NCBI GenBank assembly: GCA_036444215.1
Contig: JAZGAA010000006.1
Coordinates: forward strand, 1-59,942
Source: Minisyncoccota bacterium
Lineage (GTDB): Bacteria; Patescibacteriota; Minisyncoccia; UBA6257; UBA9933
DNA: 59,942 nt
Reading direction: 5' to 3'
In this document: positions 1 to 59,942 of the stretch, one piece after another
Position numbering within the stretch: the stretch's first letter is position 1
Layout: each line of letters opens with the position of its first letter
The notes under the pieces: generated by a model
The model's input: only the letters and a program-made list of their open reading frames with translations
Told to the model about the DNA's origin: nothing
Database searches by the model: none
Translations under genes and position numbers: made by a program

Positions 1-1
1 A

Positions 2-835
2 GAACCAAAAATAGAACTAAGGATAACTACTAATAAAATTATTGATTCAGCCGGGCATTTGTTGGGTTTTGTAAAATTAGTTCATGACCGGACCCGGGAG
101 ATTGAAATTTTGCGTTCAAAAAGCGAATTTATCACCGTGGCTGCTCATCAATTAAGAACTCCTTCAACCGCTGTTCAATGGGCTTTAGATTCTTTATCTA
201 AAGAATCCCTAACGCCAGACCAAAAAGAATTAGCAGATACCGGTTTGAATGCGGCCACCAATCTTCTAAAGGTAATAAACGACCTACTTGATGTTTCTAA
301 AATCGAAGAAGGCCGTTTTGGTTATCAATTTGAGAATGTTAACATTATAAATTTTCTTGAAGAGGTTCTTGGTGAATTGATGCCGTTGGCAAAACAGGCA
401 GGCATCAAACTTTATTTTCAAAAACCGACTGAGCCATCAATTATCACTTCTATTGATCCCCAAAAATTAAAAATTGTTTTATTTAATCTTGTTGATAACG
501 CCATTAAATATAATGTGCCTAGCGGCGAAATAATCGTTGGGCTTGAGCGGGTTAAGGACCAGCCCTATATTCAAATAAGCGTTAAGGATAGCGGTATTGG
601 AGTGCCGCCTGCTCAGATTAATAAATTATTTACCAAATTTTTCCGGGCTGAAAATGTTGTTAAGGTAGATCCAAGCGGCTTGGGTTTAGGTCTTTATATC
701 GTTAGAAACGTAGTTAAGCGTCACGGTGGTGGAATTTGGGCTGAATCCGAGATTAATCGGGGCACTACTTTTTATTTTACCATTCCCACCGACCCAAAGT
801 TAATTCCGCCAAAAGAGATAGTGTATAGCGAATAG
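2..835 (+). CDS. sensor histidine kinase, C-terminal part (HisKA + HATPase_c); 5' end runs off the window
   Basis: Frame is open from nt 2. H-box AAHQLRTPSTAV, N-box DNAIKYN, G-boxes DSGIGV and GLGLGL. Confidence 0.85.
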   Translation, partial: EPKIELRITTNKIIDSAGHLLGFVKLVHDRTREIEILRSKSEFITVAAHQLRTPSTAVQWALDSLSKESLTPDQKELADTGLNAATNLLKVINDLLDVSKIEEGRFGYQFENVNIINFLEEVLGELMPLAKQAGIKLYFQKPTEPSIITSIDPQKLKIVLFNLVDNAIKYNVPSGEIIVGLERVKDQPYIQISVKDSGIGVPPAQINKLFTKFFRAENVVKVDPSGLGLGLYIVRNVVKRHGGGIWAESEINRGTTFYFTIPTDPKLIPPKEIVYSE

Positions 836-900
836 TAACCTAAAGTTCAAACAATCGTTGACGATTTAAATAAAAAAAATTATAAAACAAAGAAAAATTT

Positions 901-2523
901 ATGAGAAAATATATTTTTATAGTTGGTGGCGTGATGTCCGGGGTTGGTAAGGGCGTGGCAGCGGCTTCCATCGGAAAAATTTTACAGTCACGAGGGTTTG
1001 AGGTAACAGCCATTAAAATTGATCCTTATGTAAATGTTGATGCCGGTACAATGAATCCGACCGAGCACGGCGAGGTTTTTGTTTTGGACGACGGTATGGA
1101 ATGCGACCAAGATATGGGGAATTACGAACGGTTTTTAGACAAAGATCTTTCCGGTACCAATTATATGACCACAGGCAGTATTTATCAGGCAGTAATTGAA
1201 CGGGAAAGGAGTTTAGGCTATGGCGGTCGTTGCGTTGAAGTCGTTCCTCATATCCCTTTGGAGGTTTTAAGCAGAATTGATAAGGCAGTAACCAAAAATA
1301 AATCTCAGATTGTTATTGTTGAAATCGGCGGTACGGTCGGCGAATACCAAAACATTTTATTTTTAGAAGCAATTAGAATATTAAAAATTAAAAAACCTCA
1401 AGACGTTCTTTTGTGTTTGGTAAGTTATTTACCTCTTCAAAGTGAAGGCGAATTAAAAACCAAACCAACTCAATACGCGGTCCGTACTCTGAATTCCGCT
1501 GGTCTTCAGCCAGATATTATTATTGCTCGGGCAAAAGTTCTTTTAGATAAGAAACGCAAAGAAAAAATTGCTTTCAATTGCAATATCGTAGATGAAGGCG
1601 TTATTTCGGCGCCAAATATTGAAAGTATTTATGAAGTACCAATAAATTTTGAGAAAGATAAATTAAGCGAACTTATTTTAAAGAAATTGAAACTTAAACC
1701 ACAGAGCCGCGATTTGCGACGTTGGCAAAAACTGGTCAGAAATATTCGTCTTTCAAAAAAGCCGGTAAAAATCGGCATTGTTGGAAAATATTTCAGCACC
1801 GGAGAATTTGTTCTGGCCGATTCTTATATTTCAGTGATTGAGGCCGTTAAGCAGGCAGCTTATTTTTTTAGCAGAAAACCTTTAATTTCTTGGCTTAATG
1901 CCGAGATTTACGAGAAAAAACCCAGTCGTTTGTCAGAATTAGACGAATACCAAGGTGTTATTGTGCCTGGCGGTTTTGGCGGTCGGGGGACAGAAGGAAA
2001 AATAGCTGCTATTCGTTATTGCCGGGAAAACAAAATTCCTCTTTTAGGGCTTTGTTACGGGATGCAGTTAGCCATAATTGAATTTGCCCGTTCAGTTGCT
2101 AAACTAAAAAAAGCTCATACTACTGAAATTAATCCCGAAACTCCTAATCCTGTTATTGATATTCTACCGGAGCAAAAAAAGAATTTATCAGAACAAAATT
2201 ATGGCGGCACGATGCGCTTAGGCGCTTATCCGGCTATTATCAAGAAAGGAACAATTGCTTACCAGGCCTATAAACAGCACTTGATTTCTGAACGTCACCG
2301 CCACCGCTACGAGGTTAATCCTCAATATATTGAAAGACTGGAAAAGAAGGGATTAATTTTTTCCGGTTTTTCTCCTGATAAAAGATTAATGGAGATTCTT
2401 GAATTACCGCGAGAAGAACACCCATTTTTCGTAGCCGCTCAATTTCATCCAGAGTTTAAATCGAGGCCCCTTAACCCGCATCCATTGTTTAAAGAATTTA
2501 TTAAAGCAGCTGTTAAAAAATGA
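901..2523 (+). CDS. pyrG: CTP synthase
   Basis: 540 aa. N-terminal GGVMSGVGKG, glutamine amidotransferase motifs GLCYGMQ and HRHRYEVN. Confidence 0.95.
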   Translation: MRKYIFIVGGVMSGVGKGVAAASIGKILQSRGFEVTAIKIDPYVNVDAGTMNPTEHGEVFVLDDGMECDQDMGNYERFLDKDLSGTNYMTTGSIYQAVIERERSLGYGGRCVEVVPHIPLEVLSRIDKAVTKNKSQIVIVEIGGTVGEYQNILFLEAIRILKIKKPQDVLLCLVSYLPLQSEGELKTKPTQYAVRTLNSAGLQPDIIIARAKVLLDKKRKEKIAFNCNIVDEGVISAPNIESIYEVPINFEKDKLSELILKKLKLKPQSRDLRRWQKLVRNIRLSKKPVKIGIVGKYFSTGEFVLADSYISVIEAVKQAAYFFSRKPLISWLNAEIYEKKPSRLSELDEYQGVIVPGGFGGRGTEGKIAAIRYCRENKIPLLGLCYGMQLAIIEFARSVAKLKKAHTTEINPETPNPVIDILPEQKKNLSEQNYGGTMRLGAYPAIIKKGTIAYQAYKQHLISERHRHRYEVNPQYIERLEKKGLIFSGFSPDKRLMEILELPREEHPFFVAAQFHPEFKSRPLNPHPLFKEFIKAAVKK

Positions 2524-3386
2524 TTATTTATTTATACGGCGCTGACTCTTATAGGCGGCAAAAGAACATAAAAGAGCTTGTTAATAGTTATCGTGAAAAG
2601 TACTCAATGTTGGATTTGGGACATTTTGATTTATCAGAAAAAAATAGAGAAGAATCAGGCCATCAAAGCGAATTTTTGAAATTAAGAGAATTTATTTCAA
2701 CACCGTCGCTTTTTAGAGATAAAAAAATAGCGATTTTAGAAAATGCTTTTTTTGGGCTCAGTGCTTATTCAGTTGCTCAGCGTAATGAATTAAAAAAATT
2801 CTTTGAAAGTCAGCTTTCTTCGCAGAATTTTATTTTAATTATTTCCGAGAATAATAAACCACCGGTCGGTTTTAGTTTTTTAATTAGCGAAGAAACATCG
2901 CCTTCTGAACTTAAATTTCAAGAATTTGAGAAGTTAGAAGGCAGCCGATTAAAGCATTTCATCAAAAAAGAAGCAGATGAAAAGGGAGTTAATCTATTCC
3001 CAAAGGCAATTGACTTTTTAGCCGAGAGTTTTAACGGTGATAACTGGGGGTTGGTTAATGAACTGGAAACATTGTCTGTAGTTAAAGCGGATATTATTGA
3101 CCTAGCTAGAATTAAAGAAGTTAGTGATTATGTTTTGGCGCCAAACGCCGGGCAAAATGCGTACTACTCTATAATGAATCTTATTAGCAATCAGTCATTC
3201 TCGCAGAAAATAAGAGATTTGGAAATTTTATTTTGTCATCAAGAAGAGCCGGCAAAAATTTTTAATATTTTAGCCAGCCAAACTCAATCAATAAAATTAA
3301 CCCAAAAAATAGCCGACTATGACCCTTTGGTCAAATTCGGAATATTAGATTCCGAAGAAGTATTACTGGATTTAGTGATTAACTAA
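2520..3386 (+). CDS. holA: DNA polymerase III delta subunit-like
   Basis: 288 aa. N-terminus IYLYGADSYRRQK resembles HolA. ATGA overlap with the pyrG stop. Confidence 0.55.
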   Translation: MIIYLYGADSYRRQKNIKELVNSYREKYSMLDLGHFDLSEKNREESGHQSEFLKLREFISTPSLFRDKKIAILENAFFGLSAYSVAQRNELKKFFESQLSSQNFILIISENNKPPVGFSFLISEETSPSELKFQEFEKLEGSRLKHFIKKEADEKGVNLFPKAIDFLAESFNGDNWGLVNELETLSVVKADIIDLARIKEVSDYVLAPNAGQNAYYSIMNLISNQSFSQKIRDLEILFCHQEEPAKIFNILASQTQSIKLTQKIADYDPLVKFGILDSEEVLLDLVIN

Positions 3387-3636
3387 TCTTCAGTTTTTTA
3401 GCCAATCGTGATTTCAGTCGACTGGCTTTGTTTTTTTTGATAAGATTAACCTTGGCGGCTTTATCAAGTTTCTTATAAACTTGAGACAAGTGTTTTTTGG
3501 CTTCTTCCGGGCTGCTTTCTAATAATTTTTTATATTGTTTAATAATCGCCTTAAGGTCGGTTTTTCTTTTAAGATTTTTTTGGCGGCGTCGAATATTTTG
3601 ACGCAACGCTTTTTTAGCTGATTTAGTAATAGGCAT
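3379..3636 (-). CDS. rpsT: 30S ribosomal protein S20
   Basis: 85 aa, very basic, with an S20-type N-terminus PITKSAKKALRQNIRRR. Confidence 0.9.
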   Translation of the reverse strand: MPITKSAKKALRQNIRRRQKNLKRKTDLKAIIKQYKKLLESSPEEAKKHLSQVYKKLDKAAKVNLIKKNKASRLKSRLAKKLKIS

Positions 3637-3898
3637 GCGAATTTTATATAAATTTATGAGCGGAGTGAAAGAAATTTATCTATAAAATTCAGCACCCCGC
3701 ACATATTTTACTAATGACATCTTATCAGAATAAAAAAAGATTGTCCAGCACAAACTAATATTTACTAAATCAATATCGCAAGTAAAATATGTGCTGGGTA
3801 AAGGTTTGGTAAATAAATTTTGTTCGCCTTTGGCTCCAAAATTTATACCAAGCCCTTTATTTGCTCTGTCAACCACAATATCTTAGAATATAATCATT

Positions 3899-4477
3899 AT
3901 GATTCATTCTCTTTCCGGTAAATTAATCACCAAAAAAAGCTATTTTGCGGCTATTGAAGTAAACGGCATCGGTTTTAAAGTTTTTATTTCATCTAAAACT
4001 TTCAGGGCTTTGCCGCGGCCTGGTTTACGAGTGCGGCTTTTTTGTTATTTTTATGTCCGACAGGACGGAGCAGAATTATATGGATTTTTAAAAGAAGAAG
4101 AATTAAATTTTTTTGAACTACTTACTTCAATTACCGGCGTTGGGCCAAAAATGGCTTTAAAGATTTTAAGTGTGGCAAATATTAATAGATTAATAGCCGC
4201 TGTTAATCAGCAACGGACCGACCTTTTGGTTAAGGCCTCGGGAGTTGGTCGAAAAACAGCTAACCGGATTATTTTAGAACTTTCCGACAAGATTAAAAGC
4301 AAAAAAGACGAAGAACTGCTTTCTTTAATGGAATCAGATAGCGATATTGAAGAGGCGCTAAAAGGTCTTGGTTATAAACAGCGTGAAATTCAGGAGGCGC
4401 TTAAAAAAATCCCTTCAAAAATTAAAAAAATTGAAGAAAGATTAAAAATGGCTTTGAAGATGATGTCGAGAAAATAA
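3899..4477 (+). CDS. ruvA: Holliday junction DNA helicase RuvA
   Basis: 192 aa. ELYGF OB-fold segment and two HhH motifs (TGVGPKMALKIL, ASGVGRKTANRIILEL). Confidence 0.9.
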   Translation: MIHSLSGKLITKKSYFAAIEVNGIGFKVFISSKTFRALPRPGLRVRLFCYFYVRQDGAELYGFLKEEELNFFELLTSITGVGPKMALKILSVANINRLIAAVNQQRTDLLVKASGVGRKTANRIILELSDKIKSKKDEELLSLMESDSDIEEALKGLGYKQREIQEALKKIPSKIKKIEERLKMALKMMSRK

Positions 4478-4478
4478 T

Positions 4479-5714
4479 ATGGCAAGTAAAAATCAAATAT
4501 TAAGAATTTTATTATACGGGTTTTTAATTTTATTTATAATTTGTTGCACAGCGTTCGCCGCTACTCCCGAAAAACTCAAGGATTCCATTGAACAAAAAAA
4601 TTTAGAACTCCAGGAAATTAGCAACCAGATTAAAGAAACCCAAAAAGAGCTTGAACAAACTCAAGAAGAGGGCCAGACCCTTAAAAAAGAAATTGGAAGA
4701 ATTAGCAGTCAGGTTAATCAGCTTAATTTAAGTATTCGTTCAAGCGGGGTTATGATTGGTAAATTGGAATTAGAGGTTGAATCGCTCCAATACGACATTG
4801 TTGATACCGAAGAAAGAATTATTATTAACAGAGAAGCCATTGCCGAGGTTTTACGGCAACTTCAACAAAAAGAAGGAGAAACTACCCTAATGGTTTTTCT
4901 TAGAAATAAAAGTTTGGCAGACGGTATTTTTGAAATTCAGGGTCTGGCTGATCTTAATAATGAACTATCAGTTGAAATTGCCAATCTAAGAGATTCAAAA
5001 AATAAATTAGCAGGCGCCTTAGATGAAACAGATTACAAAAAACGGTCAACAGAAATAGAAAGCTTCAATCTTAAAAGCAAAAAAGGAATAGTTGAGGATG
5101 TTAAAGAAGAGAAACAAGTAATTTTAAGCCAAACAAAAAATCAGGAGTATTTATATCAAAAACAATTGGAAGAATTGGAAGAATTACAAAAGGAAATTAG
5201 TGATGATATTGCCGAGCTGGAGCATGAATTGCGTGCGTCCTTTGACCCCACTCTTTTACCCTTAAAACGTCCTGGTGTGCTTGGTTATCCAGTGTATGAT
5301 GTTTATATTACGCAGGAATACGGAGAAACAAGTTTTGCCCGGCGCGCCTATAAAACTAAATTCCATAATGGCGTTGATTTCAGAGCGCCTATTGGAACCC
5401 CAATAGTGGCAGTTGACGACGGAAAAGTGATTGCCGTAGGTAATAATGGCCGGGTTCAATACGGTAAATATATTATTATTGAGCATAATAATAATTTAGC
5501 CACTCTTTACGCGCATCTATCAAGACAAAGCGTTAATAAGGGCTATGAAGTTAAGAAAGGTGAGATTATTGGTTATGCTGGAAATACTGGTTATTCTTTT
5601 GGGTCTCATCTTCACTTTACTGTTTATTGGGCGCCGAGCATAACTTTTAAGTCGTTTTCAGGGGCTGGCTCTGTTCCTATAGGCGTTACTATCAATCCAA
5701 TGGATTATTTGTAA
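4479..5714 (+). CDS. M23 family metallopeptidase with N-terminal signal anchor and coiled coil (EnvC-like)
   Basis: HNGVDFRAPIGTPI and GNTGYSFGSHLHF M23 motifs; long Q/E/L-rich coiled coil. Confidence 0.85.
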   Translation: MASKNQILRILLYGFLILFIICCTAFAATPEKLKDSIEQKNLELQEISNQIKETQKELEQTQEEGQTLKKEIGRISSQVNQLNLSIRSSGVMIGKLELEVESLQYDIVDTEERIIINREAIAEVLRQLQQKEGETTLMVFLRNKSLADGIFEIQGLADLNNELSVEIANLRDSKNKLAGALDETDYKKRSTEIESFNLKSKKGIVEDVKEEKQVILSQTKNQEYLYQKQLEELEELQKEISDDIAELEHELRASFDPTLLPLKRPGVLGYPVYDVYITQEYGETSFARRAYKTKFHNGVDFRAPIGTPIVAVDDGKVIAVGNNGRVQYGKYIIIEHNNNLATLYAHLSRQSVNKGYEVKKGEIIGYAGNTGYSFGSHLHFTVYWAPSITFKSFSGAGSVPIGVTINPMDYL

Positions 5715-5715
5715 T

Positions 5716-6969
5716 ATGGTTAATTTTTTGGATTTAAGTAAAAAAATAATTCCCCGACCAATTTTTAATTTTTTTCAACCGGTTTACCATTGGTTGATGG
5801 CGTTGGCCGGCGCTATTATTTATCGATTCCCATCGTCTAAAATTTTTGTTTTAGGAACTACCGGAACCAAAGGAAAATCAACAACTTTAGAGTTAATAAA
5901 CACAATTCTGGAAGCTGATAAAAAGCGAACCGCTTTACTTTCTTCTATTCGGATAAAAATCGGTGAGAAAAGCAAAAAAAATTATTCCGGCAACACAATG
6001 CCAGGTAGGTTTTTTATTCAGAGGTTTTTACGAAAAGCCGTTAATACCAACTGCCAATATGCTTTGATTGAAGTAACTTCACAAGGGATTCTCCAATATC
6101 GTCATCGGTTTATTAATTGGCAAGCGGCAATTTTCACTAATTTAGCGCCGGAACATATTGAAGCCCACGGCTCTTTTGAAAAATATCGTAAAGCTAAAAC
6201 AGATTTTTTTACATATATTAAAAACAAACTGTTTTTCATTAACAAAGATGACGCTAATGCTAAGTATTTTACCGAGGCTGCCCAAGACGGTAAAATTGTT
6301 TTATATTCAAAAAACTCCCTAAACTCTAAACCCTATACCCTAAACCCTAATTTAATTGGCGATTTTAATAAAGAAAATATCGCTGCTGCAATTGCTTTTA
6401 TCAAATCACAAAATATTAGTGAGACAATTATCAAAAAAGCCATTGAAAATTTTCAAGGCGTTCCCGGTAGAATGGAATTTATTCCCGCCTTCGTTAAAAC
6501 TTCGGCGGGCAAGCAGCAGCCGTTTACCGTAGTAATAGATTATGCTCACACTCCCGATAGCCTTAAAAATGTTTATGAGACTATTAGAAACTCAAAACTA
6601 ATATGCGTTCTTGGTTCAGCCGGCGGAGGACGAGATAAATGGAAACGGCCGGAAATGGGCAAAATTGCCGCGGAATATTGCGATAAAATCATTCTGACCA
6701 ATGAAGATCCTTATGACGAGAAGCCATTGGAAATTTTGAGTCAGATTGAAGTTGGTATTTGTATTAATCCACGCACATTAGCGCGAAGGCCCGCTTTTAT
6801 TTACAAAATATTAAATAGAAAAGAAGCAATTAAAAAAGCGATTTCTTTAGCAAAACCAAACGATACGGTAATTATCACCGGCAAAGGATGTGAGTCATTT
6901 ATTCATATTGCTGGCGGAAAAAAAATACCGTGGAACGAAAGAAAAATAGTTGAAGAAATAATAAAATGA
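5716..6969 (+). CDS. Mur ligase family protein, MurE-like (short, lacks the N-terminal domain)
   Basis: GTTGTKGKSTT P-loop and DYAHTPDSL motif typical of MurE. Carries two in-frame repeat insertions (6313-6351, 6484-6520). Confidence 0.6.
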   Translation: MVNFLDLSKKIIPRPIFNFFQPVYHWLMALAGAIIYRFPSSKIFVLGTTGTKGKSTTLELINTILEADKKRTALLSSIRIKIGEKSKKNYSGNTMPGRFFIQRFLRKAVNTNCQYALIEVTSQGILQYRHRFINWQAAIFTNLAPEHIEAHGSFEKYRKAKTDFFTYIKNKLFFINKDDANAKYFTEAAQDGKIVLYSKNSLNSKPYTLNPNLIGDFNKENIAAAIAFIKSQNISETIIKKAIENFQGVPGRMEFIPAFVKTSAGKQQPFTVVIDYAHTPDSLKNVYETIRNSKLICVLGSAGGGRDKWKRPEMGKIAAEYCDKIILTNEDPYDEKPLEILSQIEVGICINPRTLARRPAFIYKILNRKEAIKKAISLAKPNDTVIITGKGCESFIHIAGGKKIPWNERKIVEEIIK

Positions 6970-7427
6970 AATACGAAATTCTTTCTCATCCAGCCGAGTT
7001 ACGGCTAAGGATTTACGGAAAAACAATTGAAGAATTGTTTATTAACGCTGTTGAGGCGATGGCGCAAATTTTATCAACCAAAACCAAAAACTTAAAACTC
7101 CCGCCTTCGCCGAGGCTTCGGCGGGCAGGTAAAACTAAAAGCCAAAAACTAAAAACTAAAATCAAAATTCAGTCAGTTGATGTCAACGCTCTTTTGGTAG
7201 ATTTTTTGAATGAAATTTTAGCGAAATCGCAAATTAATAAGACGGTGTATTTAGTATCCAGTATTAAGCACCAAGCATTAAACAAGAAAGAATATCAACT
7301 AGAAGCAGAATTAACATCATATCCAATAAAAAGATTTGATGAAGACATAAAAGCCGTAACTTATCAGGATGTTGACATTAAACTAAAAGCTAATAGATGG
7401 CAGACAGAATTAGTATTTGACATTTAA
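6966..7427 (+). CDS. archease (RtcB activator)
   Basis: N-terminus MKYEILSHPAELRLRIYGKTIEELF and C-terminal KAVTYQDV are archease-like. Lies directly upstream of rtcB. Contains a repeat-derived insert (7100-7170). Confidence 0.8.
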   Translation: MKYEILSHPAELRLRIYGKTIEELFINAVEAMAQILSTKTKNLKLPPSPRLRRAGKTKSQKLKTKIKIQSVDVNALLVDFLNEILAKSQINKTVYLVSSIKHQALNKKEYQLEAELTSYPIKRFDEDIKAVTYQDVDIKLKANRWQTELVFDI

Positions 7428-7431
7428 TATT

Positions 7432-8811
7432 ATGGTTCAAAAACAGGATTTAACAAAAATAAACGATTACCTTTGGGAGATTCCGAAATCATTCAGAAAA
7501 GATATGCGAGTTCCGGCCAGAGTTTATGCGAATGAAAAAATGCTGGAATCTGTTTTTAAGGATAAAAGTTTGGAGCAGTTGGTTAATTTAGCTACTTTGC
7601 CGGGAATTGAAAAGTATTCATTGGTAATGCCGGATGTTCACGAGGGTTATGGTTCGCCGATTGGCGGTGTTTTTGCCACTCGAATTTCGGAAAACGGAAT
7701 CATTTCACCCGGAGCGGTCGGGTATGACATCAATTGCGGCGTTCGTTTGTTAAAATCCAATTTGTCAGTTGGCGAAATCAGTTCTAATCTTGATAATTTG
7801 GCAACTGAAATTCAAAGAACTGTTCCGTCCGGTTTAGGCAAAGGACATTTAAAGAAATTGGATATTAGAGAATTGGATAGGATATTAGAAGACGGAGCCC
7901 AAGAAATAGTTAAGCAGGGCTATGGCAAAGAAGAAGATATTGAAAATTGCGAGGCCAACGGCAAATTGGAATTGGCTGACGCTTCAGAAGTTTCTGATAC
8001 TGCCAAAAAACGCGGCAGAGATCAGGTCGGCACATTAGGAAGCGGCAATCATTTTTTGGAAATTCAGAAAGTTGAAGAGATTTTAGATGATGAAGTTGCT
8101 AAAACTTTTGGTTTATATAAAGACCAGGTGGTTATAATGATTCATACTGGTTCGCGCGGATTAGGACACCAAATTGCAACAGATTATATCCGTTTGATGC
8201 TTCAAGTAATGCCGAAATATGGAATTCGTTTGCCTGACAAGGAATTAGCTTGCACACCTTTTAATTCTGACGAAGGGCAAAGATATTTTAAGGCAATGGC
8301 TTGCGGAGCAAATTTTGCCTGGGCAAATAGACAAATGATTACACATTATATTAGAAATGCATGGCAAAAAGTTTTAGGCGGCCAGCAGATAACAGTTTTA
8401 TATGATGTTGCACATAACATTGCCAAACTTGAAGATAATTTAGTAGTTCATCGCAAAGGCGCTACCCGAGCTTTTCCAGGTCAACCGGTTTTAATTCCTG
8501 GTTCAATGGGAACTGCTTCTTATGTTTTAGTTGGAACAGAAAAAGGAGAAGAGGCTTTCTTTTCAACTTGTCACGGAGCTGGCAGGACAATGTCACGGCA
8601 TCAGGCAATAAAGACCTTATCCGGAAAAGAAATTATAAAAGATTTAGAAAGTAAAGGAATTTTAATAAAATGTTATTCTTTGCGAGGTGTTGCTGAAGAA
8701 GCACCAAAGGCGTATAAAGACGTTGATGAAGTAGTGGAAATAGTTCATCGGGCCGGCTTATCAAAAAAGGTGGCAAGATTAAGGCCATTAGCTGTAATTA
8801 AAGGGGAATGA
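7432..8811 (+). CDS. rtcB: RNA 3'-phosphate/2',3'-cyclic phosphate ligase RtcB
   Basis: MPDVHEGYG, GYDINCGVR, GSGNHF, HTGSRGLGH and CHGAGR motifs. ATG at 7432 preferred over TTG at 7417. Confidence 0.93.
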   Translation: MVQKQDLTKINDYLWEIPKSFRKDMRVPARVYANEKMLESVFKDKSLEQLVNLATLPGIEKYSLVMPDVHEGYGSPIGGVFATRISENGIISPGAVGYDINCGVRLLKSNLSVGEISSNLDNLATEIQRTVPSGLGKGHLKKLDIRELDRILEDGAQEIVKQGYGKEEDIENCEANGKLELADASEVSDTAKKRGRDQVGTLGSGNHFLEIQKVEEILDDEVAKTFGLYKDQVVIMIHTGSRGLGHQIATDYIRLMLQVMPKYGIRLPDKELACTPFNSDEGQRYFKAMACGANFAWANRQMITHYIRNAWQKVLGGQQITVLYDVAHNIAKLEDNLVVHRKGATRAFPGQPVLIPGSMGTASYVLVGTEKGEEAFFSTCHGAGRTMSRHQAIKTLSGKEIIKDLESKGILIKCYSLRGVAEEAPKAYKDVDEVVEIVHRAGLSKKVARLRPLAVIKGE

Positions 8812-8813
8812 GG

Positions 8814-8836
8814 AAGGCCTGCTTTGTGGGCAGGCC
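8814..8836. terminator. GC hairpin between convergent rtcB and a small Zn-ribbon gene
   Basis: aggcctgc-tttgtgg-gcaggcct stem-loop followed by T-rich sequence. Confidence 0.5.
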
Positions 8837-8857
8837 TATATTGTATTAGATACGCAA

Positions 8858-9064
8858 CTAACGGAGTTCGCGAGAACGTTTTGCAATCGCATCGCGGATG
8901 AATTTCTGGTTCTGGTTGAGAATTTCAGGGCCCTTCTTTAAAAGTTCTCCGCAGACGCATTTTGTCGCTCCTATGGACGGATTTGGTATGCCACAATACT
9001 TACAAATCTTTCCTCCGATATCATCAAAAGTAAATTTCAGAGGTTTTTCTTTTGTTTTCAGCAT
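8858..9064 (-). CDS. small zinc-ribbon protein (hypothetical)
   Basis: 68 aa with CKYC...CVC cysteine pairs. No overlap with better-supported genes. Confidence 0.45.
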   Translation of the reverse strand: MLKTKEKPLKFTFDDIGGKICKYCGIPNPSIGATKCVCGELLKKGPEILNQNQKFIRDAIAKRSRELR

Positions 9065-9218
9065 TGTATCAATCCCCCTCTATTATTTTATATTTATAGT
9101 TAATATTAATAAAGCTAAAAGCAGTATAGCATACTTTTTTAGCTTTGTAAAGACCTGCTTTCTAAAATTCGTATTCATTAGTATAATTAGTATGAATTAG
9201 CATATTGGCATTACATTT

Positions 9219-10622
9219 ATGAAACTTACTTTTTATGGCGGGACTAAGACAGTTACCGGCGCTAACTACCTATTAGAGGAAAAAGGAAAGGGAAAAGAGG
9301 AATGTAAAATTCTTATTGACTGCGGTTTGTATCAAGGCAGTCGTTTTTGCGAGCGCCTTAATTTTGAACCGTTTCCGTATAATCCAAAAGAAATTGACGC
9401 GGTTTTAATTACTCATGCCCACATTGACCATATTGGCCGGTTGCCAAAACTTTATAAGGACGGGTTTCGCGGAAAGATTTTTTCAACTAAACCAACAAAA
9501 GAATTTGCCGAGCATCTTTTGGTTGATTCAGAAGGTATTTTAAGAAAAGAGGCCAAAAAAGATAAGCGTAAGCCAATTTATAATATTGAAGATATTAATG
9601 GAATGATGAAGTTGTGGGAAGGAATAGGGTATCATCAAAATATAAAGATTGGCGATTTTAATGTTGAGTTTTATGATGCCGGTCATATTCTTGGCTCAAG
9701 TTTTATTGCTGTTTCCAATAAAGCAGGCAAAAAAGTTGTTTTTTCAGGAGATTTAGGCAATGTTGCTACCCCTTTGGTTAAGGACACCGAGAATTTAGCT
9801 GAAGCTGATTACGTTTTAATTGAATCAACTTACGGGAATCGAATACACGAAAATTTAAACGAACGAAAAGACATGCTTGAAGATTTAATTGAAGAAACTT
9901 TTAAGGCAGGCGGCACGTTAATAATCCCAGCTTTTGCCATGGAAAGAACGCAGGATCTTTTATATGAATTAAACAGTTTAGTGGAAAATAAAAGAATACC
10001 AAAAGTTCCAATTTTTATTGACAGCCCCTTGGCAATTAGGTTAACAGAAGTTTATAAAAAATATTCTTCCAATTCGGAGTATTTTGATAAAGAGGCGATT
10101 AATCTGGCAAAATCAGGGGATTTAATATTTAATTTTCCCGGTTTAAAATTTACTTTAAAAACAAAACAATCAAAGGAAATTAAAAATGTGCCGCCGCCAA
10201 AAGTTATTATTGCCGGTTCTGGAATGTCGCAGGGCGGAAGAATTATTCACCATGAACGCCTTTACTTGCCCGATCCTAAAAGCACTATTTTATTTATTGG
10301 CTATCAAGCAATGGGTTCATTGGGAAGAAGGATTTTTGACGGCAATAGGGCTATTAAGCGTGGACTTGCTTCAACTAATTCCGTGAAAATTTTTGGAGAA
10401 GAAGTTTCAGTCAAATGCCGGGTTATGGCGATTGGAGGATATTCAGCTCATGCTGATAAGTTAAAGCTTTTAAGTTGGTTGAAGCCGATGCGCACTAAGC
10501 TTAAAAAAGTGTTTATAGTCCAAGGGGAAGGAGACCAGATGATACCATTGGCTCAAAAGATAAAAGATGAATTTGCCGTAGAAGCCATTATTCCTTCAAT
10601 GAAGGATGAGGTTGTGTTATAA
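9219..10622 (+). CDS. MBL-fold beta-CASP RNA-metabolising hydrolase (RNase J/CPSF-like)
   Basis: THAHIDHIG metallo-beta-lactamase motif, 467 aa, C-terminal GYSAHAD motif typical of beta-CASP nucleases. Confidence 0.75.
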   Translation: MKLTFYGGTKTVTGANYLLEEKGKGKEECKILIDCGLYQGSRFCERLNFEPFPYNPKEIDAVLITHAHIDHIGRLPKLYKDGFRGKIFSTKPTKEFAEHLLVDSEGILRKEAKKDKRKPIYNIEDINGMMKLWEGIGYHQNIKIGDFNVEFYDAGHILGSSFIAVSNKAGKKVVFSGDLGNVATPLVKDTENLAEADYVLIESTYGNRIHENLNERKDMLEDLIEETFKAGGTLIIPAFAMERTQDLLYELNSLVENKRIPKVPIFIDSPLAIRLTEVYKKYSSNSEYFDKEAINLAKSGDLIFNFPGLKFTLKTKQSKEIKNVPPPKVIIAGSGMSQGGRIIHHERLYLPDPKSTILFIGYQAMGSLGRRIFDGNRAIKRGLASTNSVKIFGEEVSVKCRVMAIGGYSAHADKLKLLSWLKPMRTKLKKVFIVQGEGDQMIPLAQKIKDEFAVEAIIPSMKDEVVL

Positions 10623-10629
10623 TTTTGAT

Positions 10630-11211
10630 ATGAATGATATTTGTCATACAACTTTTAAATACAAAATCTGCGTTTCCGGCGCAGCTGAAACCGAGCATTG
10701 CGGTCCGAATGCCAATAAATTGGCTGAAGAATTAGGCAAAGAAATTGTTCGGCATGATGCGGTTTTGGTTGATGGCGCCACAACCGGTTTTCCTCTTTGG
10801 GCAGCCAAGGGTGCTAAAAGCGAAGGAGGTATTGTTATCGGGCTTTCGCCGGCAGCCACAGAAAAAGAACATATTCAGGATTATAAATTGCCGACCGACT
10901 ACCATGATTTAATTATTTATACAGGTTTTAATTATTCAGGAAGAAATCTTCTTTTAACAAGGTCAGCTGATGCGGTAATTGTCGGTTGCGGTCGTTTAGG
11001 AACGTTAAATGAATTCACCATTGCCTTTGAAGACAAAAAGCCAATTGGGGTTTTAGAGGGACCTTGGGAAACTGATGATTTAGTGAAAAAGATAATTGCT
11101 GAATCTTACCGCGGTCCGGGTAAAATAGTATATTCTTCAAACCCAAAGGAATTAGTGAAAAAAGTGATAGAATTAATTAAAAAAGAAAAAAGGTCGAACG
11201 GAAAAATATAA
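10630..11211 (+). CDS. TIGR00725/LOG-like (SLOG) Rossmann-fold nucleotide-binding protein
   Basis: ICVSGAA...DGATTG...GCGRLGTLNEF pattern. ATG at 10630, just after the upstream stop, preferred over 10606. Confidence 0.6.
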   Translation: MNDICHTTFKYKICVSGAAETEHCGPNANKLAEELGKEIVRHDAVLVDGATTGFPLWAAKGAKSEGGIVIGLSPAATEKEHIQDYKLPTDYHDLIIYTGFNYSGRNLLLTRSADAVIVGCGRLGTLNEFTIAFEDKKPIGVLEGPWETDDLVKKIIAESYRGPGKIVYSSNPKELVKKVIELIKKEKRSNGKI

Positions 11212-11215
11212 AATT

Positions 11216-11464
11216 ATGGATACTAAACCAATCGGCGAAGTTACTCACTATTTCGGTAATATCGGAGTAGCTATTGTCAAATTTAAAAAAGAAGTAAAAC
11301 TCGGAGAAACCGTTAATTTTAAGGGCGCCCATACTGATTTTACCCAAACTATTGAATCAATGCAGTACGACCATAAAGAAATTGAGAAGGCTAAAAAGGG
11401 CCAGGAGGTTGGAATTAAGGTAAGCGAGAAAGTACGAGAAGGAGACGAGGTGTTTGTCGCCTAA
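11216..11464 (+). CDS. small EF-Tu domain-2-like beta-barrel protein (translation elongation factor-like)
   Basis: 82 aa. GEVTHYFGNIGVAIVKF...GETVNFKG...GQEVGIKV pattern. Confidence 0.4.
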   Translation: MDTKPIGEVTHYFGNIGVAIVKFKKEVKLGETVNFKGAHTDFTQTIESMQYDHKEIEKAKKGQEVGIKVSEKVREGDEVFVA

Positions 11465-11477
11465 AACTAATTGATAA

Positions 11478-12611
11478 ATGTTTAAGAATATAATTCTGCC
11501 AGCAAGTTTGTTGGCAGGGACAATTATTGGTGCGGGGATTTTTGCTCTGCCTTATATTTTTGAGAAAGCCGGCATTTTAACCGGTTTATTTTATTTAATA
11601 ATTTTCAGCGGAGTTTTTGCTTTAATTCATCTGATGTACGCGGATATTATTGTCCGCACCAAGGAAAACCACCGTTTTCCTGGTTACGCGGGAATTTATT
11701 TAGGGAAAGCGGGCGAAGGATTAGCGATTTTAATAACTATTGCTGGAATGATTTTTGCATTAACAACTTATTTGGTGTTGTCAGTAAGTTTTTTTAATTT
11801 AATTTTTTCAGGCATTATTTTGCTTGATATCTATAAAATTTTAATATTCTGGCTTCTTAGTTCACTGGCTATTTTTATTGGAGTTAATCGGTTGGCGCTT
11901 TCGGAATTTTTAATTGTTGTTGGTATCGCGGCTGTAATTTTTGTGGTTTTATGTTATGGATTAGCAAATTTTGAGCGTGTAATTTCCGCACCGCTTTTGA
12001 ATTTGAGCTATGTTTTTTTGCCGTACGGAGCAATCCTTTTTTCTTTTTCCGGGCGGACTGCTATTCCAACTGTGGTCGGATATTTTAGGAAAAATAATCA
12101 GCCACAAATAAAATCAAAAACCCCAATTATTTTAGGAAGTTTAATACCGGCTTTGATTTATTTAGTTTTTATTTTTGGAATTATCAGTTTATCAGGAACT
12201 GTTTCAGAAGATTCAGTTTCTGGGTTAATTGGCCATCTTCCGCCGTTCGTTTTGTTGCTATTAGGAATTTTAGGAATAATATCTTTATTTAGTTCTCATA
12301 TTATGATCGGTCGGAATGCCAAGAAAAGTTTAGAGCATGACCTTGGATTCCCCCAAATTTTAGCTGGCTTAGTAGTAGTTGTTTTTCCGTTGCTATTATA
12401 TTTATTGGGATTTCAGAATTTTCTAGAATTAGTTGGATTAGTGGGAGGTATTTTCGTTGGTTTAGCCGGAATTTTTATTATTTTAATGTGGCTTAAAGCT
12501 CGTAAAACAGAGGCGGGCCGCGGAGTTATTATTAAGAAAATTAATCCGCTGGTTATTTATGGCCTATTATTGGTCTTTATTGGTGGGGTGATTTATGCGA
12601 TAATACAATAA
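11478..12611 (+). CDS. amino acid permease/transporter (about 11 TM helices)
   Basis: 377 aa, uniformly hydrophobic. N-terminal GTIIGAGIFALP motif typical of amino-acid transporters. Confidence 0.6.
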   Translation: MFKNIILPASLLAGTIIGAGIFALPYIFEKAGILTGLFYLIIFSGVFALIHLMYADIIVRTKENHRFPGYAGIYLGKAGEGLAILITIAGMIFALTTYLVLSVSFFNLIFSGIILLDIYKILIFWLLSSLAIFIGVNRLALSEFLIVVGIAAVIFVVLCYGLANFERVISAPLLNLSYVFLPYGAILFSFSGRTAIPTVVGYFRKNNQPQIKSKTPIILGSLIPALIYLVFIFGIISLSGTVSEDSVSGLIGHLPPFVLLLLGILGIISLFSSHIMIGRNAKKSLEHDLGFPQILAGLVVVVFPLLLYLLGFQNFLELVGLVGGIFVGLAGIFIILMWLKARKTEAGRGVIIKKINPLVIYGLLLVFIGGVIYAIIQ

Positions 12612-12612
12612 T

Positions 12613-13116
12613 ATGAAGAAGTGGGAAAAATATGATATTGAATTACCATTAGAGAAGACAGGAAAACGCGAAATTCCAAAAGGTAAGCTCGGTTTAGTTT
12701 TCTGTAAAGAATGCAATTCTGTTTATTACAAAAAATCCTGGCATCACAATCTTCGGTATTTAAAAAAGCTTCGCGAGAATCTGCCGATTAAATTTGCTAT
12801 TTGCCCGGCTTGTAAGATGCTCAAAAACCGGCAATTTGAGGGGCAGATTGAGATTGCCAATATTCCCCAAAAGATTTCCAAAGAATTAGTTAATTTAATT
12901 AAGTCCTTTTGTCGTCGGGCTTACCAGCGCGACCCAATGGATAGGTTAATCAGCATAAAAAATACAAAAGAAGGGATAATAATTACTACCACCGAGAATC
13001 AATTGGCCGTGCGATTGGCTAAAAAAATCAAACAAACTTTTAAAAAAGTTAAAATGAAAATTTCTTATTCTTCAGCGCCAAGTGATGTGGTGTATGTTAA
13101 GTTGGTATTTGATTGA
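12613..13116 (+). CDS. hypothetical zinc-ribbon protein (possibly NMD3-like/BCAM0308-type)
   Basis: 167 aa. CKEC...CPAC cysteine pairs. The family assignment is from memory only. Confidence 0.35.
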   Translation: MKKWEKYDIELPLEKTGKREIPKGKLGLVFCKECNSVYYKKSWHHNLRYLKKLRENLPIKFAICPACKMLKNRQFEGQIEIANIPQKISKELVNLIKSFCRRAYQRDPMDRLISIKNTKEGIIITTTENQLAVRLAKKIKQTFKKVKMKISYSSAPSDVVYVKLVFD

Positions 13117-13135
13117 TAACCAAAATAAACAACCT

Positions 13136-13891
13136 TTACAATTTCTTTTCATCAAGCTCTTTTACGTCAACCTCGTCTAAAATTCTTATCACATCACGCG
13201 CAATGCTGCGGCTGAAGTCTTTGCCAAAAATAGATAAATCATTTAATTGTTTGATAAGTATAACGACCAGAAATACGGCAGTACCAAAAATAATTTTTAA
13301 CACATCAACCAAGAAGTACTCGGTTTGTAAAAAGTGGAATGACAAAATGACCAAGCCGGCAAAAACGTATATCAAAACCCACTGGAATATAAGCAGTCGT
13401 TCTTGATAAGCGGCAATAATCTTTTTACGGAGTTGTTGAAGTTGTAGAATAGCGTCCCAAATACCATCGTACGGAGAATGGCCGTCTATCTTGTCTGTTT
13501 CTTCTTTCGTAATACTCCCCATTGTTTGGGTTAGACGTGTTATGGTAGTTGACGGATTAAACTCGTTATGCGCCCAATTGTTGCTTTCAAGGATTTTCGT
13601 GTAGTGCGCTTTGATAATTTTTCGCATTTCCGACTGCATCCTTGGGATAAGGCCAAAGACCCTGTACAAATAAGAAAACAAGCCATCTCTTTCAGCAATC
13701 ATATCAATAATGCGGGTATAGCGATCATTCTGCCGGGCAATGAAAAAACCCGAAAACAAAGCAAAAAAGAAAACGCTGGCAACTATCAATTCTGAAGCAA
13801 CATCAAGTTCTATATCTATATCAATAAAAAAAATAAAAAAAGAGTATAGCGCTATAAATCCTATTATCAATAATATGTGGAATGTTCTCAT
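13136..13891 (-). CDS. hypothetical membrane protein (2 N-terminal + 2 C-terminal TM helices; DUF4239-like architecture)
   Basis: 251 aa ORF with hydrophobic ends and a soluble middle. Last gene of a minus-strand block downstream of tRNA-Ser. Confidence 0.5.
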   Translation of the reverse strand: MRTFHILLIIGFIALYSFFIFFIDIDIELDVASELIVASVFFFALFSGFFIARQNDRYTRIIDMIAERDGLFSYLYRVFGLIPRMQSEMRKIIKAHYTKILESNNWAHNEFNPSTTITRLTQTMGSITKEETDKIDGHSPYDGIWDAILQLQQLRKKIIAAYQERLLIFQWVLIYVFAGLVILSFHFLQTEYFLVDVLKIIFGTAVFLVVILIKQLNDLSIFGKDFSRSIARDVIRILDEVDVKELDEKKL

Positions 13892-14007
13892 GGTATTTTA
13901 TGAAAAATTTATTCGGAATACGTGAGTTAAGTGCCTACCGTATATAAGCAGTATAAATATTTTTCGACGCTTTTTCCAGAGGAGAATTTAGGCATGTGGG
14001 TCAGAGG

Positions 14008-14727
14008 CTAAAACTTACCCAACAGGTTAAAACGAACGCCTTTTTCTTTTAGTAGATTCAAAATTAATCCGCTGCGGATCACTATTGCATTTTCAACCGA
14101 TATCTCTCTTCCGGCAAAATTCTTACTCACCCGTGGTTGTGTAACTGATCCTTGCATACCCACCAAGATGCCATTTTTGTCAAAAACTGGACCACCACTC
14201 ATTCCAAATAATCCGACGTCTCGAGCAAGGAAGCCCTCATGTTTTCTAATAACTCCCATGCCGTTGTCGCTATTTGCAAGAACCCTATCTAGCACGAATG
14301 TTGGTTGAAAATATCGTCTTACTCCACCCAGATTTAACCCCCCTTGGTTGTTTTGTGATATTTCTGCCAAGGGATAACCGCTAATACATACAGAGCGGCC
14401 CTCTTCGGGAATGTTTTTTGAAAGATGGAAATATTTTGGACTTTTTGTTTCAACTTTTCCAATCAAGATGTCATAGTCATCATTTCTTGCAATTTCCTGA
14501 ATTTGTAATCTAGGTTTCTGAACCTGTTCTGGTAGCCGGCCGATGAAAAGAAACCGTGTATTGCTATCTGCATTATCAAACACATGTGCAACAGATACAA
14601 AATATCCGTTAGAGTTTATGAAAAATCCAGTTCCTGCTATCCCTACTGTCGCTTGTTTCCCTTGTTGTTGCCAGCGAAATACAGGGAACATTGCCTGTTT
14701 TGAAATTTTTATTGCTTTAATAAACAT
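14008..14727 (-). CDS. trypsin-like (S1/chymotrypsin fold) serine protease, no signal peptide
   Basis: Catalytic triad contexts VSVAHVF, DYDILIGK and GMSGGPVF. No hydrophobic N-terminus. Confidence 0.75.
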   Translation of the reverse strand: MFIKAIKISKQAMFPVFRWQQQGKQATVGIAGTGFFINSNGYFVSVAHVFDNADSNTRFLFIGRLPEQVQKPRLQIQEIARNDDYDILIGKVETKSPKYFHLSKNIPEEGRSVCISGYPLAEISQNNQGGLNLGGVRRYFQPTFVLDRVLANSDNGMGVIRKHEGFLARDVGLFGMSGGPVFDKNGILVGMQGSVTQPRVSKNFAGREISVENAIVIRSGLILNLLKEKGVRFNLLGKF

Positions 14728-14772
14728 ATAGGGTGGTTAAAATGACCACTCGGGTCACCTTCGATAAAACTT

Positions 14773-15015
14773 TTATACGAAATGCTTTTTGATAAAAGCT
14801 CTGCCACTTCCTGATTTGAGGTATTTTTCAAATTCGTATGCTTTGTATTTGTCTTGAAAAACTATATAAGTGATTAATTTTACTGGTAATATATTTGCTG
14901 TTGCTGGGACATATCCCTTATTATGTCTAATTATTCTATCTTCTAAATTATTTGTACAGCCAATATATGGTTTACCGCCGTTGCACATAAGAATATAAAC
15001 ATAGTAATTTTCCAT
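14773..15015 (-). CDS. GIY-YIG nuclease family protein (small stand-alone URI domain)
   Basis: YYVYILMCNGGKPYIGCTNNLEDRIIRHN motif. Start moved to the ATG at 15015 because the longer ORF runs through GC repeats into tRNA-Ser. Confidence 0.75.
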   Translation of the reverse strand: MENYYVYILMCNGGKPYIGCTNNLEDRIIRHNKGYVPATANILPVKLITYIVFQDKYKAYEFEKYLKSGSGRAFIKKHFV

Positions 15016-15115
15016 ATAGAAGGCGGACTGCGTCCGTGCTCCGACGCTGAAGCTTTGGTGCAAGAGTCTGAAACCCGGCGAAGCCCGACTTCGCCAAGGC
15101 TTCGTCGGGTGAAAG

Positions 15116-15201
15116 CGGAGGAGGTGGGATTTGAACCCACGAGCCCCTTTCGAAGCCATGGTTTAGCAAACCATTCCGTTAGACCACTCCGGCACTCCTC
15201 C
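15116..15201 (-). tRNA. tRNA-Ser(GCT)
   Basis: Hand fold: acceptor GGAGGAG/CTCCTCC, anticodon loop TTGCTAA, long variable arm, T-arm GTGGG-TTCAAAT-CCCAC. Confidence 0.85.
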
Positions 15202-15252
15202 ATATAAATAGGATATAGTAGTAAGTATTAAGTATCAAGCACCATTAACAAA

Positions 15253-15288
15253 TAAAAAATCCCGAGCCGGTTATAGACGCGGGATTTT
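15253..15288 (-). terminator. rho-independent terminator after the small acidic Cys peptide gene
   Basis: 9-bp stem aaaatcccg/cgggatttt followed by a T-run on the minus strand. Confidence 0.55.
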
Positions 15289-15296
15289 AAAAAAAT

Positions 15297-15461
15297 TCAG
15301 CAAATACATTCAGTTGTTTCACCTACTCCATCAGTGCTGTTTCCGCTTATGTGTGCTTTTTTCTCTCTACCACAAGTAGTGCAAAAATTTTCATCAGATT
15401 CAATTTTTTCTTCTACTTCTTTTTCTTTTGCTTCTTTTTCGTCCACTTCATCTACCTTCAT
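15297..15461 (-). CDS. 54-aa acidic peptide with C-terminal CxxC...CxC (not in the ORF track)
   Basis: My translation is MKVDEVDEKEAKEKEVEEKIESDENFCTTCGREKKAHISGNSTDGVGETTECIC. Strong SD GGAGGGAAT immediately 5' of the ATG; terminator downstream. Confidence 0.5.
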   Translation of the reverse strand: MKVDEVDEKEAKEKEVEEKIESDENFCTTCGREKKAHISGNSTDGVGETTECIC

Positions 15462-15535
15462 ATTCCCTCCTTAATTTTATTTTAAAATAGCAAAAGGTTG
15501 ATAAAAATCAGTTTCTCTGTTAATTTTAGCAAGTA

Positions 15536-16993
15536 ATGAGCAAAAGTGAAAACGATAAAAAGTTAATAACTCGGTCCCCGATTATTGCAGTAATGGGACA
15601 TGTTGACCATGGCAAGTCCAGTTTGCTTGATTTTATCCGTAAAACCAATGTTGTGGCTAAAGAAGCAGGCGGTATTACTCAATCAATTGGAGCATATGAG
15701 ATTTCTCATAATAATAAGAGAATTACTTTTATTGATACCCCGGGGCACGAGGCGTTTTCAAAAATGCGGGCACGCGGCGCCAAAGTGGCTGATTTGGCAA
15801 TTTTAGTAGTGGCGGCTGATGACGGCGTTAAACCACAAACCAAAGAAGTTATTGATATTCTTAAGGAAATCCAAACACCATTCGTGGTGGCAGTCAGTAA
15901 AATAGATAAGCCCGGCGCTGATGTTGAAAAAGTAAAACAAGAATTGATGCAGGTAGAGGTTTTATTGGAAGGTTACGGCGGTAATATCAGCTGGCAGGCA
16001 ATTTCTTCAAAAAGCGGCCAAGGCATAGATGAATTACTGGATTTAATTTTATTAGCTGCCGAGATGGAGGAATTAACTTATAATCCCGAAGTTGAAGCTA
16101 GCGGGATAATCATTGAATCAAAAATAGACAGCCGGCGCGGCGTAACGGCAACTACCATTATTAAAAATGGCACTTTAAAAATTGGTGATGAAATTTTTAC
16201 TCAAAGCGTTAAAGGAAGAATTAAAATTTTAGAAAATTTCTTAGGTGAAAAAGTTGCTCAATTAACGCCTTCAAGCCCGGCTTTAATTTTGGGTTTTGAA
16301 ACCCTGCCGCAAATCGGAGAGCAGTTCTCCGTTAGTGAAATTTTGGCACAAGAGGATAAATTAATACAAAAACCTAAACCCAAAATTACTGAAGCTGAAT
16401 CCGAACTGCCAACTATTAAACTTATTCTCATGGCTGACGTCTCCGGTTCATTAGAAGCGCTTTTTGAAGTTATTAAAAACTTGCCAACCGATGAAATAAA
16501 AATTGAAATTATTAATAAATCTATCGGCGATATTACTGACGGAAATGTTAAATTAGCTCAATCAACCAAGTCAGTTATCATAGGTTTTAAAGTTAGGGTT
16601 GATAAAGCAGCTGAAAATTTAGCCCGAAGCCAGGAAATAAAAATTATCACTTCGGAAGTTATTTATGAGTTAGTTAAAAGCATTGAGGAAGAGATTGCCG
16701 GTTTGGGATTGCCGAAAATTACCGGCGATTTAGAAATTCTGGCAACTTTCAGCAAAAAAGGTAAAAAACAGCTGATTGGCGGAAAGGTAGTTAGCGGAAT
16801 AATAAAAAATAAATCAAAACTGGAAATAAAGCGGGGCGAGGAAATTATCGGCCAAGGCAAAATTTTAAATCTCCAGCACCAGAAACAAGATGTTGTTCAA
16901 GTTGAAGAAGGCAAGGAATGCGGGGTTATGTTTGAATCAGATATTATAATTGAAAAGGGAGACCACCTTATCTACTATGTTTCATCGTCCTGA
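15536..16993 (+). CDS. infB: translation initiation factor IF-2 (short form lacking the N-terminal region)
   Basis: [17 protein letters not shown] and SKID GTPase motifs; 485 aa. Confidence 0.93.
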
Positions 16994-17312
16994 GCGCGTA
17001 TCCAGTTTAATACAGGAAGAATTAGGTAAGATTATCTCGCGGGAAGTTGAATTTCCGGAATGTTTGGTTACTATTACTTCGGTTGATGTTGATAATAAAT
17101 TAGACCGGGCGGTTGTAAATTTCAGCGTTATTCCTTCAAAAAATTCTGAAGAGGTTCTTAAAATATTAAAAAAGGCAGCCGGACATTTACAGCATCTTTT
17201 ACTAGAAAAACTTAGCATTAAGCCATTGCCCAGAATATTTTTTGAAATTGATTACGGCTCTGAAAAAGCCGCCGAGGTTGAAAAATTACTAATGGAAGAA
17301 GATAATAAATAG
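16977..17312 (+). CDS. rbfA: ribosome-binding factor A
   Basis: [18 protein letters not shown]-terminus. ATG at 16977 overlaps the infB end. Conserved infB-rbfA order. Confidence 0.85.
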   Translation: MFHRPERVSSLIQEELGKIISREVEFPECLVTITSVDVDNKLDRAVVNFSVIPSKNSEEVLKILKKAAGHLQHLLLEKLSIKPLPRIFFEIDYGSEKAAEVEKLLMEEDNK

Positions 17313-17315
17313 AAC

Positions 17316-17387
17316 GGCCTGGTAGCCAAGTAGTAAGGCATCTCTCTGCAAAAGAGATATACGCGAGTGCAATTCTCGCCCAGGCCT
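17316..17387 (+). tRNA. tRNA-Cys(GCA)
   Basis: Acceptor GGCCTGG/CCAGGCC, anticodon loop CTGCAAA. Unusual T-loop TGCAATT and a D-loop without GG. Confidence 0.8.
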
Positions 17388-17403
17388 CGGTTTTGTATTA
17401 TTT

Positions 17404-17489
17404 GCCCGGGTGGCGGAATTGGCAGACGCGCTGGGCTTAAGCCCCAGTGAGAGTAAAATCTCGTGTGGGTTCGACCCCCTCCCCGGGCA
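17404..17489 (+). tRNA. tRNA-Leu(TAA)
   Basis: Acceptor GCCCGGG/CCCGGGC, anticodon loop CTTAAGC, long variable arm. Confidence 0.85.
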
Positions 17490-17497
17490 CTAACAAA

Positions 17498-17534
17498 ATA
17501 AACGGCTCACATACGTCTGAGCCGTTTATTTTAT
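17498..17534 (+). terminator. rho-independent terminator
   Basis: aaacggctca...tgagccgttt stem followed by attttatt. Confidence 0.6.
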
Positions 17535-17570
17535 TGATTTTAGCATTATCAAAAGTTATACTGAAAGCAA

Positions 17571-18074
17571 ATGGATAAAGAAAAAACTAAAGAAATCTCC
17601 TCGGTCATCTCGTGGCGCGCTCCGGAGTTTGAGTATCATCACAAAGACGCTTCCTGGTATTGGCTAAGTATAATAGCGGCAATTATTTTAGTGGCTTTAG
17701 CTCTTTGGCAGAAGAATTTTTTGTTCGTGATTTTTGTAGTAATTGCCGAAATGGTTGTTATTTCTTTAGTCGGAAGATTCCCGCCAATCTGGGAATTTAA
17801 AATCAGTGAAAAAGGCGTTGAAATCGGCCGACCCAACAAAAAGGAAAAGAAATTTTATCCATACAGAGAATTGGAAAGTTTTGATATCCACCCGGCTGGC
17901 GAAGAATACAAAGAACTGGTCTTAAAATCTCAATCCCGGCTTAAACCGTTTTTTAAAATCAATATTCATTCCAAAGACGAGGAAAAGATTAAAAAATTTT
18001 TTTTGAAGTTTTTACCACAGAAGGAAATTCACAGTTCGGCAGTTGATTCGGTATCTAAATTAATAAGGTTTTAA
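17571..18074 (+). CDS. hypothetical membrane protein (2 TM + soluble C-terminal domain)
   Basis: 167 aa ORF with a hydrophobic segment WYWLSIIAAIILVALALW...FVIFVVIAEMVVISLV. Confidence 0.5.
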   Translation: MDKEKTKEISSVISWRAPEFEYHHKDASWYWLSIIAAIILVALALWQKNFLFVIFVVIAEMVVISLVGRFPPIWEFKISEKGVEIGRPNKKEKKFYPYRELESFDIHPAGEEYKELVLKSQSRLKPFFKINIHSKDEEKIKKFFLKFLPQKEIHSSAVDSVSKLIRF

Positions 18075-18080
18075 TAAACT

Positions 18081-18152
18081 GCCCTTGTCGTTCAACGGAT
18101 AGGACACAAGCTTGCGGAGCTTGAGATCGAGGTTCGATTCCTCGTAAGGGCA
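18081..18152 (+). tRNA. tRNA-Arg(GCG)
   Basis: Acceptor GCCCTTG/TAAGGGC, D-arm GTTC-AACGGATA-GGAC, anticodon stem CAAGC/GCTTG with loop TTGCGGA. Confidence 0.7.
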
Positions 18153-18160
18153 CAATAATT

Positions 18161-18955
18161 ATGCTAATTGATACTCATTGTCATCTTGATTTTAAGGATT
18201 TTGATGAAGACAGAGATGATGTAATTAAGCGTGCCTACGACGCCGGAGTTCAAAAAATAATCAACGTTGGCTGCGATTTAGAACGGTCAAAAAGTTCAGT
18301 TGCTTTGGCGGATAAATATAATTATATTTACGCGTCCGTCGGCTTGCATCCACAAGAAGCAAATAATACTGACGAAAAAATCTTCAGCGAAATAGAAGAA
18401 TTAGCTAAACATCCCAAAACAGTGGCAATCGGAGAGTGTGGATTGGAATACAGCGGTCCAGCTAGCCATAATTTAAATAAAGAAAAACAAAAAGAAGTTT
18501 TTTTACGTCATTTGGAATTAAGCCAACAAATCCAAAAACCCGTTATTATTCACTGCCGTTCGGCTTATGAGGATTTGATTGAAATCCTAAAAACAAATAG
18601 CAGTTGTGGAGTTGTTCATTTCTTTAGCGGTAAGTTAGCTCAAGTAAAACAACTTTTAGATTTAAGATTCTTAATATCTTTCACCGGCGTAATTACATTT
18701 AGCCGTGATTATGACAGGGTTATTCAATCTATTCCTTTAGACAGAATTTTGATTGAAACTGACGCGCCTTTTGTTGCGCCTGTTCCGTATCGTGGCACCC
18801 CACTGGAAAGCCCTCGGCTTCCAACGGGACAAGCAAGAAACGAACCAGCTTATGTAATTGAAATAGCCAAAAAAATCGCTGAAATCAAGAATATATCTTT
18901 TGAAAAAATAGCTGAACAAACCGCTAAAAACGCCATTAAACTTTTCTCAATATAG
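18161..18955 (+). CDS. tatD: TatD family metal-dependent hydrolase/DNase
   Basis: IDTHCHLD, GECGLEY, IHCR, ETDAPF and NEPAYV motifs. Has an in-frame GC-rich insert at 18797-18836. Confidence 0.9.
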   Translation: MLIDTHCHLDFKDFDEDRDDVIKRAYDAGVQKIINVGCDLERSKSSVALADKYNYIYASVGLHPQEANNTDEKIFSEIEELAKHPKTVAIGECGLEYSGPASHNLNKEKQKEVFLRHLELSQQIQKPVIIHCRSAYEDLIEILKTNSSCGVVHFFSGKLAQVKQLLDLRFLISFTGVITFSRDYDRVIQSIPLDRILIETDAPFVAPVPYRGTPLESPRLPTGQARNEPAYVIEIAKKIAEIKNISFEKIAEQTAKNAIKLFSI

Positions 18956-18971
18956 TTGTATAATTATATTA

Positions 18972-19313
18972 ATGGCTACTGCTTTTATTTATTTATTCAA
19001 CCGTTTTGTTTATCGAATTACCGAGTTTTTTCGGCACTGGTATATTAAAAGCTTTTTTATTTATAGCCATTTTGTTGTTTCTCAATTAGAAAAACTTGAC
19101 CGAATTCTCGCCTTTAAGATTACTTTACGGTATCTTTTCAGGCCCCTTTATCAGGACTACAGCTTTCTCGGCTATGTTTTGGGTTTTATTTTCAGGGTCG
19201 CTAGATTAATTTTTGGCGGAATTATTTACGCTGTTGTTTTTGTGATAGCAGTGGCTATCTATTTAATATGGCTATTAGTTCCGGTTTATGTTGTTTATAA
19301 AATAGTTATATAA
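18972..19313 (+). CDS. hypothetical small membrane protein
   Basis: 113 aa with C-terminal TM helices. Confidence 0.4.
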   Translation: MATAFIYLFNRFVYRITEFFRHWYIKSFFIYSHFVVSQLEKLDRILAFKITLRYLFRPLYQDYSFLGYVLGFIFRVARLIFGGIIYAVVFVIAVAIYLIWLLVPVYVVYKIVI

Positions 19314-19365
19314 AGCAATCAGGAACTAGTAAAGTTACTATTTACTGATTACTATTTACTAATAA

Positions 19366-21927
19366 ATGGATTACAATTTTTATTTTAAAGAACCAAGATT
19401 AGAAATGGCAGCTCCCACCCGTTTTTTAGTGCGTCTGATTTCTTACTGTTTTTATGCGATTTTGGCAGCAGCAGCAGCAACTTTTTTACTGTCCGATATT
19501 AAATTGCTTTTTTGGCTGGGTATTTTATTGTTTTTGTTTTTAATTGACCGGTTAATTCATTTTAGTCAGGCCGAAAGGTCATTGGTTGGTTTGTTGCGTC
19601 GTTTGCCGCGGCCCTCGCGCCGGGATTTGGGAAAAGCAAAAAAGGCGCCGCAATCAACCCATATTAACATAGCCGGTTATTTAACGCCAAGCAGTTTAAG
19701 TATTTTAGAAAGAGCTTTTAGTAAAAGTTTAATACTTGACGGCGATTTTCATCTTTATTTACTAAGGTTTTTATTTGAGCGCAAGGAAATTCAGGAAGGG
19801 CTTTTGCGAATGGATATTTCATTAAAAGAATTTAAACAAAGAATTGAAGAGCAGATAAATAAATCTTCGGGCACGGTTGTTAAAAATAAATCAGAAACGC
19901 TTGGAATGGTTGAATCTTTAGTAAGGAAATCTTTTGAACTCGCTTTAGCCAATAAAAGTCGTTTTATTGAACCGCCGGAGATATTTTCGGCCTTAGCTCT
20001 TGTTAATGACGAGAAAATCAACCGACTTTTTAATTTATTTTCTATTAACCCGGGCGATTTGGAAAAGGCCTTAATTTTTAGCCGTTTTCAGAGGCGTTTT
20101 GCCGGATTAAGACGTCTGCCAATAACTTTGGGCGGGTTTATTGCCAAGCCTTACAGTCGAGTCAGACATCGGGTAATGAATCGGGCTTGGACAGCCAGGC
20201 CTACACCGCTCCTTGATGATTTTAGTATTGATTTTACTGATTTAGCCAGAAGAGAAAAAATTGGTTTTTTAATTGGCCATCAGCAGGGATATGACCGTTT
20301 GGTTAATATTCTGGCGCGGTTGACCAAACCCAACGCTTTATTAATCGGAGAGCCGGGCAGCGGAAAAGAAACTATAGTAACTCACTTGGCTTTTAATTTA
20401 ATCAAAGATGAAGTGCCGGACAGGCTTTTTGACAAGAGATTAGTGGCTTTGCGTATAGGCGATTTAGTTTCCGGCGCTTCTCCTGAAGAGGTGTCAAAAC
20501 GGCTTAATAGGATGGTTGAAGAAATTACGGCCGCCGGCAATATAATTCTTTATATTCCAGACATTCATAATTTAGTAAAAACTTCCGGTGAGGGATATTT
20601 AAGCGCGGCTGATATTTTGATGCCGATAATCAGAAACGATATTTTTCCTGTTATCGGCGATACTTTTCCCAGGGAACATAAACAACTTATTGAAACCCAA
20701 AGCGACTTTGCCCACGCTTTTGAACTTATTAGAGTTGAAGAGGTTAGCGAAGATGAAGCTATCAGAATTCTTACTTACAGCAGCATTATTTTAGAGAAAC
20801 AATATAAACTTATTGTCAGTTTTGGAGCTGTCAAACAATCGGTAATTTTGGCTCATAAATATTTCCGTCATAAACTTTTACCTTCCAGCGCCGAAGATTT
20901 ACTTAAAGAGGCCCTGGCCGACGCCAACCAGAAAAAGGAGAAAGTTTTAAGCGCCGATATGGTCATAACAATTGCCGAACGCAAGACAAATATTCCTATT
21001 CATCGGGCTGGCAAAGAAGAAGCGGAGAAGTTGTTGAATCTTGAAGAAATTATTCACCAGCGATTAATTAACCAGAACGAAGCGGTTAAAGCAGTTTCCC
21101 GGGCACTCAGAGAATATCGCAGCGGCTTAAGCCGAAAAGGCGGACCGATTTCCACTTTTTTATTTGTCGGTCCGACCGGTGTTGGTAAAACCGAATTATC
21201 AAAAATTTTATCCAGTATTCAGTTTGGCTCAGAAGATTTAATGGTCAGGTTTGATATGTCAGAGTATCAGACCAAGCAGAGTATTTTTAGGTTTATCGGT
21301 TCAGCGGACGGGAAAATCGCCGGTACTTTAACCGAAGCCATTATCCAGAAACCATACAGTTTGATTTTATTGGATGAATTTGAAAAAGCCCACCCGAACA
21401 TTTTGAATTTATTCTTGCAGGTTTTTGATGACGGCCGGTTAACTGACAGCTTGGGTAGAACCGTTGATTTTCAGAATACGATTATTATCGCCACTTCCAA
21501 TGCTCATTCTGATTTTATTAAGACGCAAATTGAAGCTGGCGAAAATATTGAGGAAATTGCCAAAGAATTAAAGAAAAAATTAACCGATTATTTCCGTCCG
21601 GAACTGCTCAACCGTTTTTCTTCGGTAATTGTTTTTAAAAATCTTTCTAGGGATGATATTAAGGCAATTGCCCAGCTTAAGCTTAAGGGCTTGGCAAGAA
21701 CCGTTGAAGAAACTCAGGGAATTAGTTTGGTTTTTGATGTGGCAGCAGTTAATAGAATCGCAGAGCTTGGCTATGACCCGGTTTTCGGAGCCAGGCCCTT
21801 GCGAGGCGTTATTTCTGATAAATTGCGCAGTGTTTTAGCGGAAAAAATATTAAAAGGAGAGATAACAAAGGGTAGTACTATTAAGATAGCATTCGAGGAT
21901 AGCGAGATAAAATTTATTATCGCATGA
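19366..21927 (+). CDS. membrane-anchored Clp/Hsp100-like AAA+ protein (ClpC/ClpB-related) with a degenerate first ATPase module
   Basis: Two N-terminal TM helices and Clp_N-like repeats. D1 reads GEPGSGKE / ILYIPDIH where Walker A/B are expected. D2 is canonical: GPTGVGKTE, LLDEFEKAH, ATSNA. Confidence 0.8.
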   Translation: MDYNFYFKEPRLEMAAPTRFLVRLISYCFYAILAAAAATFLLSDIKLLFWLGILLFLFLIDRLIHFSQAERSLVGLLRRLPRPSRRDLGKAKKAPQSTHINIAGYLTPSSLSILERAFSKSLILDGDFHLYLLRFLFERKEIQEGLLRMDISLKEFKQRIEEQINKSSGTVVKNKSETLGMVESLVRKSFELALANKSRFIEPPEIFSALALVNDEKINRLFNLFSINPGDLEKALIFSRFQRRFAGLRRLPITLGGFIAKPYSRVRHRVMNRAWTARPTPLLDDFSIDFTDLARREKIGFLIGHQQGYDRLVNILARLTKPNALLIGEPGSGKETIVTHLAFNLIKDEVPDRLFDKRLVALRIGDLVSGASPEEVSKRLNRMVEEITAAGNIILYIPDIHNLVKTSGEGYLSAADILMPIIRNDIFPVIGDTFPREHKQLIETQSDFAHAFELIRVEEVSEDEAIRILTYSSIILEKQYKLIVSFGAVKQSVILAHKYFRHKLLPSSAEDLLKEALADANQKKEKVLSADMVITIAERKTNIPIHRAGKEEAEKLLNLEEIIHQRLINQNEAVKAVSRALREYRSGLSRKGGPISTFLFVGPTGVGKTELSKILSSIQFGSEDLMVRFDMSEYQTKQSIFRFIGSADGKIAGTLTEAIIQKPYSLILLDEFEKAHPNILNLFLQVFDDGRLTDSLGRTVDFQNTIIIATSNAHSDFIKTQIEAGENIEEIAKELKKKLTDYFRPELLNRFSSVIVFKNLSRDDIKAIAQLKLKGLARTVEETQGISLVFDVAAVNRIAELGYDPVFGARPLRGVISDKLRSVLAEKILKGEITKGSTIKIAFEDSEIKFIIA

Positions 21928-23660
21928 TTAATCAGGAAATCGCTAAAATTTTTTATGAAATTGCCCAATATTTGGAAATGGATGAAGTTGCTTTTAAGCC
22001 GCAGGCGTATGAAAAAGCAGCGCTGAATTTGGAAACTCTATCAGATGATGTTGAAGAAATTTATAAAAAAGGCGGTGTTGCAGCGTTGGAAAAAATTTCC
22101 GGTATAGGCAAGGCATTAGCAAAAAAAATCGTTGAGTATATAAAAACAGGGAAAATCAAAACACTCAAAAAACTCAAAAAGAAAACACCTGTAAATATTG
22201 AAGAATTAACAGCAGTTGAAGGATTAGGGGTTAAAAGAATCAAAATTTTATATAAAAAACTTGGAATAAAAAATTTAAAGGACTTAGAAAAAGCGGCAAA
22301 TAAAAATAAAATTTCTCCTTTAGCCGGTTTTGGCGAGAAAACAGAAAATAATATTTTAGATGGCATAAAATTTTTAAAAAGAAACAAAGGAAGATTTCTT
22401 TTGGGCGAAATTTTGCCTAACGTTTACAAGATTATTAATGAATTAAAAAAAGTAAAAGAAGTTAAAAAAATCTCTGAAGCCGGTTCAGTGAGGCGCAGAA
22501 AAGAAACTATTGGCGATGTTGATATTTTAATTGCCAGTCATAAACCTAAAAAAGTAATTAATTATTTTGTGTCTATGCCAGGCGTTGTTAGGGTTTGGAG
22601 TAAAGGGCCAACTAAGGCGTCTGTGCGTTTGAAAAAAGGATTTGACGCTGATTTAAGGGTTTTACCCGAGAAACAATTCGGTTCAGCTTTGCAATATTTT
22701 ACCGGCTCAAAAGAGCATAATATTGTTTTGAGAAAAATCGCCATTAATAAAGGTTTTAAACTTAATGAATATGGTTTGTTTAAAGGAAAAAAAATGATTG
22801 CTGGAAAAACCGAAGAAGAAATTTATAAAAAATTAGGAATGTCTTATATAGAGCCGGAATTACGCGAAAATCAAGGCGAAATTGAACTTGCCCTGAGTTC
22901 GCCGAAGGGGTTGCCAAAACTAATTAAACTAAATAATATTAAAGGCGACTTTCATTGTCATTCGCACTGGGGCGCTGGCAAAGGTAAACAAGGAATTGAA
23001 AATTTAGTTAAAACAGCTTTTGAGATTGGCTATAAATATATTGGTATAGCTGACCACACCAAGTTTTTGGCAATTGAACACGGTTTAAACGAAAAACAAT
23101 TAGCCCAACAGAGGAAATATATTAATAAATTAAATTCTAGATTCCAGATTCTAAATTCTAGATTCTCTATATTACAAGGTTGTGAGGCCAATATAATGGC
23201 GGACGGCTCAATAGACATAAAAGACGAAGTATTGGCTAAATTAGATTTTGTTATTGCCGGAGTTCATTCTCAGCTTAAAATGCCTAAAGAAAAAATGACT
23301 GAAAGAATTATTAAGGCAATGAGAAATCCTAATGTTGATATAATTTCTCATCTTACAGGAAGGGTTATTCAGCATCGTGATGAATGCGAAATTGATTTTG
23401 ATAAAATATTAAAAGTCGCCAAAGAAACAGGCACGATTTTAGAAATTAACGCTTATCCTGTGCGTCTTGATTTAAAAGACATAAATATCAGAAAAGCCAA
23501 AGAAATGGGCGTAAAGATGATTATTAACACGGACGCTCATCAGTCAGAACAGATGTATTTTATGGATTACGGAGTCAGTCAAGCCCGCCGCGGCTGGGCA
23601 GAGAAAAAGGATATTGTTAATTGTTTGCCAGTGGAAAAATTATTAAAAATGTTAAAATAG
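21924..23660 (+). CDS. polX: DNA polymerase X family protein with C-terminal PHP domain
   Basis: HhH motifs (ISGIGKALAKKI, VEGLGVKRI), GSVRRRKETIGDVDIL nucleotidyltransferase motif, PHP motifs GDFHCHS and NTDAH. Confidence 0.88.
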   Translation: MINQEIAKIFYEIAQYLEMDEVAFKPQAYEKAALNLETLSDDVEEIYKKGGVAALEKISGIGKALAKKIVEYIKTGKIKTLKKLKKKTPVNIEELTAVEGLGVKRIKILYKKLGIKNLKDLEKAANKNKISPLAGFGEKTENNILDGIKFLKRNKGRFLLGEILPNVYKIINELKKVKEVKKISEAGSVRRRKETIGDVDILIASHKPKKVINYFVSMPGVVRVWSKGPTKASVRLKKGFDADLRVLPEKQFGSALQYFTGSKEHNIVLRKIAINKGFKLNEYGLFKGKKMIAGKTEEEIYKKLGMSYIEPELRENQGEIELALSSPKGLPKLIKLNNIKGDFHCHSHWGAGKGKQGIENLVKTAFEIGYKYIGIADHTKFLAIEHGLNEKQLAQQRKYINKLNSRFQILNSRFSILQGCEANIMADGSIDIKDEVLAKLDFVIAGVHSQLKMPKEKMTERIIKAMRNPNVDIISHLTGRVIQHRDECEIDFDKILKVAKETGTILEINAYPVRLDLKDINIRKAKEMGVKMIINTDAHQSEQMYFMDYGVSQARRGWAEKKDIVNCLPVEKLLKMLK

Positions 23661-23664
23661 ATTT

Positions 23665-24105
23665 ATGCGTGAGATTTCAGCTGGAATAATTATATACAGG
23701 AGGACTAACGAATGCCCTAAATTTTTACTCGTTTATCATGGCGGGGGATATTGGAATTTTCCCAAAGGTAAAATTGAGTCCGAGGAAAAAAGCTGGCAGA
23801 CAGCTGTTCGGGAAATAAGAGAAGAAGTTGGACTAAAATTAAAAGACCTTAAATTTAAGAAAAACTTTAAAGCGCACGAACGTTTTGTTTTTCAGCGCAA
23901 AGGAAAGAAAGTATTTAAGATAGTAATTTTTTACTTAGCTGAGACCCGCCAGGCGCAGATAAGACTTGATTATAAGCACAATGGTTATTGTTGGATTACT
24001 TATAAAGAAGCAATGAAGGTTTTGGGTAAATATAAAGACAGTCAAAAAGTTTTATCTCAAGCAAATGACTTTCTTCGCCAAAAAAGTATTAAAAGTAGTC
24101 GCTAA
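23665..24105 (+). CDS. NUDIX hydrolase (Ap4A hydrolase-like)
   Basis: Nudix box GKIESEEKSWQTAVREIREEVGL. Confidence 0.85.
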   Translation: MREISAGIIIYRRTNECPKFLLVYHGGGYWNFPKGKIESEEKSWQTAVREIREEVGLKLKDLKFKKNFKAHERFVFQRKGKKVFKIVIFYLAETRQAQIRLDYKHNGYCWITYKEAMKVLGKYKDSQKVLSQANDFLRQKSIKSSR

Positions 24106-24316
24106 AATTCCCCGAGGAAAAACTCTTAGTTATAAAGAGGTAGCTCGTCGTGCTGGTAGGCCTACGGCTTGGAGAGCGGTGGGGAATATTTTGAATAAAA
24201 ATCAAAATCCTAAAATCTCTTGCCACAGGGTAATTAAATCAAGCGGTGAAGTTGGAGGATACAATAAAGGAAATAAAGAAAAATTAAAACGCCTTCAGAA
24301 AGAAGGCGTTTTTTAG
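24065..24316 (+). CDS. MGMT-family DNA-binding domain protein (methylated-DNA-protein-cysteine methyltransferase C-terminal domain)
   Basis: IPRGKTLSYKEVA...SCHRVIKSSGEVGGY, a variant of the PCHRV active-site motif. 83 aa. Confidence 0.75.
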   Translation: MTFFAKKVLKVVAKIPRGKTLSYKEVARRAGRPTAWRAVGNILNKNQNPKISCHRVIKSSGEVGGYNKGNKEKLKRLQKEGVF

Positions 24317-24320
24317 GAAT

Positions 24321-24665
24321 TTACTTCACTTTTTCAACAATCTTTTCAAACACTTTTGGTTCATTTTTTGCCAAGTCAGCGAGAACTTTTCTATCAAGAA
24401 TAATGTTTTGTTTTTTTAGTCCGAAAATAAATTTACTATATGACAATCCTTTTTCTCTTACAGCGGCGTTTAACTGGGTTTGCCAAAGCCGACGAAAATT
24501 CCGCTTTTTTTCTTTCCGTCCTCGAAAAGCATGAGTCCAGGCATGAAGTAGGGCTTCTTTAGCTGCTCTTTCTTTTGATTTCCTGCCCCACTTATAACCT
24601 TTGGTATATTTTAATATTTTTTCACGCTTTTTATGCGCTATTTTTCCTCTTTTTACTCTACTCAT
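24321..24665 (-). CDS. rplT: 50S ribosomal protein L20
   Basis: MSRVKRGKIAHKKREKILK...GRK N-terminus. Part of the infC-rpmI-rplT operon. Confidence 0.95.
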   Translation of the reverse strand: MSRVKRGKIAHKKREKILKYTKGYKWGRKSKERAAKEALLHAWTHAFRGRKEKKRNFRRLWQTQLNAAVREKGLSYSKFIFGLKKQNIILDRKVLADLAKNEPKVFEKIVEKVK

Positions 24666-24832
24666 AGATATTTTTTAATAAGTTTTTTACTGGCATCAAG
24701 ACCGCGATTCCCCTTTTTTCGTTTGAGCTGGACACTTCTTTTTTTGGCGCGAAAATGGCACTGGCCCATTGTTCGCCTTATAATTTTTCCTGTTTTTGTG
24801 ATTTTGATTCGATTTGAAATACTTTTTTTCAT
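24662..24832 (-). CDS. rpmI: 50S ribosomal protein L35 (not in the ORF track, 56 aa)
   Basis: My translation is MKKSISNRIKITKTGKIIRRTMGQCHFRAKKRSVQLKRKKGNRGLDASKKLIKKYL. ATGA overlap with rplT. Confidence 0.85.
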   Translation of the reverse strand: MKKSISNRIKITKTGKIIRRTMGQCHFRAKKRSVQLKRKKGNRGLDASKKLIKKYL

Positions 24833-24856
24833 AATTCATTATTCTTGATTCATTAT

Positions 24857-25411
24857 TCATTTTTTAGCTATCTGCACTACCAACCCTCTGCCAATAAACT
24901 TCGGCTCCATAATAATTTTGTATTCAACTGTTATAATCTTTAAGAATTCATCCAGTTTTTGGCGAGCCCAGCTTCTATTATATTTTTCTCTGCCTCTTAA
25001 CCAGAGCATTATCTCAACTTTATGCCCTTCATCCAAGAATTTTTCCAATTTTTTTACTTTTGTTTGTAAATCATTCAGGGCGGCCCTTGCGCTGATGCGG
25101 ATTTGTTTTAATTCACCTACTTTTTGAGCTGTTTTCTGCTTTTTTAACTCTTTTTCTTTCTGGTATCTGAATTTATCAAAACTTATTATTTTGGCAACAG
25201 GCGGTTTGGCAGTCGGAGCGATTTCTATTAAGTCCAACCCTTTTTCTTGAGCCAATTTTAATGCCGCCTCTCGCGGCATTATATCCAGATTATTTCCGAT
25301 TTCATCAATAACTCTTAATTCTTGGGCAATTATTTGGTCATTAACACGATTCTTTGGTTTGCTGAATCGGTCGTTTTTCTTAAATCTGCCCCTAATTCGT
25401 TTTTTTATCAT
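24857..25411 (-). CDS. infC: translation initiation factor IF-3
   Basis: INDQIIAQELRVIDEIGNNL plus conserved C-terminal domain. Operon position upstream of rpmI-rplT. Confidence 0.92.
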   Translation of the reverse strand: MIKKRIRGRFKKNDRFSKPKNRVNDQIIAQELRVIDEIGNNLDIMPREAALKLAQEKGLDLIEIAPTAKPPVAKIISFDKFRYQKEKELKKQKTAQKVGELKQIRISARAALNDLQTKVKKLEKFLDEGHKVEIMLWLRGREKYNRSWARQKLDEFLKIITVEYKIIMEPKFIGRGLVVQIAKK

Positions 25412-25430
25412 TTATTGTTATTTAAGTTAG

Positions 25431-25775
25431 TGGAGATGGGGGTATTGAAACCCCGTCCAAAGATTGTCCAAAAAAATTTCTACAAGCTTAGCCTAATTAG
25501 AATTAAGAATTAAGAAGTATGAATTAAGCAAAACCCTCTTAATCCTTTGCCGAAAGTGTTCTCACTAAAATTGGCAATTTAAGCGAGTAAGCTCAAAATA
25601 TTACACCCAGTTCTTCAACTTGAGCAATTAAAGGTGGATGCTGCTTTAAGCAAAAGCTAAAGCAGGTGCTAATCTGTTTTTTGCAGATATAGTTTAACTC
25701 GGTGATTTGCGAGGTAACGAGTCATCCTCGGCTTGCAATTTTTTTAAAAGATCTCCGTCGAAGCCTTACATCCCC
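25431..25775 (-). ncRNA. ssrA: tmRNA (SsrA), one-piece
   Basis: 5' GGGGATGTAAGGCTTCGACGG pairs with 3' ...GGACGGGGTTTCAATACCCCCATCTCCA, including a G3:U pair. Tag ORF GCAAAAAACAGATTAGCACCTGCTTTAGCTTTTGCTTAA encodes AKNRLAPALAFA* (25646-25684). Lies directly downstream of smpB. Confidence 0.88.
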
Positions 25776-25854
25776 GCGAATTTTTCCTACGAGTAAAGCG
25801 AGTAGTTGAAAAATTCAGCGCCTCGCCGAATCCGCCTACGGCGGAGAAGGCGGG

Positions 25855-26292
25855 CTACTTAATTATTTTTCTAATCTCTCGTTCTACTTCTCGTTTTTTT
25901 ATCAATTCTCGCTTATCTCTCTTTTTTCGGCTCTTTGCCAATCCAATTTCTATCTTAATTCTGCGATTCTTAGTATAAACCTTTAGAGGCACCAAAGTCA
26001 ATCCTTTTTCCTGGGTCCTGCCGATTAGATTTTTAATCTCAGATGTTTGAAGCAGCAGCCGGCGGGTCCTTTTGGAATCATAATCTTCGGGCATATTCTT
26101 TGGTTGATAAGGAGGTATGTCTGCATTAAGAAGCCAGGCCTGATTATCCCGGATAACAGCATAAGACCCGGCAAGATTTATTCTGCCGGTTTTTATGGAC
26201 TTAACTTCAAATCCTTTTAATTCAATCCCTGCCTCAAGCGTTTCTAAAATTTGATAGTCAAAATATGCGCGTTTATTGGTAGTAATAGCCAT
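25855..26292 (-). CDS. smpB: SsrA-binding protein SmpB
   Basis: NKRAYFDYQILETLEAGIELKGFEVKS and basic C-terminal tail. Confidence 0.95.
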   Translation of the reverse strand: MAITTNKRAYFDYQILETLEAGIELKGFEVKSIKTGRINLAGSYAVIRDNQAWLLNADIPPYQPKNMPEDYDSKRTRRLLLQTSEIKNLIGRTQEKGLTLVPLKVYTKNRRIKIEIGLAKSRKKRDKRELIKKREVEREIRKIIK

Positions 26293-26305
26293 TGTTTTTA
26301 GTATA

Positions 26306-27973
26306 ATGAATACAATGGTTAAAGTAAAAATTATTAATTATCTTAAAGAAGTTGTTAAAGAACCTGTGTCAATTGAAGTTTTCGTGCCGGATAATGAAAA
26401 ATTCGGGCATTATTCCACAAATGTCGCTTTGAAATTGGCAAAATTACGCAAGCAGAATTCGATGACTGTTGCTGAAGAGATTAAAAGCGTACTATCACGC
26501 GTAGTAGTAAAAGATTTTTTTAAAAAAATTGAGATTGCTCCTCCGGGATTTATAAATTTCTGGCTGTCAGAAAAAACTCTACAAGATAAAATAAAAGAAA
26601 TTTTGAAGAAAGAAAAGAAATACGGCCAACAACTAAAAGCTAAAAGCTCAAAGCTAAAAGCTATTAGCATTGAATTTATTTCCGCTAATCCTACTGGACC
26701 TTTGACTATTGGCAATGGCAGGGGAGGTTTTTTGGGTGATGCATTGGCAAATATTTTGAAATTTCAAGGAAATAAAGTAGTAAAGGAATATTATATTAAT
26801 GACGCTAAAGCAAGCACTCAGATTAGAGAATTAGGGAAAACGGCGGTTGGAATCGGTAAAAGCTACAAAACAAAAGATTTAGAATTAAAAATCAAAAAAT
26901 TAGGGCCAAAGAAAGCCAAAAATTACAGCGACGCTGGATATTTGCTTGCGAAAATAATCCAAGAAGATAACAAGAAGTTTATTGAAAATAAATTAAAAAT
27001 AAAATTTGACAAATGGTTCAGCGAAGAAAACCTGTATAAAAGTGGAGCTGTTGAAAAGTTGCTGGGAGAATTAAAAAAGAAAAATTTAATTTACAAAAAA
27101 GACGACGCTATATGGTTTAAATCAAAACAATTTGGCGATAACGAAGACAGGGTTTTGGTACGGCAACCCCGCGTAGCGGGGCAAGCAGGAGAACCGACAT
27201 ATTTTTTGCCGGATCTTGCTTATCATTTAAATAAATTCAAAATTCGTAAATTTAACAAAGTTATAGATATTTGGGGAGCTGACCACCATGGTTACAGTCC
27301 TCGGCTTAAAGCCGGTCTTAAAGCTTTTGGTATAGCTGATGAAAAACTCAAAATTATCATTAGCCAATTAGTCCGTTTAATTAAAAAAGGCAAAGAAACG
27401 AAAATGTCAAAAAGAAAAGGAGAGTATGTGAGCTTGGAGGAATTAATAGATGAGGTTGGTTTGGACGCGGCGCGATTTTTCTTTTTAATGTATTCGCCGA
27501 ATACTCATATGGATTTTGATTTGGATTTGGCAAAAGAGAAATCATTAGAGAACCCGGTTTATTATGTGCAATACGCTGCCGTAAGATGCGATAGCATACT
27601 CAAAAAACCCAAATTCCAAAGCCCAAATTCCAAACAAATTCCAAAGCCCAAATTCCAAAACCTAAAATTATTAAACACAAAAGAGGATTTAAATTTAATA
27701 CGGATGTTGGTGAGGTTTCCGGAAATTATTGAAGAAGCAGCGCAAAATTACAGCCCGCAAATTTTAGTGCGATATTCTTTGGATTTAGCGCGGCAATTCC
27801 ATAATTTTTACGAAAAAGAACACATCATCGCGGACCTGCGCGGACTTAACGCGGACCAATACAGACAAAGTATGGATTTTATGTTTGCGCGTTTGGCTTT
27901 AATTCAGGCAACATTAGTAATTTTTAAAAATACATTCAACCTTTTGGGCATCACATTGCCGAAGAAAATGTAG
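26306..27973 (+). CDS. argS: arginyl-tRNA synthetase
   Basis: SANPTGPLTIGNGRG (HIGH region), DHHGY, MSKRKG (KMSK). ATG at 26306 or 26315 preferred over the 26276 start that overlaps smpB. Carries four in-frame repeat insertions. Confidence 0.9.
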   Translation: MNTMVKVKIINYLKEVVKEPVSIEVFVPDNEKFGHYSTNVALKLAKLRKQNSMTVAEEIKSVLSRVVVKDFFKKIEIAPPGFINFWLSEKTLQDKIKEILKKEKKYGQQLKAKSSKLKAISIEFISANPTGPLTIGNGRGGFLGDALANILKFQGNKVVKEYYINDAKASTQIRELGKTAVGIGKSYKTKDLELKIKKLGPKKAKNYSDAGYLLAKIIQEDNKKFIENKLKIKFDKWFSEENLYKSGAVEKLLGELKKKNLIYKKDDAIWFKSKQFGDNEDRVLVRQPRVAGQAGEPTYFLPDLAYHLNKFKIRKFNKVIDIWGADHHGYSPRLKAGLKAFGIADEKLKIIISQLVRLIKKGKETKMSKRKGEYVSLEELIDEVGLDAARFFFLMYSPNTHMDFDLDLAKEKSLENPVYYVQYAAVRCDSILKKPKFQSPNSKQIPKPKFQNLKLLNTKEDLNLIRMLVRFPEIIEEAAQNYSPQILVRYSLDLARQFHNFYEKEHIIADLRGLNADQYRQSMDFMFARLALIQATLVIFKNTFNLLGITLPKKM

Positions 27974-28002
27974 ATTTTTTAGATTTTTGTTAAGTTAAAT
28001 TT

Positions 28003-31000
28003 ATGGAAGAAAAAATTTTAAAATTTTGGCAGGAAAATCAAATCTTTGAGAAATCCGTTGAGAAAGATGCGCCTCGCGGTGATTTTGTTTTTTATGACGG
28101 TCCGCCTTTTGCCACAGGAAGTCCTCATTACGGCCATATTTTGGCAAGCATTATAAAAGATGTCATTCCAAGATACCAAACAATGAAAGGTAAAAGAGTT
28201 CCGCGTAAATGGGGTTGGGATTGTCATGGTTTGCCAATTGAGAATTTAATTGAGAAAAATCTAAATCTTCAGAGCAAAAAAGACATTGAAGAATACGGAA
28301 TTGAAAAATTCAATAAAGCAGCTCAAGAAAGCGTTCTTCAATACGCTGATGAATGGAAAAAAATTATTTCAAGAATAGGAAGGTGGGTTGATATGGAAAG
28401 AGATTATAGAACAATGGATTGGAAATATACTGAATCGGTTTGGTGGGTTTTTAAAAAACTTTACGATAAAGGGCTTATTTACGAGGGATATAAATCAATG
28501 CATATTTGTCCGCGCTGCGAAACTACTTTATCTAACTTTGAGATTACACAGAATTATCAGGACATTAAAGATATATCAGCTACGGTTAAGTTTGAGCTGG
28601 AAGACGAGCCGGGTACTTTCATTCTGGCTTGGACAACTACGCCATGGACTCTGCTGGGGAACGTCGCTTTAGCTGTTAATCCTGATATAGAGTATAGAAA
28701 AGTTAAATCAGGAGAAAGTTTTTTTATCGTTGCCGAAAAACGATTAGCGGCATTATTTCCATTTAAAGGAGAAACTGTGCTACATAAATTTTTTAAAGGC
28801 AAAGAACTTGTTGGCAAAAAATACAAACCACTTTTTGATTATTACACAAAAGATAAAGATTTAGAGAATCGTGAGAACGGCTGGAAAATTTACAGCGCGG
28901 ATTTCGTAACAATTGAAGAAGGAACTGGCGTTGTTCATATTGCTCCTGCTTTTGGTGAAGATGATATGAATTTGGGGCAAAAAGAAAAATTGCCTTTTAT
29001 TCAGCATGTTGCAATGGATGGAAAATTTAAGAAGGAGGTTAGGGAATTCGTTGGCCTTTCAGTAAAGCCAAAATCTGAACATCAATCAACTGACGTAGAA
29101 ATTATTAAATACCTTGCTAAAAATAATAAACTTTTCTCTAAAGAATCAATAACTCATTCCTACCCGTTTTGCTGGCGGTGTGACACTCCGTTGTTAAATT
29201 ACGCAGCAAACTCATGGTTTGTAGAAGTAGATAAGATTAAAAAGAAACTAATAAAGAATAATAAGAAGATAAATTGGGTGCCATCGCATTTAAAATACGG
29301 TCGTTTTGGTAAATGGCTTGAAAACGCCCGCGACTGGGCTATTTCTCGTTCAAGGTATTGGGGCGCTCCTTTGTCTATTTGGAAATGTGAAGAATGTAAA
29401 AAAATAAAAACAATCGGCTCAATTAACGATTTAAAAAAAGAATCCAAAAAATCCAAAAACAGATATTTTGTAATACGTCATGGAGAATCAGAAAGTAATG
29501 CTCAAAATATTGTTAGTTCAAAATTAGAAACCAGCTCTAAACATCCGCTTACGGAAAAAGGAAAAAAAGAAGTCAAAGAAACAGCTAAAAAATTAAAAAG
29601 CGAAAATATTGATTTGATTTTTTCTTCTGATTTTACTCGTACTAAAGAAACTGCTGAAATTGCGGCAGATAATTTGGGTATTAGTAAGGATAAAATAATT
29701 TTTGATAAACGCCTTCGCGAAGTAAATACCGGCATTTTTGACGGCAAAAAACCTGAAGAATATAAAGCTTATTTTTCCTCTCTTGAAGAAAAATTTTTCA
29801 AAACTCCTCCTGAAGGCGAGAATTTAATGGAACTCAAGAATAGGGTGAGCGAATTTTTGTACGTTCTTGAGAGTAAATATTCAGATAAGAATATTTTAAT
29901 TATTAGCCATGAGTATCCGATTTGGCTTTTATTTGCCGGTGCTAACGGGTTCAATAGCAAAGAGTCAGTTGAAATCAGAAAAGACAAACCCGATTTTGTT
30001 AAAACAGGTGAAATAAGAAAATTAGATTTTGTTCCTTTACCGCATGATAAGAATTATGTTTTAGATTTACACAGGCCGCATATTGATAATATTGAGTTTC
30101 AATGTTCTTGCGGCGGAGCTATGAACCGCGTACCAGAAGTTTTTGACTGCTGGTTTGAGTCCGGTTCAATGCCTTACGGACAGGCGCATTATCCTTTTGA
30201 AAACAAAAAAGAATTTGAGAAAAATTTCCCGGCGGAATTTATTGCAGAAGGAATTGATCAAACAAGGGGTTGGTTTTATACATTACTTGTTCTTTCAACT
30301 GCTTTATTTAATAAACCAGCTTATAAAAACGTAATTGCGAATGGAATTATTTTGGCGGAAGATGGTCAAAAAATGAGTAAGCGTTTAAATAATTATCCGG
30401 ATCCAACAGAAATTATTAATAAATATGGAGCTGATGCGCTTCGTTATTATCTTCTTTCTTCACCGGCAGTGCGTGGCGAGAGTTTGAATTTTTCCGAAAA
30501 AGGAGTTGATGAAATTAATAAAAAAGTGGTTTCAAAATTAAGAAATGTTTTATCTTTTTATAAGATGTATGGTTTGGGACTAAAAACCGAAAACCAAAAA
30601 CTAAAAGCTAATAATGTTTTAGATAAATGGATTTTAGCGAAATTTAATATTTTAACAAAAGACGTTTCAGAAACACTTGATAATTATGAGTTAGACAGGG
30701 CAGTTAGGCCGATAGGGAATTTTGTTGATGATTTGTCTAATTGGTATGTGAGGCGGTCGCGAGAAAGGTTTAAGAGCGAAAGCCAAGATAAAGATAACGC
30801 TTCTGCGACGTTGAGTTATATTTTAATTGGGTTTTCTAAAATAATCGCGCCATTTATGCCGTTTGTTGCGGAGGAAATATACCAGGAATTTACAATAGAG
30901 AAAGGGAGCGTGCATTTAGAAGAGTGGCCTCAAGGCAAAGAAACATTAAAAGAAGACAAAAAGATTTTAGATGAAATGAAAGAGGCAAGAGAAAATATCG

Positions 31001-31449
31001 TATCTATTGCTATGGAGCAAAGGCAAAAAGCGGACATTGGAGTGAGGCAAGTGCTAAGCGTTTTTAATACAACATCTTCTATTACAAATACTGATATTCT
31101 CGAAACTGTTTTAAAAGAAATTAACGTAAAAGAAATAAAAACTAACCAAAAAGAAAATAAATTAGACATAATTATTACCCCTGAATTAAAAAATGAAGGC
31201 GTTGTTCGCGAATTTGTCCGCAAAGTTCAGGATTTGCGCAAAAAAGCCGGCTATCAACCAAAAGACAAAATTTATTTATGGATTGAAACCTTAAGCGAGA
31301 CAGAAAGCATATTAAACAAGAACATTGATAAATTCAAAAAAGATATTGGCGCTAAATCTATTGAGTTTAGGCGAACTGAAAAATTTGACGCAGAATTAGA
31401 AAGTAAAATTAACAGCGAAAAAATCTGGCTCGGAATTAAGAAAATATAA
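28003..31449 (+). CDS. ileS: isoleucyl-tRNA synthetase (type 2/eukaryote-like) with an inserted histidine-phosphatase domain
   Basis: PPFATGSPHYGH (HIGH), editing-domain WTTTPWTL, GIDQTRGWFYTL, KMSKRL. Residues ~485-685 carry RHGES...SSDFTRTKETA...ISHE histidine-phosphatase motifs. Confidence 0.92.
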   Translation: MEEKILKFWQENQIFEKSVEKDAPRGDFVFYDGPPFATGSPHYGHILASIIKDVIPRYQTMKGKRVPRKWGWDCHGLPIENLIEKNLNLQSKKDIEEYGIEKFNKAAQESVLQYADEWKKIISRIGRWVDMERDYRTMDWKYTESVWWVFKKLYDKGLIYEGYKSMHICPRCETTLSNFEITQNYQDIKDISATVKFELEDEPGTFILAWTTTPWTLLGNVALAVNPDIEYRKVKSGESFFIVAEKRLAALFPFKGETVLHKFFKGKELVGKKYKPLFDYYTKDKDLENRENGWKIYSADFVTIEEGTGVVHIAPAFGEDDMNLGQKEKLPFIQHVAMDGKFKKEVREFVGLSVKPKSEHQSTDVEIIKYLAKNNKLFSKESITHSYPFCWRCDTPLLNYAANSWFVEVDKIKKKLIKNNKKINWVPSHLKYGRFGKWLENARDWAISRSRYWGAPLSIWKCEECKKIKTIGSINDLKKESKKSKNRYFVIRHGESESNAQNIVSSKLETSSKHPLTEKGKKEVKETAKKLKSENIDLIFSSDFTRTKETAEIAADNLGISKDKIIFDKRLREVNTGIFDGKKPEEYKAYFSSLEEKFFKTPPEGENLMELKNRVSEFLYVLESKYSDKNILIISHEYPIWLLFAGANGFNSKESVEIRKDKPDFVKTGEIRKLDFVPLPHDKNYVLDLHRPHIDNIEFQCSCGGAMNRVPEVFDCWFESGSMPYGQAHYPFENKKEFEKNFPAEFIAEGIDQTRGWFYTLLVLSTALFNKPAYKNVIANGIILAEDGQKMSKRLNNYPDPTEIINKYGADALRYYLLSSPAVRGESLNFSEKGVDEINKKVVSKLRNVLSFYKMYGLGLKTENQKLKANNVLDKWILAKFNILTKDVSETLDNYELDRAVRPIGNFVDDLSNWYVRRSRERFKSESQDKDNASATLSYILIGFSKIIAPFMPFVAEEIYQEFTIEKGSVHLEEWPQGKETLKEDKKILDEMKEARENIVSIAMEQRQKADIGVRQVLSVFNTTSSITNTDILETVLKEINVKEIKTNQKENKLDIIITPELKNEGVVREFVRKVQDLRKKAGYQPKDKIYLWIETLSETESILNKNIDKFKKDIGAKSIEFRRTEKFDAELESKINSEKIWLGIKKI

Positions 31450-31454
31450 AATTT

Positions 31455-32369
31455 ATGGCTACATTATTAATTTCTCTTCCGGTATTTTTAATTATTTTAA
31501 GCGGGTGGTTGATGCGAAAGCTAAAAATAGTTGATGATGACTGGATTCATATTTTAAACAGCTTTGCTTATTATGTTTCTTTGCCGGCTTTGATTATAGT
31601 AAGTTTTTGGGAGATTAATTTCTTAAGCGCGGAATCTCGGCATTTTATTTTTTCAAGCATATTTACGATTATTTTATTTTCTTTTGTTGTTTTGCTTTTT
31701 CTTAGCTTTCTTAGAATCAGTAAAAATAAAAAAACAGCCATTTTTCTGTCAGCAACGGTTGGCAATACTATTTATATGGGCCTTCCGTTAATTGAGCTGG
31801 GTTTTGGCAAGGATTATCTATCCAGCGGAGCTTTAGTAGGAGTAATTTATTTGATTATCCCGCTTTTGATTTCAATTTTCGTGATTAGATATTGGCATGA
31901 TAAAGAGCATAAAGTTTTGCGGCATTTATTTAAATTTGCAAAAAATCCTTTAGTAATTTCTGTTTTTATCGGAGTGATTTTAAGTTTCGTCAGAATAGAA
32001 TTTTCTTTAATAGAAGGAATAAGAAAAGCATTAGTTATGTTTGGTTCTACTGCTTCGCCGATTGCGCTGTTTGCTTTAGGCGGATTTATTTACGGAAGAT
32101 TCTTGAAAAAGAATTTAAAACAAGTCCTTTTAATTTCTTTCTTAAAGATGGTTGTGGCCCCTTTAATTATATTTTTAATAGTTGCATATTTTTATAAAAC
32201 GAGCGATTTAAGGATTTTAGTCCTGCTCTCGTCTATGCCGGTTGCAATAACAACTTTTATAATTGCCGAGAAATTTAATTTAGATAAGGACTTAGTAGGA
32301 AATTCCATTATTGTTTCAACGATTATTTCATTTATAATTGCGCCGATTATAATTTTTATTTTTTCATAA
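31455..32369 (+). CDS. AEC (auxin efflux carrier) family transporter
   Basis: 304 aa, ~10 TM. N-terminal LISLPVFLIILSGW and C-terminal MPVAITTFIIAEKF patterns are typical of the AEC family. Confidence 0.7.
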   Translation: MATLLISLPVFLIILSGWLMRKLKIVDDDWIHILNSFAYYVSLPALIIVSFWEINFLSAESRHFIFSSIFTIILFSFVVLLFLSFLRISKNKKTAIFLSATVGNTIYMGLPLIELGFGKDYLSSGALVGVIYLIIPLLISIFVIRYWHDKEHKVLRHLFKFAKNPLVISVFIGVILSFVRIEFSLIEGIRKALVMFGSTASPIALFALGGFIYGRFLKKNLKQVLLISFLKMVVAPLIIFLIVAYFYKTSDLRILVLLSSMPVAITTFIIAEKFNLDKDLVGNSIIVSTIISFIIAPIIIFIFS

Positions 32370-32373
32370 AAAT

Positions 32374-33693
32374 ATGCACATAATTAACAAAAAAGAACTA
32401 TCAAGAACTCCTTTACGAGAAAAGGCGCTTTTGATTGCTGAAGCGGGTTATGACGCGATTGATATTGAGAAAGCAGTTAGTCAAAAAATAAAATTTCAGA
32501 ACAATAAGTTGTCTATCGCCAAGGGTATTACCGGAGAATATTTAGAATTTGATTTAAGTGATTATAAAAAAGTTTTTCTTATTGGTATTGGCAAAGGGTC
32601 TTCACTTGCCGTAATGACATTGGCAGGGATTTTAGCGCCTTTAGGTTCACGGTTTTCAGGCGGTATAGCCCTGGATATTAAAATCCCAAATAAATCCCAA
32701 AGCTCAAATTCCAAAATAGAATTTTTAACAGGCACGCATCCTATTCCGTCAAAACAAAATATTGAAGCCACTCAAAAAATTATTAAATTAGTAAAAAGCT
32801 TAGATGAAAACGATTTACTCATTGCTTTTATTTGCGGAGGCGGTTCAGCTTTGTTTTGCTGTTCAGAACAGGAATCAGAAGAATCAGCTTTGGCTATAAA
32901 ATTTTTAACAAAAGCCGGAGCTGATATTTTTGAATTAAATACAATTCGCAAGCATTTATCAGAGTGTAAGGGCGGCGGATTGGCAAAAACCGCTTATCCG
33001 GCAACTGTAATTTCTTTAATTGCGTCAGATGTTTGCGGCAATGATTTATCCATAATAGCTTCCGGTCCTACGGTTTTTGACGAAACTACTAAAAAGGATG
33101 CTGAAAAAGTTTTACAAAAATATGAATTAGATTTAAATCAATTTCATTTATCCGAGACCCCTAAAGACAAAAAATATTTTGAGAAAGTTAAAAACATTCT
33201 TTTTGTTTGTAATCAGGATGCGATTTCAGCAATGGTTGAAAAGGCGAAAGAAATCGGCTTTGAGCCGAGAATTTATTCTTTGGAATTGCGAGGTGAGGCG
33301 AAAGATGTGTTAATACCGATGATTAAAGAAGTGAAGTCCGGCGAGGCGATTTTGGCTGGCGGAGAAACAACGATTACCTTAGGCAGCGGACCAACAGGCA
33401 AAGGCGGACGAAATATGGAATCTGTTTTAGGCGCAATAACTAATTTTCAAGAGGTACTACCCCACGGGGTAGTAGCGCTTTCAATGGCAAGCGATGGCCG
33501 TGATAACACCGAGGCCGCTGGCGCGATTGTTGATGCTTCAACCCAAGAAAAAACAAAAGAATTGGGTTTGAGTCCAGAAGAATTTTTAGAAAACCATAGT
33601 TCGTTTAATTTTTTTGAAAAAACCGGAGATTTAATTTTTACCGACCAAAAGAGTTTCAACATAGCGGATTTGATGGTAATATTAAAGATATGA
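32374..33693 (+). CDS. glycerate 2-kinase (DUF4147/MOFRL family)
   Basis: GIGKGS, GGGSAL, KHLSECKGGGLA and GGETTITL...GKGGRNMES motifs. Confidence 0.75.
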   Translation: MHIINKKELSRTPLREKALLIAEAGYDAIDIEKAVSQKIKFQNNKLSIAKGITGEYLEFDLSDYKKVFLIGIGKGSSLAVMTLAGILAPLGSRFSGGIALDIKIPNKSQSSNSKIEFLTGTHPIPSKQNIEATQKIIKLVKSLDENDLLIAFICGGGSALFCCSEQESEESALAIKFLTKAGADIFELNTIRKHLSECKGGGLAKTAYPATVISLIASDVCGNDLSIIASGPTVFDETTKKDAEKVLQKYELDLNQFHLSETPKDKKYFEKVKNILFVCNQDAISAMVEKAKEIGFEPRIYSLELRGEAKDVLIPMIKEVKSGEAILAGGETTITLGSGPTGKGGRNMESVLGAITNFQEVLPHGVVALSMASDGRDNTEAAGAIVDASTQEKTKELGLSPEEFLENHSSFNFFEKTGDLIFTDQKSFNIADLMVILKI

Positions 33694-36095
33694 AGCCTTT
33701 TATCAAAAAATTTGAAGAAGTGAGTATGAAGAATGTTTCCGAGGTGGGCGGGAAGAACGCTTCGCTTGGCGAAATGATTCAGAATTTAGTTCCTAAAGGA
33801 ATTAATATTCCAAGCGGTTATGTTATTACGGCCAGCGCTTATCGTTATTTTCTTCAGAAAACCGATTTAAAAAAATTTATTAAGAAAACTATACAAGGAT
33901 TAGATACAAGAAATCTTCACGATTTGGCTAGGTGTGGAAAACTTATCCGCGAAGCAATTAAACAATCCGAATTTCCAAAGGATTTAACAAGAGCGATTAT
34001 TACTGCTCATCGCAGGGCTGAAAAGAAATACGGCAAGAATGCTGATTTTGCGGTTCGTTCCAGCGCCACGGCCGAGGATATGCCTGGAGCCAGTTTTGCT
34101 GGGCAGATGGAAACTTATCTAAACGTTCGCGGCGAGGAAAATATCTTAAAAGCCGTGCGAGCAGCCATGGCTTCTCTTTTTACTAATCGTGCTATTTCTT
34201 ATAGAAAGGATAAAGGATTTGACCACTTTAAGGTGGCGCTTTCAGTTGGCGTTCAGAAAATGGTGCGTTCGGATTTAAGCTGTTCAGGTGTTTTGTTTAC
34301 TTTAGATACAGAATCCGGTTTTCCTGATTTGGTTTTAATTAACGGTTCTTGGGGATTGGGCGAGATGATTGTTCAGGGCGAAGTAACTCCGGACGAATTT
34401 TTGGTTTTTAAAAAGACAGGCGCGATTATCGGCAAAGAGCTTGGAATGAAAAGGAGAAAGATGATTTACGGCAAAGGGAATAAGCCAACCAAAGTTATTT
34501 CTACCTCACAAAAAGAAAGAGAATCATTTATTTTATCTGATAATGAAATTTCGCAACTGGCCAAATGGGGAATGTTGGTTGAAGAGCATTATTCAAAGAG
34601 AAATAAAGGCAAGTGGACTCCGATGGATTTAGAATGGGCAAAAGACGGAAAAACCAAAGAGATGTTTGTTGTTCAGGCTCGCCCAGAGACAGTCCATGCT
34701 TTGCGGGATTTTTCAAAAATTAAGGAGTATAAGTTGGTAAGCACTAAACCTAATACCATAAACCCTAAACCCATCGTCATCGGCGCCTCTGTTGGCAGTA
34801 AAATTGCCGTTGGTAAGGCAAGGGTTATTTTAGATACAAAGAAGATTAAAGAATTTAAAGCAGGAGAAGTTTTAGTTACCGGTATGACAGATCCTGATTG
34901 GGAGCCGATAATGAAAATTGCTTCAGCAATTGTAACGGATAAAGGAGGTCGGACAAGTCACGCCGCAATAGTAAGTCGTGAACTCGGCATTCCCTGTATT
35001 GTTGGTTCGGAAACCGCCACTAAAAAAATTAAAACTGGCCAGACAATTACCGTTGATACTACCGGCAGTGATGGGTTTGTTTATGATGGCGCTTTGAAAT
35101 TTAAAATAACAGAACACAATGTTAAAAAAATACCAAAACCAAAGACAAAAATAATGATGAATATTGCCACACCAGAAACAGCTTTTGAAAAATCATTTTT
35201 ACCCAATGAAGGCGTAGGGTTGGCAAGAGAGGAATTTATTATTGCCAGCGATATTGGTATTCACCCAATGGCAATTATTGAATACCAAAAACTTAAAAAT
35301 TCAAAGCTAAAAGCACAAATAAATAAAAAAACTATTGGATGGAAAGATAAAAAGCAATTTTACATTGATAAACTCGCTTTTGGGATTGCGAAAATCGCAG
35401 CAGCTTTTTATCCTAAGCAGGTAATTGTTCGCTTTTCTGATTTTAAGACAAACGAATATCGTTCGCTGGTTGGTGGTGAAATTTACGAGCCAGTTGAAGA
35501 AAATCCAATGCTTGGTTGGAGAGGAGCTTCCAGATATTATCACCCTAATTTTGCGCCGGCATTTGTCTTAGAGGTTAAAGCAATTAAAAAAGTCCGTGAA
35601 AATATGGGATTAGATAATGTGGAAGTAATGATTCCATTTTGTAGGACAGTTGAAGAAGGTAAAAAGGTTTTGCAAATAATGGCAAAAAACGGACTAAAAA
35701 CTAAAAGCTCAAAGCTAAAAACTTACGTGATGTGCGAGATTCCTTCTAATGTGGTTTTAGCTGACGAATTTTTGAAAGTTTTTGATGGAATGAGTATTGG
35801 CTCAAACGATTTAACGCAATTAACCGTAGGAATTGACCGCGATGGCAATGAGCAAATCCGCAGTATTACTAATGAGAAAGACGAATCAGTTAAAAAACTA
35901 ATTGCAGAAGTTATTAAAAAATGCCTCGCTAAAAAGAAATATATCGGAATTTGCGGTCAGGCTCCATCCGACTTTCCGGAATTCGCTGAATTTTTGGTTG
36001 AGCACGGAATTGAAAGCATTTCCTTGAATCCAGACACAGTAGTTAAAACAACTCAAAAGATTTACCAAAAAGAGAAGAAATTACGAAAGAAATAG
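33690..36095 (+). CDS. ppsA: phosphoenolpyruvate synthase (pyruvate, water dikinase)
   Basis: VGGKNASLGEM, RSSATAEDMPGASFAGQ, phosphohistidine GGRTSHAAIVSRELGIP, C-terminal PEP-utilising IGSNDLTQ. Confidence 0.93.
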   Translation: MKPFIKKFEEVSMKNVSEVGGKNASLGEMIQNLVPKGINIPSGYVITASAYRYFLQKTDLKKFIKKTIQGLDTRNLHDLARCGKLIREAIKQSEFPKDLTRAIITAHRRAEKKYGKNADFAVRSSATAEDMPGASFAGQMETYLNVRGEENILKAVRAAMASLFTNRAISYRKDKGFDHFKVALSVGVQKMVRSDLSCSGVLFTLDTESGFPDLVLINGSWGLGEMIVQGEVTPDEFLVFKKTGAIIGKELGMKRRKMIYGKGNKPTKVISTSQKERESFILSDNEISQLAKWGMLVEEHYSKRNKGKWTPMDLEWAKDGKTKEMFVVQARPETVHALRDFSKIKEYKLVSTKPNTINPKPIVIGASVGSKIAVGKARVILDTKKIKEFKAGEVLVTGMTDPDWEPIMKIASAIVTDKGGRTSHAAIVSRELGIPCIVGSETATKKIKTGQTITVDTTGSDGFVYDGALKFKITEHNVKKIPKPKTKIMMNIATPETAFEKSFLPNEGVGLAREEFIIASDIGIHPMAIIEYQKLKNSKLKAQINKKTIGWKDKKQFYIDKLAFGIAKIAAAFYPKQVIVRFSDFKTNEYRSLVGGEIYEPVEENPMLGWRGASRYYHPNFAPAFVLEVKAIKKVRENMGLDNVEVMIPFCRTVEEGKKVLQIMAKNGLKTKSSKLKTYVMCEIPSNVVLADEFLKVFDGMSIGSNDLTQLTVGIDRDGNEQIRSITNEKDESVKKLIAEVIKKCLAKKKYIGICGQAPSDFPEFAEFLVEHGIESISLNPDTVVKTTQKIYQKEKKLRKK

Positions 36096-36134
36096 TTTAA
36101 ATTAACTGTTCTTTAATTTTTTTATAAAGGAGGC

Positions 36135-36485
36135 ATGTATATGGAGTATACGAGAATTAAACAGAAGAATATCAGAGCCAGAGGGATTAAATTTTTTATT
36201 AAAAATGGAAGGAAAGAAATTGCCAGGGCATATCTCTACATTTTACAGAACGACCTTCGCGAAGAACCGTTCGGATTAATGGAAGACGTATTTGTCAATA
36301 AGAGCTTCAGAGAAAGAGGAATAGGAACTAAACTTATTCAAAAAGTGATTAAAGCAGCAAAGAAAAACGGTTGTTATAAATTAATTTCCACCAGCAGGCA
36401 TTCGAGGCCGGAGGTTCATAAATTATACAAAAGATTAGGGTTTAAAAATCATGGAATTGAGTTCAGAATGGATTTAAGTGATTAA
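36135..36485 (+). CDS. GNAT family N-acetyltransferase
   Basis: FRERGIGTKLIQKVIKAAKKNGCYKL acetyl-CoA binding motif. Confidence 0.7.
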   Translation: MYMEYTRIKQKNIRARGIKFFIKNGRKEIARAYLYILQNDLREEPFGLMEDVFVNKSFRERGIGTKLIQKVIKAAKKNGCYKLISTSRHSRPEVHKLYKRLGFKNHGIEFRMDLSD

Positions 36486-36559
36486 ATTAAAAGGAAATGG
36501 GTCAAAAGATTGACCCATTTTTTATAAAATTCTTGAAATTATGTTATTATAAAAAGGAA

Positions 36560-37798
36560 ATGAAAATTACAGACGTTAATATTAAAATCATTTCAGATTC
36601 TCGCGGCAAAGAAACATTGGAAGCGGAATTAAAAACCGCGGATATTTCTGTATCCGCAAGCGTGCCAGCCGGCAAAAGCACTGGAACGCATGAGGCGTTT
36701 GTTTTAGAGCCAAAAAACGCTCTAAAAAAATTTGAAGAAATAAAAAGCAAAGTTTTAGGACAGGATTTTAACAAACAGGAAGATTTTGATAATTTTTTAA
36801 TTTCTTTAGATGGCACTTCTAATAAACAAAATCTTGGAGGTAATTTGATTTTAGCTTTGTCTTTGTCTTGGGCAAGATTGAAAGCAAAAAATGAAGGGAA
36901 AGAATTATTTCAATATATAAATAAGGAACTAGGAACTAGTAATCAGGAAATAGGAACGCCGAGGCCGGTTTTTAACGTTATTAACGGTGGAGTGCACGCT
37001 ACCCATCCAAAGTCAAAGTTAGAATTTCAGGAATTCCAAGTAATACCAAGCGTAGAAGATTTTGGCATTGCTTTAAGTGTTGGCAGGGAATTTTACCGCA
37101 AACTTCAAACATTGTTGGAAAATAAATTTGGCAAGGAAAATATTTCTTTGGGTGATGAAGCCGGCTTTTCAGCTCCATTCAAAAATAATGAAGAAGCAAT
37201 TGAAGTTTTGGCTGAATTAATAGATAAGCATAGTTATCCTTTAAGGATTGGATTGGATATAGCAGCTTCACAATTTTACAAATCAGGCGGATTTCTTAGA
37301 GAATCAGGGTATGTTGTTGACGGCAAGAAACACTCAGTAGAAGAACTAAAAGATTTATATTTAAAATTGATTGAAACGTATAATATTTTATCAATTGAAG
37401 ACCCTTTTTATGAGGAATCATTTGATTCATTCGCTTCGCTCACCGCGGACTCACGCGGACTGGACGCGGATAGACGCGGACTATTAGTGATAACGGACGA
37501 TTTAACAACCACTAATCCAGAACGTTTAAAAACAGCAATTAATAAAAAATCCGGCAACGCAATTTTAATAAAATTAAATCAGATAGGAACATTAACAGAA
37601 ACTCTAAAAGTTGTTAAACTGGCTTATGAGAATAACTGGCAGGCAATAGTTTCGCACAGGAGCGGCGAAACAATGGATGATTTTATTGCTGATTTGGCTG
37701 TTGGTATTAACGCATGGGGCATTAAAGCCGGCGCGCCGGCAAAACCGGAAAGATTAATAAAATACGAACGAGTTTTGGAGATAGTTGATAAAAAATAA
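36560..37798 (+). CDS. eno: enolase (divergent)
   Basis: IISDSRGKETLE, SVPAGKSTGTHEA, NVINGG, GDEAGF, SIEDPF, DDLTTTNP, IKLNQIGTLTE, SHRSGET. Start at the ATG preceded by aaaaagga. Confidence 0.9.
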   Translation: MKITDVNIKIISDSRGKETLEAELKTADISVSASVPAGKSTGTHEAFVLEPKNALKKFEEIKSKVLGQDFNKQEDFDNFLISLDGTSNKQNLGGNLILALSLSWARLKAKNEGKELFQYINKELGTSNQEIGTPRPVFNVINGGVHATHPKSKLEFQEFQVIPSVEDFGIALSVGREFYRKLQTLLENKFGKENISLGDEAGFSAPFKNNEEAIEVLAELIDKHSYPLRIGLDIAASQFYKSGGFLRESGYVVDGKKHSVEELKDLYLKLIETYNILSIEDPFYEESFDSFASLTADSRGLDADRRGLLVITDDLTTTNPERLKTAINKKSGNAILIKLNQIGTLTETLKVVKLAYENNWQAIVSHRSGETMDDFIADLAVGINAWGIKAGAPAKPERLIKYERVLEIVDKK

Positions 37799-37826
37799 AG
37801 GGGCATTTGGATTGCCCCTTTTGTTA

Positions 37827-38186
37827 CTACACCTCGATTTTTAAAAAACTGGTACTTTTCGGAGAGAATTTTTTTATAGTTTCAATAATTTCATTTTTCT
37901 GCTGCATATCTAATTTTTGCGGGTTCATTGTATCTACTCCATACTTTTCTATTAAAATTCTTAATTCCGGTGTTTCTCTTAAGCTACATTTTTGGTCTGA
38001 AGAACAACAGGCATAGCCTTTAGGCACTAATAATTTCCAGTTTGGAATATCACATTCTTCAAACTCTTGGCCTTTTACAATAATGCATTTTTCGAGATGT
38101 ATTCTAAGATCACACTCTTCATCATCTCTACATCCCTCACTAGCTGTTCCGCAGATATTATAAAAACGGCAAAATTTATCAGACAT
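37827..38186 (-). CDS. hypothetical cysteine-rich protein
   Basis: 119 aa with 9 Cys in the first 66 residues. Strong SD (aaggagga) upstream of the ATG. Confidence 0.5.
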   Translation of the reverse strand: MSDKFCRFYNICGTASEGCRDDEECDLRIHLEKCIIVKGQEFEECDIPNWKLLVPKGYACCSSDQKCSLRETPELRILIEKYGVDTMNPQKLDMQQKNEIIETIKKFSPKSTSFLKIEV

Positions 38187-38269
38187 TTTATTCCTCCTTA
38201 TATATAAATTTTAATTTATTACTTAATATATTGTAAGTAAATTTTTTAGAATAGTCAAATACTTGATTG

Positions 38270-38341
38270 AGCGGATAACGGGAGTCGAACCCGTGTCTTC
38301 AGGTTGGAAACCTGACATAATAACCACTATACGATACCCGC
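38270..38341 (-). tRNA. tRNA-Gly(TCC)
   Basis: Acceptor GCGGGTA/TATCCGC, anticodon loop TTTCCAA, T-arm ACGGG-TTCGACT-CCCGT. Confidence 0.85.
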
Positions 38342-38462
38342 GTTCGCAATAATCCTATCTTACTGCCTTTTCTTGATTTTTTCAATATTTATGTTAGATT
38401 AAAATTGTCCGTATTCGATAATCATTCGATTTAATTCGTTTTTAATTAGAGCGAAAAACGCT

Positions 38463-39074
38463 ATGATAAGCAATTTTTATTTCAAAATTCCACGTCGATT
38501 AAGAATTTTTATTATTTTTATCTTAGTGGTTTTAGCTGCTTATTTAATTGCTCGAATTTTTTTTGTTGAGTTCAAAACCGTTCCCAATGATTTTTTAAGA
38601 GCCCGCCAAGAAGCATCTTTGATTGCTAAGGATATTGTTGGGCTTTCTAATGAGTCGGCCGGGAATCTTGATAAGATTTATGAATTTGATAAAGATGGTA
38701 ATTATACTGAAGCATTAAATTTATTAGCCAGCGAACTTGAACGTAATCGCCAAGCGCGAGAAAAAGCCATTAAGCTTTCGGCTCAACTTGAAAAAATGGC
38801 AAGAGCGGTGCCGGAAATTTCTCCAGCCTCAGCCAGCCAGTCAGCAATTCAGGCAATAAGTTCGGAAACCGCTTTAATTAGCCATTTGATTGCTTATAAT
38901 GATTATCTTTTCCAACTTTTAGAAGTTCTGCGTTCAAAATTTCTTGGGAAAACAAAAAATTCCAGCGAGCGCATTTCAGAATTAATAAATAAAATTAATG
39001 AAGAGGTACAGGCAATAAACGAATTGGATAGGAAATTTAACGAAATAATGGAAGGGTTTGATGAACAGTTTTAG
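38463..39074 (+). CDS. hypothetical membrane-anchored protein
   Basis: 203 aa with an N-terminal TM helix and a helical remainder. Confidence 0.45.
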   Translation: MISNFYFKIPRRLRIFIIFILVVLAAYLIARIFFVEFKTVPNDFLRARQEASLIAKDIVGLSNESAGNLDKIYEFDKDGNYTEALNLLASELERNRQAREKAIKLSAQLEKMARAVPEISPASASQSAIQAISSETALISHLIAYNDYLFQLLEVLRSKFLGKTKNSSERISELINKINEEVQAINELDRKFNEIMEGFDEQF

Positions 39075-39119
39075 CTTTGTCGGGCTTTTGCCCGACGAAG
39101 CGGGCTTCGTCCAGCGAAG

Positions 39120-39192
39120 TCGGGGCACCCGGACTCGAACCGGGAATCGTCCGCTCCCAAAGCGGAAATGTTAGCCATTACACCATGCCCCG
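39120..39192 (-). tRNA. tRNA-Pro(TGG)
   Basis: Acceptor CGGGGCA/TGCCCCG, anticodon loop TTTGGGA, T-arm CCCGG-TTCGAGT-CCGGG. Confidence 0.85.
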
Positions 39193-39242
39193 TACTATTT
39201 CTTATTTATTATCTTTATTATTGAATTTTTATCAAGGGCTTT

Positions 39243-39314
39243 GTCCCTGTAGTTCAACGGATAGAACGGCTCCCTTCTAAGGAGCAAATGAGGGTTCGAT
39301 TCCTTCCGGGGATA
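39243..39314 (+). tRNA. tRNA-Arg(TCT)
   Basis: D-arm GTTC-AACGGATA-GAAC, anticodon stem GCTCC/GGAGC with loop CTTCTAA, T-loop TTCGATT. Confidence 0.8.
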
Positions 39315-39351
39315 CAAAAAGAGGCGAATAATTATAGATAGAAAAACATAA

Positions 39352-39711
39352 ATGAAAAAGACCTGGGGTAAACATTTAATTATTGACGTTTATGGAATTA
39401 AGAAAGAAAAATTGGAAGACAGGAAAGCTATTAAAAAATTACTCTTGGGGTTGCCGATGGAGTTTAAAATGAGGCCGCTTCGCCAGCCAGTTGTGGCTAA
39501 AGTGTCTTCTGATAAATATCATGATTGGGGCGTATCCGGTTTTGTTATGCTTTACGAAAGCCATATTTCTTTGCATACTTGGCCAAGTGATGGTTATTTA
39601 GCAATGGATATTTATTCTTGCAAGGATTTTAATGATAAGGAAATAGTTAAGTATTTGAAAAAATATTGGAGTTGTGAAAAGATTAAAGTGAAAACAATTA
39701 CAAGAGGATAA
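39352..39711 (+). CDS. speD: S-adenosylmethionine decarboxylase proenzyme (small pyruvoyl type)
   Basis: GKHLIIDVYG and self-cleavage/active-site motif YESHISLHTWP. Confidence 0.85.
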   Translation: MKKTWGKHLIIDVYGIKKEKLEDRKAIKKLLLGLPMEFKMRPLRQPVVAKVSSDKYHDWGVSGFVMLYESHISLHTWPSDGYLAMDIYSCKDFNDKEIVKYLKKYWSCEKIKVKTITRG

Positions 39712-39730
39712 AGAATTGGAAAATTAATAA

Positions 39731-39802
39731 GCCGCGGTAGCTCAGTGGTGGAGCGGAAGCTTGAAGAGCTTCGCGTCGGGTGTTCGATTCACCCCCGCGG
39801 CA
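39731..39802 (+). tRNA. tRNA-Phe(GAA)
   Basis: Acceptor GCCGCGG/CCGCGGC, D-arm GCTC-AGTGGTG-GAGC, anticodon loop TTGAAGA. Confidence 0.88.
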
Positions 39803-39811
39803 CAAGTTTAT

Positions 39812-39886
39812 GGAGGTATTAGTGTAACAGTAGCACTGCAATCTGTGGCATTGCCAGTGGGAGTGCAAGTCTCCTATACCTCCCCA
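39812..39886 (+). tRNA. tRNA-His(GTG) with encoded G-1 and CCA
   Basis: G-1 plus acceptor GAGGTAT/ATACCTC, discriminator C, anticodon loop CTGTGGC, encoded CCA. Unusual T-loop TGCAAGT and a D-loop without GG. Confidence 0.7.
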
Positions 39887-39890
39887 AAAT

Positions 39891-39918
39891 CGCCGGTTCA
39901 AATCCGGTCGTCCACCCA
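39891..39918 (+). other. tRNA 3'-half-like fragment (T-arm + acceptor 3' strand, no matching 5' half)
   Basis: CGCCGGTTCAAATCCGGTCGTCCACCCA: a canonical T-stem-loop followed by 7 nt + C + CCA. No complementary 5' acceptor strand is present nearby. Confidence 0.4.
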
Positions 39919-39932
39919 AATCAATTTCTGCT

Positions 39933-40490
39933 ATGAATAAAAAAGTAGAAATAATCGCAGAAGTAAAAACACACTCTCCATTTGGATGGTCTTCCGATAA
40001 AACTTGGGATGAATTATTCAAGGTTGCTAATGAAATAGGCGATATTATTTCAGTCCATACCGACAGCAGATGGAATGGTTCATTTGAATTATTGCAAAAA
40101 GCGCGAAAACTTACTCAAAAGCCGATTTTGGCAAAGGGCATCCATGAGAATGACGAATTGATTCAGCGAGCTATTAATGCGGGCGCAGATTGGGCATTGG
40201 TTGTCGGTCGTATTCCAAAAATACATCTTGATAAATGCATGATTGAGCCATTAACACTTCAAGAATTAAAATCTACACCAAATAATTTACGAGTTGTGTG
40301 GAATAGTAGGGATCTTTCTACCGGTGGAATAAAAAAAGAAACATTTATTGAAGCGAGAGCTTTACGTAAAGGGTGGTTGTGCCAGGCGAGTAATATAAAA
40401 ACCGTTGATGATATAGAGATTGGAGCAGACGCTGTTTTAGTGGGAACTCACTTATTAGATTTCGCTAAATCTCTTACAAGATTTACTTAA
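39933..40490 (+). CDS. indole-3-glycerol-phosphate synthase-like TIM-barrel protein (short)
   Basis: IIAEVKTHSP, ISVHTD, PILAKG, GADWALVV, NSRDL and VLVGTH align by eye with TrpC motifs. Lacks the N-terminal extension. Confidence 0.55.
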   Translation: MNKKVEIIAEVKTHSPFGWSSDKTWDELFKVANEIGDIISVHTDSRWNGSFELLQKARKLTQKPILAKGIHENDELIQRAINAGADWALVVGRIPKIHLDKCMIEPLTLQELKSTPNNLRVVWNSRDLSTGGIKKETFIEARALRKGWLCQASNIKTVDDIEIGADAVLVGTHLLDFAKSLTRFT

Positions 40491-40495
40491 TAGTT

Positions 40496-40963
40496 ATGAA
40501 AGACGAAACAAATAAACAACACCTCCTCAATTATTTAAAATCTCAAAAATTGATGTCATTGGCTACGCAAGGCGAGGAAATTGCGGCTTGCGTTGTTTAT
40601 TACGCGGTTGACGATGATTTTAATTTTTATTTTATTAGCCCGTCTGACACTCAGCATTGTATAAATATTACAAAAAATAAAAATGTTGCATGTAGTATAG
40701 CTGATTCGCATCAAAAAGTAAGCGACAAAAAAATCGGAGCGCAAGTTCAGGGAGAAGCAAGCGAAATAACAGGCAAAGATAAGATAATCGCTGTATTGAA
40801 AATGTGGCATCAAACGAATCCCGGAGCTGAAAGCTTGATTAACTTTGATAACATCAAAAATAAAATAATTGAGTCCAGAGTATATAAAATAAAACCCTTC
40901 CGCATTAAATTTTTCAACGAAGAATTCTACGGCGACGAGGAAGACGAGGTGTTTGAATTTTAG
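40496..40963 (+). CDS. pyridoxamine 5'-phosphate oxidase-like FMN-binding split-barrel protein
   Basis: 155 aa. N-terminal LMSLATQGEE...VYYAVDDDFNFYFIS pattern is typical of PNPOx-like/general stress protein 26 families. Confidence 0.5.
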   Translation: MKDETNKQHLLNYLKSQKLMSLATQGEEIAACVVYYAVDDDFNFYFISPSDTQHCINITKNKNVACSIADSHQKVSDKKIGAQVQGEASEITGKDKIIAVLKMWHQTNPGAESLINFDNIKNKIIESRVYKIKPFRIKFFNEEFYGDEEDEVFEF

Positions 40964-41023
40964 ATCCCTGTTTAAATCCCTGTTTTAATCCTTGAATTAA
41001 ATACGTATTTTAATACGTATTTC

Positions 41024-41044
41024 TGCTACCACAAGTGGTAGCAG
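41024..41044. repeat. 21-bp palindromic repeat tgctaccacaagtggtagcag (left copy)
   Basis: Identical 21-mer recurs at 41762-41782. The core gctaccac-aa-gtggtagc is self-complementary. Confidence 0.9.
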
Positions 41045-41141
41045 GATTTTATACTTTAAAAAGTTGACAAAACAGCAAGAATTTTGTTATTTTTGGTTTA
41101 GGCACCTTAAAAATGACAATGATATAAATAAGGAGGAAATT

Positions 41142-41381
41142 ATGGGAAAAAGAAGAAGGGCAAAAAGAGAAATTATAAAAGATAAAATCCTGAAATTTTT
41201 AGGTAATTATCCCGAGAGATTACATACTCTTGGTAAAGTAGATAGGGCGGTAGGAGATTCTATTTCTCTTGAATTTCTTGAATCTTTAGAGAGGGAGGGT
41301 TTAATTGAAATTAGACCTTTTCCACAAGGAAAAGAAATATTTATAGGATTACCTGAACAACTTTTACAGAAAGGAGCTTAA
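41142..41381 (+). CDS. small winged-helix-like DNA-binding protein (hypothetical)
   Basis: 79 aa starting at the ATG behind SD aaggagga. Basic N-terminus, then KILKFLGNYPERLHTLGKVDRAVG...LESLEREGLIEI, a wHTH-like pattern. Confidence 0.5.
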   Translation: MGKRRRAKREIIKDKILKFLGNYPERLHTLGKVDRAVGDSISLEFLESLEREGLIEIRPFPQGKEIFIGLPEQLLQKGA

Positions 41382-41382
41382 A

Positions 41383-41661
41383 ATGGAAAAAACTGCATTT
41401 GAAAATCTATCAGTATTGGTTTTTTTGAATGAGAAGCACTTAGTGCCAATAAAAATTCAATTCGGGGAACATGGAATTGGAATTTTAGCCGCACCCGGTA
41501 AAGGCGAGATGGGAGAAAAAGAATCTATTGAGTTAATGGAGGCTCTTCATAAAGAATTAGATAAGCTTGAGGTAAGCCATACGGATTTTTGCAGAAAGAT
41601 GGCAGACGGTACTCGTCGTACTGATTTTGTAGTTATTCCTATAATTAAGAAAGAGAAGTAA
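41383..41661 (+). CDS. hypothetical protein
   Basis: 92 aa, SD aaaggag. Translationally coupled to the upstream gene (1-nt gap). Confidence 0.5.
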   Translation: MEKTAFENLSVLVFLNEKHLVPIKIQFGEHGIGILAAPGKGEMGEKESIELMEALHKELDKLEVSHTDFCRKMADGTRRTDFVVIPIIKKEK

Positions 41662-41687
41662 ATACTCTACTCAAAACCAAAATTATC

Positions 41688-41720
41688 ATCGGCTCAGATA
41701 TATCTGAGCCGATTTTTTTA
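41688..41720 (+). terminator. rho-independent terminator
   Basis: atcggctcagata/tatctgagccgat perfect palindrome followed by ttttttt. Confidence 0.7.
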
Positions 41721-41744
41721 TTAAAATTTAATAGGAGAATTAAT

Positions 41745-41782
41745 ACTACCACTTGTGGTAGTGCTACCACAAGTGGTAGCAG
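41745..41782. repeat. two abutting copies of the ctaccac-NN-gtggtag palindrome (right copies)
   Basis: actaccacttgtggtagt followed by tgctaccacaagtggtagcag. Overlaps the -35 region of a TATAAT (41798-41803) upstream of the acylphosphatase gene. Confidence 0.9.
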
Positions 41783-41843
41783 CTATCTTATATGACTTAT
41801 AATCATTTACAGTTTCCGAAATCTTAAAGTATAATAAGTACCA

Positions 41844-42125
41844 ATGTCTTGCTATCAAATAAAAATTTCAGGGCTGGTTCAAGGAGTTTTCCTTAGATAT
41901 TCAGCCAAACAAAAAGCTGAAAAACTTGGTTTGGTTGGGTACGCGAAAAATTTAGAAAATGGTTCAGTTGAAATTGTTGTTTGTCCCGCTCAGCGGGATT
42001 GTGGTGATACCGCTATCAAGGAATTTATAAATTGGTGCCGTATTGGCCCTGATTTAGCAAGAGTAGATAATATAAAAGTAGATGAAATATCTTTTCGAGA
42101 ATATAATAATTTCCAGGTTTTATAA
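41844..42125 (+). CDS. acylphosphatase
   Basis: ISGLVQGVFLRY and GYAKNLENGSVEIV motifs; 93 aa. Confidence 0.8.
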   Translation: MSCYQIKISGLVQGVFLRYSAKQKAEKLGLVGYAKNLENGSVEIVVCPAQRDCGDTAIKEFINWCRIGPDLARVDNIKVDEISFREYNNFQVL

Positions 42126-42141
42126 GGATAAATTGCAGGGG

Positions 42142-42169
42142 TTGACTTTTTTGGATAATTTGTTATAAT
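42142..42169 (+). promoter_or_regulatory. near-consensus sigma70-type promoter
   Basis: TTGACT, 16-nt spacer, TATAAT, with TGT (extended -10) immediately upstream of the -10. Confidence 0.6.
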
Positions 42170-42214
42170 TATGGCATAATCCTGAACATTTACAATTATA
42201 TAAATTACTTGCGA

Positions 42215-42266
42215 ATCATTGCAGCTTTTAGGTCAGCCGGCTGGCCGAGCTAAAAGCTGCAATGAT
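42215..42266 (+). promoter_or_regulatory. perfect 17-bp-stem hairpin in the leader of the 42301 gene
   Basis: atcattgcagcttttag ... ctaaaagctgcaatgat. The 18-nt loop is itself GC-rich and nearly self-complementary (ggtcagcc/ggctggcc). Confidence 0.8.
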
Positions 42267-42300
42267 GCGGCAAATCAAATATAAAAGGAGGAATTACGTT

Positions 42301-42909
42301 ATGAAAGACGTAACCCTAGCACAAGGGAATCAGGTATTAAATCTGATCCTGCAGAAGAAGATTCCTACAGAGCAGCTACAAAAGTTGCTGGCGTCAGGAC
42401 TCGTCTCGGATCTTCTAGATGCGAATCTTGAGAATGGTGTTGACCGCAACGTATTCCGTAGGCTCATCGGCCTCATGCCGCTCAATACTTTTATCGTGAC
42501 AGTAAACTATGATCTGTCGGTGGAAGAAGCGGTGAAGGCTGGAAAGTACGACTCGTCAAACAATAACATCATGACCAAAAACTTTTCATCTAATCGTAGG
42601 GGGAAGACAGAAGCGGAAATCACCCTTATTCACTTTGATAGTTGTATGGAATCAGAGGATGTAATCCGCGAAATAGACAAACAGGGTTTTCGCTTAGCTG
42701 AACTCTTAGAACTCCTTGCTTTTGGGGCTAAATATCCTGATGTGCAACGAGATTTTCCGATAGTTGCTCTTGGTTCTGCGTGGCAGATTCCGGATGGCGT
42801 TCGCCGTATGCCGTGTCTCGGCAGGGTTGCTGGTGAGCGTGTTCTGGACCTGGGTTGGTTTGGCAGCGGTTGGCGCTCGGACGTTCGTTTTGCCGTTCTC
42901 CGTAAGTAA
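42301..42909 (+). CDS. hypothetical protein, visibly higher GC than its surroundings
   Basis: ATG at 42301 preceded by SD aaaaggagg. 202 aa with no family recognised. Codon usage is G/C-rich at third positions, unlike neighbours. Confidence 0.6.
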   Translation: MKDVTLAQGNQVLNLILQKKIPTEQLQKLLASGLVSDLLDANLENGVDRNVFRRLIGLMPLNTFIVTVNYDLSVEEAVKAGKYDSSNNNIMTKNFSSNRRGKTEAEITLIHFDSCMESEDVIREIDKQGFRLAELLELLAFGAKYPDVQRDFPIVALGSAWQIPDGVRRMPCLGRVAGERVLDLGWFGSGWRSDVRFAVLRK

Positions 42910-42969
42910 TTTTGTACTTAGGGCTTTGGGCAACTTAAACTTTTTTGACCCTTTAGCCCTTAGTCTTCG

Positions 42970-43008
42970 GCCCGTGCACATTACTTCGGTTTTGTGCGCG
43001 GGCTTTTT
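42970..43008 (+). terminator. rho-independent terminator
   Basis: gcccgtgcaca...tgtgcgcgggc stem followed by ttttt. Confidence 0.6.
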
Positions 43009-43053
43009 CATTTCCGCATAATATGGCAATACGAATTCGGATATTTTTAGCTC

Positions 43054-43081
43054 TTGACAAGGTTTCTACTATATATATACT
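43054..43081 (+). promoter_or_regulatory. candidate promoter (TTGACA, 16-nt spacer, TATACT)
   Basis: Hexamers read directly from the sequence. Followed by a 10-codon mini-ORF and a terminator hairpin at 43161-43182. Confidence 0.45.
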
Positions 43082-43917
43082 TAATAATACAGATATGAAA
43101 ATGTTGATGAAAATATCCGGCGGCTGAAAAACGGCGAATTTTCTATGTTCGCAATTTCAGTCCGCTAAACAGCGGATTTTTTGTTTTCTGAATGGATAGT
43201 TTTTTGACAAATACGTGAATCGCTCGAATTTCAAACAAATGATAACGAATTTCAAACGAATATTTTTATTCGTTTTACATTCATTTTAATTCGTTAATTA
43301 TTTGGGCGAAAGACGCGTTATAAAACAATTATTCGAGTCCTCGAATCCTAAATATGGATTTAAGAGACAAAATTTTTTTAAGGGCGTATGGTGGATGCCT
43401 TGACATCAAATGACGATGAAGGACGTGGCGTGGCTGCGATAAGCTTCGGGGAGGTGCTTAGCAACTTTTGATCCGGAGATTTCCGAATGGGGAAACCTAA
43501 TTACGTAAACCGTAATTGGCTCTATTTTTAAAAATAGAGCAGTATATCCGCTGAAGTGAAACATCTCAGTAAGCGGAAGAAAAGAGAAAAATTTTTATTC
43601 CCTAAGTAGCGGCGAGTGAAAAGGGAGGAGCCCAAACCGAGCACATAATTTTTTATATGCTCGGGGTTGTAAGAATTTCACGCTACTTTATTAATCACAG
43701 AGTTCCACCTTTAAGGGATTCTGTGATTTATGAAGAAAGGAAAGGTTATAAAATTATTTGTTAGCTGAACCTGCTGGAAAGCAGGACCAGAGGAGGTGAT
43801 AGTCCTGTAGGCGAAAACGAATAATCCTTTTAGTGGATTATCTTGAGTACCTCGATGACAGAATACTTCGAGGGAATCATCCGGCACTATCCGGAAAGGC
43901 TAAATACATTTGATGAT

Positions 43918-43956
<39 letters not shown>

Positions 43957-44126
43957 GGCCGGCGAGGCCGTTGAAATAGAACCTGAAACCATATGCTTAC
44001 AAGGAGACGGAGCCCGCAAGGGTGACGTCGTGCCTATTGAAGAATGAGCCAACGAGTTTATGTATATCGCTAGTTTAAATCCTACGGGATGAAAGCGTAG
44101 GGAAACCGAGTGTTAAAAGCGCGTAT

Positions 44127-44295
44127 GCCAGTGCTTCGCACTGGAAATTCCAAATTCCAAATCTCAAATCACAAATAAATCTCAAATCCCAATTTTCAAA
44201 ATTCCAAACACGTTTTGGTCATTTGAATTTTGGTTATTGATGCTTGTTTGTTATTTGGTGCTTGTTATTTGGTGCTTCCAATGCGCAGTATTGGT
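44127..44295 (+). repeat. 169-nt hairpin insertion at the 23S helix-25 position (IVS-like), copy A
   Basis: Interrupts ...GAGTGTTAAAAGCGCGTAT | TGGCGGTATGTGTAAGACCCGAA. Terminal mini-hairpins gccagtgcttcgcactgg and ccaatgcgcagtattgg. A/C-rich arm faces a G/T-rich arm. Confidence 0.85.
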
Positions 44296-44810
44296 TGGCG
44301 GTATGTGTAAGACCCGAAGCCAAGCGAGCTTGCCCTGGCCAGGATGAACTTCGACGAAAGTCTAAGGGAGGTCCGCACCAGTAGATCGTTCAAAATCTTT
44401 GGATGAGCTGGGGTAAGAAGTGAAAAGCTAATCGAGCTTGGTAATAGCTGGTTCTCTCCGAAATAGTTTTAGGACTAGCGTTTAGAAAAAACCTTTATGG
44501 GGTAGAGCTACTGGTTGAGAAGTAAAGGGGGAAACCTCGGCTTTTCAGTCAAACTCCGAATACATAAAGGATTGTCTAAGCAGTTAGACCATGGGGGCTA
44601 AGCTCCATTGGTCAAAAGGGAAACAGCCCTGATCGTCGTCTAAGGTCCCTAAATATTTGCTAAGTGTTAAAAAGGTAGTAATTCGCCATAGACAGATAGG
44701 AGGTTGGCTTAGAGGTAGCCATCCTTTAAAAAGTGTGTAACAACTTACTATTCGATGGCGGGTTGCGCCGAAAATTTAGCGGGGCTAAGCAAATTACCGA
44801 AGACACGAAT

Positions 44811-44979
44811 GCCAGTGCTTCGCACTGGAAATTCCAAATTCCAAATCTCAAATCACAAATAAATCTCAAATCCCAATTTTCAAAATTCCAAACACGTTTT
44901 GGTCATTTGAATTTTGGTCATTGGTGCTTATTTGTTATTTGGTGCTTGTGATTTGGTGCTTCCAATGCGCAGCATTGGT
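44811..44979 (+). repeat. 169-nt hairpin insertion at the 23S helix-45 position (IVS-like), copy B
   Basis: Interrupts ...GGGGCTAAGCAAATTACCGAAGACACGAAT | GTGGTAGGAGAGC. Differs from copy A at about five positions, all in the 3' arm. Confidence 0.85.
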
Positions 44980-45731
44980 GTGGTAGGAGAGCATTTCAAT
45001 CGCGCTGAAGTGCGACCCGCGAGGGCGCATGGAGCGTTTGGAAGAGAAAATGTTGGTATGAGTAACCGCAAAGCCGACGAGAAGTCGGCTCCCCGAAAAT
45101 CCAAGGTTTCCTCCGCAACGGAAATCGACGGAGGGTTAGGCGATCCTAAGGCAATGGCGAAAGCCGGAGCCGATGGACAGCTGGTTAATATTCCAGCCCG
45201 CCGGGCATAGTTCGATGGAGTGACGGAGAAAAAAAGATTAAGCATCTTAATGGTTTGGTGTTATTGGTTATTAGAATTGCTGTTTAGGTAAATCCGGACA
45301 GCTGCTTTAAATGGCGGGATTCGCAAACCGATAAAACTTCAGTTCGCTGAAGAATTTAATTGAAGAGTCTTCCGAGAAAAACTTCTAAGATTTCCTATGT
45401 TCGGCTTCGTACCGGAAACCGACACAGGTGGATGAGGCGAGGAGCCTCAGGGGAACGAGTGAGTCCTCGTTAAGGAACTCGGCAAAAAAGCGGGTGTAAC
45501 TTCGGGATAAACCCTGCCGCCTAAGTTTTTGTTTTACAAAAATTTTGGCGGCCGCAGCGAAAGTATCCCTGGCGACTGTTTACCAAAAACACAGCTCCCT
45601 GCGAACTCGTAAGAGGATGTATAGGGGGTGACGCCTGACCGATGCGAGAAGGTTAACGGCGGCGGTTTTTTTAAAAGCAATTTTGAGAAAGCTGACTGCC
45701 CGAAGCCCTCGTCAATGTCAGCGATAACTAT

Positions 45732-45997
45732 AAGTAACGATTGTAGTTGTAAAATTTGGCTATATGCTGGAAAGCCCTTAGGGCTGATAAAACCAAAACA
45801 GTAATCTGAAAAGATAAGCTGACGGTTTAAAAATTTATCAGATTGGGTAATCAGCAGGAAAGACTCCTAAGGTAAATCTAAGGAGAATCCTCAGAGACTA
45901 TACGCCAAATCTTATTAAAAATAAGAATGATATAGTCCGAACTCTATGGCGACATAGAGAGTTGTCTAAATTAAACTAGACAGAATAACACATAATG
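45732..45997 (+). mobile_element. group I intron in 23S at E. coli-equivalent position L1917 (H69 loop), ORF-less
   Basis: Exon junction ...GATAACTAT | AATCGTTCTAAGGTAGCG restores the H69 context. 5' exon ends in T and the intron ends in G. Core motifs TATATGCTGGAAA, AATCAGCAGGAAA, CCTCAGAGACTATACG, GATATAGTCCGAAC. Confidence 0.8.
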
Positions 45998-46336
45998 AAT
46001 CGTTCTAAGGTAGCGCATTTCCTTTCCAGGTAAGTTCTGGAGCGCACGAAAGGCGTAACGACTGGGGAACTGTCTCAACGAGGAGCTCGGTGAAAATGCA
46101 ATTCCCGTGAAGATGCGGGATACCTGCAGCAAGACGAAAAGACCCCGGGAGCTTTACTGTAGCTTGATATTGGTTTTAGGGTTTTAATGCGTAGCGTAGT
46201 GGGGAGGCTTTGAAACTTTACTTTCGGGTAGAGTGGAGCCGCCAATGAAACACCCATCTTTAAAATTTTAAAATCTAATCTGAACGGCAAAAACGTTCGG
46301 AGACAGTGTCTGGCGGGCAGTTTATATGGGGCGTAT

Positions 46337-46662
46337 TCCTTAATGTAATTTGCACCTCCGTGCAATTACGAGGGGGACCTATTGCCGTGAGGCGATACGG
46401 AAAAACTATCTATATGCTGGAACATCCGCGAGTATCTTGGAGTACTTGTTCTAAATATTATTAAAGGACAGTAAAAATCTTTCAAGTGATGCGGACAATC
46501 AGCAGGAAACCAAATTCAATATATTGAGAGTGGGATCCTCAGAGACTACACGATAGCAACTTTTTATAAAAAAGAGTTGATAATATAGTCCGAACTGCGT
46601 AGCGATGCGCAGAGGATTGCATTATTAGTAATGTAATCTACCTAATAAAAATATAAATTAGG
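46337..46662 (+). mobile_element. group I intron in 23S just 3' of the H80 P-loop hairpin, ORF-less; paralog of the L1917 intron
   Basis: Interrupts ATATGGGGCGTAT | ...GCCTAAAAAGTAACGGAGGAG. Same core motifs as the L1917 intron (TATATGCTGGAAC, AATCAGCAGGAAA, CCTCAGAGACTACACG, AATATAGTCCGAAC). Boundaries +/-10 nt. Confidence 0.7.
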
Positions 46663-46861
46663 TTAACATTTTGCCTAAAAAGTAACGGAGGAGTTTATTA
46701 AGGTTGGCTTAGCCCGGATGGAAATCGGGCTGGACGCGTAAAGGCAAAAGCCAGCTTAACGGCAAGGCTGACAAGCCGCGCCGGTGCGAAAGCAGAACTT
46801 AGTGACCCGACGGTTCTTTATAGAAAGGCCGGAGACAACGGATAAAAGCTACCCCGGGGAT

Positions 46862-47141
46862 GAAGCCTGAAATAAGGCTTTGTTGTCCTCCTCGCAGTAA
46901 TGCGAGGTAATAAATGCGACTTATAACGGTGGAATCAAAACTGGTCTTTCCCAGAAATGGGTTTTAGAGTTTTGACAATACCGTGGGAAGTCGCTCGTCC
47001 AAAAAAATGGGCGAGTTGACCCTGTAACGACTTAATCCAAGAGGATTGGATGGTAGTTTTTAAACTATCATAATACGTCGCGCCCACTGAGATTTTATTT
47101 TAGTGGGAAAAGATATAGTCTAATACATTAAAAATGTATCG
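46862..47141 (+). mobile_element. group I intron in 23S at L2449, ORF-less, different subtype
   Basis: Exons ...CCCCGGGGAT | AACAGGCTGG are exactly contiguous in E. coli (GGGGAU|AACAGG). Intron ends in G. P7-like AGATATAGTC. Confidence 0.8.
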
Positions 47142-47253
47142 AACAGGCTGGTGAAGTCCGAGAGTTCACATCGACGACTTCGCTCGGCACCTCGATGTCG
47201 GCTCACCACATCCCGGGGGTGGAGAAGCTCCCAAGGGTTTGGCTGTTCGCCAA

Positions 47254-47297
<44 letters not shown>

Positions 47298-47626
47298 TGG
47301 TCTCTATCTGCTGTAGGCGTTGACGCTTGAGGGAAGTTGACCCTTGTACGAGAGGATCAGGTTGAACGAACCTCTGGTCTACCGGCTTTGCCACCAGGTG
47401 AAGTGCCGGGTAGCTATGTTCGGAAGGGATAAGCACTGAAAGCATCTAAGTACGAAGCCCCTCCCAAGATTAAGCGTCTTAGATTCCTGGAAGACTACCA
47501 GGTAAATAGGCTTTAGGTGTAAGCGCAGTAATGCGTTTAGCCGAGAAGTACTAATAAATCGTATTTTTTTATCTCTAAATTCATTTTAGGGTTCGAGGAG
47601 TCGAATAATTGTGTTAAATTTATTTT

Positions 47627-47732
47627 TGCCGGTGTTTTACTCAAATATGAACCACCTCTTTCCATTCCGAACAGAGAAGTGAAAATATTTGAGCCCGATG
47701 ATACTTTAAAGGGAAAGTAGGGTACGCCGGCA
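47627..47732 (+). rRNA. rrf: 5S rRNA
   Basis: GCCGGTG...CCATTCCGAACAGAGAAGTGAAA...GTAGGGTACGCCGGC; terminal helix pairs. Confidence 0.88.
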
Positions 47733-47776
47733 TTTTTTATTTGTGAATAACTGAAGTTTTGCTATAATAAAATTTA

Positions 47777-48805
47777 ATGGAACGCAGAAAAATAAAACAA
47801 ATACTTTACGGCGCTGGCTATCTGGCAGTGATTTTTTTGATTGTTGCCGGAGTTTATCTTATTTGGCTTAAACCTGCGCCAACATGTTTTGACGGGCGTA
47901 AAAATCAAGGCGAGATTGAGGTGGATTGCGGAGAACCTTGCGCTCCTTGTGAAATAAAAACCTTACAACCATTAGAAATGTCTTGGGTAAGAGATTTTTC
48001 TGTTGGCGATAAAACAGTTATTGCAGCTGAGATAAAAAACTTAAATTCTGATTACGGAGCTGATAGTTTTTCTTATACTTTTGATGTTTATAATTTTATA
48101 GGAGAGAAGATTTATACTTTAACGGATAATTCTTTTATTTACGCTAGTGAAATCAAATATCTATTTGAAGCTGATATTGATAAAAAAGATATTGATAAAA
48201 TCGAACTTTCTTTTTCTAATGTTAATTGGAAATCCCAAGAGGAATTTCCTAAACCCGAGATTCAAACTCGGGAGATTAAAACCGAATCAGCCAAATCCAT
48301 AAATGTCAGTGGTTTAGTAATCAATAATAATGCTTTTGAATTGTCAAAAGTTAATATTATTAGCTTCTTATTTAATAGAAATGGTCTCCGGATAGGAGCT
48401 TCTAAAACTGAATTAGACAATCTTCAGGCCTTTGAAGAAAAATTTTTCCGAATTATTTTCCCGAAGTACATTATTTTAATTACCGAGACACCGGCGTCAA
48501 CTGCTTATAATTTCATTAATAATTTAACTATCGGCTCAAAAGGTGAAGACGTTAGGTCTTTGCAGAAATTTCTTAAAGATGCTGGATTTTTCAACCGTGA
48601 AACCACGGATTATTTTGGGCTAATAACTAAGAACGCCTTAATTCAATATCAAAAACAAGAAGGCATATCACCAACTTCAGGTTATTTTGGTCCTAAGACC
48701 CGGGCCCATATTAATTCTTTGGCACCTCCTTTGCCTATGCCCAAATTCAATCTTAATGAAGCTGACCCGAATTTAACCAAGGTTTATGTTGAAGCAATTC
48801 GATAA
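47777..48805 (+). CDS. membrane-anchored protein with C-terminal peptidoglycan-binding (PG_binding_1) domain
   Basis: N-terminal TM helix, Cys cluster CFDG...CGEPCAPCE, C-terminal GSKGEDVRSLQKFLKDAGFF...YFGLITKNALIQYQK. Confidence 0.6.
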   Translation: MERRKIKQILYGAGYLAVIFLIVAGVYLIWLKPAPTCFDGRKNQGEIEVDCGEPCAPCEIKTLQPLEMSWVRDFSVGDKTVIAAEIKNLNSDYGADSFSYTFDVYNFIGEKIYTLTDNSFIYASEIKYLFEADIDKKDIDKIELSFSNVNWKSQEEFPKPEIQTREIKTESAKSINVSGLVINNNAFELSKVNIISFLFNRNGLRIGASKTELDNLQAFEEKFFRIIFPKYIILITETPASTAYNFINNLTIGSKGEDVRSLQKFLKDAGFFNRETTDYFGLITKNALIQYQKQEGISPTSGYFGPKTRAHINSLAPPLPMPKFNLNEADPNLTKVYVEAIR

Positions 48806-50900
48806 GCCCTACAACTCAAAAGAAATTGAAAAAAAAATTTATCGGCTTTGGGAGAAGTCGGGCTTTTTTAACCCGGATAAACTGCCGGCAAGACATAAGA
48901 AACCTTTTACTATAATAATGCCTCCTCCTAACGCCAATGGCTCGCTTCATATTGGCCATGCAGTTTTTGTGACTTTGCAGGATATTATGATTCGTTATCA
49001 CCGAATGAAAGGCGATAAAACTCTTTGGCTCCCAGGCGCTGACCACGCTGGTTTTGAAACCCAGGTGGTCTATGACAAAAAGTTAGAAAAAGAAGGCCGC
49101 AGCCGTTTTAAAATTCCTCGCGATAAACTTTGGAAAGAAATGTGGGACTTTACACAAAAAAATAAGGAAATAATGGAGAATCAACTTCGGCAATTAGGCG
49201 CTTCTTGCGATTGGTCGCGGGAAAAATTTACTCTTGATAAAGATATTATTGATATTGTTTATAAAACTTTTGAGAAATTAAAAAAAGACAATTTACTTTA
49301 TAGAGGCAAGCGCATTGTTAATTGGTGTATTAAACATCAAACTTCGCTTTCGGATGTGGAGTTAAAATACGAAGAAAGAAAAAATTGTTTTTATTATGTT
49401 AAATATAAAGTACCGGAATTAAATTCTTCAATTACGGTTGCCACTACCAGGCCGGAAACAATTCCCGCTGATGTCGCATTAGCCGTTAATCCAAAAGATA
49501 AGCGTTATAAGAAATTTATAGGAAGACACGCTGTTAATCCTTTAAATGGCGAAAGATTGCTTATTATTACTGATTCCGCAGTTGACATAAAATTCGGAAC
49601 AGGAGTTTTAAAAATTACGCCGGATCATGACAGGTTGGACGAAGAAATTTATAATCGACATTCGGAAATTAATAAAGATTCGCATAGGATAATTAATCCA
49701 TTCGGCAAATTAGAAGGAAAAAATATTCCAAAAGAACTTTTGGGTTTAAAAGTTAAAGAAGCGCGAGATGTATCTATTAAAATTCTTGAAAATAGCAATA
49801 ATTTAGATGAAAAATTCGCGTTATCCGGCATTGATTCCAATTATTTAAATACAGTTGCTTTGTGTTATAAGTGCGGTTCGCAAGTCGAGCCATTAAGTTT
49901 GGACAACCAATGGTTTGTTAAAATGACGGAAAAACCGAAATCAGGAAATAAATCATTAAGGGACATAGCGGTGGAAGCGGTGAAATCCGGAAAAGTAGAA
50001 TTTATTCCTAAGAGATTTGAGAAGGTATTTTTTCACTGGATGAAGAATATAAGAGATTGGAATATTTCCCGCCAGATAGTTTGGGGTATTAAAATTCCTG
50101 ATAAGAGCACCGAAGATGTTTTCGATACCTGGTTTTCATCGGGCCAGTGGCCATTCGCTACTTTAATGACATCCGGCAAAAATGATTTTAAAAATTTTTA
50201 TCCAACTGATGTAATGGAAACTGCATGGGATATTCTTTTCTTCTGGGTAGCGCGAATGATTATGTTCGGACTTTATATTACTGGTAAGCCGCCTTTTAAA
50301 TATGTGTATCTTCACGGTTTGGTTCGTGATAAAGAACGGCAAAAAATGAGTAAATCAAAGGGCAATGTAATAGATCCTTTAGGGGTAATAGATATCTACG
50401 GCGCCGATGCTCTGCGAATGGCGCTTATTGTCGGGAACACTCCTGGAAATGACCCAATAATTTATGAAGAGAAAATTCGCGGCTATCGTAATTTTGCCAA
50501 TAAAATTTGGCAGGCCTCAAGGTTTGTTTTAATGAATTGCGGGGATCTTAATTTAAAAACAAAACCAAAACTTACTGCTTCCGACAGAAAAAAAATAAAG
50601 GAATTAGAGAAATTCAAAAAAGAGATTACCAAATTTATAGGGTCGTTTAAATTCCATACGGCCGCCGAACGTCTTTACCATTATTTTTGGCATACTTTTG
50701 CTGATAAAATAATTGAATCAACCAAACCGCGACTTAAAGGAGATAACAAAAAAGATCGTCAATCAGCTCAATATCTTTTATTGGAAATTCTTAAAACCAA
50801 CCTCAAACTCCTTCATCCTTTTATGCCGTTTATTACGGAGGAAATATGGCAATATTTACCTATTAAAGAGAAAAAGTTGCTGATGGTTGAGAAGTGGTAG
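48786..50900 (+). CDS. valS: valyl-tRNA synthetase (short, lacks the C-terminal coiled coil)
   Basis: PPPNANGSLHIGH (HIGH), TTRPETIPADVA editing region, KMSKSKGN. Confidence 0.92.
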   Translation: MLKQFDKPYNSKEIEKKIYRLWEKSGFFNPDKLPARHKKPFTIIMPPPNANGSLHIGHAVFVTLQDIMIRYHRMKGDKTLWLPGADHAGFETQVVYDKKLEKEGRSRFKIPRDKLWKEMWDFTQKNKEIMENQLRQLGASCDWSREKFTLDKDIIDIVYKTFEKLKKDNLLYRGKRIVNWCIKHQTSLSDVELKYEERKNCFYYVKYKVPELNSSITVATTRPETIPADVALAVNPKDKRYKKFIGRHAVNPLNGERLLIITDSAVDIKFGTGVLKITPDHDRLDEEIYNRHSEINKDSHRIINPFGKLEGKNIPKELLGLKVKEARDVSIKILENSNNLDEKFALSGIDSNYLNTVALCYKCGSQVEPLSLDNQWFVKMTEKPKSGNKSLRDIAVEAVKSGKVEFIPKRFEKVFFHWMKNIRDWNISRQIVWGIKIPDKSTEDVFDTWFSSGQWPFATLMTSGKNDFKNFYPTDVMETAWDILFFWVARMIMFGLYITGKPPFKYVYLHGLVRDKERQKMSKSKGNVIDPLGVIDIYGADALRMALIVGNTPGNDPIIYEEKIRGYRNFANKIWQASRFVLMNCGDLNLKTKPKLTASDRKKIKELEKFKKEITKFIGSFKFHTAAERLYHYFWHTFADKIIESTKPRLKGDNKKDRQSAQYLLLEILKTNLKLLHPFMPFITEEIWQYLPIKEKKLLMVEKW

Positions 50901-51001
50901 TTGTAATAAGAGTAATCAGTAATCAGGAATTAGGGAATAGGAATTTTCTGTTTCCTTGTTTACTAGTTCCTAGTTACTCAATGTGATTTTTTACAAATAA
51001 T

Positions 51002-51652
51002 ATGGAATTCTTAATCATTCTTTTAGGTTTATTGCCCGGTTTTGCCTGGCTAATTTTCTTTCTTAAAGAAGACGTTCATCCGGAGCCGAAAAGAATGATT
51101 GCCAAGGTTTTTTTTGTTGGCGCTATTTTCACTTTTATCGCTCTGGGTTTTGAGGCAATTTTTCAGGATTTTGCCAGAAATTTAAACATCAAAGATACCA
51201 GTATTTTTTCTTTTTTTGGCTTATCTGTGATTGAAGAAGTTTTTAAATTTCTGGCTGCTTATTTAGTGGTAAGAAAGAGCCGCTTTTTTGACGAGCCAAT
51301 TGACGCAATGATTTATATGATTGTGGCGGCTTTGGGTTTTTCTACTGTAGAAAATCTTGCTGTAGTGTTTAATATTGTTTCCGATGCCGGCGGAGTTATT
51401 AATATAATGATTCTTCGTTTTGTCGGCGCTACATTACTTCACGCTTTGGTTTCCGGAGTTGTCGGATTCTATTGGGCTCGCAAAAAAATACTAAAAGGGC
51501 TGGCCATTGCCGCTATCTTGCATACTGTTTTTAATTATCTTATACTAATATTTAGCGAGGCAGTGATTTACCCGAGCGTATTCTTGATAATTATCGCGTT
51601 TTTCGTATTTTATGATTTCGAACGCCTAAAGGCGCGGACTAATACGGACTAA
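51002..51652 (+). CDS. PrsW family intramembrane glutamic/metallo-protease
   Basis: Multi-TM; IEEVFKFLA (EExxK) and HALVSG motifs. The last residues (ARTNTD) are encoded by a CGCGGAC-word repeat. Confidence 0.7.
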   Translation: MEFLIILLGLLPGFAWLIFFLKEDVHPEPKRMIAKVFFVGAIFTFIALGFEAIFQDFARNLNIKDTSIFSFFGLSVIEEVFKFLAAYLVVRKSRFFDEPIDAMIYMIVAALGFSTVENLAVVFNIVSDAGGVINIMILRFVGATLLHALVSGVVGFYWARKKILKGLAIAAILHTVFNYLILIFSEAVIYPSVFLIIIAFFVFYDFERLKARTNTD

Positions 51653-51697
51653 ACACAGACTCATGCGGAATTTCCGTATAAGTCAGTGTTAATTAGT

Positions 51698-52201
51698 ATG
51701 GATAACGACAACAAAAACTTTTTCGAAAAATTAGCCGGTTTTAATTCCGGCGATGACGAGTTTGAGCCTAAATTAGCAAAGGCTGACGTTTCAAGCTCTA
51801 AAAATAATAAAAATATGAAAAAGAATTCAAAAGAAGAAGAATTAGACACTATTGAAGGGTTTGAGGATTTTGAAGGGCAGCTGACAATTGATATTTATCA
51901 GACGCCGAATAATATAATAGTGGAATCAACAATTGCCGGCGTTAATCCGGATGATTTGGATATTTCTATTACTCCTGATTCTGTAACAATTAGAGGCGAG
52001 CGTCAAAAAGAAGAAAAAATTAAAAAAGAGGACTATCTCTATCAAGAGTGTTTTTGGGGAAGGTTTTCCCGTTCAGTTATTTTACCCCAGGAAGTTGACC
52101 CTGACAGAGCTCAGGCATCGGTTAAAAATGGCGTCTTAAAAATTATCCTTCCTAAACTTGACCGCCAAAAATCTAAGAAGTTAAGAGTAAAATTTGATTA
52201 A
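51698..52201 (+). CDS. Hsp20/alpha-crystallin family small heat-shock protein
   Basis: VDIYQT...AGVNPDDLDISI...ITIRGER...GRFSRSVILP...A..KNGVLKIILPK. ATG at 51698 preferred over GTG at 51686. Confidence 0.85.
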   Translation: MDNDNKNFFEKLAGFNSGDDEFEPKLAKADVSSSKNNKNMKKNSKEEELDTIEGFEDFEGQLTIDIYQTPNNIIVESTIAGVNPDDLDISITPDSVTIRGERQKEEKIKKEDYLYQECFWGRFSRSVILPQEVDPDRAQASVKNGVLKIILPKLDRQKSKKLRVKFD

Positions 52202-52202
52202 T

Positions 52203-53495
52203 ATGAAGTTTATTGCTGACCTTCACATCCATTCAAAATATTCCCGAGCCACCAGTAAGAATATGGTTTTGGAAGAAATTGACCGCTGGGCTGATGATAA
52301 GGGGATTCTGGTGATGGGGACAGGAGATTTCACTCATCCGGGTTGGTTTAAGGAAATAAAAGAGAAACTGAGCCCTGCTGAGCCGGGGCTTTTTAAATTA
52401 AAGCCCCAATACAAAAAAAAGACATTAAAAGGTAATTTATCAGAAACGCGATTTATATTAACTACAGAAATTTCAGGAATTTATTCGCGTTTTTCGTCAA
52501 AGCTTGGAGTAAAGAAAACGCATAGAGTGCATAATCTACTATTTGCTCCTGACATCAAAACCGTTGAAAGTATTAATACTCAGCTTTCCTGGATTGGTAA
52601 TTTAGCTTCGGATGGTCGGCCGATTTTAGGTTTGGATTCCGAGGAGCTGGCAAAGATTGTTTTTAACACTAATCCGGAAGCAGTAGTTATTCCGGCTCAT
52701 GCCTGGACTCCTTGGTTTTCTGTTTTTGGTTCAATGTCGGGATTTGATTCTTTAGAAGAATGTTTCGGCAAACAGGCAAAACATATTTTTGCGATTGAAA
52801 CTGGTTTGTCCAGCGATCCGGCAATGAATTGGCGACTTTCCAAGCTTGATAATATATCGCTAATTTCCAATTCCGATTGCCATAGTTTGCAGAAGATTGG
52901 CAGAGAAGTGAATATTTTTGATACTGAATTATCTTATCAGGGCATTATTGAAGCCATAAAATCCCGTAATCCTAAACAATTTCTGGAGACAATTGAATTT
53001 TTTCCGGAAGAAGGAAAATATCATTATGATGGCCATCGTAATTGCGATATTGTTTTTTCTCCGGAAGAAACAAAAAAGCATAATAATATTTGTCCTAAGT
53101 GCGGGAAAAAACTTACTATCGGAGTAATGAACAGAGTTGACGAGTTGGCAGACAGAGATGTTGATTATAAAGATGATAAAAGAGTTTCTTATCGCAGTTT
53201 AATCCCATTAGATGAAATTATTGCCGAGGCCTTTAATATGGGAACAAATACCAAAAAAGTGGCGGAAGAATACAAGAATTTAATCAAATCCCTTGGCAAT
53301 GAATTGAAAATTCTTTTGGAAACAAGCGAAGGAGAAATAAAATCAGTAGCTGACATTCGGGTGGCTGAAGGCATTAAACGAGTCAGAAACGGACAAGTAA
53401 AAATTCACCCTGGCTATGACGGCGAATACGGAAAAATAGAAATTTTTAGAGAAGATGAACGAGAGGAACTGGAATCCCAAAAAGCTTTGTTTTAA
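52203..53495 (+). CDS. endonuclease Q-like PHP-domain protein
   Basis: ADLHIHSKYSRATS N-terminus, PAHAWTPW, zinc finger CPKCGKKLTIGVMNRV. Family assignment from memory. Confidence 0.6.
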   Translation: MKFIADLHIHSKYSRATSKNMVLEEIDRWADDKGILVMGTGDFTHPGWFKEIKEKLSPAEPGLFKLKPQYKKKTLKGNLSETRFILTTEISGIYSRFSSKLGVKKTHRVHNLLFAPDIKTVESINTQLSWIGNLASDGRPILGLDSEELAKIVFNTNPEAVVIPAHAWTPWFSVFGSMSGFDSLEECFGKQAKHIFAIETGLSSDPAMNWRLSKLDNISLISNSDCHSLQKIGREVNIFDTELSYQGIIEAIKSRNPKQFLETIEFFPEEGKYHYDGHRNCDIVFSPEETKKHNNICPKCGKKLTIGVMNRVDELADRDVDYKDDKRVSYRSLIPLDEIIAEAFNMGTNTKKVAEEYKNLIKSLGNELKILLETSEGEIKSVADIRVAEGIKRVRNGQVKIHPGYDGEYGKIEIFREDEREELESQKALF

Positions 53496-53548
53496 GAATC
53501 AGAAAATCTTTTTCACTCTGATTATTATTCGGTTTAATTAGTGTATTT

Positions 53549-53584
53549 AAACGGCTCACACGCCGTGTGAGCCGTTTATTTACT
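53549..53584 (+). terminator. rho-independent terminator
   Basis: aaacggctcaca-cgccg-tgtgagccgttt followed by atttac. Shares the aaacggctca core with the terminator at 17498. Confidence 0.6.
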
Positions 53585-53669
53585 CCAAACTTTAAACACC
53601 GTTTCAATTAGAAAAATTTATTATATCCCTCCTTGACTTTATTTTATGGCAGTTTAATATTGTTAATAT

Positions 53670-53867
53670 ATGAGTACAACCACTATTACCAAAAAAGAAT
53701 TAAAAACCGCTGTTAAAGAATCTGTTAGGGAAGTTTTAATATCTGAAATAATGAAACTCAGGGCGCTTATAATGCCAGATGTTTCTTTAAAAGAGCAGAA
53801 AGAAATAGAAAAATTATATAAAAAACCCTTAAGAGAAGCCAAAAAGACAATAGCGGTTAATATATGA
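53670..53867 (+). CDS. putative antitoxin of a type II TA pair
   Basis: 65 aa with a 4-nt overlap onto the RelE-like gene. Promoter-like TTGACT, 17-nt spacer, AATATT upstream. Confidence 0.5.
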   Translation: MSTTTITKKELKTAVKESVREVLISEIMKLRALIMPDVSLKEQKEIEKLYKKPLREAKKTIAVNI

Positions 53868-54136
53868 ACTGGAAAATCTCTTTTAGTAGAGATGCCTTAA
53901 AATTTATTGAAAAGGAGAAAATCGCCGAAACAGAGATAATTGATATTATCAGAAAGGCGATTTTTGTATTTCAAGGAGAGGATTTTAATATAGATATTAA
54001 AAAACTTAAAGGCCGCTGGCTCGGCTTTTATAGAATTAGAATTGGCAAAATAAGAATTTTAACGGAATTTGATTTTGATAACCTTTCTGTGTTTATAGAA
54101 AGAATAGACTGGCGAGGCAGAGCCTATAATAGATAA
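53864..54136 (+). CDS. RelE/ParE-family type II toxin
   Basis: 90 aa. KKLKG....FYRIRIGKIRIL pattern typical of RelE/StbE toxins. Confidence 0.7.
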   Translation: MNWKISFSRDALKFIEKEKIAETEIIDIIRKAIFVFQGEDFNIDIKKLKGRWLGFYRIRIGKIRILTEFDFDNLSVFIERIDWRGRAYNR

Positions 54137-54174
54137 AAAAACGGGGAGTCGCGATGACTCCCCTTTGTATTTTT

Positions 54175-54495
54175 CTATACCTTTATTTCTTCTATTTTAG
54201 AAGCGACTTCAATTCCCTCCCATTCATATTTGCAATTTCTACATCTTATTTTATAAGAATCATCTGGCTCTCGGAGTGGATAATAGAAATTAACGCCGCC
54301 AAGTAATTGATCGCTGTTGCAGCGGGGACATTTTATTCCATTTTCTGCTAGTTTTTTCCCGTCATCAAAATAGACCGTTTTATTAAGCAGATAATTCATC
54401 GCTGCAATCATAGAGAGCATTATAGCAGCACAAACAATAACAAAAATTAAAGCATTTTTTAAAAACCAGATATCCACAATGTTGATATAATTCAT
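54175..54495 (-). CDS. hypothetical membrane-anchored zinc-ribbon protein
   Basis: 106 aa. N-terminal TM helix plus CPRC...CRNC. Confidence 0.45.
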   Translation of the reverse strand: MNYINIVDIWFLKNALIFVIVCAAIMLSMIAAMNYLLNKTVYFDDGKKLAENGIKCPRCNSDQLLGGVNFYYPLREPDDSYKIRCRNCKYEWEGIEVASKIEEIKV

Positions 54496-54596
54496 TTCAA
54501 CCTCCTATAAATTGTTTTTTAAAGTTTCTAATTATTAATAATAATCCAATTCCAAGAAAATTACAACCAAAAACCTCCGCTTGAGCGGAGGTTTTT

Positions 54597-55106
54597 TTAT
54601 AATACTTCAATTCTGCTTAATTGTTTGCCGAATGTTTTTGCGGTTGATTTTTCAGCAAACCAGACATCAACTCGGTCATTGAATCTGGGATGCATTCGGT
54701 CTTCAATAATGAAAATCTGGTCTCCGAAAACATCAGGCAATTTAATCTTAGTGCCGATTGGCAAAAAGTTAGCTGCTGCCACTCCTTGTCTTACAAAAGT
54801 TCCAGCTGCCGTAATAAATGGAGTGTCATCGGTTTCTTCCGGAGAGCTGGAGTAAGCAGTGATTACGATTTTGATGTTTTGGGATATTGGCTCAATTTTG
54901 TTTTGAGCCAAAAGCGAATCCTGGGAAATAATGGTTATCTCGTTTATTTCTTCGCTTTTTACAGCATCACCAGCGCCTTCAGCGCTTATTGTTTCCGTTT
55001 CAACTTCCCCATTGGATACGGTTAGCGGCCCGGCAATGCTTAAAAAAACAAGTAATAAAGCCGCTAATTTCCCATATCCGGGGATCCTATTAAGAGTATC
55101 TATCAT
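54597..55106 (-). CDS. 3D-domain (MltA/YabE-like) cell-wall protein with signal anchor
   Basis: ITAYSSSPEETDDTP...AA...PIGTKIKL...IIEDRM....DRVDVWF. Confidence 0.65.
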   Translation of the reverse strand: MIDTLNRIPGYGKLAALLLVFLSIAGPLTVSNGEVETETISAEGAGDAVKSEEINEITIISQDSLLAQNKIEPISQNIKIVITAYSSSPEETDDTPFITAAGTFVRQGVAAANFLPIGTKIKLPDVFGDQIFIIEDRMHPRFNDRVDVWFAEKSTAKTFGKQLSRIEVL

Positions 55107-55207
55107 ATTTTTATTTCAATATAAAAACCCCTTTATCAGGGTTCTCTACAATTATATGGTTTTTTTTACGATTGTCAACAATTTGTGGATAAGTATAATA
55201 TATACTA

Positions 55208-55318
55208 AAGCACCAAATTCCAAGCACCAAATAACAAATAAGTACCAAATTCTAAATTCAAAACGTGTTTCGATCATTGGATATTATTTGTAATTTGGAA
55301 TTTGTGATTTGGGATTTT
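55208..55318. repeat. third, inverted and more diverged copy of the 23S IVS-type hairpin element
   Basis: gcaccaaattccaagcaccaaataacaaataagtaccaa... is the reverse complement of the G/T-rich IVS arm (ttggtgcttatttgttatttggtgcttg...). The right arm matches the complement of the A/C-rich arm. Confidence 0.75.
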
Positions 55319-55325
55319 TATTATT

Positions 55326-55868
55326 ATGACTGAATACTTCACCGAAGCCGTCGTGCTTGATAAAAAAGAAAGCGGCGACTTTGACACTTTGATTTCCTTA
55401 TATACTAAAGATTTAGGCAAGGTAGTTGCCAAAGCCAAAAGTATCCGCAAAATTACTTCTAAATTAGCCGGCCATTTGGAGCCGCTGAATTTTGTCCGGG
55501 TAAGGTTGATAGAAAAAAACGGTTTTCAGGTGGTTGACGCTTTGGCACCAAGACAAAGGAAAAAATCCAGGGCCTCAATTGAAAATTTTTCCAAGTTATT
55601 GACTTTACTTCAATTTATCAAAGAAACAACTTTTGAGCTTCAGCCGGACCCTTATTTTTGGCTGGAAATTAGAAAGATTTTAATTTCTGATTTTGAGGGA
55701 AAAACCGTTTACCGTAATTTGTTAAAAATTTTGGGCTTTGATCCCGAATTTGCCAGTTGTCATCGTTGCAGCAGCAAAATAGTAAATTATTTTTATAAAA
55801 CCGACCAAGTATTTTTTTGCAAAAAATGCAGTGGAAAAATTCCGAAAGATGAGGTAATATTAATATAA
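55326..55868 (+). CDS. recO: DNA repair protein RecO (short)
   Basis: N-terminal OB-fold pattern EAVVLDKKESGDFDTLISLYTKDLGKV..KAKS.RK and C-terminal CHRC...CKKC zinc motif. Confidence 0.75.
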   Translation: MTEYFTEAVVLDKKESGDFDTLISLYTKDLGKVVAKAKSIRKITSKLAGHLEPLNFVRVRLIEKNGFQVVDALAPRQRKKSRASIENFSKLLTLLQFIKETTFELQPDPYFWLEIRKILISDFEGKTVYRNLLKILGFDPEFASCHRCSSKIVNYFYKTDQVFFCKKCSGKIPKDEVILI

Positions 55869-55869
55869 T

Positions 55870-57768
55870 ATGGCGCTTGAAGAATTAGAAAAAAAACTTT
55901 ATCAGCAATCACCAAAAAAGAAAGTTGCTTTTAAAAAAGAAAAGCAGATTAAAAAAACCCCGCCTCCAACCGTAAAAAAAGAGTGGACTAAAGAAGAGCC
56001 GGAAGAACAAAGTAGTAAACAATCTGTAATTATTTCTAAATTTAGTAGATACGGACGGCTTTTGTTTTGGATTTTATTGGTGGTGCTTTTAATAGTTGGC
56101 GGAATAGCCGGTTTTTATATTTACAAATATTTTACTGCTCAAGATATAAACCTTTCTTTAGAAGCGCCTCAAGAGGTTTTAATGGGCGTACCTTTTGATT
56201 TGACGATTAATCTTGACAATGATTCCAATAACATTCTTCAAAATTCAAAATTATCCATAAATCTGCCGGCTCATTCAACTTTAACCGGCAATGATTTTAG
56301 TAAACGGGTTATTACTAAAGATTTAGGCGATTTAGGCATCGGCACCAGCATTCAGGAAAAATTTTCAATCATTGTTTTAGGTGATGAACAGACAATAAAA
56401 CGCTTTGATGTAGCTTTGTCTTATTCTTTAAAATCAACCTTAAGGACGCGTTTTGAGAAAACTAAGGCCATTGAAGTAAATATTCGGGAGCCGGGGATTA
56501 AGTTGGATTTGGTAGCGCCTCAAAAAGTTTTAAATAATGAAGAATTTGAGACGGAAATTCATTTTCAGAATATTTCAGAGATAGATTTTTCCGAGCTTGA
56601 ATTAGAGCTGACCTATCCGTCAAATTTCACTTTTAAAAAATCAAGCATTCAACCAACGGTCGGCAATCGAATTTGGAATTTAGGTGATTTAACCAAGAAT
56701 TCCGAAGGAAGTTTTACTGTTAATGGCAGTATTATTGGGTTGGAGTTATCATTTTTTGAAATCAAAAGTTCTTTAAGCGTGGCTTTTTTGGGTCAAAAGT
56801 ATTTAGTCAGTGAAAAATCCGCCAGTTTGAACATTGCCTCTTCACCCCTTTCATTGGCGATTAACGTTAATGACCAAACCGACTATTTGGCTTCACCTGG
56901 TGATTCTTTAAGATATTTTATTAATTATCGTAACAATACTAATGTTGGATTAAGTGATGTTATTGTCAAAGCGCAATTAATCGGCGAGATGTTTGATTTC
57001 TCAACTTTGGAAACTCAGGCCTTCTTCAGTTCTTTGGATAATACTCTTACCTGGAATACTGCTAATACTCCGGAGTTGCGGATTTTGGAAGCCGGCGCCA
57101 GCAACCCTCTGGAATTTCAAATAAAATTACAATCAGGTTATCCAATAAAAAGATTGTCCGATAAAAATTTCGTTTTAAAAATTCAGGCCGAGATTAATTC
57201 ACCGACCGTTCCTTATTATGTGGCTGCTGAAAGAACAGTTGGTTTGGCGAATTTTGAAACCAAGGTGGTTGGAGAGATTACTGTTGATGCTCAGGCCTTT
57301 TTCCGGGAGCCGAGTTGGGGAATCTCCAATAAAGGAAGTTGGTCTCCGAAAGTGAATAAACCGACTAATTTCACGGTTCATTTGGTAATTACTAATTACG
57401 CTACCGATGTTCGTGAAATTGAAGTTAAGGCATTTTTACAATCAGGCGTAAGTTGGACAGGAGAAGTAAAAAGCAATATTGAGACCAAACCGGAGTATAA
57501 TGAAAGAACCCAGGAAGTAGTTTGGAAAATTGATAAAATTCCGGCAAATAAAGGAGTAATTGGCAAACCAATTGAGGCTGTTTTTCAGATTGAAGCCACG
57601 CCTGACATTACTCAGATTGATTATTATATGCCTTTAGTGAGTCAGGCGTCTATTAAGGCCTTTGATGAATTTGTGAATGTAGAATTAAAAAGCTTTGATG
57701 GGGCTTTATCCACGCAATTAGTTGATGATTTAACGGTTGATCCCAGTAAAGGAACAGTCGTCCAGTAA
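55870..57768 (+). CDS. large membrane-anchored hypothetical protein with repeated beta-rich (DUF11/CARDB-like) modules
   Basis: 632 aa. A TM helix near residue 60 is followed by repeated ~110-aa segments. Confidence 0.5.
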   Translation: MALEELEKKLYQQSPKKKVAFKKEKQIKKTPPPTVKKEWTKEEPEEQSSKQSVIISKFSRYGRLLFWILLVVLLIVGGIAGFYIYKYFTAQDINLSLEAPQEVLMGVPFDLTINLDNDSNNILQNSKLSINLPAHSTLTGNDFSKRVITKDLGDLGIGTSIQEKFSIIVLGDEQTIKRFDVALSYSLKSTLRTRFEKTKAIEVNIREPGIKLDLVAPQKVLNNEEFETEIHFQNISEIDFSELELELTYPSNFTFKKSSIQPTVGNRIWNLGDLTKNSEGSFTVNGSIIGLELSFFEIKSSLSVAFLGQKYLVSEKSASLNIASSPLSLAINVNDQTDYLASPGDSLRYFINYRNNTNVGLSDVIVKAQLIGEMFDFSTLETQAFFSSLDNTLTWNTANTPELRILEAGASNPLEFQIKLQSGYPIKRLSDKNFVLKIQAEINSPTVPYYVAAERTVGLANFETKVVGEITVDAQAFFREPSWGISNKGSWSPKVNKPTNFTVHLVITNYATDVREIEVKAFLQSGVSWTGEVKSNIETKPEYNERTQEVVWKIDKIPANKGVIGKPIEAVFQIEATPDITQIDYYMPLVSQASIKAFDEFVNVELKSFDGALSTQLVDDLTVDPSKGTVVQ

Positions 57769-57801
57769 ATTTCTAATATTTAATTTTTAACTATCTATGC
57801 T

Positions 57802-59142
57802 ATGGCAACAAATAATTTAATGGACAAAATAGTTAGTTTAGCAAAAAGGCGGGGTTTTATTTATCCTGGTTCGGAAATTTATGGCGGATTAAAAGGGACT
57901 TGGGATTATGGCCCGCTCGGCGCTGAGCTTAAATTTAATATTAAACAAGAATGGTGGAAAGCAATGGTTAATAACAGGGAGGATGTTGTTGGAATGAGCA
58001 CTTCCATATTAATGAACCCAAAAGTTTGGGAGGCGTCCGGCCATATTGCCGGATTCAACGATCCGCTTATAGAATGTAAAACTTGTCACCAAAGATTTAA
58101 AGCAGACCAAGAAGATGTTATTACGGAACATGAAAGATGGCACAAGGAGAGAAAAGAAAAGATAGATTGGACCGAAGAAAAGAAATTTAACCTGCTGGTT
58201 GAGGCAAAATTAGGCGTGATTGAAGGAGAAAAAGATTCGGTATATTTAAGGGGTGAAATAACACAAGGAGTTTATGTAAATTTTAAAAATGTCCTAAATA
58301 GCTCTCGCCTTAAAATTCCTTTTGGCGTAGCTCAAATTGGAAAAGCGTTCCGAAATGAAATCACGCCAGGTAATTTTACTTACAGGTCAATTGAATTTGA
58401 ACAGATGGAGCTTCAGTATTATGTTAAGCCGGACGAAAAAGAATCAATGAAGCATTATGAGTTCTGGAAAAACTTCAGAATGGATTGGTATAAATCGTTA
58501 GGAATGAATCCTGATAATTTAAGATTTAGGGAGCATAAAAAAAATGAATTAGCCCATTATGCGAAAGCAGCTTGGGACATTGAATACAACACGCCGTTTG
58601 GCTGGAAAGAATTAGAGGGCATACATCATCGTGGCGATTGGGATATCTCGCAGCACCAGAAATTTTCCGGCCAGGATATGTCTTATTTTGACGAAGAAGC
58701 CAAAGAGAAATATATTCCATTGGTGATTGAAACATCAGGCGGGGTTGATAGGGCAGCATTATTCTTTTTAATAGACGCTTATTCAGAAGAAAAAGACCCC
58801 GCAAAAAACGGGACAAGCAGGATAGTTCTGAAATTAAATCCAAAACTCGCGCCTTATAAAGTGGCTGTGTTCCCGCTTTTAGCCAATAAACCGGAATTAG
58901 TTAAATTGGCAAGGAAGATTTATGATGATTTGCGCAAAGATTTTATGGTTGCGTGGGACGACCGTGGAAACATCGGCAAACGCTATTATTCACAGGATGA
59001 AATCGGCACGCCTTATTGTATTACTGTTGATTTTGACAGTTTGGAAAATAACGACGTCACCGTCCGCAACCGCGACACAATGAAACAAGAAAGAATAAAG
59101 GTCAAAGAATTAATTAATTATCTAAAAGAAAAACTATGTTAA
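57802..59142 (+). CDS. glyQS: glycyl-tRNA synthetase (homodimeric class II)
   Basis: RRGFIYPGSEIYGG, GAELKFNIKQEWW, FRNEITPGNF, EGIHHRGDWD, C-terminal anticodon-binding domain. Confidence 0.93.
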   Translation: MATNNLMDKIVSLAKRRGFIYPGSEIYGGLKGTWDYGPLGAELKFNIKQEWWKAMVNNREDVVGMSTSILMNPKVWEASGHIAGFNDPLIECKTCHQRFKADQEDVITEHERWHKERKEKIDWTEEKKFNLLVEAKLGVIEGEKDSVYLRGEITQGVYVNFKNVLNSSRLKIPFGVAQIGKAFRNEITPGNFTYRSIEFEQMELQYYVKPDEKESMKHYEFWKNFRMDWYKSLGMNPDNLRFREHKKNELAHYAKAAWDIEYNTPFGWKELEGIHHRGDWDISQHQKFSGQDMSYFDEEAKEKYIPLVIETSGGVDRAALFFLIDAYSEEKDPAKNGTSRIVLKLNPKLAPYKVAVFPLLANKPELVKLARKIYDDLRKDFMVAWDDRGNIGKRYYSQDEIGTPYCITVDFDSLENNDVTVRNRDTMKQERIKVKELINYLKEKLC

Positions 59143-59942
59143 AACTTAATTTAAAACAATTAGTTAAAGTAGCGGTCATTGGCGAAGTCGCCAGCCCAAT
59201 CTTGCGGCGTGGCTATCAAGTAAGCCATGAAGGTAAGCCACTTAATTTGCCCAGCGTTGGCGGGATTACCTATAATATTAAGCTTGGCGATTCAGTAAGA
59301 GGTTGGATAGGCGATCATATTGAACCAGGAGTGAGTACTTATAATAAAGAAAGTAAAGGCGAGGACGCTAGATATTCTAATGAAAATTCCGGATACAACG
59401 CGCTTTCTTCTATTGGTAATGTTGCCACTGTTATTACTGGCCGAGCAAAGAATAAAAAAGGCATAGTCACTGGAATGCATGGCGGGATTGAGCATGTTTT
59501 AATAGATTTTCCGGATGATATTTTGAAAAAACTTGTTTACGGAGATAAGGTTCAGGTTGTGGCTTTTGGTTTAGGTTTGTCAATTCTTGATTGTCCGGAT
59601 ATTAAAATTTTTAATTTAGATCCCGGTCTTTTGTCAAAAATTAACCCAAAATTAAATCGCAAAAAAGAACTTGAATTCCCAGTGGTAGTAAAAGTTCCTG
59701 CTTATTTAATGGGTTCAGGGTTGGGCGGCGGTTCAGTTGTAAGCGGCGATTGCGACATTACAATGGCTGATGAAAAAATTACCAAAAAATTAGGATTAGA
59801 TAAATTAAGATTCGGGGATATTGTGGCTATTGAAGATACGGATAACACTTTTGGTAGAACTTTCAGGCCAGGGGCTGTTACTATTGGCGTGGTTGTCCAT
59901 TCGGATTGCGTTCTAGCTGGCCATGGCCCTGGCGTTACCACA
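59136..59942 (+). CDS. DUF4438-like protein, 3' end runs off the window (not in the ORF track)
   Basis: Open frame from the ATG at 59136, which overlaps the glyQS stop, to the window end. My translation is MLKLNLKQLVKVAVIGEVASPILRRGYQVSHEGKP...GHGPGVTT. Family name from memory. Confidence 0.5.
   Translation, partial: MLKLNLKQLVKVAVIGEVASPILRRGYQVSHEGKPLNLPSVGGITYNIKLGDSVRGWIGDHIEPGVSTYNKESKGEDARYSNENSGYNALSSIGNVATVITGRAKNKKGIVTGMHGGIEHVLIDFPDDILKKLVYGDKVQVVAFGLGLSILDCPDIKIFNLDPGLLSKINPKLNRKKELEFPVVVKVPAYLMGSGLGGGSVVSGDCDITMADEKITKKLGLDKLRFGDIVAIEDTDNTFGRTFRPGAVTIGVVVHSDCVLAGHGPGVTT

Follow-up and report, generated by a model that had tools for sequence, protein, structure and literature searches.

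The window, which is the whole 59,942-nt stretch of DNA analysed, contains short GC-rich hairpins in protein-coding genes, beside tRNA genes and in a spacer. One lies within murE (6484..6513, + strand) and another within the archease gene (7100..7129, +). A third occupies positions 15084-15109 (element strand +) of a GC-rich hairpin leader (15016..15114, −). This leader is anchored by tRNA-Ser(GCT) (15115..15201, −) and extends from the 3′ end of the tRNA to the start codon of a gene encoding a single-domain GIY-YIG nuclease (14776..15015, −). A fourth hairpin is located at tRNA-Pro (39079..39124, −; pattern match at 39091-39124) and a fifth, degenerate one in the smpB-ssrA spacer (25814..25858, −). 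Further hairpins occur in argS (27167..27184, +), tatD (18797..18835, +) and the acylphosphatase gene (41984..41998, +). The original prediction held all of these to be one kind of palindrome, and every sequence that it cited was present at its position.

The first five sites, spanning 6484-6513, 7100-7129, 15084-15109, 39091-39124 and 25814-25858, are copies of one dispersed, structured hairpin repeat of ∼26 nt followed by a 4-nt directional tail. The 6-bp outer stem, CCCGNC/GN′CGGG, encloses an invariant, symmetric TTC/TTC internal loop, derived from a direct repeat of CTTCG, and a short inner stem-loop that varies in sequence and length. The tail is CARG, counted as CAAG in 17 cases and as CAGG in 14. 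The canonical 30-mer corresponds to 10 codons and is stop-free in all six frames. In an alignment of 30 copies (A1), the 4 bases upstream of the hairpin were not conserved and included no GTAG or GTGG tetranucleotide. GTA itself appeared solely in the loops of two related hairpins.

The motif was more common than composition predicts. The pattern CCCGNCTTCG-N(4-30)-CTTCGNCGGG matched the window four times (6484-6509+, 7100-7125+, 15084-15109+ and 39091-39124−) and had no match in 100 dinucleotide-preserving shuffles. A generalized scan for arm/TTC/inner stem/TTC/arm returned the same four sites versus a shuffle mean of 0.03. A covariance model of the family detected the four exact-pattern sites with E-values of 2.5e-8 to 8e-5 and added the degenerate copy in the smpB-ssrA spacer. 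Position 5 of the outer stem was Watson-Crick, with four pair types, in 90 of 102 structured copies from metagenome and viral contigs, and was paired in 36 of the 129 chance coding matches that served as the comparison set. The inner pair was C-G in 22 cases, T-A in 14 and mismatched in 3. In alignment A1, 98.9% of cells were paired versus 28-54% when the partner columns were slid, and the observed covariation score was reached by none of 500 shuffles.

The structural assignment is founded on this covariation in both stems and not on folding energy, which was unremarkable for single copies (z −1 to −2.7) and did not discriminate elements. Such ordinary energies would be expected of chance composition or of an assembly or sequencing artefact, as would the over-representation of GC-rich k-mers through codon usage: words such as GCCGGC dominated the enrichment over mononucleotide expectation, a count that was uninformative. 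This explanation, to which we attach almost no probability, is refuted by the lack of shuffle matches to the exact pattern, by the covariation in both stems and by independent assemblies that carry substituted copies at orthologous sites (L009, L334 and L336). Rfam yielded no family match to the hairpins at either the gathering or a permissive threshold, and literature searches returned nothing relevant for the literal sequence words and nothing specific on palindromes in CPR.

The copy in murE comprises 30 nt, or 10 codons (CCCGCCTTCGTTAAAACTTCGGCGGGCAAG; E = 9.7e-8), and encodes PAFVKTSAGK. Of 80 orthologs, 78 lack it, the closest one (L001) among them; it recurred at the same codon in a distant ortholog, L009, where all three differences from the window copy were synonymous. 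Local identity around the L009 insert was not raised (18th locally, 35th overall), which argues against a larger recombination patch. The archease copy (30 nt, CCCGCCTTCGCCGAGGCTTCGGCGGGCAGG; E = 2.5e-8) encodes PPSPRLRRAG and lies in a loop that exceeds its counterpart in relatives and in PDB 4n2p by 12-17 residues. Many contigs from metagenomes and viruses contain its 26-mer in identical form. The reading frame of the shared DNA differs between murE and archease, and family copies lie in both orientations relative to host genes and transcription, as well as at non-coding sites. These features indicate an origin at the DNA level, as originally proposed. In the related locus L008, the copy swaps ∼10 native codons with length unchanged, for which gene conversion fits better than insertion. 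The MurE palindrome of L043 resembles the inverted repeat around that genome's GIY-YIG gene at 14 of 16 positions with a 2-nt gap, a sequence likeness that is suggestive only.

The argS insert (CCCCGCGTAGCGGGGCAA) consists of 18 nt, encodes PRVAGQ in frame and was absent from both the sister genome L334 and PDB 3fnr. It shares a GGGCAAGCAG tail with the murE copy; this exact 10-mer occurred twice, and with one mismatch allowed its count was not above chance. A possible CAA repeat was seen at the ArgRS insert only, with no consistent target-site duplication (TSD) across sites. The tatD insert is older and partly decayed: 39 nt (13 codons, TPLESPRLPTGQA) replace one native codon, so that the gene is 36 nt (12 codons) longer overall and the PYRG|RNEP motif is split. 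Its stem is unlike that of the family and its tail (GGGACAAGCA) is similar. The insert was absent from 115 of 119 homologs and was also found in P0124 (a sister, decayed), P0183 and P0240; seven of eight nucleotide changes between the window copy and distant copies were synonymous. In the AlphaFold model of TatD (mean pLDDT 90.9), residues 212-224, corresponding to the insert, were the sole segment with pLDDT <50. The insert is accordingly predicted to be a disordered, tolerated loop, consistent with the original prediction. Finally, the acylphosphatase hairpin (TCCCGCTCAGCGGGA) sits in a variable loop and represents no clean insertion relative to solved homologs. Its 15-mer is identical in L210/L211, where a T-run follows.

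The family covariance model did not detect the ArgRS, TatD or acylphosphatase hairpins even at E ≤ 10, and these have only the 3′ tail GGG(A)CAAGCA in common with the family. A single family for all sites was rejected on this ground; the proposed unity holds for MurE, archease, tRNA-Ser, tRNA-Pro and smpB-ssrA. The ArgRS and TatD hairpins are true lineage-specific in-frame inserts, and membership of the argS insert in the family is uncertain. In-frame insertion was thus borne out for MurE, archease, ArgRS and TatD, and not for acylphosphatase. Copies inside genes persist only when their length is a multiple of three, they are free of stops and they lie in a tolerated loop.

That distant copies at one site differ almost exclusively by synonymous changes would also be expected if the segments were protein features under selection, either ancestral loops or convergent peptides, and not inserted DNA. 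This possibility is very improbable, being largely refuted by the sporadic distribution: the nearest homologs are among the MurE and TatD proteins that lack the segments, and orthologs from unrelated phyla with the same peptide were found only sporadically and non-ancestrally (2 of 81 MurE, counting the window, and 4 of 120 TatD). The occurrence of the same DNA in different frames and in non-coding DNA, and the predicted disorder of the TatD insert, also argue against it. The earlier claim that protein-level selection played no part is therefore sound for the origin of the inserts and not for their subsequent history, in which changes were synonymous.

Sequence comparisons show the copies to be recent additions to the host lineage (uncultured Patescibacteria/CPR) because they are missing from most MurE and TatD homologs and from argS and the smpB-ssrA spacer of the sister genome, and because tRNA trailers of this type are rare. 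The claim of lineage specificity was thereby upheld: a sister genome lacks the insert at MurE, ArgRS and the smpB-ssrA spacer. The five copies in the 60-kb window amount to ∼1 per 12 kb, versus ∼10 diverged copies in 1.16 Mb of relatives (∼1 per 100 kb). Family 26-mers were present in contigs whose GC content ranged over 36-72%, as well as in viral ones, and further family copies lie inside long ORFs of low-GC contigs. Exact-protein look-ups of the window proteins led to no contig other than the source. The cross-phylum spread of the family and the GIY-YIG gene beside the tRNA-Ser copy were both absent from the original prediction.

At tRNA-Pro (E = 8e-5), the 5′ arm of the copy, CCCGAC, overlaps the 3′ acceptor end of the tRNA. 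A second hairpin, GTCGGGC-AAAA-GCCCGAC, comes after the copy, with no GIY-YIG gene beyond it. The smpB-ssrA copy (14 bits, E = 0.8) reads CCCGCC-TTC-TCCGCC-GTA-GGCGGA-TTC-GGCGAG, with one mismatch in the outer stem, a 6-bp inner stem and a GTA loop. The orthologous spacer of L334 is AT-rich and lacks the copy. Among the 64 tRNAs of the window and 80 related loci, two had GC-rich CTTCG-type trailers, and the idea that hairpin trailers are a general feature of Parcubacteria tRNAs was rejected on this count.

These sites raise the possibility that the hairpins are functional RNA, involved in tRNA 3′-trailer processing or termination or in regulation of the GIY-YIG leader, with the in-gene copies being incidental. 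Consistent with such a role, the 5′ arm of the first hairpin in relatives is the 3′ end of the tRNA, with which the outer stem covaries, and simple CCCGNC-TTCG-GNCGGG hairpins with a T-run in L002 and L032 look like terminators. However, the intrinsic-terminator test found none of the five window copies to be directly followed by a T-run, trailers of this kind are lacking from most tRNAs of the clade, and the family has no Rfam counterpart. Copies within genes and between them are found in both orientations with respect to transcription, and the insertions into genes are left unexplained. We consider a primary function as RNA to be improbable.

The nuclease gene beside tRNA-Ser encodes an 80-aa, UPF0213-like protein (Pfam PF01541, E = 1.8e-14) whose best solved relatives are the UPF0213 proteins PDB 1zg2 and 1ywl. 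Its homologs share 68-79% identity across CPR phyla and 47-48% in Alphaproteobacteria-like contigs. The window nuclease shares 36% identity with an SsnA-like protein. SsnA itself, a single-domain GIY-YIG nuclease of 94 aa, binds hairpin repeats in the form of ssDNA and cleaves them, and the same repeats flank its gene (PMC11893778). The order tRNA, hairpin leader, GIY-YIG was found in all nine distinct contexts examined in Patescibacteria and Alphaproteobacteria: the window, WWE3 L202-207, L208, L210, Roizmanbacteria L341, L188, L191, Pseudolabrys L339 and L337. In L337, only a remnant of the tRNA 3′ end is left before the hairpin and the GIY-YIG gene. The hairpin was upstream of the gene in each of the nine, and no downstream copy was seen. 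We infer that the family has its home in the leader that separates a tRNA gene from a small single-domain GIY-YIG gene. By analogy with SsnA, the nuclease encoded at 14776-15015 is probably the protein partner of the hairpin family, for which it is the candidate.

Co-occurrence of nuclease and repeat was assessed on loci of ≤20 kb. The MurE relatives with a GC-rich or palindromic insert at this site (L009, L034 and L043) accounted for three of only four loci bearing a GIY-YIG gene (Fisher p ∼5e-5, by our own calculation), and in L336 a tatD gene with the same insert adjoins a GIY-YIG gene. Evidence against a nuclease partner comes from the structured metagenome copies, 66 of 68 of which lie on contigs, usually short ones, that are devoid of a GIY-YIG gene, and from the viral loci, none of which has one beside the copy. 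Moreover, the tRNA-leader-GIY-YIG arrangement could be a conserved operon with an RNA-structure leader. SsnA-type genes with NTS-like hairpins, which belong to a different GIY-YIG subfamily, occur in the related loci L336, L051 and L192.

The hairpins might instead constitute a classical REP/REPIN or MITE that is mobilized in trans by a RAYT or an IS200/IS605-like HUH enzyme, the GIY-YIG gene being an unrelated neighbour of the tRNA. The repeat is indeed a short GC-rich hairpin with covarying stems, dispersed in both orientations. Dispersed, short GC-rich hairpins with covarying stems are general REP behaviour. The discussion of PMC11893778 describes REPs likewise. Against this explanation, which we regard as unlikely, the family lacks the 5′ GTAG/GTGG tetranucleotide, and its copies, 26-30 nt long, stand singly instead of as doublets. 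The window was found to encode neither a transposase nor a reverse transcriptase, and no RAYT was seen in the 62.8-kb contig and no transposase next to a copy in any related locus examined; the hairpin is coupled to a GIY-YIG leader in all nine contexts. The label REP given in the original prediction is likewise at odds with copies that are not extragenic, and the label MITE gained little support, as no clear TIR or TSD and no parent IS was seen.

A different possibility is that the hairpin acts like a DNA uptake signal or a motif of biased gene conversion, such that naturally competent cells preferentially take up or retain fragments bearing it and recombine them at conserved sites. The presence of the same insert at the same codon of distant orthologs, inside the most conserved motifs, would then reflect homology arms, and the length-neutral replacement of native codons in L008 would be readily accommodated. 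In addition, NTS repeats modulate transformation in Neisseria (PMC11893778). By contrast, the density of the motif is low, the family is common to 36-72% GC organisms and phage contigs and so is not lineage-specific, and most in-gene cases are clean insertions and not gradual mutation toward the motif. On these grounds, an uptake or conversion signal seems distinctly doubtful.

Overall, we favour, with moderate confidence, a proliferating REP/RPE-like hairpin repeat that is probably partnered with the GIY-YIG nuclease by analogy with SsnA/NTS. In such a system, the hairpin formed on single-stranded DNA would be the recognition site of the nuclease, as for SsnA/NTS and RAYT/REP. Within a genome, new copies would arise when a break initiated by the nuclease is repaired from, or joined to, DNA that bears a hairpin; between genomes, copies would travel through short-patch recombination at gene motifs of high conservation. 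After insertion, some copies would come under protein-level constraint and others would decay toward AT, a step that is partly shown by the copies described above. Points against the proposed partnership are that the hairpin is upstream only, versus both sides in NTS-ssnA-NTS; that neither a target-site duplication nor an excision footprint was discerned; that the replacement in L008 is length-neutral; and that the ArgRS and TatD inserts are not detectably of the same family.

A more far-reaching version, which we put forward tentatively as a possibility, is that the tRNA-anchored UPF0213-type GIY-YIG protein and the CTTCG-bulged hairpin form an undescribed nuclease/repeat pair, sister to SsnA/NTS. 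This pair would be homing-like without an intron or intein, would write translated inserts of 18-36 nt into the most conserved motifs of MurE, TatD, ArgRS and archease, and would cross phyla (Patescibacteria, Alphaproteobacteria and phages) by ssDNA cleavage and short-patch recombination. If true, the principle of a GIY-YIG ssDNA nuclease with a cognate hairpin would extend to another clade with a different, tRNA-anchored site, providing a new testable specificity for ssDNA tools. If the coupling is real, the surface loops of essential proteins in streamlined Patescibacteria are being reshaped by tiny DNA hairpins, selfish or domesticated, which would represent a second, lineage-independent case besides the Rickettsia palindromic elements (RPEs). 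Sporadic, identical micro-inserts at the same site of conserved motifs provide a tractable marker of short-patch horizontal exchange in uncultured bacteria. The repeats also account for the recurrent peptides PAFAKASAGK, PPSPRLRRAG and RLRRGFGGQ in predicted proteins and are probably behind some contig breaks.

Of the known systems, SsnA/NTS, whose Ssn-related motifs (SRM) occur in Neisseria and many other bacteria, shares with the window a small single-domain GIY-YIG gene physically coupled to a 20-50-nt hairpin repeat in an insertion-sequence-like architecture. The repeat is dispersed and has a non-palindromic orienting flank, represented here by the CARG tail of the 26-nt hairpin at five copies in 60 kb. 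The hairpin sequence in the window is unrelated to the NTS/SRM consensus CGTCATTCCCGCGMAVGCGGGAATCYRG, however, and the nuclease differs in its 80-aa length, its UPF0213 relatives and its low identity to the SsnA-like protein. The tRNA-anchored gene in the window lies downstream of its tRNA and has the repeat on its upstream side only. Essential genes also harbour copies of the window family; NTS copies, by comparison, are seldom found within genes (2% in N. meningitidis; Chenal et al. 2025, PMC11893778). Cleavage of the repeat as ssDNA, a property of SsnA, is a prediction for the window nuclease.

The RPEs are ∼150 bp, occur in-frame in unrelated housekeeping genes and encode translated peptides compatible with the protein fold (PMC10969869). 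The in-frame inserts in MurE, archease, ArgRS and TatD, which are predicted to be translated, resemble them. By contrast, the present inserts are 18-36 nt and lie in another host lineage, and the family is cross-phylum and coupled to a tRNA/GIY-YIG locus. With REP/REPIN-RAYT systems, the family has in common short GC-rich hairpins with covarying stems. REPs are thought to be recognized as ssDNA by a dedicated enzyme, the gene for which is flanked by the repeats. The family differs in its lack of GTAG, its intragenic copies in murE and archease, its singlet form and the absence of a HUH/RAYT gene from the 62.8-kb contig. As for MITEs, the stem arms could be read as TIRs; neither a consistent TSD nor a parent IS was found. 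DNA uptake sequences (DUS/USS) occur at ∼1 per kb and are lineage-specific, whereas the window motif is sparse and spans GC contents.

The mobile GC clusters and double-hairpin elements of fungal mitochondria are GC-rich palindromes of tens of bases in an AT-rich genome. They are intergenic, sometimes in-frame in genes, and the genomes also have free-standing GIY-YIG endonuclease genes. The likeness is one of general description, between organellar and bacterial DNA. Finally, homing elements, namely inteins and group I introns with GIY-YIG or LAGLIDADG endonucleases, likewise appear as sporadic, near-identical inserts at the same position within the most conserved motif of an essential gene. 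The inserts in the window differ in having neither splicing machinery nor an endonuclease ORF and are predicted simply to be translated.

Every quoted hairpin sequence was confirmed in the window, and the hairpin feature there is real. A composite pattern for the family, CCCGNCTTCG-N(4-30)-CTTCGNCGGG, matched the window four times and found no match in 100 dinucleotide-preserving shuffles. The matches lie in murE (6484-6509, + strand), in the archease gene (7100-7125, +), in the tRNA-Ser spacer (15084-15109, +) and across the 3' end of tRNA-Pro (39091-39124, −). A generalised scan, which required complementary arms (≥5 bp) around two TTC trinucleotides separated by a paired inner segment, returned the identical four sites, with a shuffle mean of 0.03. 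R1, a covariance model of the family, scored these sites at E = 2.5e-8 to 8e-5 and matched a degenerate fifth copy of the same architecture in the smpB-ssrA spacer (25814-25858, −). The original prediction had placed one hairpin type at all of the listed sites. This held for the five family sites. The hairpins in the ArgRS, TatD and acylphosphatase genes gave no R1 match even at E ≤ 10 and have only a GGG(A)CAAGCA tail in common with the family, a sharing that by itself is not beyond chance. We therefore distinguish one five-site family plus three GC-rich hairpins whose relationship to it is uncertain.

The family hairpin has a 6-bp outer stem, CCCGNC/GN'CGGG. TTC flanks the inner stem on each side as a direct CTTCG repeat, leaving a 3x3 pyrimidine internal loop; the inner stem is G-C-N...N'-G-C, and its loop, often TTCG, can be as short as 2 nt or as large as a whole second hairpin. 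The commonest tails are CAAG and CAGG. Covariation was assessed in 102 structured copies among the matches listed from public metagenome and viral contigs. The free position of the outer stem was Watson-Crick in 90 of these 102, with all four pair types represented, and was paired in 36 of the 129 long-spacer, codon-periodic chance matches listed from the same scans. Among the matches listed, the third inner pair was C-G in 22, T-A in 14 and mismatched in 3. According to pair counting in A1, an alignment of 30 family copies, 98.9% of cells were paired, versus 28-54% with the partner columns slid, and the covariation score was reached by none of 500 shuffles. An artefact is a very unlikely rival reading of the hairpins. 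Single-copy folding energies are ordinary, so the structural evidence is covariation, not stability. Overall, these data demonstrate that the hairpins are a structured, covarying repeat.

Alignment to orthologs supported the predicted lineage-specific inserts in MurE, archease, ArgRS and TatD, not in acylphosphatase, whose hairpin lies within a variable loop and does not qualify as an insertion. Among 80 orthologous MurE loci from species-representative genomes, 78 lack the 10-codon insert. The closest relative is one of these, at 71% identity by tblastn search and 78% across the alignment. At this site the window has GRMEFI-[PAFVKTSAGK]-QQPF, versus GRMEFI-Q(K/N)EPF in the others. In relatives and in PDB 4n2p, the loop that holds the 10-codon archease insert is shorter by 12-17 residues. 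In ArgRS, the window reads VLVRQPRVAGQAGEPTYF versus VLVR------STGEPTYF in the sister genome GCA_964398445.1 (locus L334), which is syntenic with the window at ~70% protein identity; PDB 3fnr agrees with the sister in lacking the insert. The TatD insert is a 12-residue segment between PYRG and RNEP that splits the motif and is missing from 115 of 119 homologs, the two closest (73% and 70% identity) included. In an AlphaFold model of TatD (74 homologs; mean pLDDT 90.9), the insert, residues 212-224, is the sole segment below 50.

Presence/absence differences from the sister genome, which the original prediction had proposed to examine, were borne out: the MurE and ArgRS insertions are window-specific, and the sister's smpB-ssrA spacer is AT-rich and has no hairpin. 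The window-versus-sister scan found five coding insertions of 3 or more residues that are specific to the window; two of them, the family copy in MurE and the hairpin in ArgRS, are GC-rich hairpins of the listed type. Canonical 30-mers with inner CCGAGG or CCAAGG are free of stop codons in all six frames; variants with inner TTAAAA, CTAAAG or CTGAAG contain one or two. Together, these data demonstrate recent, lineage-specific, in-frame, stop-free insertions in tolerated loops. The ArgRS gene also has a tandem duplication, QIPKPKFQN (27635-27661), and a GCGGAC x3 repeat encoding ADLR..ADQYRQ (27830-27868), both window-specific relative to the sister. The sister's NUDIX gene (L334, ~10780-10915) has a 45-aa insert that folds as a long imperfect hairpin and is missing from the window.

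Inserts recurred at the same site in distant relatives. L009, a Liptonbacteria locus whose MurE is 55% identical to that of the window, has the same insert peptide at the same codon; between the two copies there are three nucleotide differences, all of them synonymous, which weaken the hairpin in L009. Identity near the insert is not raised locally, which makes a large recombination patch unlikely. Two distant TatD homologs (46% and 44% identity) carry the insert as TPLESRRLPTGQA/V, and the sister genome has a version that is decayed and enriched in AT (ALVKGPQLLTGQA). Between the window and L336, the locus of one distant homolog, seven of eight nucleotide differences in this insert are synonymous, and the L336 copy is predicted to form the better hairpin. 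Selection at the protein level is a rival account of the inserts, and a very unlikely one. The MurE and TatD sites each lie inside the most conserved motif of the protein. The same-site inserts fit either of two scenarios. In one, copies from a shared mobile source entered a preferred site repeatedly and then came under protein-level constraint; in the other, lineages exchanged short patches, with the conserved flanks as homology arms. A third and less parsimonious scenario is an ancient insertion that was later lost precisely more than 100 times. In L008, another MurE locus, a family copy stands in place of about ten native codons with length unchanged, which looks like conversion rather than insertion.

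Beyond the window, structured family copies gave at least ~68 metagenome and at least 36 viral-contig matches. Among the matches listed, host contigs span 36% to 72% GC and the exact archease-copy 26-mer (CCCGCCTTCGCCGAGGCTTCGGCGGG) is present; the exact MurE-copy 26-mer, with inner TTAAAA, is present in the fetched locus L192. Copies in low-GC contigs are embedded in long ORFs, in one orientation or the other, or directly adjoin tRNA genes and overlap their acceptor-stem bases. In 1.16 Mb of related Parcubacteria the pattern had no exact match; about ten diverged copies were present, and in some of them the outer stem covaries, as in TCCTCC/GGAGGA. Given the wide spread elsewhere, these counts indicate that an old, widespread family has expanded locally in the window. 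These data establish a cross-phylum distribution, and we consider it very probable that the family is a proliferating hairpin repeat with a DNA-level origin. In L196, a copy (1584-1625) lies directly against the 5' end of a sequence resembling RNase P RNA (GGAGGAAAGTCCGGGCT), suggesting that family elements also adjoin stable-RNA genes other than tRNAs.

The window is ~36% GC and belongs to a 62.8-kb contig (GCA_044240385.1, JAZHCD014117065.1) of an uncultured Candidatus Paceibacterota bacterium (Parcubacteria, Patescibacteria/CPR). According to Pfam annotation, its called genes are housekeeping genes, with no transposase, integrase or reverse transcriptase among them; a rival explanation, that the repeat is a REP/MITE element, would have it mobilised by an unseen HUH transposase. 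The RNA genes are nine tRNA genes, ssrA and a 23S rRNA gene (43366-47575) with two group I introns (45659-45959 and 46348-46612; Rfam RF00028, 81 and 77 bits). The 1148-aa IleRS (28003-31449) has a histidine-phosphatase domain (PF00300) embedded in the synthetase, as does that of the sister genome (L334, 15178-17670). The enolase ORF contains a perfect 14-nt palindrome, GCCGGCGCGCCGGC (37727-37740), and a palindromic 10-mer, CCACAAGTGG, occurs three times (41023-41035, 41749-41776) around small unannotated ORFs at 41064-41661.

A GC-rich spacer with a family copy (15016-15114) separates tRNA-Ser(GCT) from the true start of a gene encoding an 80-aa, single-domain GIY-YIG nuclease (14776-15015, −; Pfam PF01541). 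The best solved relatives of this nuclease are the UPF0213 proteins 1zg2 and 1ywl. Homologs 68-79% identical occur across the CPR phyla Paceibacterota, Roizmanbacteria, WWE3 and Wildermuthbacteria, and those in high-GC contigs share 47-48% identity with the window protein; for one fetched homolog, L191, the named relatives (73-100% identical to it) are Alphaproteobacteria (Xanthobacteraceae, Pseudolabrys, Rhizomicrobium). We compared nine distinct GIY-YIG contexts, window included. In all nine, the gene lies 60-170 nt downstream of a same-strand tRNA or tRNA 3'-end remnant, the remnant being beside an integrase, and the spacer is made of family hairpins. The partner is tRNA-Ser in CPR contexts and tRNA-Val, tRNA-Leu or tRNA-Ala in proteobacterial-type contigs. 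In every context but the window, the 5' arm of the first spacer hairpin is the tRNA 3' end and covaries with it (CTCCG..CGGAG, CCAGCC..GGCTGG, CCAGGC..GCCTGG). The nine contexts demonstrate that the hairpin is obligatory in the tRNA/GIY-YIG leader. A leader or terminator function at the RNA level only is an unlikely rival reading.

Hairpin trailers are not a general tRNA feature of the clade, occurring at only 2 of 64 tRNAs. In L205, inverted family copies (2592-2631, +; 8838-8877, −) bracket a 6.2-kb segment containing tRNAs, the GIY-YIG gene and a restriction-modification system; L202 and L203 show the same bracketing. In WWE3 contigs that are otherwise identical, the flanks of the tRNA-Ser/GIY-YIG module differ. 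ARAGORN called a 'tRNA-Stop' (anticodon TTA) in two Parcubacteria loci (L031, 10237; L034, 9147-9220); that of L034 is directly 3' of the GIY-YIG gene, and upstream is a partial 5' duplicate broken by a hairpin.

A small GIY-YIG gene of any kind is present in only 4 of the 80 MurE loci (L009, L034, L043 and L051), and three of these (L009, L034 and L043) are exactly the relatives with a GC-rich or palindromic MurE-site insert (Fisher p ~5e-5, to be read with the caveats that many loci are <20 kb and that L006 and L031 differ in length there by short non-palindromic stretches). The L009 insert is that of the window, the L034 insert is a different hairpin ending in CGGGGCAAGCA, and the L043 insert is a 69-nt palindrome with perfect arms (10757-10825). 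The L043 GIY-YIG ORF lies inside a perfect 16-nt inverted repeat (CCCCCCACCACTTTTT; 16790-17095), to which the MurE palindrome arm is similar. The distant TatD of L336 (46% identity), with its window-type insert, is immediately 3' of a 94-aa GIY-YIG gene. This gene, like those of L051 and L192, is a member of a second subfamily whose flanking hairpins, GTCATTCCCGCG-NAA-GCGGGAATCCAG, are the NTS/SRM motif of the Neisseria SsnA system. The SsnA-like L336 gene lies between NTS-like hairpins (GTCATTCCCGCGGAAGCGGGAATCCAG; 1-480), the downstream one being translated as an N-terminal extension of the insert-bearing TatD.

In the mechanism we propose, the GIY-YIG nuclease would recognise the hairpin extruded on ssDNA, the breaks that it makes would be repaired with, or joined to, hairpin-bearing DNA, and in-gene survivors would be filtered by selection. 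That this nuclease is the partner of the family is a tentative assignment, for which we judge the chances nearly even. The combined statement, of a proliferating hairpin repeat probably partnered with a GIY-YIG nuclease, we consider somewhat favoured. The nuclease pairing and homing-like spread would be of clear interest if confirmed. We found no description of this hairpin or of the tRNA-linked GIY-YIG module in the searchable literature, itself incomplete.

The SsnA system was described in 2025: its single-domain GIY-YIG nuclease binds the hairpin as ssDNA and cuts just upstream; the SsnA gene is itself flanked by the repeat, and SsnA modulates natural transformation (PMC11893778). An uptake-signal-like drive is a further rival explanation for the present family. 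The logic of repeat and enzyme is similar in REP/RAYT and especially so in SsnA/NTS, to which the putative pairing here is closest. The hairpin sequence is unrelated to NTS, and the window nuclease shares only 36% identity with the SsnA-like L336 protein; the window nuclease and hairpin would be a parallel pair, outside the described one. Hairpin sequence, nuclease subfamily, tRNA anchoring and intragenic copies all set the present family apart. The in-gene behaviour is like that of Rickettsia palindromic elements, which are in-frame and translated within genes (PMC10969869), whereas the window inserts are about one-fifth their size.

Follow-up and report, generated by a model that had tools for sequence, protein, structure and literature searches.

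Heptanucleotide tandem arrays underlie a 20-nucleotide identity between the ArgRS and PEP synthase genes of a Patescibacteria contig

The shared 20-mer and its host arrays

Why would two unrelated enzymes carry the same 20 nucleotides, read in the same frame? In the window, by which we mean the whole 59,942-nucleotide stretch analysed here (Minisyncoccota bacterium, contig JAZGAA010000006.1), the string CTAAAAGCTCAAAGCTAAAA occurs exactly twice: at 26640–26659 in the ArgRS open reading frame (ORF; 26276–27973, + strand) and at 35701–35720 in that of PEP synthase (PpsA; 33690–36095, + strand). Dinucleotide-preserving shuffles give an expectation of 0.03 matches, and no dispersed exact repeat in the window is longer once the rRNA segmental duplication and one 21-nt palindrome are set aside. 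A sequence-only reading had drawn attention to this identity and to its common reading frame, and was right on both counts. Codon-by-codon translation places the two copies in identical phase, with ArgRS read as caa CTA AAA GCT AAA AGC TCA AAG CTA AAA GCT att (Q LKAKSSKLKA I) and PpsA as gga CTA AAA ACT AAA AGC TCA AAG CTA AAA ACT tac (G LKTKSSKLKT Y).

The 20-mer is no stand-alone motif and is the common core of two ~31-nt heptanucleotide tandem arrays of the form (CTAAAAR)x4.4. Head-to-tail 7-nt units were confirmed by TRF and by lag-7 self-match in both genes: (CTAAAAG)x4.4 in ArgRS (26633–26663, + strand) and (CTAAAAR)x4.4 in PpsA (35693–35723, + strand; the string is as first described, with its start at 35693 rather than 35694). 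Over their full 31 nt the two arrays agree at 28 bases. The ArgRS array departs from perfect repetition at one base, an A>C stop patch that turns TAA into TCA, and the PpsA array has the same TCA patch. In ArgRS the encoded peptide LKAKSSKLKA lies in the linker joining the N-terminal domain to the first Rossmann fold strand, and in PpsA LKTKSSKLKT lies in the loop directly before strand YVMCE. An alignment of orthologs had been proposed to define both strings as inserts; the PpsA copy is no insert, since its loop is ungapped relative to Neisseria PpsA (PDB 2ols) and its length is the commonest one among CPR homologues.

Two features of the match follow from the unit itself. Any in-frame (CTAAAAG)n encodes a cyclic permutation of LKAKS*K, so that the common frame is not an independent coincidence, and a perfect (CTAAAAG)n must hold an in-frame TAA, so that the shared odd base (CTCAAAG, TAA>TCA) is forced in that sense, TCA being one of ~7 possible single-base fixes. 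Given the arrays, identity of at least 20 nt is not rare: unrelated arrays reach it in 0.3% of pairs drawn from different genomes and in 1.25% of pairs within one genome. Direct copying between the ArgRS and PpsA genes is on these grounds likely but unproven.

Period-7 arrays in the window and its relatives

The sequence-only reading overlooked the 7-nt tandem structure and its genome-wide, clade-wide spread. The window holds 12–15 period-7 arrays against 0.2–1.1 expected; the other enriched periods are the harmonics 14 and 21 and, far more weakly, period 9 (3–7 arrays versus 0.15–0.8). At least 10 different units are represented, with the CTAAAAR type accounting for 4–5 arrays, and the arrays are housed in permissive loops of housekeeping proteins, tmRNA, a 23S rRNA insertion and intergenic DNA.

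Among the protein-coding cases (all + strand), the archease and IleRS strings previously listed as shorter versions of the shared word are real arrays of the CTAAAAR family. The archease array has a left part at 7076–7099 (AAAACCA/AAAACTT) and a right part at about 7130–7171 (7131–7171 for the CTAAAAR string), which carries a CAA stop patch and encodes KTKSQKLKTKIKI; the IleRS array (AAAACYR/CTAAAAR) spans 30579–30611 and encodes LKTENQKLKAN. A third such string, at 35296–35320 in PpsA, turned out to be the conserved protein motif KLKNSKLKAQINKK, which is also present in the relative L131 and has a 12–14-mer in common with the arrays. Further arrays occupy the interdomain linker of PEP synthase (34744–34772, CTAAACC), a Mur ligase (6317–6350, CTAAACC/CCCTAAA, stop patch TAT), PolX, a family X polymerase with a PHP domain (23134–23166, ATTCTAG, stop patch CAG), and enolase (36924–36957, AGGAACT). 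The C terminus of ArgRS holds a composite of eight units (27604–27659, AAGCCCA/AATTCCA), ~6 codons longer than its counterpart in L131 and at a clade-wide array hot spot.

Outside or at the edges of proteins, a TTCATTA array covers the infC 3′ end and the start of the downstream spacer (24828–24861, no strand assigned), with 34/34 identity in L001 and L131. The tmRNA array (25499–25523, − strand; AGAATTA on the + strand) lies on the 3′ side of a helix in the 3′-terminal pseudoknot region, and the orthologous spot in L001 and L131 holds an array of the same unit. L004 also has an array like this one, putatively in tmRNA. The 23S rRNA gene carries AAATTCC/AAATCTC arrays at 44145–44208 and 44829–44892 (+ strand), one in each copy of a duplicated 174-nt segment. 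Two arrays with no strand assigned complete the set: an intergenic one at 50911–50941 (AGTAATC/AGGAATT) and one at 55286–55317 (ATTTGKR) in the spacer upstream of a recO-like ORF, with the first 8 nt of the array overlapping the end of a mechanically listed ORF (54931–55293), a putative gene.

The two parts of the archease array are split, exactly in phase, by a GC-rich palindromic mini-element of 30 nt, CCCGCCTTCGCCGAGGCTTCGGCGGGCAGG (7100–7129, + strand), which encodes PPSPRLRRAG in frame. This CCCGCC...GGCGGG element has another copy in the window at 6484–6513. Its consensus is conserved at non-homologous sites, it has the potential to form a hairpin supported by compensatory changes, and comparison with empty sites shows it to be cleanly inserted; the heptamer arrays, by comparison, are not palindromic, have many units and include a PpsA copy that is no insertion. 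Direct inspection found the element nested in arrays in several cases. A crude test for hairpins near arrays gave 8/529 against ~5 expected, with interrupted arrays below the detection threshold. We rejected 7-nt target-site duplications from the palindromic element as the source of the arrays, as none flank its copies outside arrays. The PolX-PHP gene was also rejected as candidate array machinery, being present in array-free loci such as L014.

The same pattern holds across 74 de-duplicated loci of related Patescibacteria (1.06 Mb; hereafter the CPR set), in which we counted 144 period-7 arrays and 101 at the harmonic 14, against 3–19 at each of the other periods from 3 to 15; non-CPR loci gave 2 period-7 arrays in a small control of 100 kb. 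Of the 144, 118 (82%) lie inside open frames of at least 100 codons, including those of ArgRS, IleRS, PpsA, enolase, Mur ligase, PolX and archease. Dozens of different units are used, and there is no single consensus. No account of heptamer arrays in CPR or Patescibacteria emerged from a literature search. The arrays interrupt MAG assemblies: in L002, L006 and L047, 100-N gaps fall exactly at array sites, and these N-runs are scaffold gaps, which rules out deliberate masking. The arrays themselves are unlikely to be products of misassembly, being shorter than a read and drawn from independent assemblies.

Length, turnover and origin of the arrays

Perfect period-7 runs form a separate mode at 29–34 nt (24 arrays) with a longest run of 34 nt, and long arrays are composites of two ~31-nt arrays. 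Among pairs with flanks at least 95% identical, array length was equal in 80 of 81 cases. Phase-variable contingency SSRs were rejected on this and related grounds: the arrays are in frame and lie in essential housekeeping genes, and close strains showed no length polymorphism. Strain-level hypervariability in 7- or 21-nt steps was likewise rejected because all locus pairs of at least 93% identity show only 1–5-nt gaps and one 19-nt gap; an apparent 7-nt polymorphism in an AATTTTC array is a recombination mosaic in which L091 carries the L087-type patch. Nor do the arrays represent simple +21-nt growth of a local seed, since length differences between orthologs are assorted multiples of 3, and a difference of +21 nt, as seen at L012 position 13263, is not dominant.

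Stop codons leave a clear mark on coding arrays. Thirty-nine of them would hold an in-frame stop if perfect, and in these 39 the would-be stop codons take 44 of 102 deviations, against 11 expected. The choice of patch is diverse: CTAAAAR-family arrays elsewhere use TAC, TAT, CAA, CAT or TTA, the ArgRS patch of L034 being TAC-like, and L139 has two arrays of one unit with different patches. With ~7 arrays and 7 options, finding one patch three times is not significant alone (~0.4).

Array sites are kept while their contents change. Relatives hold other units at ArgRS sites 1 and 2, the PpsA linker, PolX and IleRS: the PpsA linker has GTCAAAG, CTAAAAA, AAATCTC or the CTAAAAG/TCA module, the IleRS site of L131 has an AAGTACC array of similar length (+1 codon), and L033 has no array at the PolX site. 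L064 still has a conserved ArgRS helix that in L065 has been overwritten by a perfect AAATCTC array, and at L012 position 10705 there is a clean +30-nt addition relative to orthologues. Within arrays, variants of the unit are grouped into contiguous blocks in 51 of 69 columns (15 expected), although this block (AABB) statistic is inflated by the array detection method. The PpsA arrays of the window and L140 are identical at 31 of 31 positions, and in L140 there are two copies of the patched unit at a spacing of 21 nt. L065, L067 and L007 share one perfect 33-nt array without any difference, although their flanks are only ~82% identical; such identity across ~18% flank divergence points to concerted evolution.

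The stop-patched module itself, CTAAAAG CTAAAAG CTCAAAG CTAAAAG CT(ATT), is found in at least six genomes, at three protein sites that share no homology: ArgRS of the window, the PpsA linker of L137 and L138, and PpsA loop 2 of the window, L139, L140 and L141. The ArgRS array of the window matches the PpsA-linker arrays of L137 and L138 over 33 nt and the PpsA loop of L141 at 30 of 31 positions. A second within-genome pair, in L123, has a 23-mer in common that includes an odd unit, GGTGAAA, among GGTTAAA units; with the frame worked out by hand, GGTGAAA would remove TAA in one reading frame. Within genomes, shared 20-mers are in ~3–4-fold excess, a figure resting on 3–4 pairs, and no close-strain pair shows array birth, conversion or a 7/21-nt change. 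The recurrence of the module favours, without proving, templated copying between arrays. The earlier suggestion that a short repeat unit had been copied and pasted is therefore plausible, the patched module being at three non-homologous sites, though its particular application to ArgRS and PpsA goes no further than the likelihood given above.

We lean towards reading the arrays as a dispersed family of translated microsatellites that arise by a DNA-level 7-nt process, with the module spread by templated copying and no cassette insertion. In this Paceibacteria-type CPR lineage, a process working in 7-nt register would write and maintain arrays of 4–5 units (~30–34 nt) wherever sequence is tolerated, that is, in loops and linkers of essential proteins, variable parts of tmRNA, the 23S rRNA insertion and intergenic DNA, and length-neutral copying would keep neighbouring units alike. 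Slipped-strand pairing or template switching with conversion is the probable mechanism; steps of 21 nt (three units) would be occasional. Selection would then filter the products, such that the frame is kept and units giving an in-frame stop need a one-base patch, with the Lys/Ser-rich peptide probably a tolerated by-product. The ArgRS and PpsA arrays would be nearly identical on account of the same pre-patched module, most likely spread or homogenised between same-unit arrays by short templated copying on CTAAAA microhomology. The period of 7 and the five-unit limit are left without a cause by this copying model.

Alternatively, each array may have originated in place through its own 7-nt slippage and homogenisation, with the patch and the common unit CTAAAAR, which supplies Leu-Lys codons, coinciding in ArgRS and PpsA and no movement between loci. 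We regard this as possible but doubtful. Several observations are in keeping with it: the same protein sites in relatives hold arrays of many different units, patch types are diverse, the unit dictates the peptide in any frame, and the PpsA loop already requires L-K at both ends, 21 nt apart. Moreover, identity of at least 20 nt between genomes occurs in 31 of 10,266 pairs, which predicts ~0.2–1 pair among the 78 array pairs of the window. Parallel origin nevertheless has to account for the same start, end and patch position that produce 33-nt (L137, L138) and 30/31 (L141) identity at non-homologous sites, and for the second same-genome pair in L123 with its odd unit; in addition, an array whose sole deviation is its patch cannot have started out perfect within an essential gene.

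Insertion of discrete ~31–33-nt cassettes by a mobile element or dedicated writing machinery would fit the quantised length with its hard cap at 34 nt, the joining of two ~31-nt arrays into long ones, the clean +30-nt additions such as that in L012, and the use of the same sites by a truly mobile 30-nt element. It appears unlikely, given dozens of units with no one consensus, arrays that lack terminal repeats, target duplications and palindromy, and many arrays that replace sequence and do not add to it; a search of the window found no transposase, reverse transcriptase or Cas gene. Least probable, to the point that we give it very little credence, is selection at the protein level or A-rich low complexity, under which Lys-rich flexible loops converge on similar codons. 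The peptides are hydrophilic and lie in surface loops, and the genome has ~36% G+C, yet the shuffles reject low complexity, which the sequence-only reading had itself raised as an alternative, and strong enrichment is confined to period 7, a number coprime to 3. Nor are the arrays restricted to protein genes: tmRNA, rRNA and intergenic DNA hold them too, with stop-rich units in non-coding arrays and stop-free units favoured in coding ones. Codon choice speaks for DNA as well: arrays consistently keep CTA, a rare Leu codon, and use AGC/TCA for Ser, whereas L131, with L001 the nearest relative (protein identity 86% for PpsA and 74% for ArgRS), codes the same Leu and Ser residues of the PpsA loop with TTA/TTG and TCC. 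The original judgement that the identity reflects neither protein convergence nor A-rich composition is thus upheld.

A bolder proposal, which we offer as speculative and rather improbable, is a lineage-specific DNA-writing activity that would lay down ~31–33-nt quanta of 4–5 copies of a 7-nt template, overwrite coding DNA and copy patched modules between loci. The arrays would then serve as landing pads for the 30-nt element, in a two-tier micro-repeat system remodelling essential-protein loops, tmRNA and rRNA. Candidates would be a repair or replication polymerase that slips reiteratively, or a patch-repair pathway based on template switching.

Coding DNA is expected to lose repeats whose unit length is not divisible by three. 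The arrays described here sit in essential genes at nearly chance-expected density, and their signature is quantised length, one-base stop patches and concerted evolution. If confirmed genome-wide, they would indicate that ultra-small bacteria, with their reduced repair repertoires, have a mutational or repair regime of a distinct kind, and that conserved enzymes, among them aminoacyl-tRNA synthetases, PEP synthase and enolase, can have their loops rapidly remodelled in this way. They would also bear on the reason why, among long SSRs, bacteria favour heptanucleotide units, a question that many independent, datable arrays at orthologous sites make testable. On the practical side, such arrays can yield spurious 'shared motifs' between unrelated proteins.

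Comparison with known repeat systems

Heptanucleotide repeats termed STRR have reportedly been described in the cyanobacteria Calothrix and Nostoc. Like the arrays of the window, these consist of tandem 7-nt units, with a genome-wide excess of period 7 only, and have entered structural RNAs (RNase P RNA in cyanobacteria, tmRNA and 23S rRNA here). Cyanobacterial heptamers are mostly intergenic, with few fixed units per genome and up to 26 units, whereas the present arrays draw on dozens of units, have at most five units each and lie for the most part (82%) in frame inside ORFs of housekeeping genes. Nostoc also has G-rich heptamer arrays (GGGGAYT; PMC4692102).

Heptamers are the favoured long-SSR class among bacteria, and in the GGGAATC arrays of Xanthomonas the most frequent copy number is four (Rehm et al. 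2015, PMC4692102). A general bacterial excess of heptanucleotide SSRs is attributed to Mrazek et al. 2007, as relayed in PMC4692102 and PMC4679880, and a 7-nt polymerase footprint favouring slippage has been proposed as its cause. As here, Xanthomonas arrays hold their orthologous places from species to species even as sequence and length diverge. They are intergenic, can form G-quadruplexes and reach 2–26 copies; the present arrays, on the other hand, are A/T-rich, translated and stop-patched, with a hard length cap. The TAACTGA direct repeats of Beggiatoaceae, cyanobacteria and Bacteroidetes (MacGregor 2015, PMC4679880) likewise form dispersed sets of 2–6 heptamers, with coding placement limited by the stop codons of the unit. 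They have a single unit, a position upstream of start codons and a proposed regulatory role, in contrast to the many units inside ORFs here.

Palindromic elements offer a different comparison. The Rickettsia palindromic elements (RPEs) are said to measure 100–150 bp, and the small dispersed repeats (SDRs) of Nostoc are reportedly associated with heptamer repeats as well. Both are selfish short DNA found in frame in essential genes and in RNA genes, a description matched in the window by the 30-nt element at 7100–7129 and 6484–6513; the heptamer arrays differ in that they are not palindromic and have no single consensus. Elhai et al. 2008 is cited for the Nostoc SDRs and for the precise insertion of SDR5 into HIP1.

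In the archaeal Borg elements, units repeated within ORFs are multiples of 3 nt and form longer arrays; with a unit of 7 nt, by comparison, each array is read in all three frames of the unit. Borg repeats are described (PMC9879509) as recent perfect tandem repeats in ORFs that add disordered or low-complexity segments to the peptide. Borgs are archaeal extrachromosomal elements, while the present arrays are in bacterial chromosomes. Set against the SSR/STRR class as a whole, the arrays have its tandem 7-nt structure and its excess of period 7, and depart from its intergenic, few-unit and variable-length character in being mainly translated, built from dozens of units and quantised in length.

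Heptamer arrays carrying the shared 20-mer

The 20-mer CTAAAAGCTCAAAGCTAAAA occurs exactly twice in the window, at 26640-26659 in the ArgRS gene and at 35701-35720 in the gene for PEP synthase (PpsA), both supported by Pfam and PDB matches, and is the longest dispersed exact repeat there once an rRNA duplication and one 21-nt palindrome are set aside. Both copies have the same codon phase (peptides QLKAKSSKLKAI and GLKTKSSKLKTY), in agreement with the perfect, same-frame match described by the sequence-only reading, and dinucleotide-preserving shuffles gave 0.03 matches, which argues against A-rich low complexity as its source. Each copy belongs to a 31-nt array in which a 7-nt unit is repeated in tandem, CTAAAAG CTAAAAG CTCAAAG CTAAAAG CTA in ArgRS (26633-26663) and CTAAAAA CTAAAAG CTCAAAG CTAAAAA CTT in PpsA (35693-35723), with 28/31 bases in common. 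With 7 and 3 coprime, a 21-nt length of array passes through every frame of its unit, and because CTAAAAG contains TAA, a perfect array must hold an in-frame stop. In both arrays one aberrant base, A>C, changes that TAA to TCA; in ArgRS this patch is the sole departure from a perfect repeat.

Distribution and stop codons of period-7 arrays

The window is a chromosomal stretch (~36% G+C) of a Patescibacteria (CPR) bacterium, with 23S rRNA, tmRNA, tRNA and housekeeping genes, and its nearest relatives are Wolfebacteria/Paceibacteria-type MAGs. It contains 12-15 period-7 arrays against 0.2-1.1 expected. At fixed detection thresholds, 144 were found in the CPR set (74 de-duplicated loci, 1.06 Mb), with 3-19 arrays for each other period from 3 to 15 save the harmonic 14 (101), and 2 in a small control of non-CPR loci from the same query (100 kb); the related sequence covered, all from MAGs, amounts to only about 1.2 Mb. 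In enrichment, period 7 stands far above all other non-harmonic periods, with a much weaker excess at period 9. Units vary between arrays, those of the window including, beyond CTAAAAR (R, A or G), CCCTAAA, ATTCTAG, TTCATTA, AGAATTA, AAGCCCA/AATTCCA, CTAAACC, AGGAACT, AAATTCC and ATTTGGA.

Long open frames hold 82% of arrays and 91% of sequence, so arrays lie inside genes nearly as often as by chance. Hosts in the window are Mur ligase, archease, PolX, ArgRS (twice), IleRS, PpsA (twice) and enolase; other arrays lie in spacers, a duplicated 23S rRNA segment and tmRNA, there within a helix of the 3'-terminal pseudoknot region. Coding arrays prefer stop-free units, typically of the form A+T+C+, and 19/26 non-coding arrays have stop-containing units. 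Among the 39 coding arrays that would hold an in-frame stop if perfect, 44 of the 102 deviations from consensus hit the codons that would otherwise be stops, where 11 would be expected. In the window the patches are TAT, CAA, CAG, TCA and TCA, and arrays of the CTAAAAR family show TAC, TAT, CAA, CAT and TTA besides TCA.

The 4.2-kb 23S rRNA gene (43366-47575) is interrupted by a group I intron at 45659-45959 and another at 46348-46612 and has, associated with a ~680-nt segment, a 174-nt direct repeat (44122-44295 and 44806-44979; 97% identical, 684 nt apart), each copy of which holds one heptamer array and a small hairpin. IleRS (28003-31449) has a His_Phos_1 histidine-phosphatase domain inserted in its catalytic domain (residues 489-654), as in relatives L131 and L140. 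In ArgRS the class I HIGH signature, at about 26700-26730, is TIGN (SANPTGPLTIGNGRGG); related CPR ArgRS have PLTIG, PLTLA or PLTMG, and non-CPR homologues keep PLHIG. Several Wolfebacteria PEP synthases (P0080-P0094, about 1211 aa) have an inserted LAGLIDADG segment (PF14528) that is presumably an intein and is absent from the window's PpsA. Relatives' MAGs have 100-N scaffold gaps at positions matching the PpsA 35293 motif site (L002 14521-14620), the second PpsA array (L006 19253-19352) and the first ArgRS array (L047 7407-7506), and dispersed identical arrays probably broke these assemblies.

Length, turnover and nested palindromes

Lengths of perfect period-7 runs are bimodal, with a second mode at 29-34 nt (24 arrays) and a maximum of 34 nt; arrays beyond this length combine two units. 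By approximate flank projection, array length was equal in 80/81 cases with flanks at least 95% identical, and every array was identical where flanks were 100% identical. This stability between close strains rules out hypervariable contingency repeats.

Orthologous protein sites in relatives carry arrays of different, often related, units. At the first ArgRS site, a loop of variable length, these are GCTAAAA (window, L034), GGTCAAA in four perfect copies (L009), GCAAAGC (L008), GATTCAA (L002) and CTAAAAC (L064), with similar turnover at the C-terminal ArgRS site (27604-27659), the PpsA interdomain linker (34744-34772), PolX and IleRS. The sequence-only reading took the 20-mers for inserts, which is wrong for PpsA: its loop gives a gap-free alignment with Neisseria PpsA (NGLERGKNGLRLIMMCE / nglktkssklktyvmce) and is of the commonest length in a set of 50 CPR homologues (GL, six residues, LKVY). 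L131, the closest relative (PpsA 86% identical), has 9 extra residues in this loop, whose sequence resembles a degenerate array interrupted by a degenerate double hairpin. Elsewhere, a perfect array in L065 overwrites a conserved ArgRS N-terminal helix retained in L064 and the window, and some other arrays have been cleanly added, as with the +30 nt in L012.

A GC-rich 30-nt palindromic element (consensus CCCGCCTTCGCCAAGGCTTCGGCGGGCAAG) splits the archease array exactly in phase at 7100-7129, and the array is continuous again once it is removed. The element recurs within the reading frame of the Mur ligase gene (6484-6513), at 15084-15111 and at ~25 further sites in CPR loci (L001-L131). Across many CPR genomes it is dispersed, in frame, among housekeeping genes that are unrelated to one another (peptides PAFVKTSAGK, PPSPRLRRAG and similar); viral contigs gave only 4 exact matches. 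Compensatory changes are present in its stem (CCCTCC/GGAGGG, TCCGCC/GGCGGA and CCCGAC/GTCGGG), and we take the element to resemble Rickettsia palindromic elements and Nostoc small dispersed repeats. Nesting in arrays recurs in several cases, including L007, where the element lies inside an array that is intact in L067, although the two may merely share permissive sites.

Relatives carry two further in-frame palindrome families, often flanked by heptamer array remnants: a 30-nt double hairpin (TCCGCCnnnGGCGGA twice, peptide SAKGGSASGG; L012, L013, L030, L037, L109, L110 and L123, for example L013 8964-8993) and a 16-nt palindrome, TCCGCCAGCTGGCGGA (L001, L002, L004, L009, L063, L064 and others). 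The window also has identical copies of a 21-nt palindromic hairpin, TGCTACCACAAGTGGTAGCAG, 738 nt apart (41024-41044 and 41762-41782). Another dispersed in-frame repeat, CGCGGAC at 10-11 nt spacing (peptides ADLRGLNADQYRQS or ADSRGLDADRRGL), lies at 27829-27860 (ArgRS C-terminus) and 37439-37482 (enolase), both insertions or replacements relative to L131, which has a recognisable ~42-nt homologue at a different enolase site (13683).

Proposed homogenisation, possible copying between loci, and known heptamer repeats

A perfect 33-nt AATCTCA array is the same in L065, L067 and L007 with flanks only ~82% identical, as expected if units of one array are homogenised, since it would then evolve as ~7 independent sites, not 33. 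Unit variants form contiguous blocks in 51/69 informative columns against 15 expected, a figure inflated by array detection; in one close-strain pair a block boundary is shifted by one unit. L140 has two copies of the patched unit at a distance of 21 nt, the pattern expected from an in-frame step of three units. These data are best read as the work of a slipped-strand or template-switch process in 7-nt register, which would homogenise neighbouring units at unchanged length and now and then take 21-nt steps, its products then being filtered by selection for frame and against stop codons. PolX (family X DNA polymerase plus PHP domain; 21924-23660) is a candidate for a repair polymerase prone to slippage; it hosts an array itself but is present too in relatives' loci without arrays.

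One patched module bears on whether arrays are also copied between loci, and so on the copy-paste proposal of the sequence-only reading. It is shared by three sites without homology to one another: ArgRS of the window (CTAAAAG CTAAAAG CTCAAAG CTAAAAG CTATT), the PpsA linker of L137 and L138 (33 nt, one mismatch each) and the second PpsA loop of the window, L139, L140 and L141. That loop in L140 is 31/31 identical to the window's PpsA array and in L141 30/31 identical to its ArgRS array, with module-bearing PpsA proteins only ~75% identical to the window's. Another within-genome pair, in L123, has a common 23-mer including the odd unit GGTGAAA, which, with frames read by hand, would remove a TAA. 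Identity of at least 20 nt links 1.25% of unrelated array pairs within genomes and 0.3% between genomes. This background sharing, the variety of patches and the lack of any conversion event among the arrays compared call for caution. The copy-paste proposal is partly supported: we consider templated copying between arrays likelier than pure parallelism, giving the former slightly better than even chances and regarding the latter as rather improbable.

We found no heptamer arrays of this type in the literature on CPR bacteria. A general excess of heptanucleotide SSRs is described in bacteria (PMC4692102, PMC4679880), Xanthomonas arrays have a modal length of four units and ~7 nt has been put forward, without test, as a polymerase footprint (PMC4692102). 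The ArgRS/PpsA 20-mer genuinely reflects a wider variant of bacterial heptamer repeats; whereas these published cases are all intergenic, the variant here, apparently undescribed, is translated, length-quantised, stop-patched and evolving in concert.

Follow-up and report, generated by a model that had tools for sequence, protein, structure and literature searches.

A 66-nt segment within the arginyl-tRNA synthetase (ArgRS) gene of the window (the whole 59,942-nt stretch of DNA analyzed here) is, in our judgement, probably a heptanucleotide-period DNA array that is predicted to be translated in a disordered loop of a functional ArgRS. On the same reading it belongs to one family with an insert in a glycerate kinase gene, an arm of the hairpins in the 23S rRNA gene and a hairpin in a spacer, and arose by slippage or copying followed by selection. 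The heptanucleotide repeat exists at the DNA level, and arrays of this kind occupy common permissive loops in many genomes. Heptanucleotide arrays are in excess throughout the clade and come with many different units; the ArgRS and glycerate-kinase copies make up only a minor share of them. Most likely, the coding repeats are DNA-level arrays generated by slippage or templated copying that then passed through a selective filter.

The ArgRS gene contains two arrays:

26315–27973, plus strand: ArgRS gene, intact, with the Pfam domains Arg_tRNA_synt_N, tRNA-synt_1d and DALR_1.
27603–27668, plus strand: in-frame ArgRS array of 66 nt with a 7/14-nt period, encoding KKPKFQSPNSKQIPKPKFQNLK (residues 430–451 of 552).
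26633–26663, plus strand: second ArgRS array, CTAAAAG x4.4, encoding LKAKSSKLKAI, in a coil at residues 103–115 of the AlphaFold2 model.

The gene starts with the ATG at 26315 (gene call on the NCBI contig JAZHCD014117065.1), and its 552-aa product has its own protein cluster, P0001. The nucleotides and in-frame peptide that the initial annotation quoted for the 66-nt segment match exactly, and the 26315–27973 ORF reads KKPKFQSPNSKQIPKPKFQNLK there. The array is composed of CCAAATT/CCAAAGC units and one irregular CAAA+CAAATTC unit; TRF described it as a 14-nt unit repeated 4.2 times (two 7-nt half-units) and as a 25-nt unit repeated twice with 100% identity. In the AlphaFold2 model (mean pLDDT 90.7) it maps to a disordered surface loop of the anticodon-binding (DALR) domain, where residues 431–449 form the least confident coil of the model (pLDDT <50 at 435–441). 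The encoded peptide probably has no specific function. The array itself is not predicted to fold (MFE 0 kcal/mol), and a second arm is absent from both the ArgRS and the glycerate-kinase copies. In the second ArgRS array the sole mismatch converts a would-be in-frame TAA to TCA.

In total, in-frame arrays were revealed in eight unrelated genes of the window: ArgRS, glycerate kinase, PolX, IleRS, PEP-utilising enzyme, enolase, Mur ligase and archease. Besides the ArgRS arrays, the following segments were considered:

6317–6350, plus strand: array in Mur ligase, CCCTAAA; a would-be TAA reads TAT.
7131–7171, plus strand: array in archease, AAAACTA (TRF).
23131–23166, plus strand: array in PolX, ATTCTAG, LNSRFQILNSRFS (period scan).
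29437–29459, plus strand: ESKKSKN run in IleRS with a 9-nt period, a linker before the His_Phos_1 domain; not a family member.
30583–30611, plus strand: array in IleRS, AAAACCA/CTAAAAG (period scan).
32679–32722, plus strand: in-frame array in a putative glycerate kinase (DUF4147+MOFRL; sequence and Pfam), KIPNKSQSSNSKIE.
35693–35720, plus strand: array in PEP-utilising enzyme, ACTAAAA, encoding LKTKSSKLK; a would-be TAA reads TCA.
36920–36957, plus strand: array in enolase with a 7/21-nt period, AGGAACT (TRF).

Two of these segments had been assigned to the hairpin word family by the initial annotation and do not belong there. The PolX segment is a genuine heptamer array, in which a would-be stop codon is altered from TAG to CAG, but its words are unrelated to the hairpin or to any other locus (best score 15 vs 14.6 for shuffled queries). 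The ESKKSKN run of IleRS is a linker and not an insert, since the relative L082 has a run of equal length there (KKESKKSKNRYF vs KKNTKKSGNKYF).

Array detection combined TRF with our own period scan. In the window, we found 13 arrays of period 7, 13 of period 14 and 10 of period 21, against 0.5, 0.15 and 0.25 in shuffled sequences, and from zero to four arrays at other periods. Ten related genomes contained 63 period-7 arrays in 218 kb, that is, 29 per 100 kb. The density was 1.3 per 100 kb in 1.25 Mb of DNA around ArgRS genes of control bacteria (loci from a contig scan with an ArgRS alignment, 77 of 80 being non-CPR) and 0.86 per 100 kb in 350 kb of low-GC control DNA. When only ArgRS genes were counted, there were 19 arrays in 10 genes of the clade and 2 in 60 control genes. 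Enrichment of the period-7 class in this clade of Patescibacteria is about 20-fold. The excess of perfect runs with period 7 begins at about 2.4 copies, which is compatible with single jumps of +21 nt or with decay of longer arrays. An assembly artefact was excluded, as the arrays recur across independent NCBI, ENA, JGI and Logan assemblies.

It could be argued that there is no element at the DNA level and that the ArgRS insert is a K/N/S-rich low-complexity linker under protein-level selection in an AT-rich genome, the shared words reflecting codon bias or chance. The genome indeed has a GC content of 36%, a shorter version of the loop is present in the Campylobacter ArgRS structure 3fnr, and the peptides are hydrophilic and disordered. 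We nevertheless regard this explanation as extremely improbable: the periods are 7, 14 and 21 nt and not 3, 6 and 9, the unit is read in all three phases, the enrichment is more than 20-fold over both dinucleotide shuffles and the low-GC control, mismatches fall exactly at would-be stops, and identical words occur in the non-coding hairpins.

These hairpins are located as follows:

44125–44294, plus strand: copy 1 of the hairpin element in the 23S rRNA gene, inserted after E. coli position about 652.
44809–44980, plus strand: copy 2 of the element in the 23S rRNA gene, replacing E. coli positions 1164–1184, which we take to be the tip of helix 45.
55205–55320, no strand assigned: spacer hairpin upstream of the ORF at 55326, a diverged member of the word family (z −3.6).

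Copy 1 comprises a 5' UUCG hairpin, a long heptamer-period hairpin and a small 3' hairpin, and copy 2 is an extended stem-loop in place of a helix tip, with the site and shape of a classic intervening sequence (IVS). Folding confirmed that both 23S hairpins reported by the initial annotation are real (MFE about −63 kcal/mol, −63.5 for copy 2; z −7.1 and −6.1, respectively). The 5' arm of the spacer hairpin is 85% identical to the reverse complement of the 3' arm of the 23S element. Exact copies of the 24-nt terminus of the element were found at other 23S sites, including a 5'-domain site in other organisms, and also within or beside RNase P RNA; the host organisms have 40–59% GC. With three copies in the window, the element is dispersed and evidently mobile or horizontally spread. 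An Rfam search with it returned no family, only miRNA-precursor look-alikes far below the threshold.

The word AAATTCCAAA occurs 14 times in the window, compared with 1.6 +/- 1.2 in dinucleotide shuffles, none of 100 reaching 14; the enrichment over a composition-matched shuffle on which the initial annotation depended is thus present. Each 23S hairpin accounts for three copies and ArgRS for four; glycerate kinase and the spacer hairpin (55294) have one each, and the remaining two are isolated. Without gaps, the A/C-rich arm of the 23S element aligns with ArgRS at 45/57 positions and with glycerate kinase at 31/37 (79–84% identity). The run of similar words that had been pointed out in glycerate kinase matches the ArgRS insert at 32/36 positions, again ungapped, and is collinear with the second half of that insert. 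An irregular 11-nt unit, CAAA+CAAATxx, is common to ArgRS, glycerate kinase, the hairpin arm and the relative L087. Word enrichment and ungapped alignments together uphold the proposal that the ArgRS and glycerate-kinase segments form one sequence family with the A/C-rich arm. The arm alignment score of 33 is in clear excess of the 16.5 +/- 1.5 obtained with mononucleotide shuffles. When unit composition was preserved by permuting heptamer units, the collinearity of the coding copies with the arm was only modestly significant (p = 0.036 and 0.0095 for the arm alignments; 0.0075–0.05 in all tests).

The coding copies might alternatively be MITE-like relics, left after transposition of a full hairpin element into the ArgRS and glycerate-kinase genes and later deletion of its G/T-rich arm and termini, in the manner of the Rickettsia palindromic elements. 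A dispersed element with three copies in the window and an exact 24-nt terminus elsewhere in 23S and RNase P RNA would fit this explanation, as would the two-armed, GC-clamped hairpin by whose presence or absence the ArgRS loops of strains 99.5% identical to each other differ, and in-frame insertions of MITEs (RPEs) in protein-coding genes are known in Rickettsia (PMC10969869). However, the element termini (CCAGTGCTTCGCACTGG ... CCAATGCG.AGCATTGG) and the second arm are absent from the ArgRS and glycerate-kinase copies, and no flanking target duplication was seen around them. Since the conserved terminal hairpins are missing, nothing shows the coding copies to be truncated hairpin insertions. 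Moreover, hairpins with matching units were not seen for most coding arrays, and arrays recur at identical loops, so that we consider such an origin quite unlikely. The observation that only one arm occurs in coding DNA holds for the window copies but not for the relatives, where we found a two-armed hairpin within coding DNA (L091, 11295–11326) and an array of the opposite-strand type (AGAATTT at 4745 in L085).

Of the 63 arrays, 50 (79%) lie in CDS, which constitutes 86% of the surveyed DNA. Within CDS, translation passes through the heptanucleotide unit in each of the three phases, and the peptide has a period of seven residues; any 7-nt repeat yields the identical seven codons in each frame. 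On the sense strand A exceeds T in 44 of 50 coding arrays, including 3/3 in minus-strand genes; coding arrays are thus mostly A-rich on the sense strand, whichever DNA strand carries the gene. The plus-strand genes of the window all share one orientation, and the minus-strand support for this rule consists of the three arrays only. Units that are stop-free in every cyclic register were found in 35/50 coding and 4/13 non-coding arrays. The consensus unit would place a stop codon in frame in 13 coding arrays, and all 13 are substituted in that very codon, which is the sole mismatch in five of them. Would-be stops have been removed by single substitutions; therefore the repeat is primary and its coding secondary. 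As the initial annotation stated, the ArgRS insert lies in a frame without stop codons, but this carries little information because the array core is open in all three plus frames and in two minus frames.

The loops that hold arrays in the window also hold them in relatives. Arrays occur in the loop of the 66-nt ArgRS insert in 8 of 10 related genomes, and the version of L087 is 82–85% identical to that of the window, about as conserved as its flanks; gene-wide the identity is 66%, against 82% for the array. Hence, the ArgRS array is not a recent acquisition of this genome alone. Its conservation in L087 could mean constraint on the peptide or the RNA rather than neutrality. Arrays were also found in the loop of the second ArgRS array in L082, L083, L086 and L088, in that of the glycerate-kinase array in L082 and L084, and in that of the PolX array in L084, L086 and L088; the PEP-utilising enzyme of L082 carries an array 13 aa longer at the same position. 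In PolX, glycerate kinase and four ArgRS loops the recurrent arrays have different units, and even between fairly close relatives the units at the orthologous ArgRS loop may be unrelated (CCAAATT in the window vs ATCAAGC in L082).

In the one close pair compared, L090 and L091 (99.5% identical over 9.5 kb), the whole loop cassette has been replaced, and no change by unit steps was seen. Similarly, no 7-residue steps were detected in close protein variants: P0003/P0016 are recombination mosaics, P0039/P0127 show GC-rich inserts and P0109/P0143 whole-loop swaps. The IleRS of L085 contains near-perfect arrays of 4.5 copies, which are puzzling because slippage by one unit would shift the frame of an essential gene.

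Pure simple-sequence-repeat evolution in situ would account for part of these data. Each loop would slip independently, with no copying between loci, and the resemblance to the hairpin arm would be convergence caused by genome-specific unit preference together with codon and stop-codon constraints. The presence of arrays at orthologous loops across genomes, their near-perfect state, typical of simple sequence repeats, the many units that are only 1–2 substitutions apart, collinearity p values of only about 0.01–0.05, and the equal conservation of array and flanks between the window and L087, as for vertical descent, are all in line with it. What speaks against independent slippage is that non-homologous loci of one genome share units more often than loci of different genomes (17% vs 8.2% of array pairs; permutation p < 0.0005), that the irregular 11-nt unit is common to four sequences including the hairpin arm, and that orthologous loops of fairly close relatives have unrelated units. 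We regard this explanation as possible but rather doubtful.

In the combined reading that we prefer, slipped-strand or "stuttering" replication of 7-nt units would create arrays and drive their turnover, and copying or recombination among arrays or alleles may also contribute. Selection would admit only net length changes of 3n, stop-free variants and the orientation that codes for hydrophilic K/N/Q/S/P peptides, and the admitted variants would persist only in loops tolerating extra disordered residues. In RNA genes and spacers array material may persist as two-armed hairpins, since helix extension is tolerated there. According to Mrazek et al. (2007), as relayed in PMC4679880 (see also PMC4692102), heptanucleotide repeats are the most abundant class of long simple sequence repeats in many prokaryotes, and polymerase slippage has been proposed as their source.

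A more far-reaching proposal, which we put forward as speculative and unlikely, is that in this Wolfebacteria-like clade an active templated process inserts cassettes of heptanucleotide period where loops of essential genes are permissive and makes the cassettes of each genome alike, the same sequences serving as RNA hairpin expansions and as disordered protein loops. It might consist in polymerase stuttering that is specific to 7 nt. Alternatively, abundant hairpins released from rRNA or RNase P RNA might be copied through template switching or reverse transcription. Trans base-pairing between the G/U-rich hairpin arm and mRNAs with the A/C-rich arm could also be involved. Predicted pairing of the ArgRS array with the 3' arm of the 23S hairpin (−36.7 kcal/mol vs −41.2 kcal/mol for the arm's own partner) was equalled or surpassed by several unrelated windows and gave no specific signal. 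If true, such a process would provide ultra-small genomes with a dedicated route of protein-loop innovation.

At a phase-variable contingency locus, expression is switched by changes in unit number in a perfect tract, which typically lies close to the promoter or the 5' end of a gene that is dispensable and usually encodes a surface component. Such a locus was ruled out, as the arrays lie mid-gene in essential enzymes and their tracts are interrupted by substitutions.

We know of no one-armed relatives of IVSs in protein genes. Comparison with known systems revealed that: (i) as with Rickettsia RPEs/MITEs, short repeats of one family stand in frame in unrelated housekeeping genes at fold-compatible positions, the genes remaining intact and further copies lying outside ORFs, but RPEs are about 150 bp long and palindromic with a conserved peptide, whereas the coding arrays are single-armed, unstructured segments of 25–66 nt, built of 7-nt tandem units of many types without element termini and recurrent at orthologous loops; (ii) heptanucleotide simple sequence repeats (Mrazek et al., 2007; cyanobacterial STRR, TAACTGA, GGGNATC) are likewise over-represented and genome-specific (PMC4679880; PMC4692102), yet the cases described in these sources are mainly intergenic and under-represented in ORFs, while here 79% are in ORFs, including those of essential aminoacyl-tRNA synthetases, with stops edited out; (iii) common 23S IVS sites, from which the insert is excised by RNase III, include helices 9, 25 and 45 (PMC4990558), and copy 2 of the element stands in place of the helix 45 tip, but the element described here has heptamer-period arms and occurs also at E. 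coli position about 652, at the 5'-domain site of other organisms and in or near RNase P RNA; (iv) in Borgs, too, A-rich tandem repeats in ORFs make disordered hydrophilic segments and are genome-specific and fast-evolving, but all Borg ORF units are divisible by three (PMC9879509), whereas with 7 nt the frame rotates through the unit. We found no literature on heptanucleotide repeats in coding genes of CPR/Patescibacteria, which is no proof of novelty.

Coding DNA is expected to be cleared of repeats whose units are not multiples of three, and here they are dense in essential genes across a Patescibacteria clade, at about 29 per 100 kb. This density implies that a mutational process specific to 7 nt is unusually strong and that the hidden burden of frameshifts is heavy. 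The protein-coding inserts are tied to an element whose hairpins enlarge 23S rRNA and RNase P RNA as well, so that two very different kinds of gene tolerate one repeat family under different rules. The arrays offer a testable DNA-level source of the variable disordered loops that hamper alignment and annotation of CPR proteins, and the seven-residue peptide signatures KIKNQKS, SIKHQAS, VKCQMSN and LKTKSSK flag array segments in databases.

The ArgRS insert (27603-27668) is a translated heptanucleotide array, a repeat of the DNA level, located in a disordered loop of arginyl-tRNA synthetase and belonging to the same word family as the A/C-rich arm of the hairpins inserted in the 23S rRNA gene. 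The window (GC content 36%) makes up most of NCBI contig JAZHCD014117065.1 (62.8 kb; metagenome assembly GCA_044240385.1). On re-reading it, the sequence quoted for this segment in the initial annotation was matched exactly. The insert lies in frame within the ArgRS gene (26315-27973), whose 552-aa product is identical to the ArgRS protein cluster P0001; the nearest homologues are labelled by their sources as Patescibacteria, Paceibacterota or Candidatus Wolfebacteria. Also encoded in the window are one tmRNA, 10 tRNAs and a 23S rRNA whose 4.2-kb gene is interrupted by group I introns. TRF described the insert as a 14-nt unit repeated 4.2 times with a perfect 25-nt duplication. In 7-nt units it reads AAAAACC CAAATTC CAAAGCC CAAATTC CAAA CAAATTC CAAAGCC CAAATTC CAAAACC, i.e., four units, an irregular CAAA and four more units, and RNA folding of the insert gave no structure (MFE 0). 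All three forward frames are open here, so the earlier remark that the insert occupies a frame without stops is uninformative.

The enrichment of the shared word was confirmed against composition-matched sequence: 14 copies of AAATTCCAAA were counted in the window, versus 1.6 ± 1.2 in dinucleotide shuffles (four of the 14 in ArgRS, one in glycerate kinase, three in each of the two 23S hairpins, one in the intergenic hairpin at 55294 and two at isolated sites). An ungapped alignment of the ArgRS insert with the A/C-rich arm of either 23S hairpin gives 45/57 identities and a score of 33, compared to 16.5 ± 1.5 (maximum 20) for shuffled queries; the irregular units fall opposite each other (CCAAACAAATTCC vs ACAAATAAATCTC). 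For the glycerate kinase run, identity is 32/36 positions with the second half of the ArgRS insert and 31/37 with the hairpin arm; the words are indeed common to all three, as the initial annotation had it. Under a stricter null for collinearity, in which the heptamer units were kept and their order alone was permuted, p was 0.036 for ArgRS to arm, 0.0095 for glycerate kinase to arm, 0.0075 for glycerate kinase to ArgRS and 0.0105 for ArgRS to the ArgRS loop of the related locus L087, making the collinearity modestly significant. It is possible that the arrays arose by purely independent slippage in situ and that their words are convergent. Because of the shuffle tests and the unit-order p values, we consider a common family of the two inserts and the hairpin arm well supported by the shared words and reasonably so by the order of the units. 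Two other loci had been assigned to it. The heptamer array of PolX (ATTCTAG, 23131-23166) is real, but the best score that it reaches against the hairpin or any other locus (15) is at the null level (14.6), while the IleRS segment 29437-29459 has a period of 9 nt, is a length-conserved linker in the related locus L082 and was removed from the family.

A period scan of the window gave 13 occurrences of period 7 (shuffle expectation 0.5), 13 of period 14 (0.15) and 10 of period 21 (0.25), with 0-4 for every other period. Arrays were revealed in the genes for ArgRS (two), glycerate kinase, PolX, Mur ligase, archease, IleRS, a PEP-utilising enzyme and enolase, and, outside protein genes, in tmRNA and spacers. 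In ten related genomes (the window and loci L082-L090, obtained via ArgRS orthologues of 52-70% identity) we found 63 period-7 arrays in a total of 218 kb (29 per 100 kb). In the control, the ArgRS neighbourhoods of 77 other bacteria (1.25 Mb in all), the density was 1.3 per 100 kb, and 0.86 in the low-GC portion. Each of three more distantly related Patescibacteria loci contained at most one array. Within the ArgRS genes themselves there were 19 arrays in 10 clade genes and two in 60 control genes. Over 9.8 kb, locus L085 contains ten arrays; IleRS accounts for seven, and several are near perfect, such as (CAGGAAT)4.6, (AAAATCA)4.4 and (CAAGATT)4.6. The ArgRS insert is one instance of this clade-wide, roughly 20-fold excess of arrays in genes.

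There are signs that the repeat at the DNA level is primary and its translation secondary. Since 7 and 3 share no factor, an array is read through one set of seven codons whatever the frame, and its peptide has a 7-residue period; such peptides (KIKNQKS from AAAATCA, SIKHQAS from ATCAAGC, VKCQMSN from GTCAAAT) turn up repeatedly across orthologues. A low-complexity linker under protein-level selection is contradicted by this 7-nt period. In the ten clade genomes 50 of the 63 arrays are in CDS, which make up 86% of the DNA. A exceeds T on the sense strand in 44 of the 50 coding arrays, including all three in minus-strand genes, so orientation tracks the gene, with the small n of the latter. Selection against stops has left clear marks on the arrays: an in-frame stop is predicted by the consensus unit of 13 coding arrays, and all 13 are substituted in exactly that codon, this being the sole mismatch in five (examples of the substitution are CTAAAAG to CTCAAAG at 26647 and CCCTAAA to CCCTATA at 6335). 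Cyclically stop-free units account for 35/50 coding arrays, 4/13 non-coding arrays and 48% of composition-matched random heptamers.

AlphaFold2, run on ArgRS with a 43-sequence alignment (mean pLDDT 90.7), models the insert as a coil at residues 431-449, the part of lowest confidence (pLDDT <50 at 435-441), and places the second array in the coil at 103-115. The loop is present in the Campylobacter structure 3fnr, where it is about 6 residues shorter; in most clade orthologues it is shorter than in the window by about 7 residues (21 nt). Arrays with units differing among genomes occupy the ArgRS loops at residues about 53-76, 103-117, 186-206 and, in 8 of 10 genomes, 422-455, a PolX loop about residue 405 (window, L084, L086, L088) and a glycerate kinase loop at about 103-117 (window, L082, L084). 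Units within one substitution of each other make up 17% of pairs among non-homologous loci of one genome versus 8.2% between genomes (permutation p<0.0005); for instance, ATCAAGC is shared by ArgRS and IleRS in L082, and GTCAAAT by PolX, ArgRS and glycerate kinase in L084.

The L087 ArgRS (52% protein identity) has a loop array of AAATCCC/AAATTCC with the same irregular unit, 85% identical to that of the window. Its flanks are equally conserved (75-87% vs 66% gene-wide), and vertical descent or whole-segment recombination therefore fits better than independent recent insertion. L082, a closer relative than L087, carries ATCAAGC at this loop. L090 and L091 are 99.5% identical over 9.47 kb, and essentially their sole difference is the ArgRS loop, where a 52-nt (GTCAAAT)n cassette in L090 (8660-8715) is replaced in L091 by an 82-nt cassette (11265-11350) holding a GC-clamped, UUCG-looped hairpin translated in frame. 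Judging by this replacement, the loop is a localised hotspot of recombination or cassette exchange; slippage by unit steps was not caught in this strain comparison.

The hairpins of the window are as follows:
44125-44294, first 23S hairpin copy, fold -63 kcal/mol, z -7.1
44809-44980, second 23S hairpin copy, fold -63 kcal/mol, z -6.1
55205-55320, third, diverged hairpin, z -3.6

By alignment to E. coli 23S, the first copy is inserted after about position 652 and the second takes the place of positions 1164-1184, which we take to be helix 45. This helix is one of the classic sites of 23S intervening sequences (PMC4990558). The exact 24-mer CCAGTGCTTCGCACTGGAAATTCC was found in six metagenome contigs:
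L093 (195-385), L094 and L098 (2850-3040), 5'-domain site of 23S
L097 (455-622), helix 45, organism with 50% GC
L095 (8625-8790) and L096, within or next to RNase P RNA (RF00010, E 9e-23), organism with 59% GC

The element is composed of a 5' hairpin (CCAGUGC-UUCG-GCACUGG), a long hairpin of heptamer period and a 3' hairpin with compensatory changes (CCAAUGC/GCAUUGG, CCACUGC/GCAGUGG, CCAACGC/GCGUUGG). Its termini are near-invariant in hosts spanning 40-59% GC, at differing 23S sites and within or next to RNase P RNA, and an Rfam search gave no family matches to it. On these grounds it is a separate, dispersed element. Its termini were not found within the coding copies. MITE-like transposition followed by the loss of one arm is a possible origin of these copies, but no intermediates were found in its support.

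We suggest instead that 7-nt slippage or stuttering generates and renews the arrays, to which copying or recombination among arrays or alleles may add. Selection would let through only versions of net 3n length, stop-free and hydrophilic in sense, in permissive loops; two-armed versions would last where helix extension is harmless (rRNA, RNase P RNA, spacers). Slippage or stuttering has been proposed for the general heptanucleotide excess in prokaryotes (Mrazek et al., 2007, as summarised in PMC4679880; PMC4692102). The closest mechanistic class is heptanucleotide simple sequence repeats, described mostly in intergenic regions. Functionally, the nearest parallel is with Rickettsia palindromic elements, a single repeat family that occupies many housekeeping genes in frame (PMC10969869), but palindrome and terminus tests of the present coding copies were negative. 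Borg tandem repeats likewise create disordered protein segments, but their units are always divisible by three (PMC9879509). Our literature search, limited in scope, revealed no papers on heptanucleotide arrays in CPR coding genes.

Clade tmRNA genes also hold heptamer arrays, of CTTAATT or of CTAAATT with its complement TAGAATT (window 25499-25528, minus strand; L082 9042-9381; L085 2422-2453). The unit CCCTAAA of two coding arrays (6317-6350 and 34744-34774) is complementary to TTTAGGG, the plant-type telomere repeat, probably by coincidence. A histidine-phosphatase (His_Phos_1) domain is inserted in the window IleRS (28003-31449) at residues 489-654 and is kept in every relative with the gene (L082-L085, L088, L089). 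In L086 a reverse-transcriptase gene (8290-9522; RVT_1, 410 aa) lies directly upstream of ArgRS.

GC-clamped mini-hairpins make up a second class of translated insert, and their presence varies between near-identical strains. These include CCCCGCGTAGCGGGGCAAGCA in ArgRS (27164-27193; translated as QPRVAGQAGE) and CCCCGCACAAATTGCTTCGCAATTTAACGGGG in L091 (11295-11326); the ArgRS protein clusters P0039 and P0127, 96.5% identical, are set apart by a 20-residue PARRPIRQSLSVGGSFDAGG insert. In-frame GC-rich repeats of about 10 nt on GCGGAC (CGCGGACTNA) are located in ArgRS (27825-27859), enolase (37428-37483) and glycerate kinase (33381-33411). The ArgRS copy is translated as ADLRGLNADQYRQS, and GC-rich inserts of relatives at this site as PARRNFNEGG and PPSLKLRRAS.

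The 23S gene contains three group I introns (45659-45959, 46348-46612 and 46870-47139), the third of which follows E. coli position 2449 and, at 38.4 bits (E 1.5e-8), falls short of the Rfam gathering score, and a 105-nt insertion (43642-43746) after about E. coli position 277. Two more hairpins are located just upstream of the gene (43220-43309 and 42212-42269). One has a period of 21 nt (CGAATTTCAAAC...) and 72% complementarity between its arms; the other is GC-rich, and its arms are complementary at 89%.
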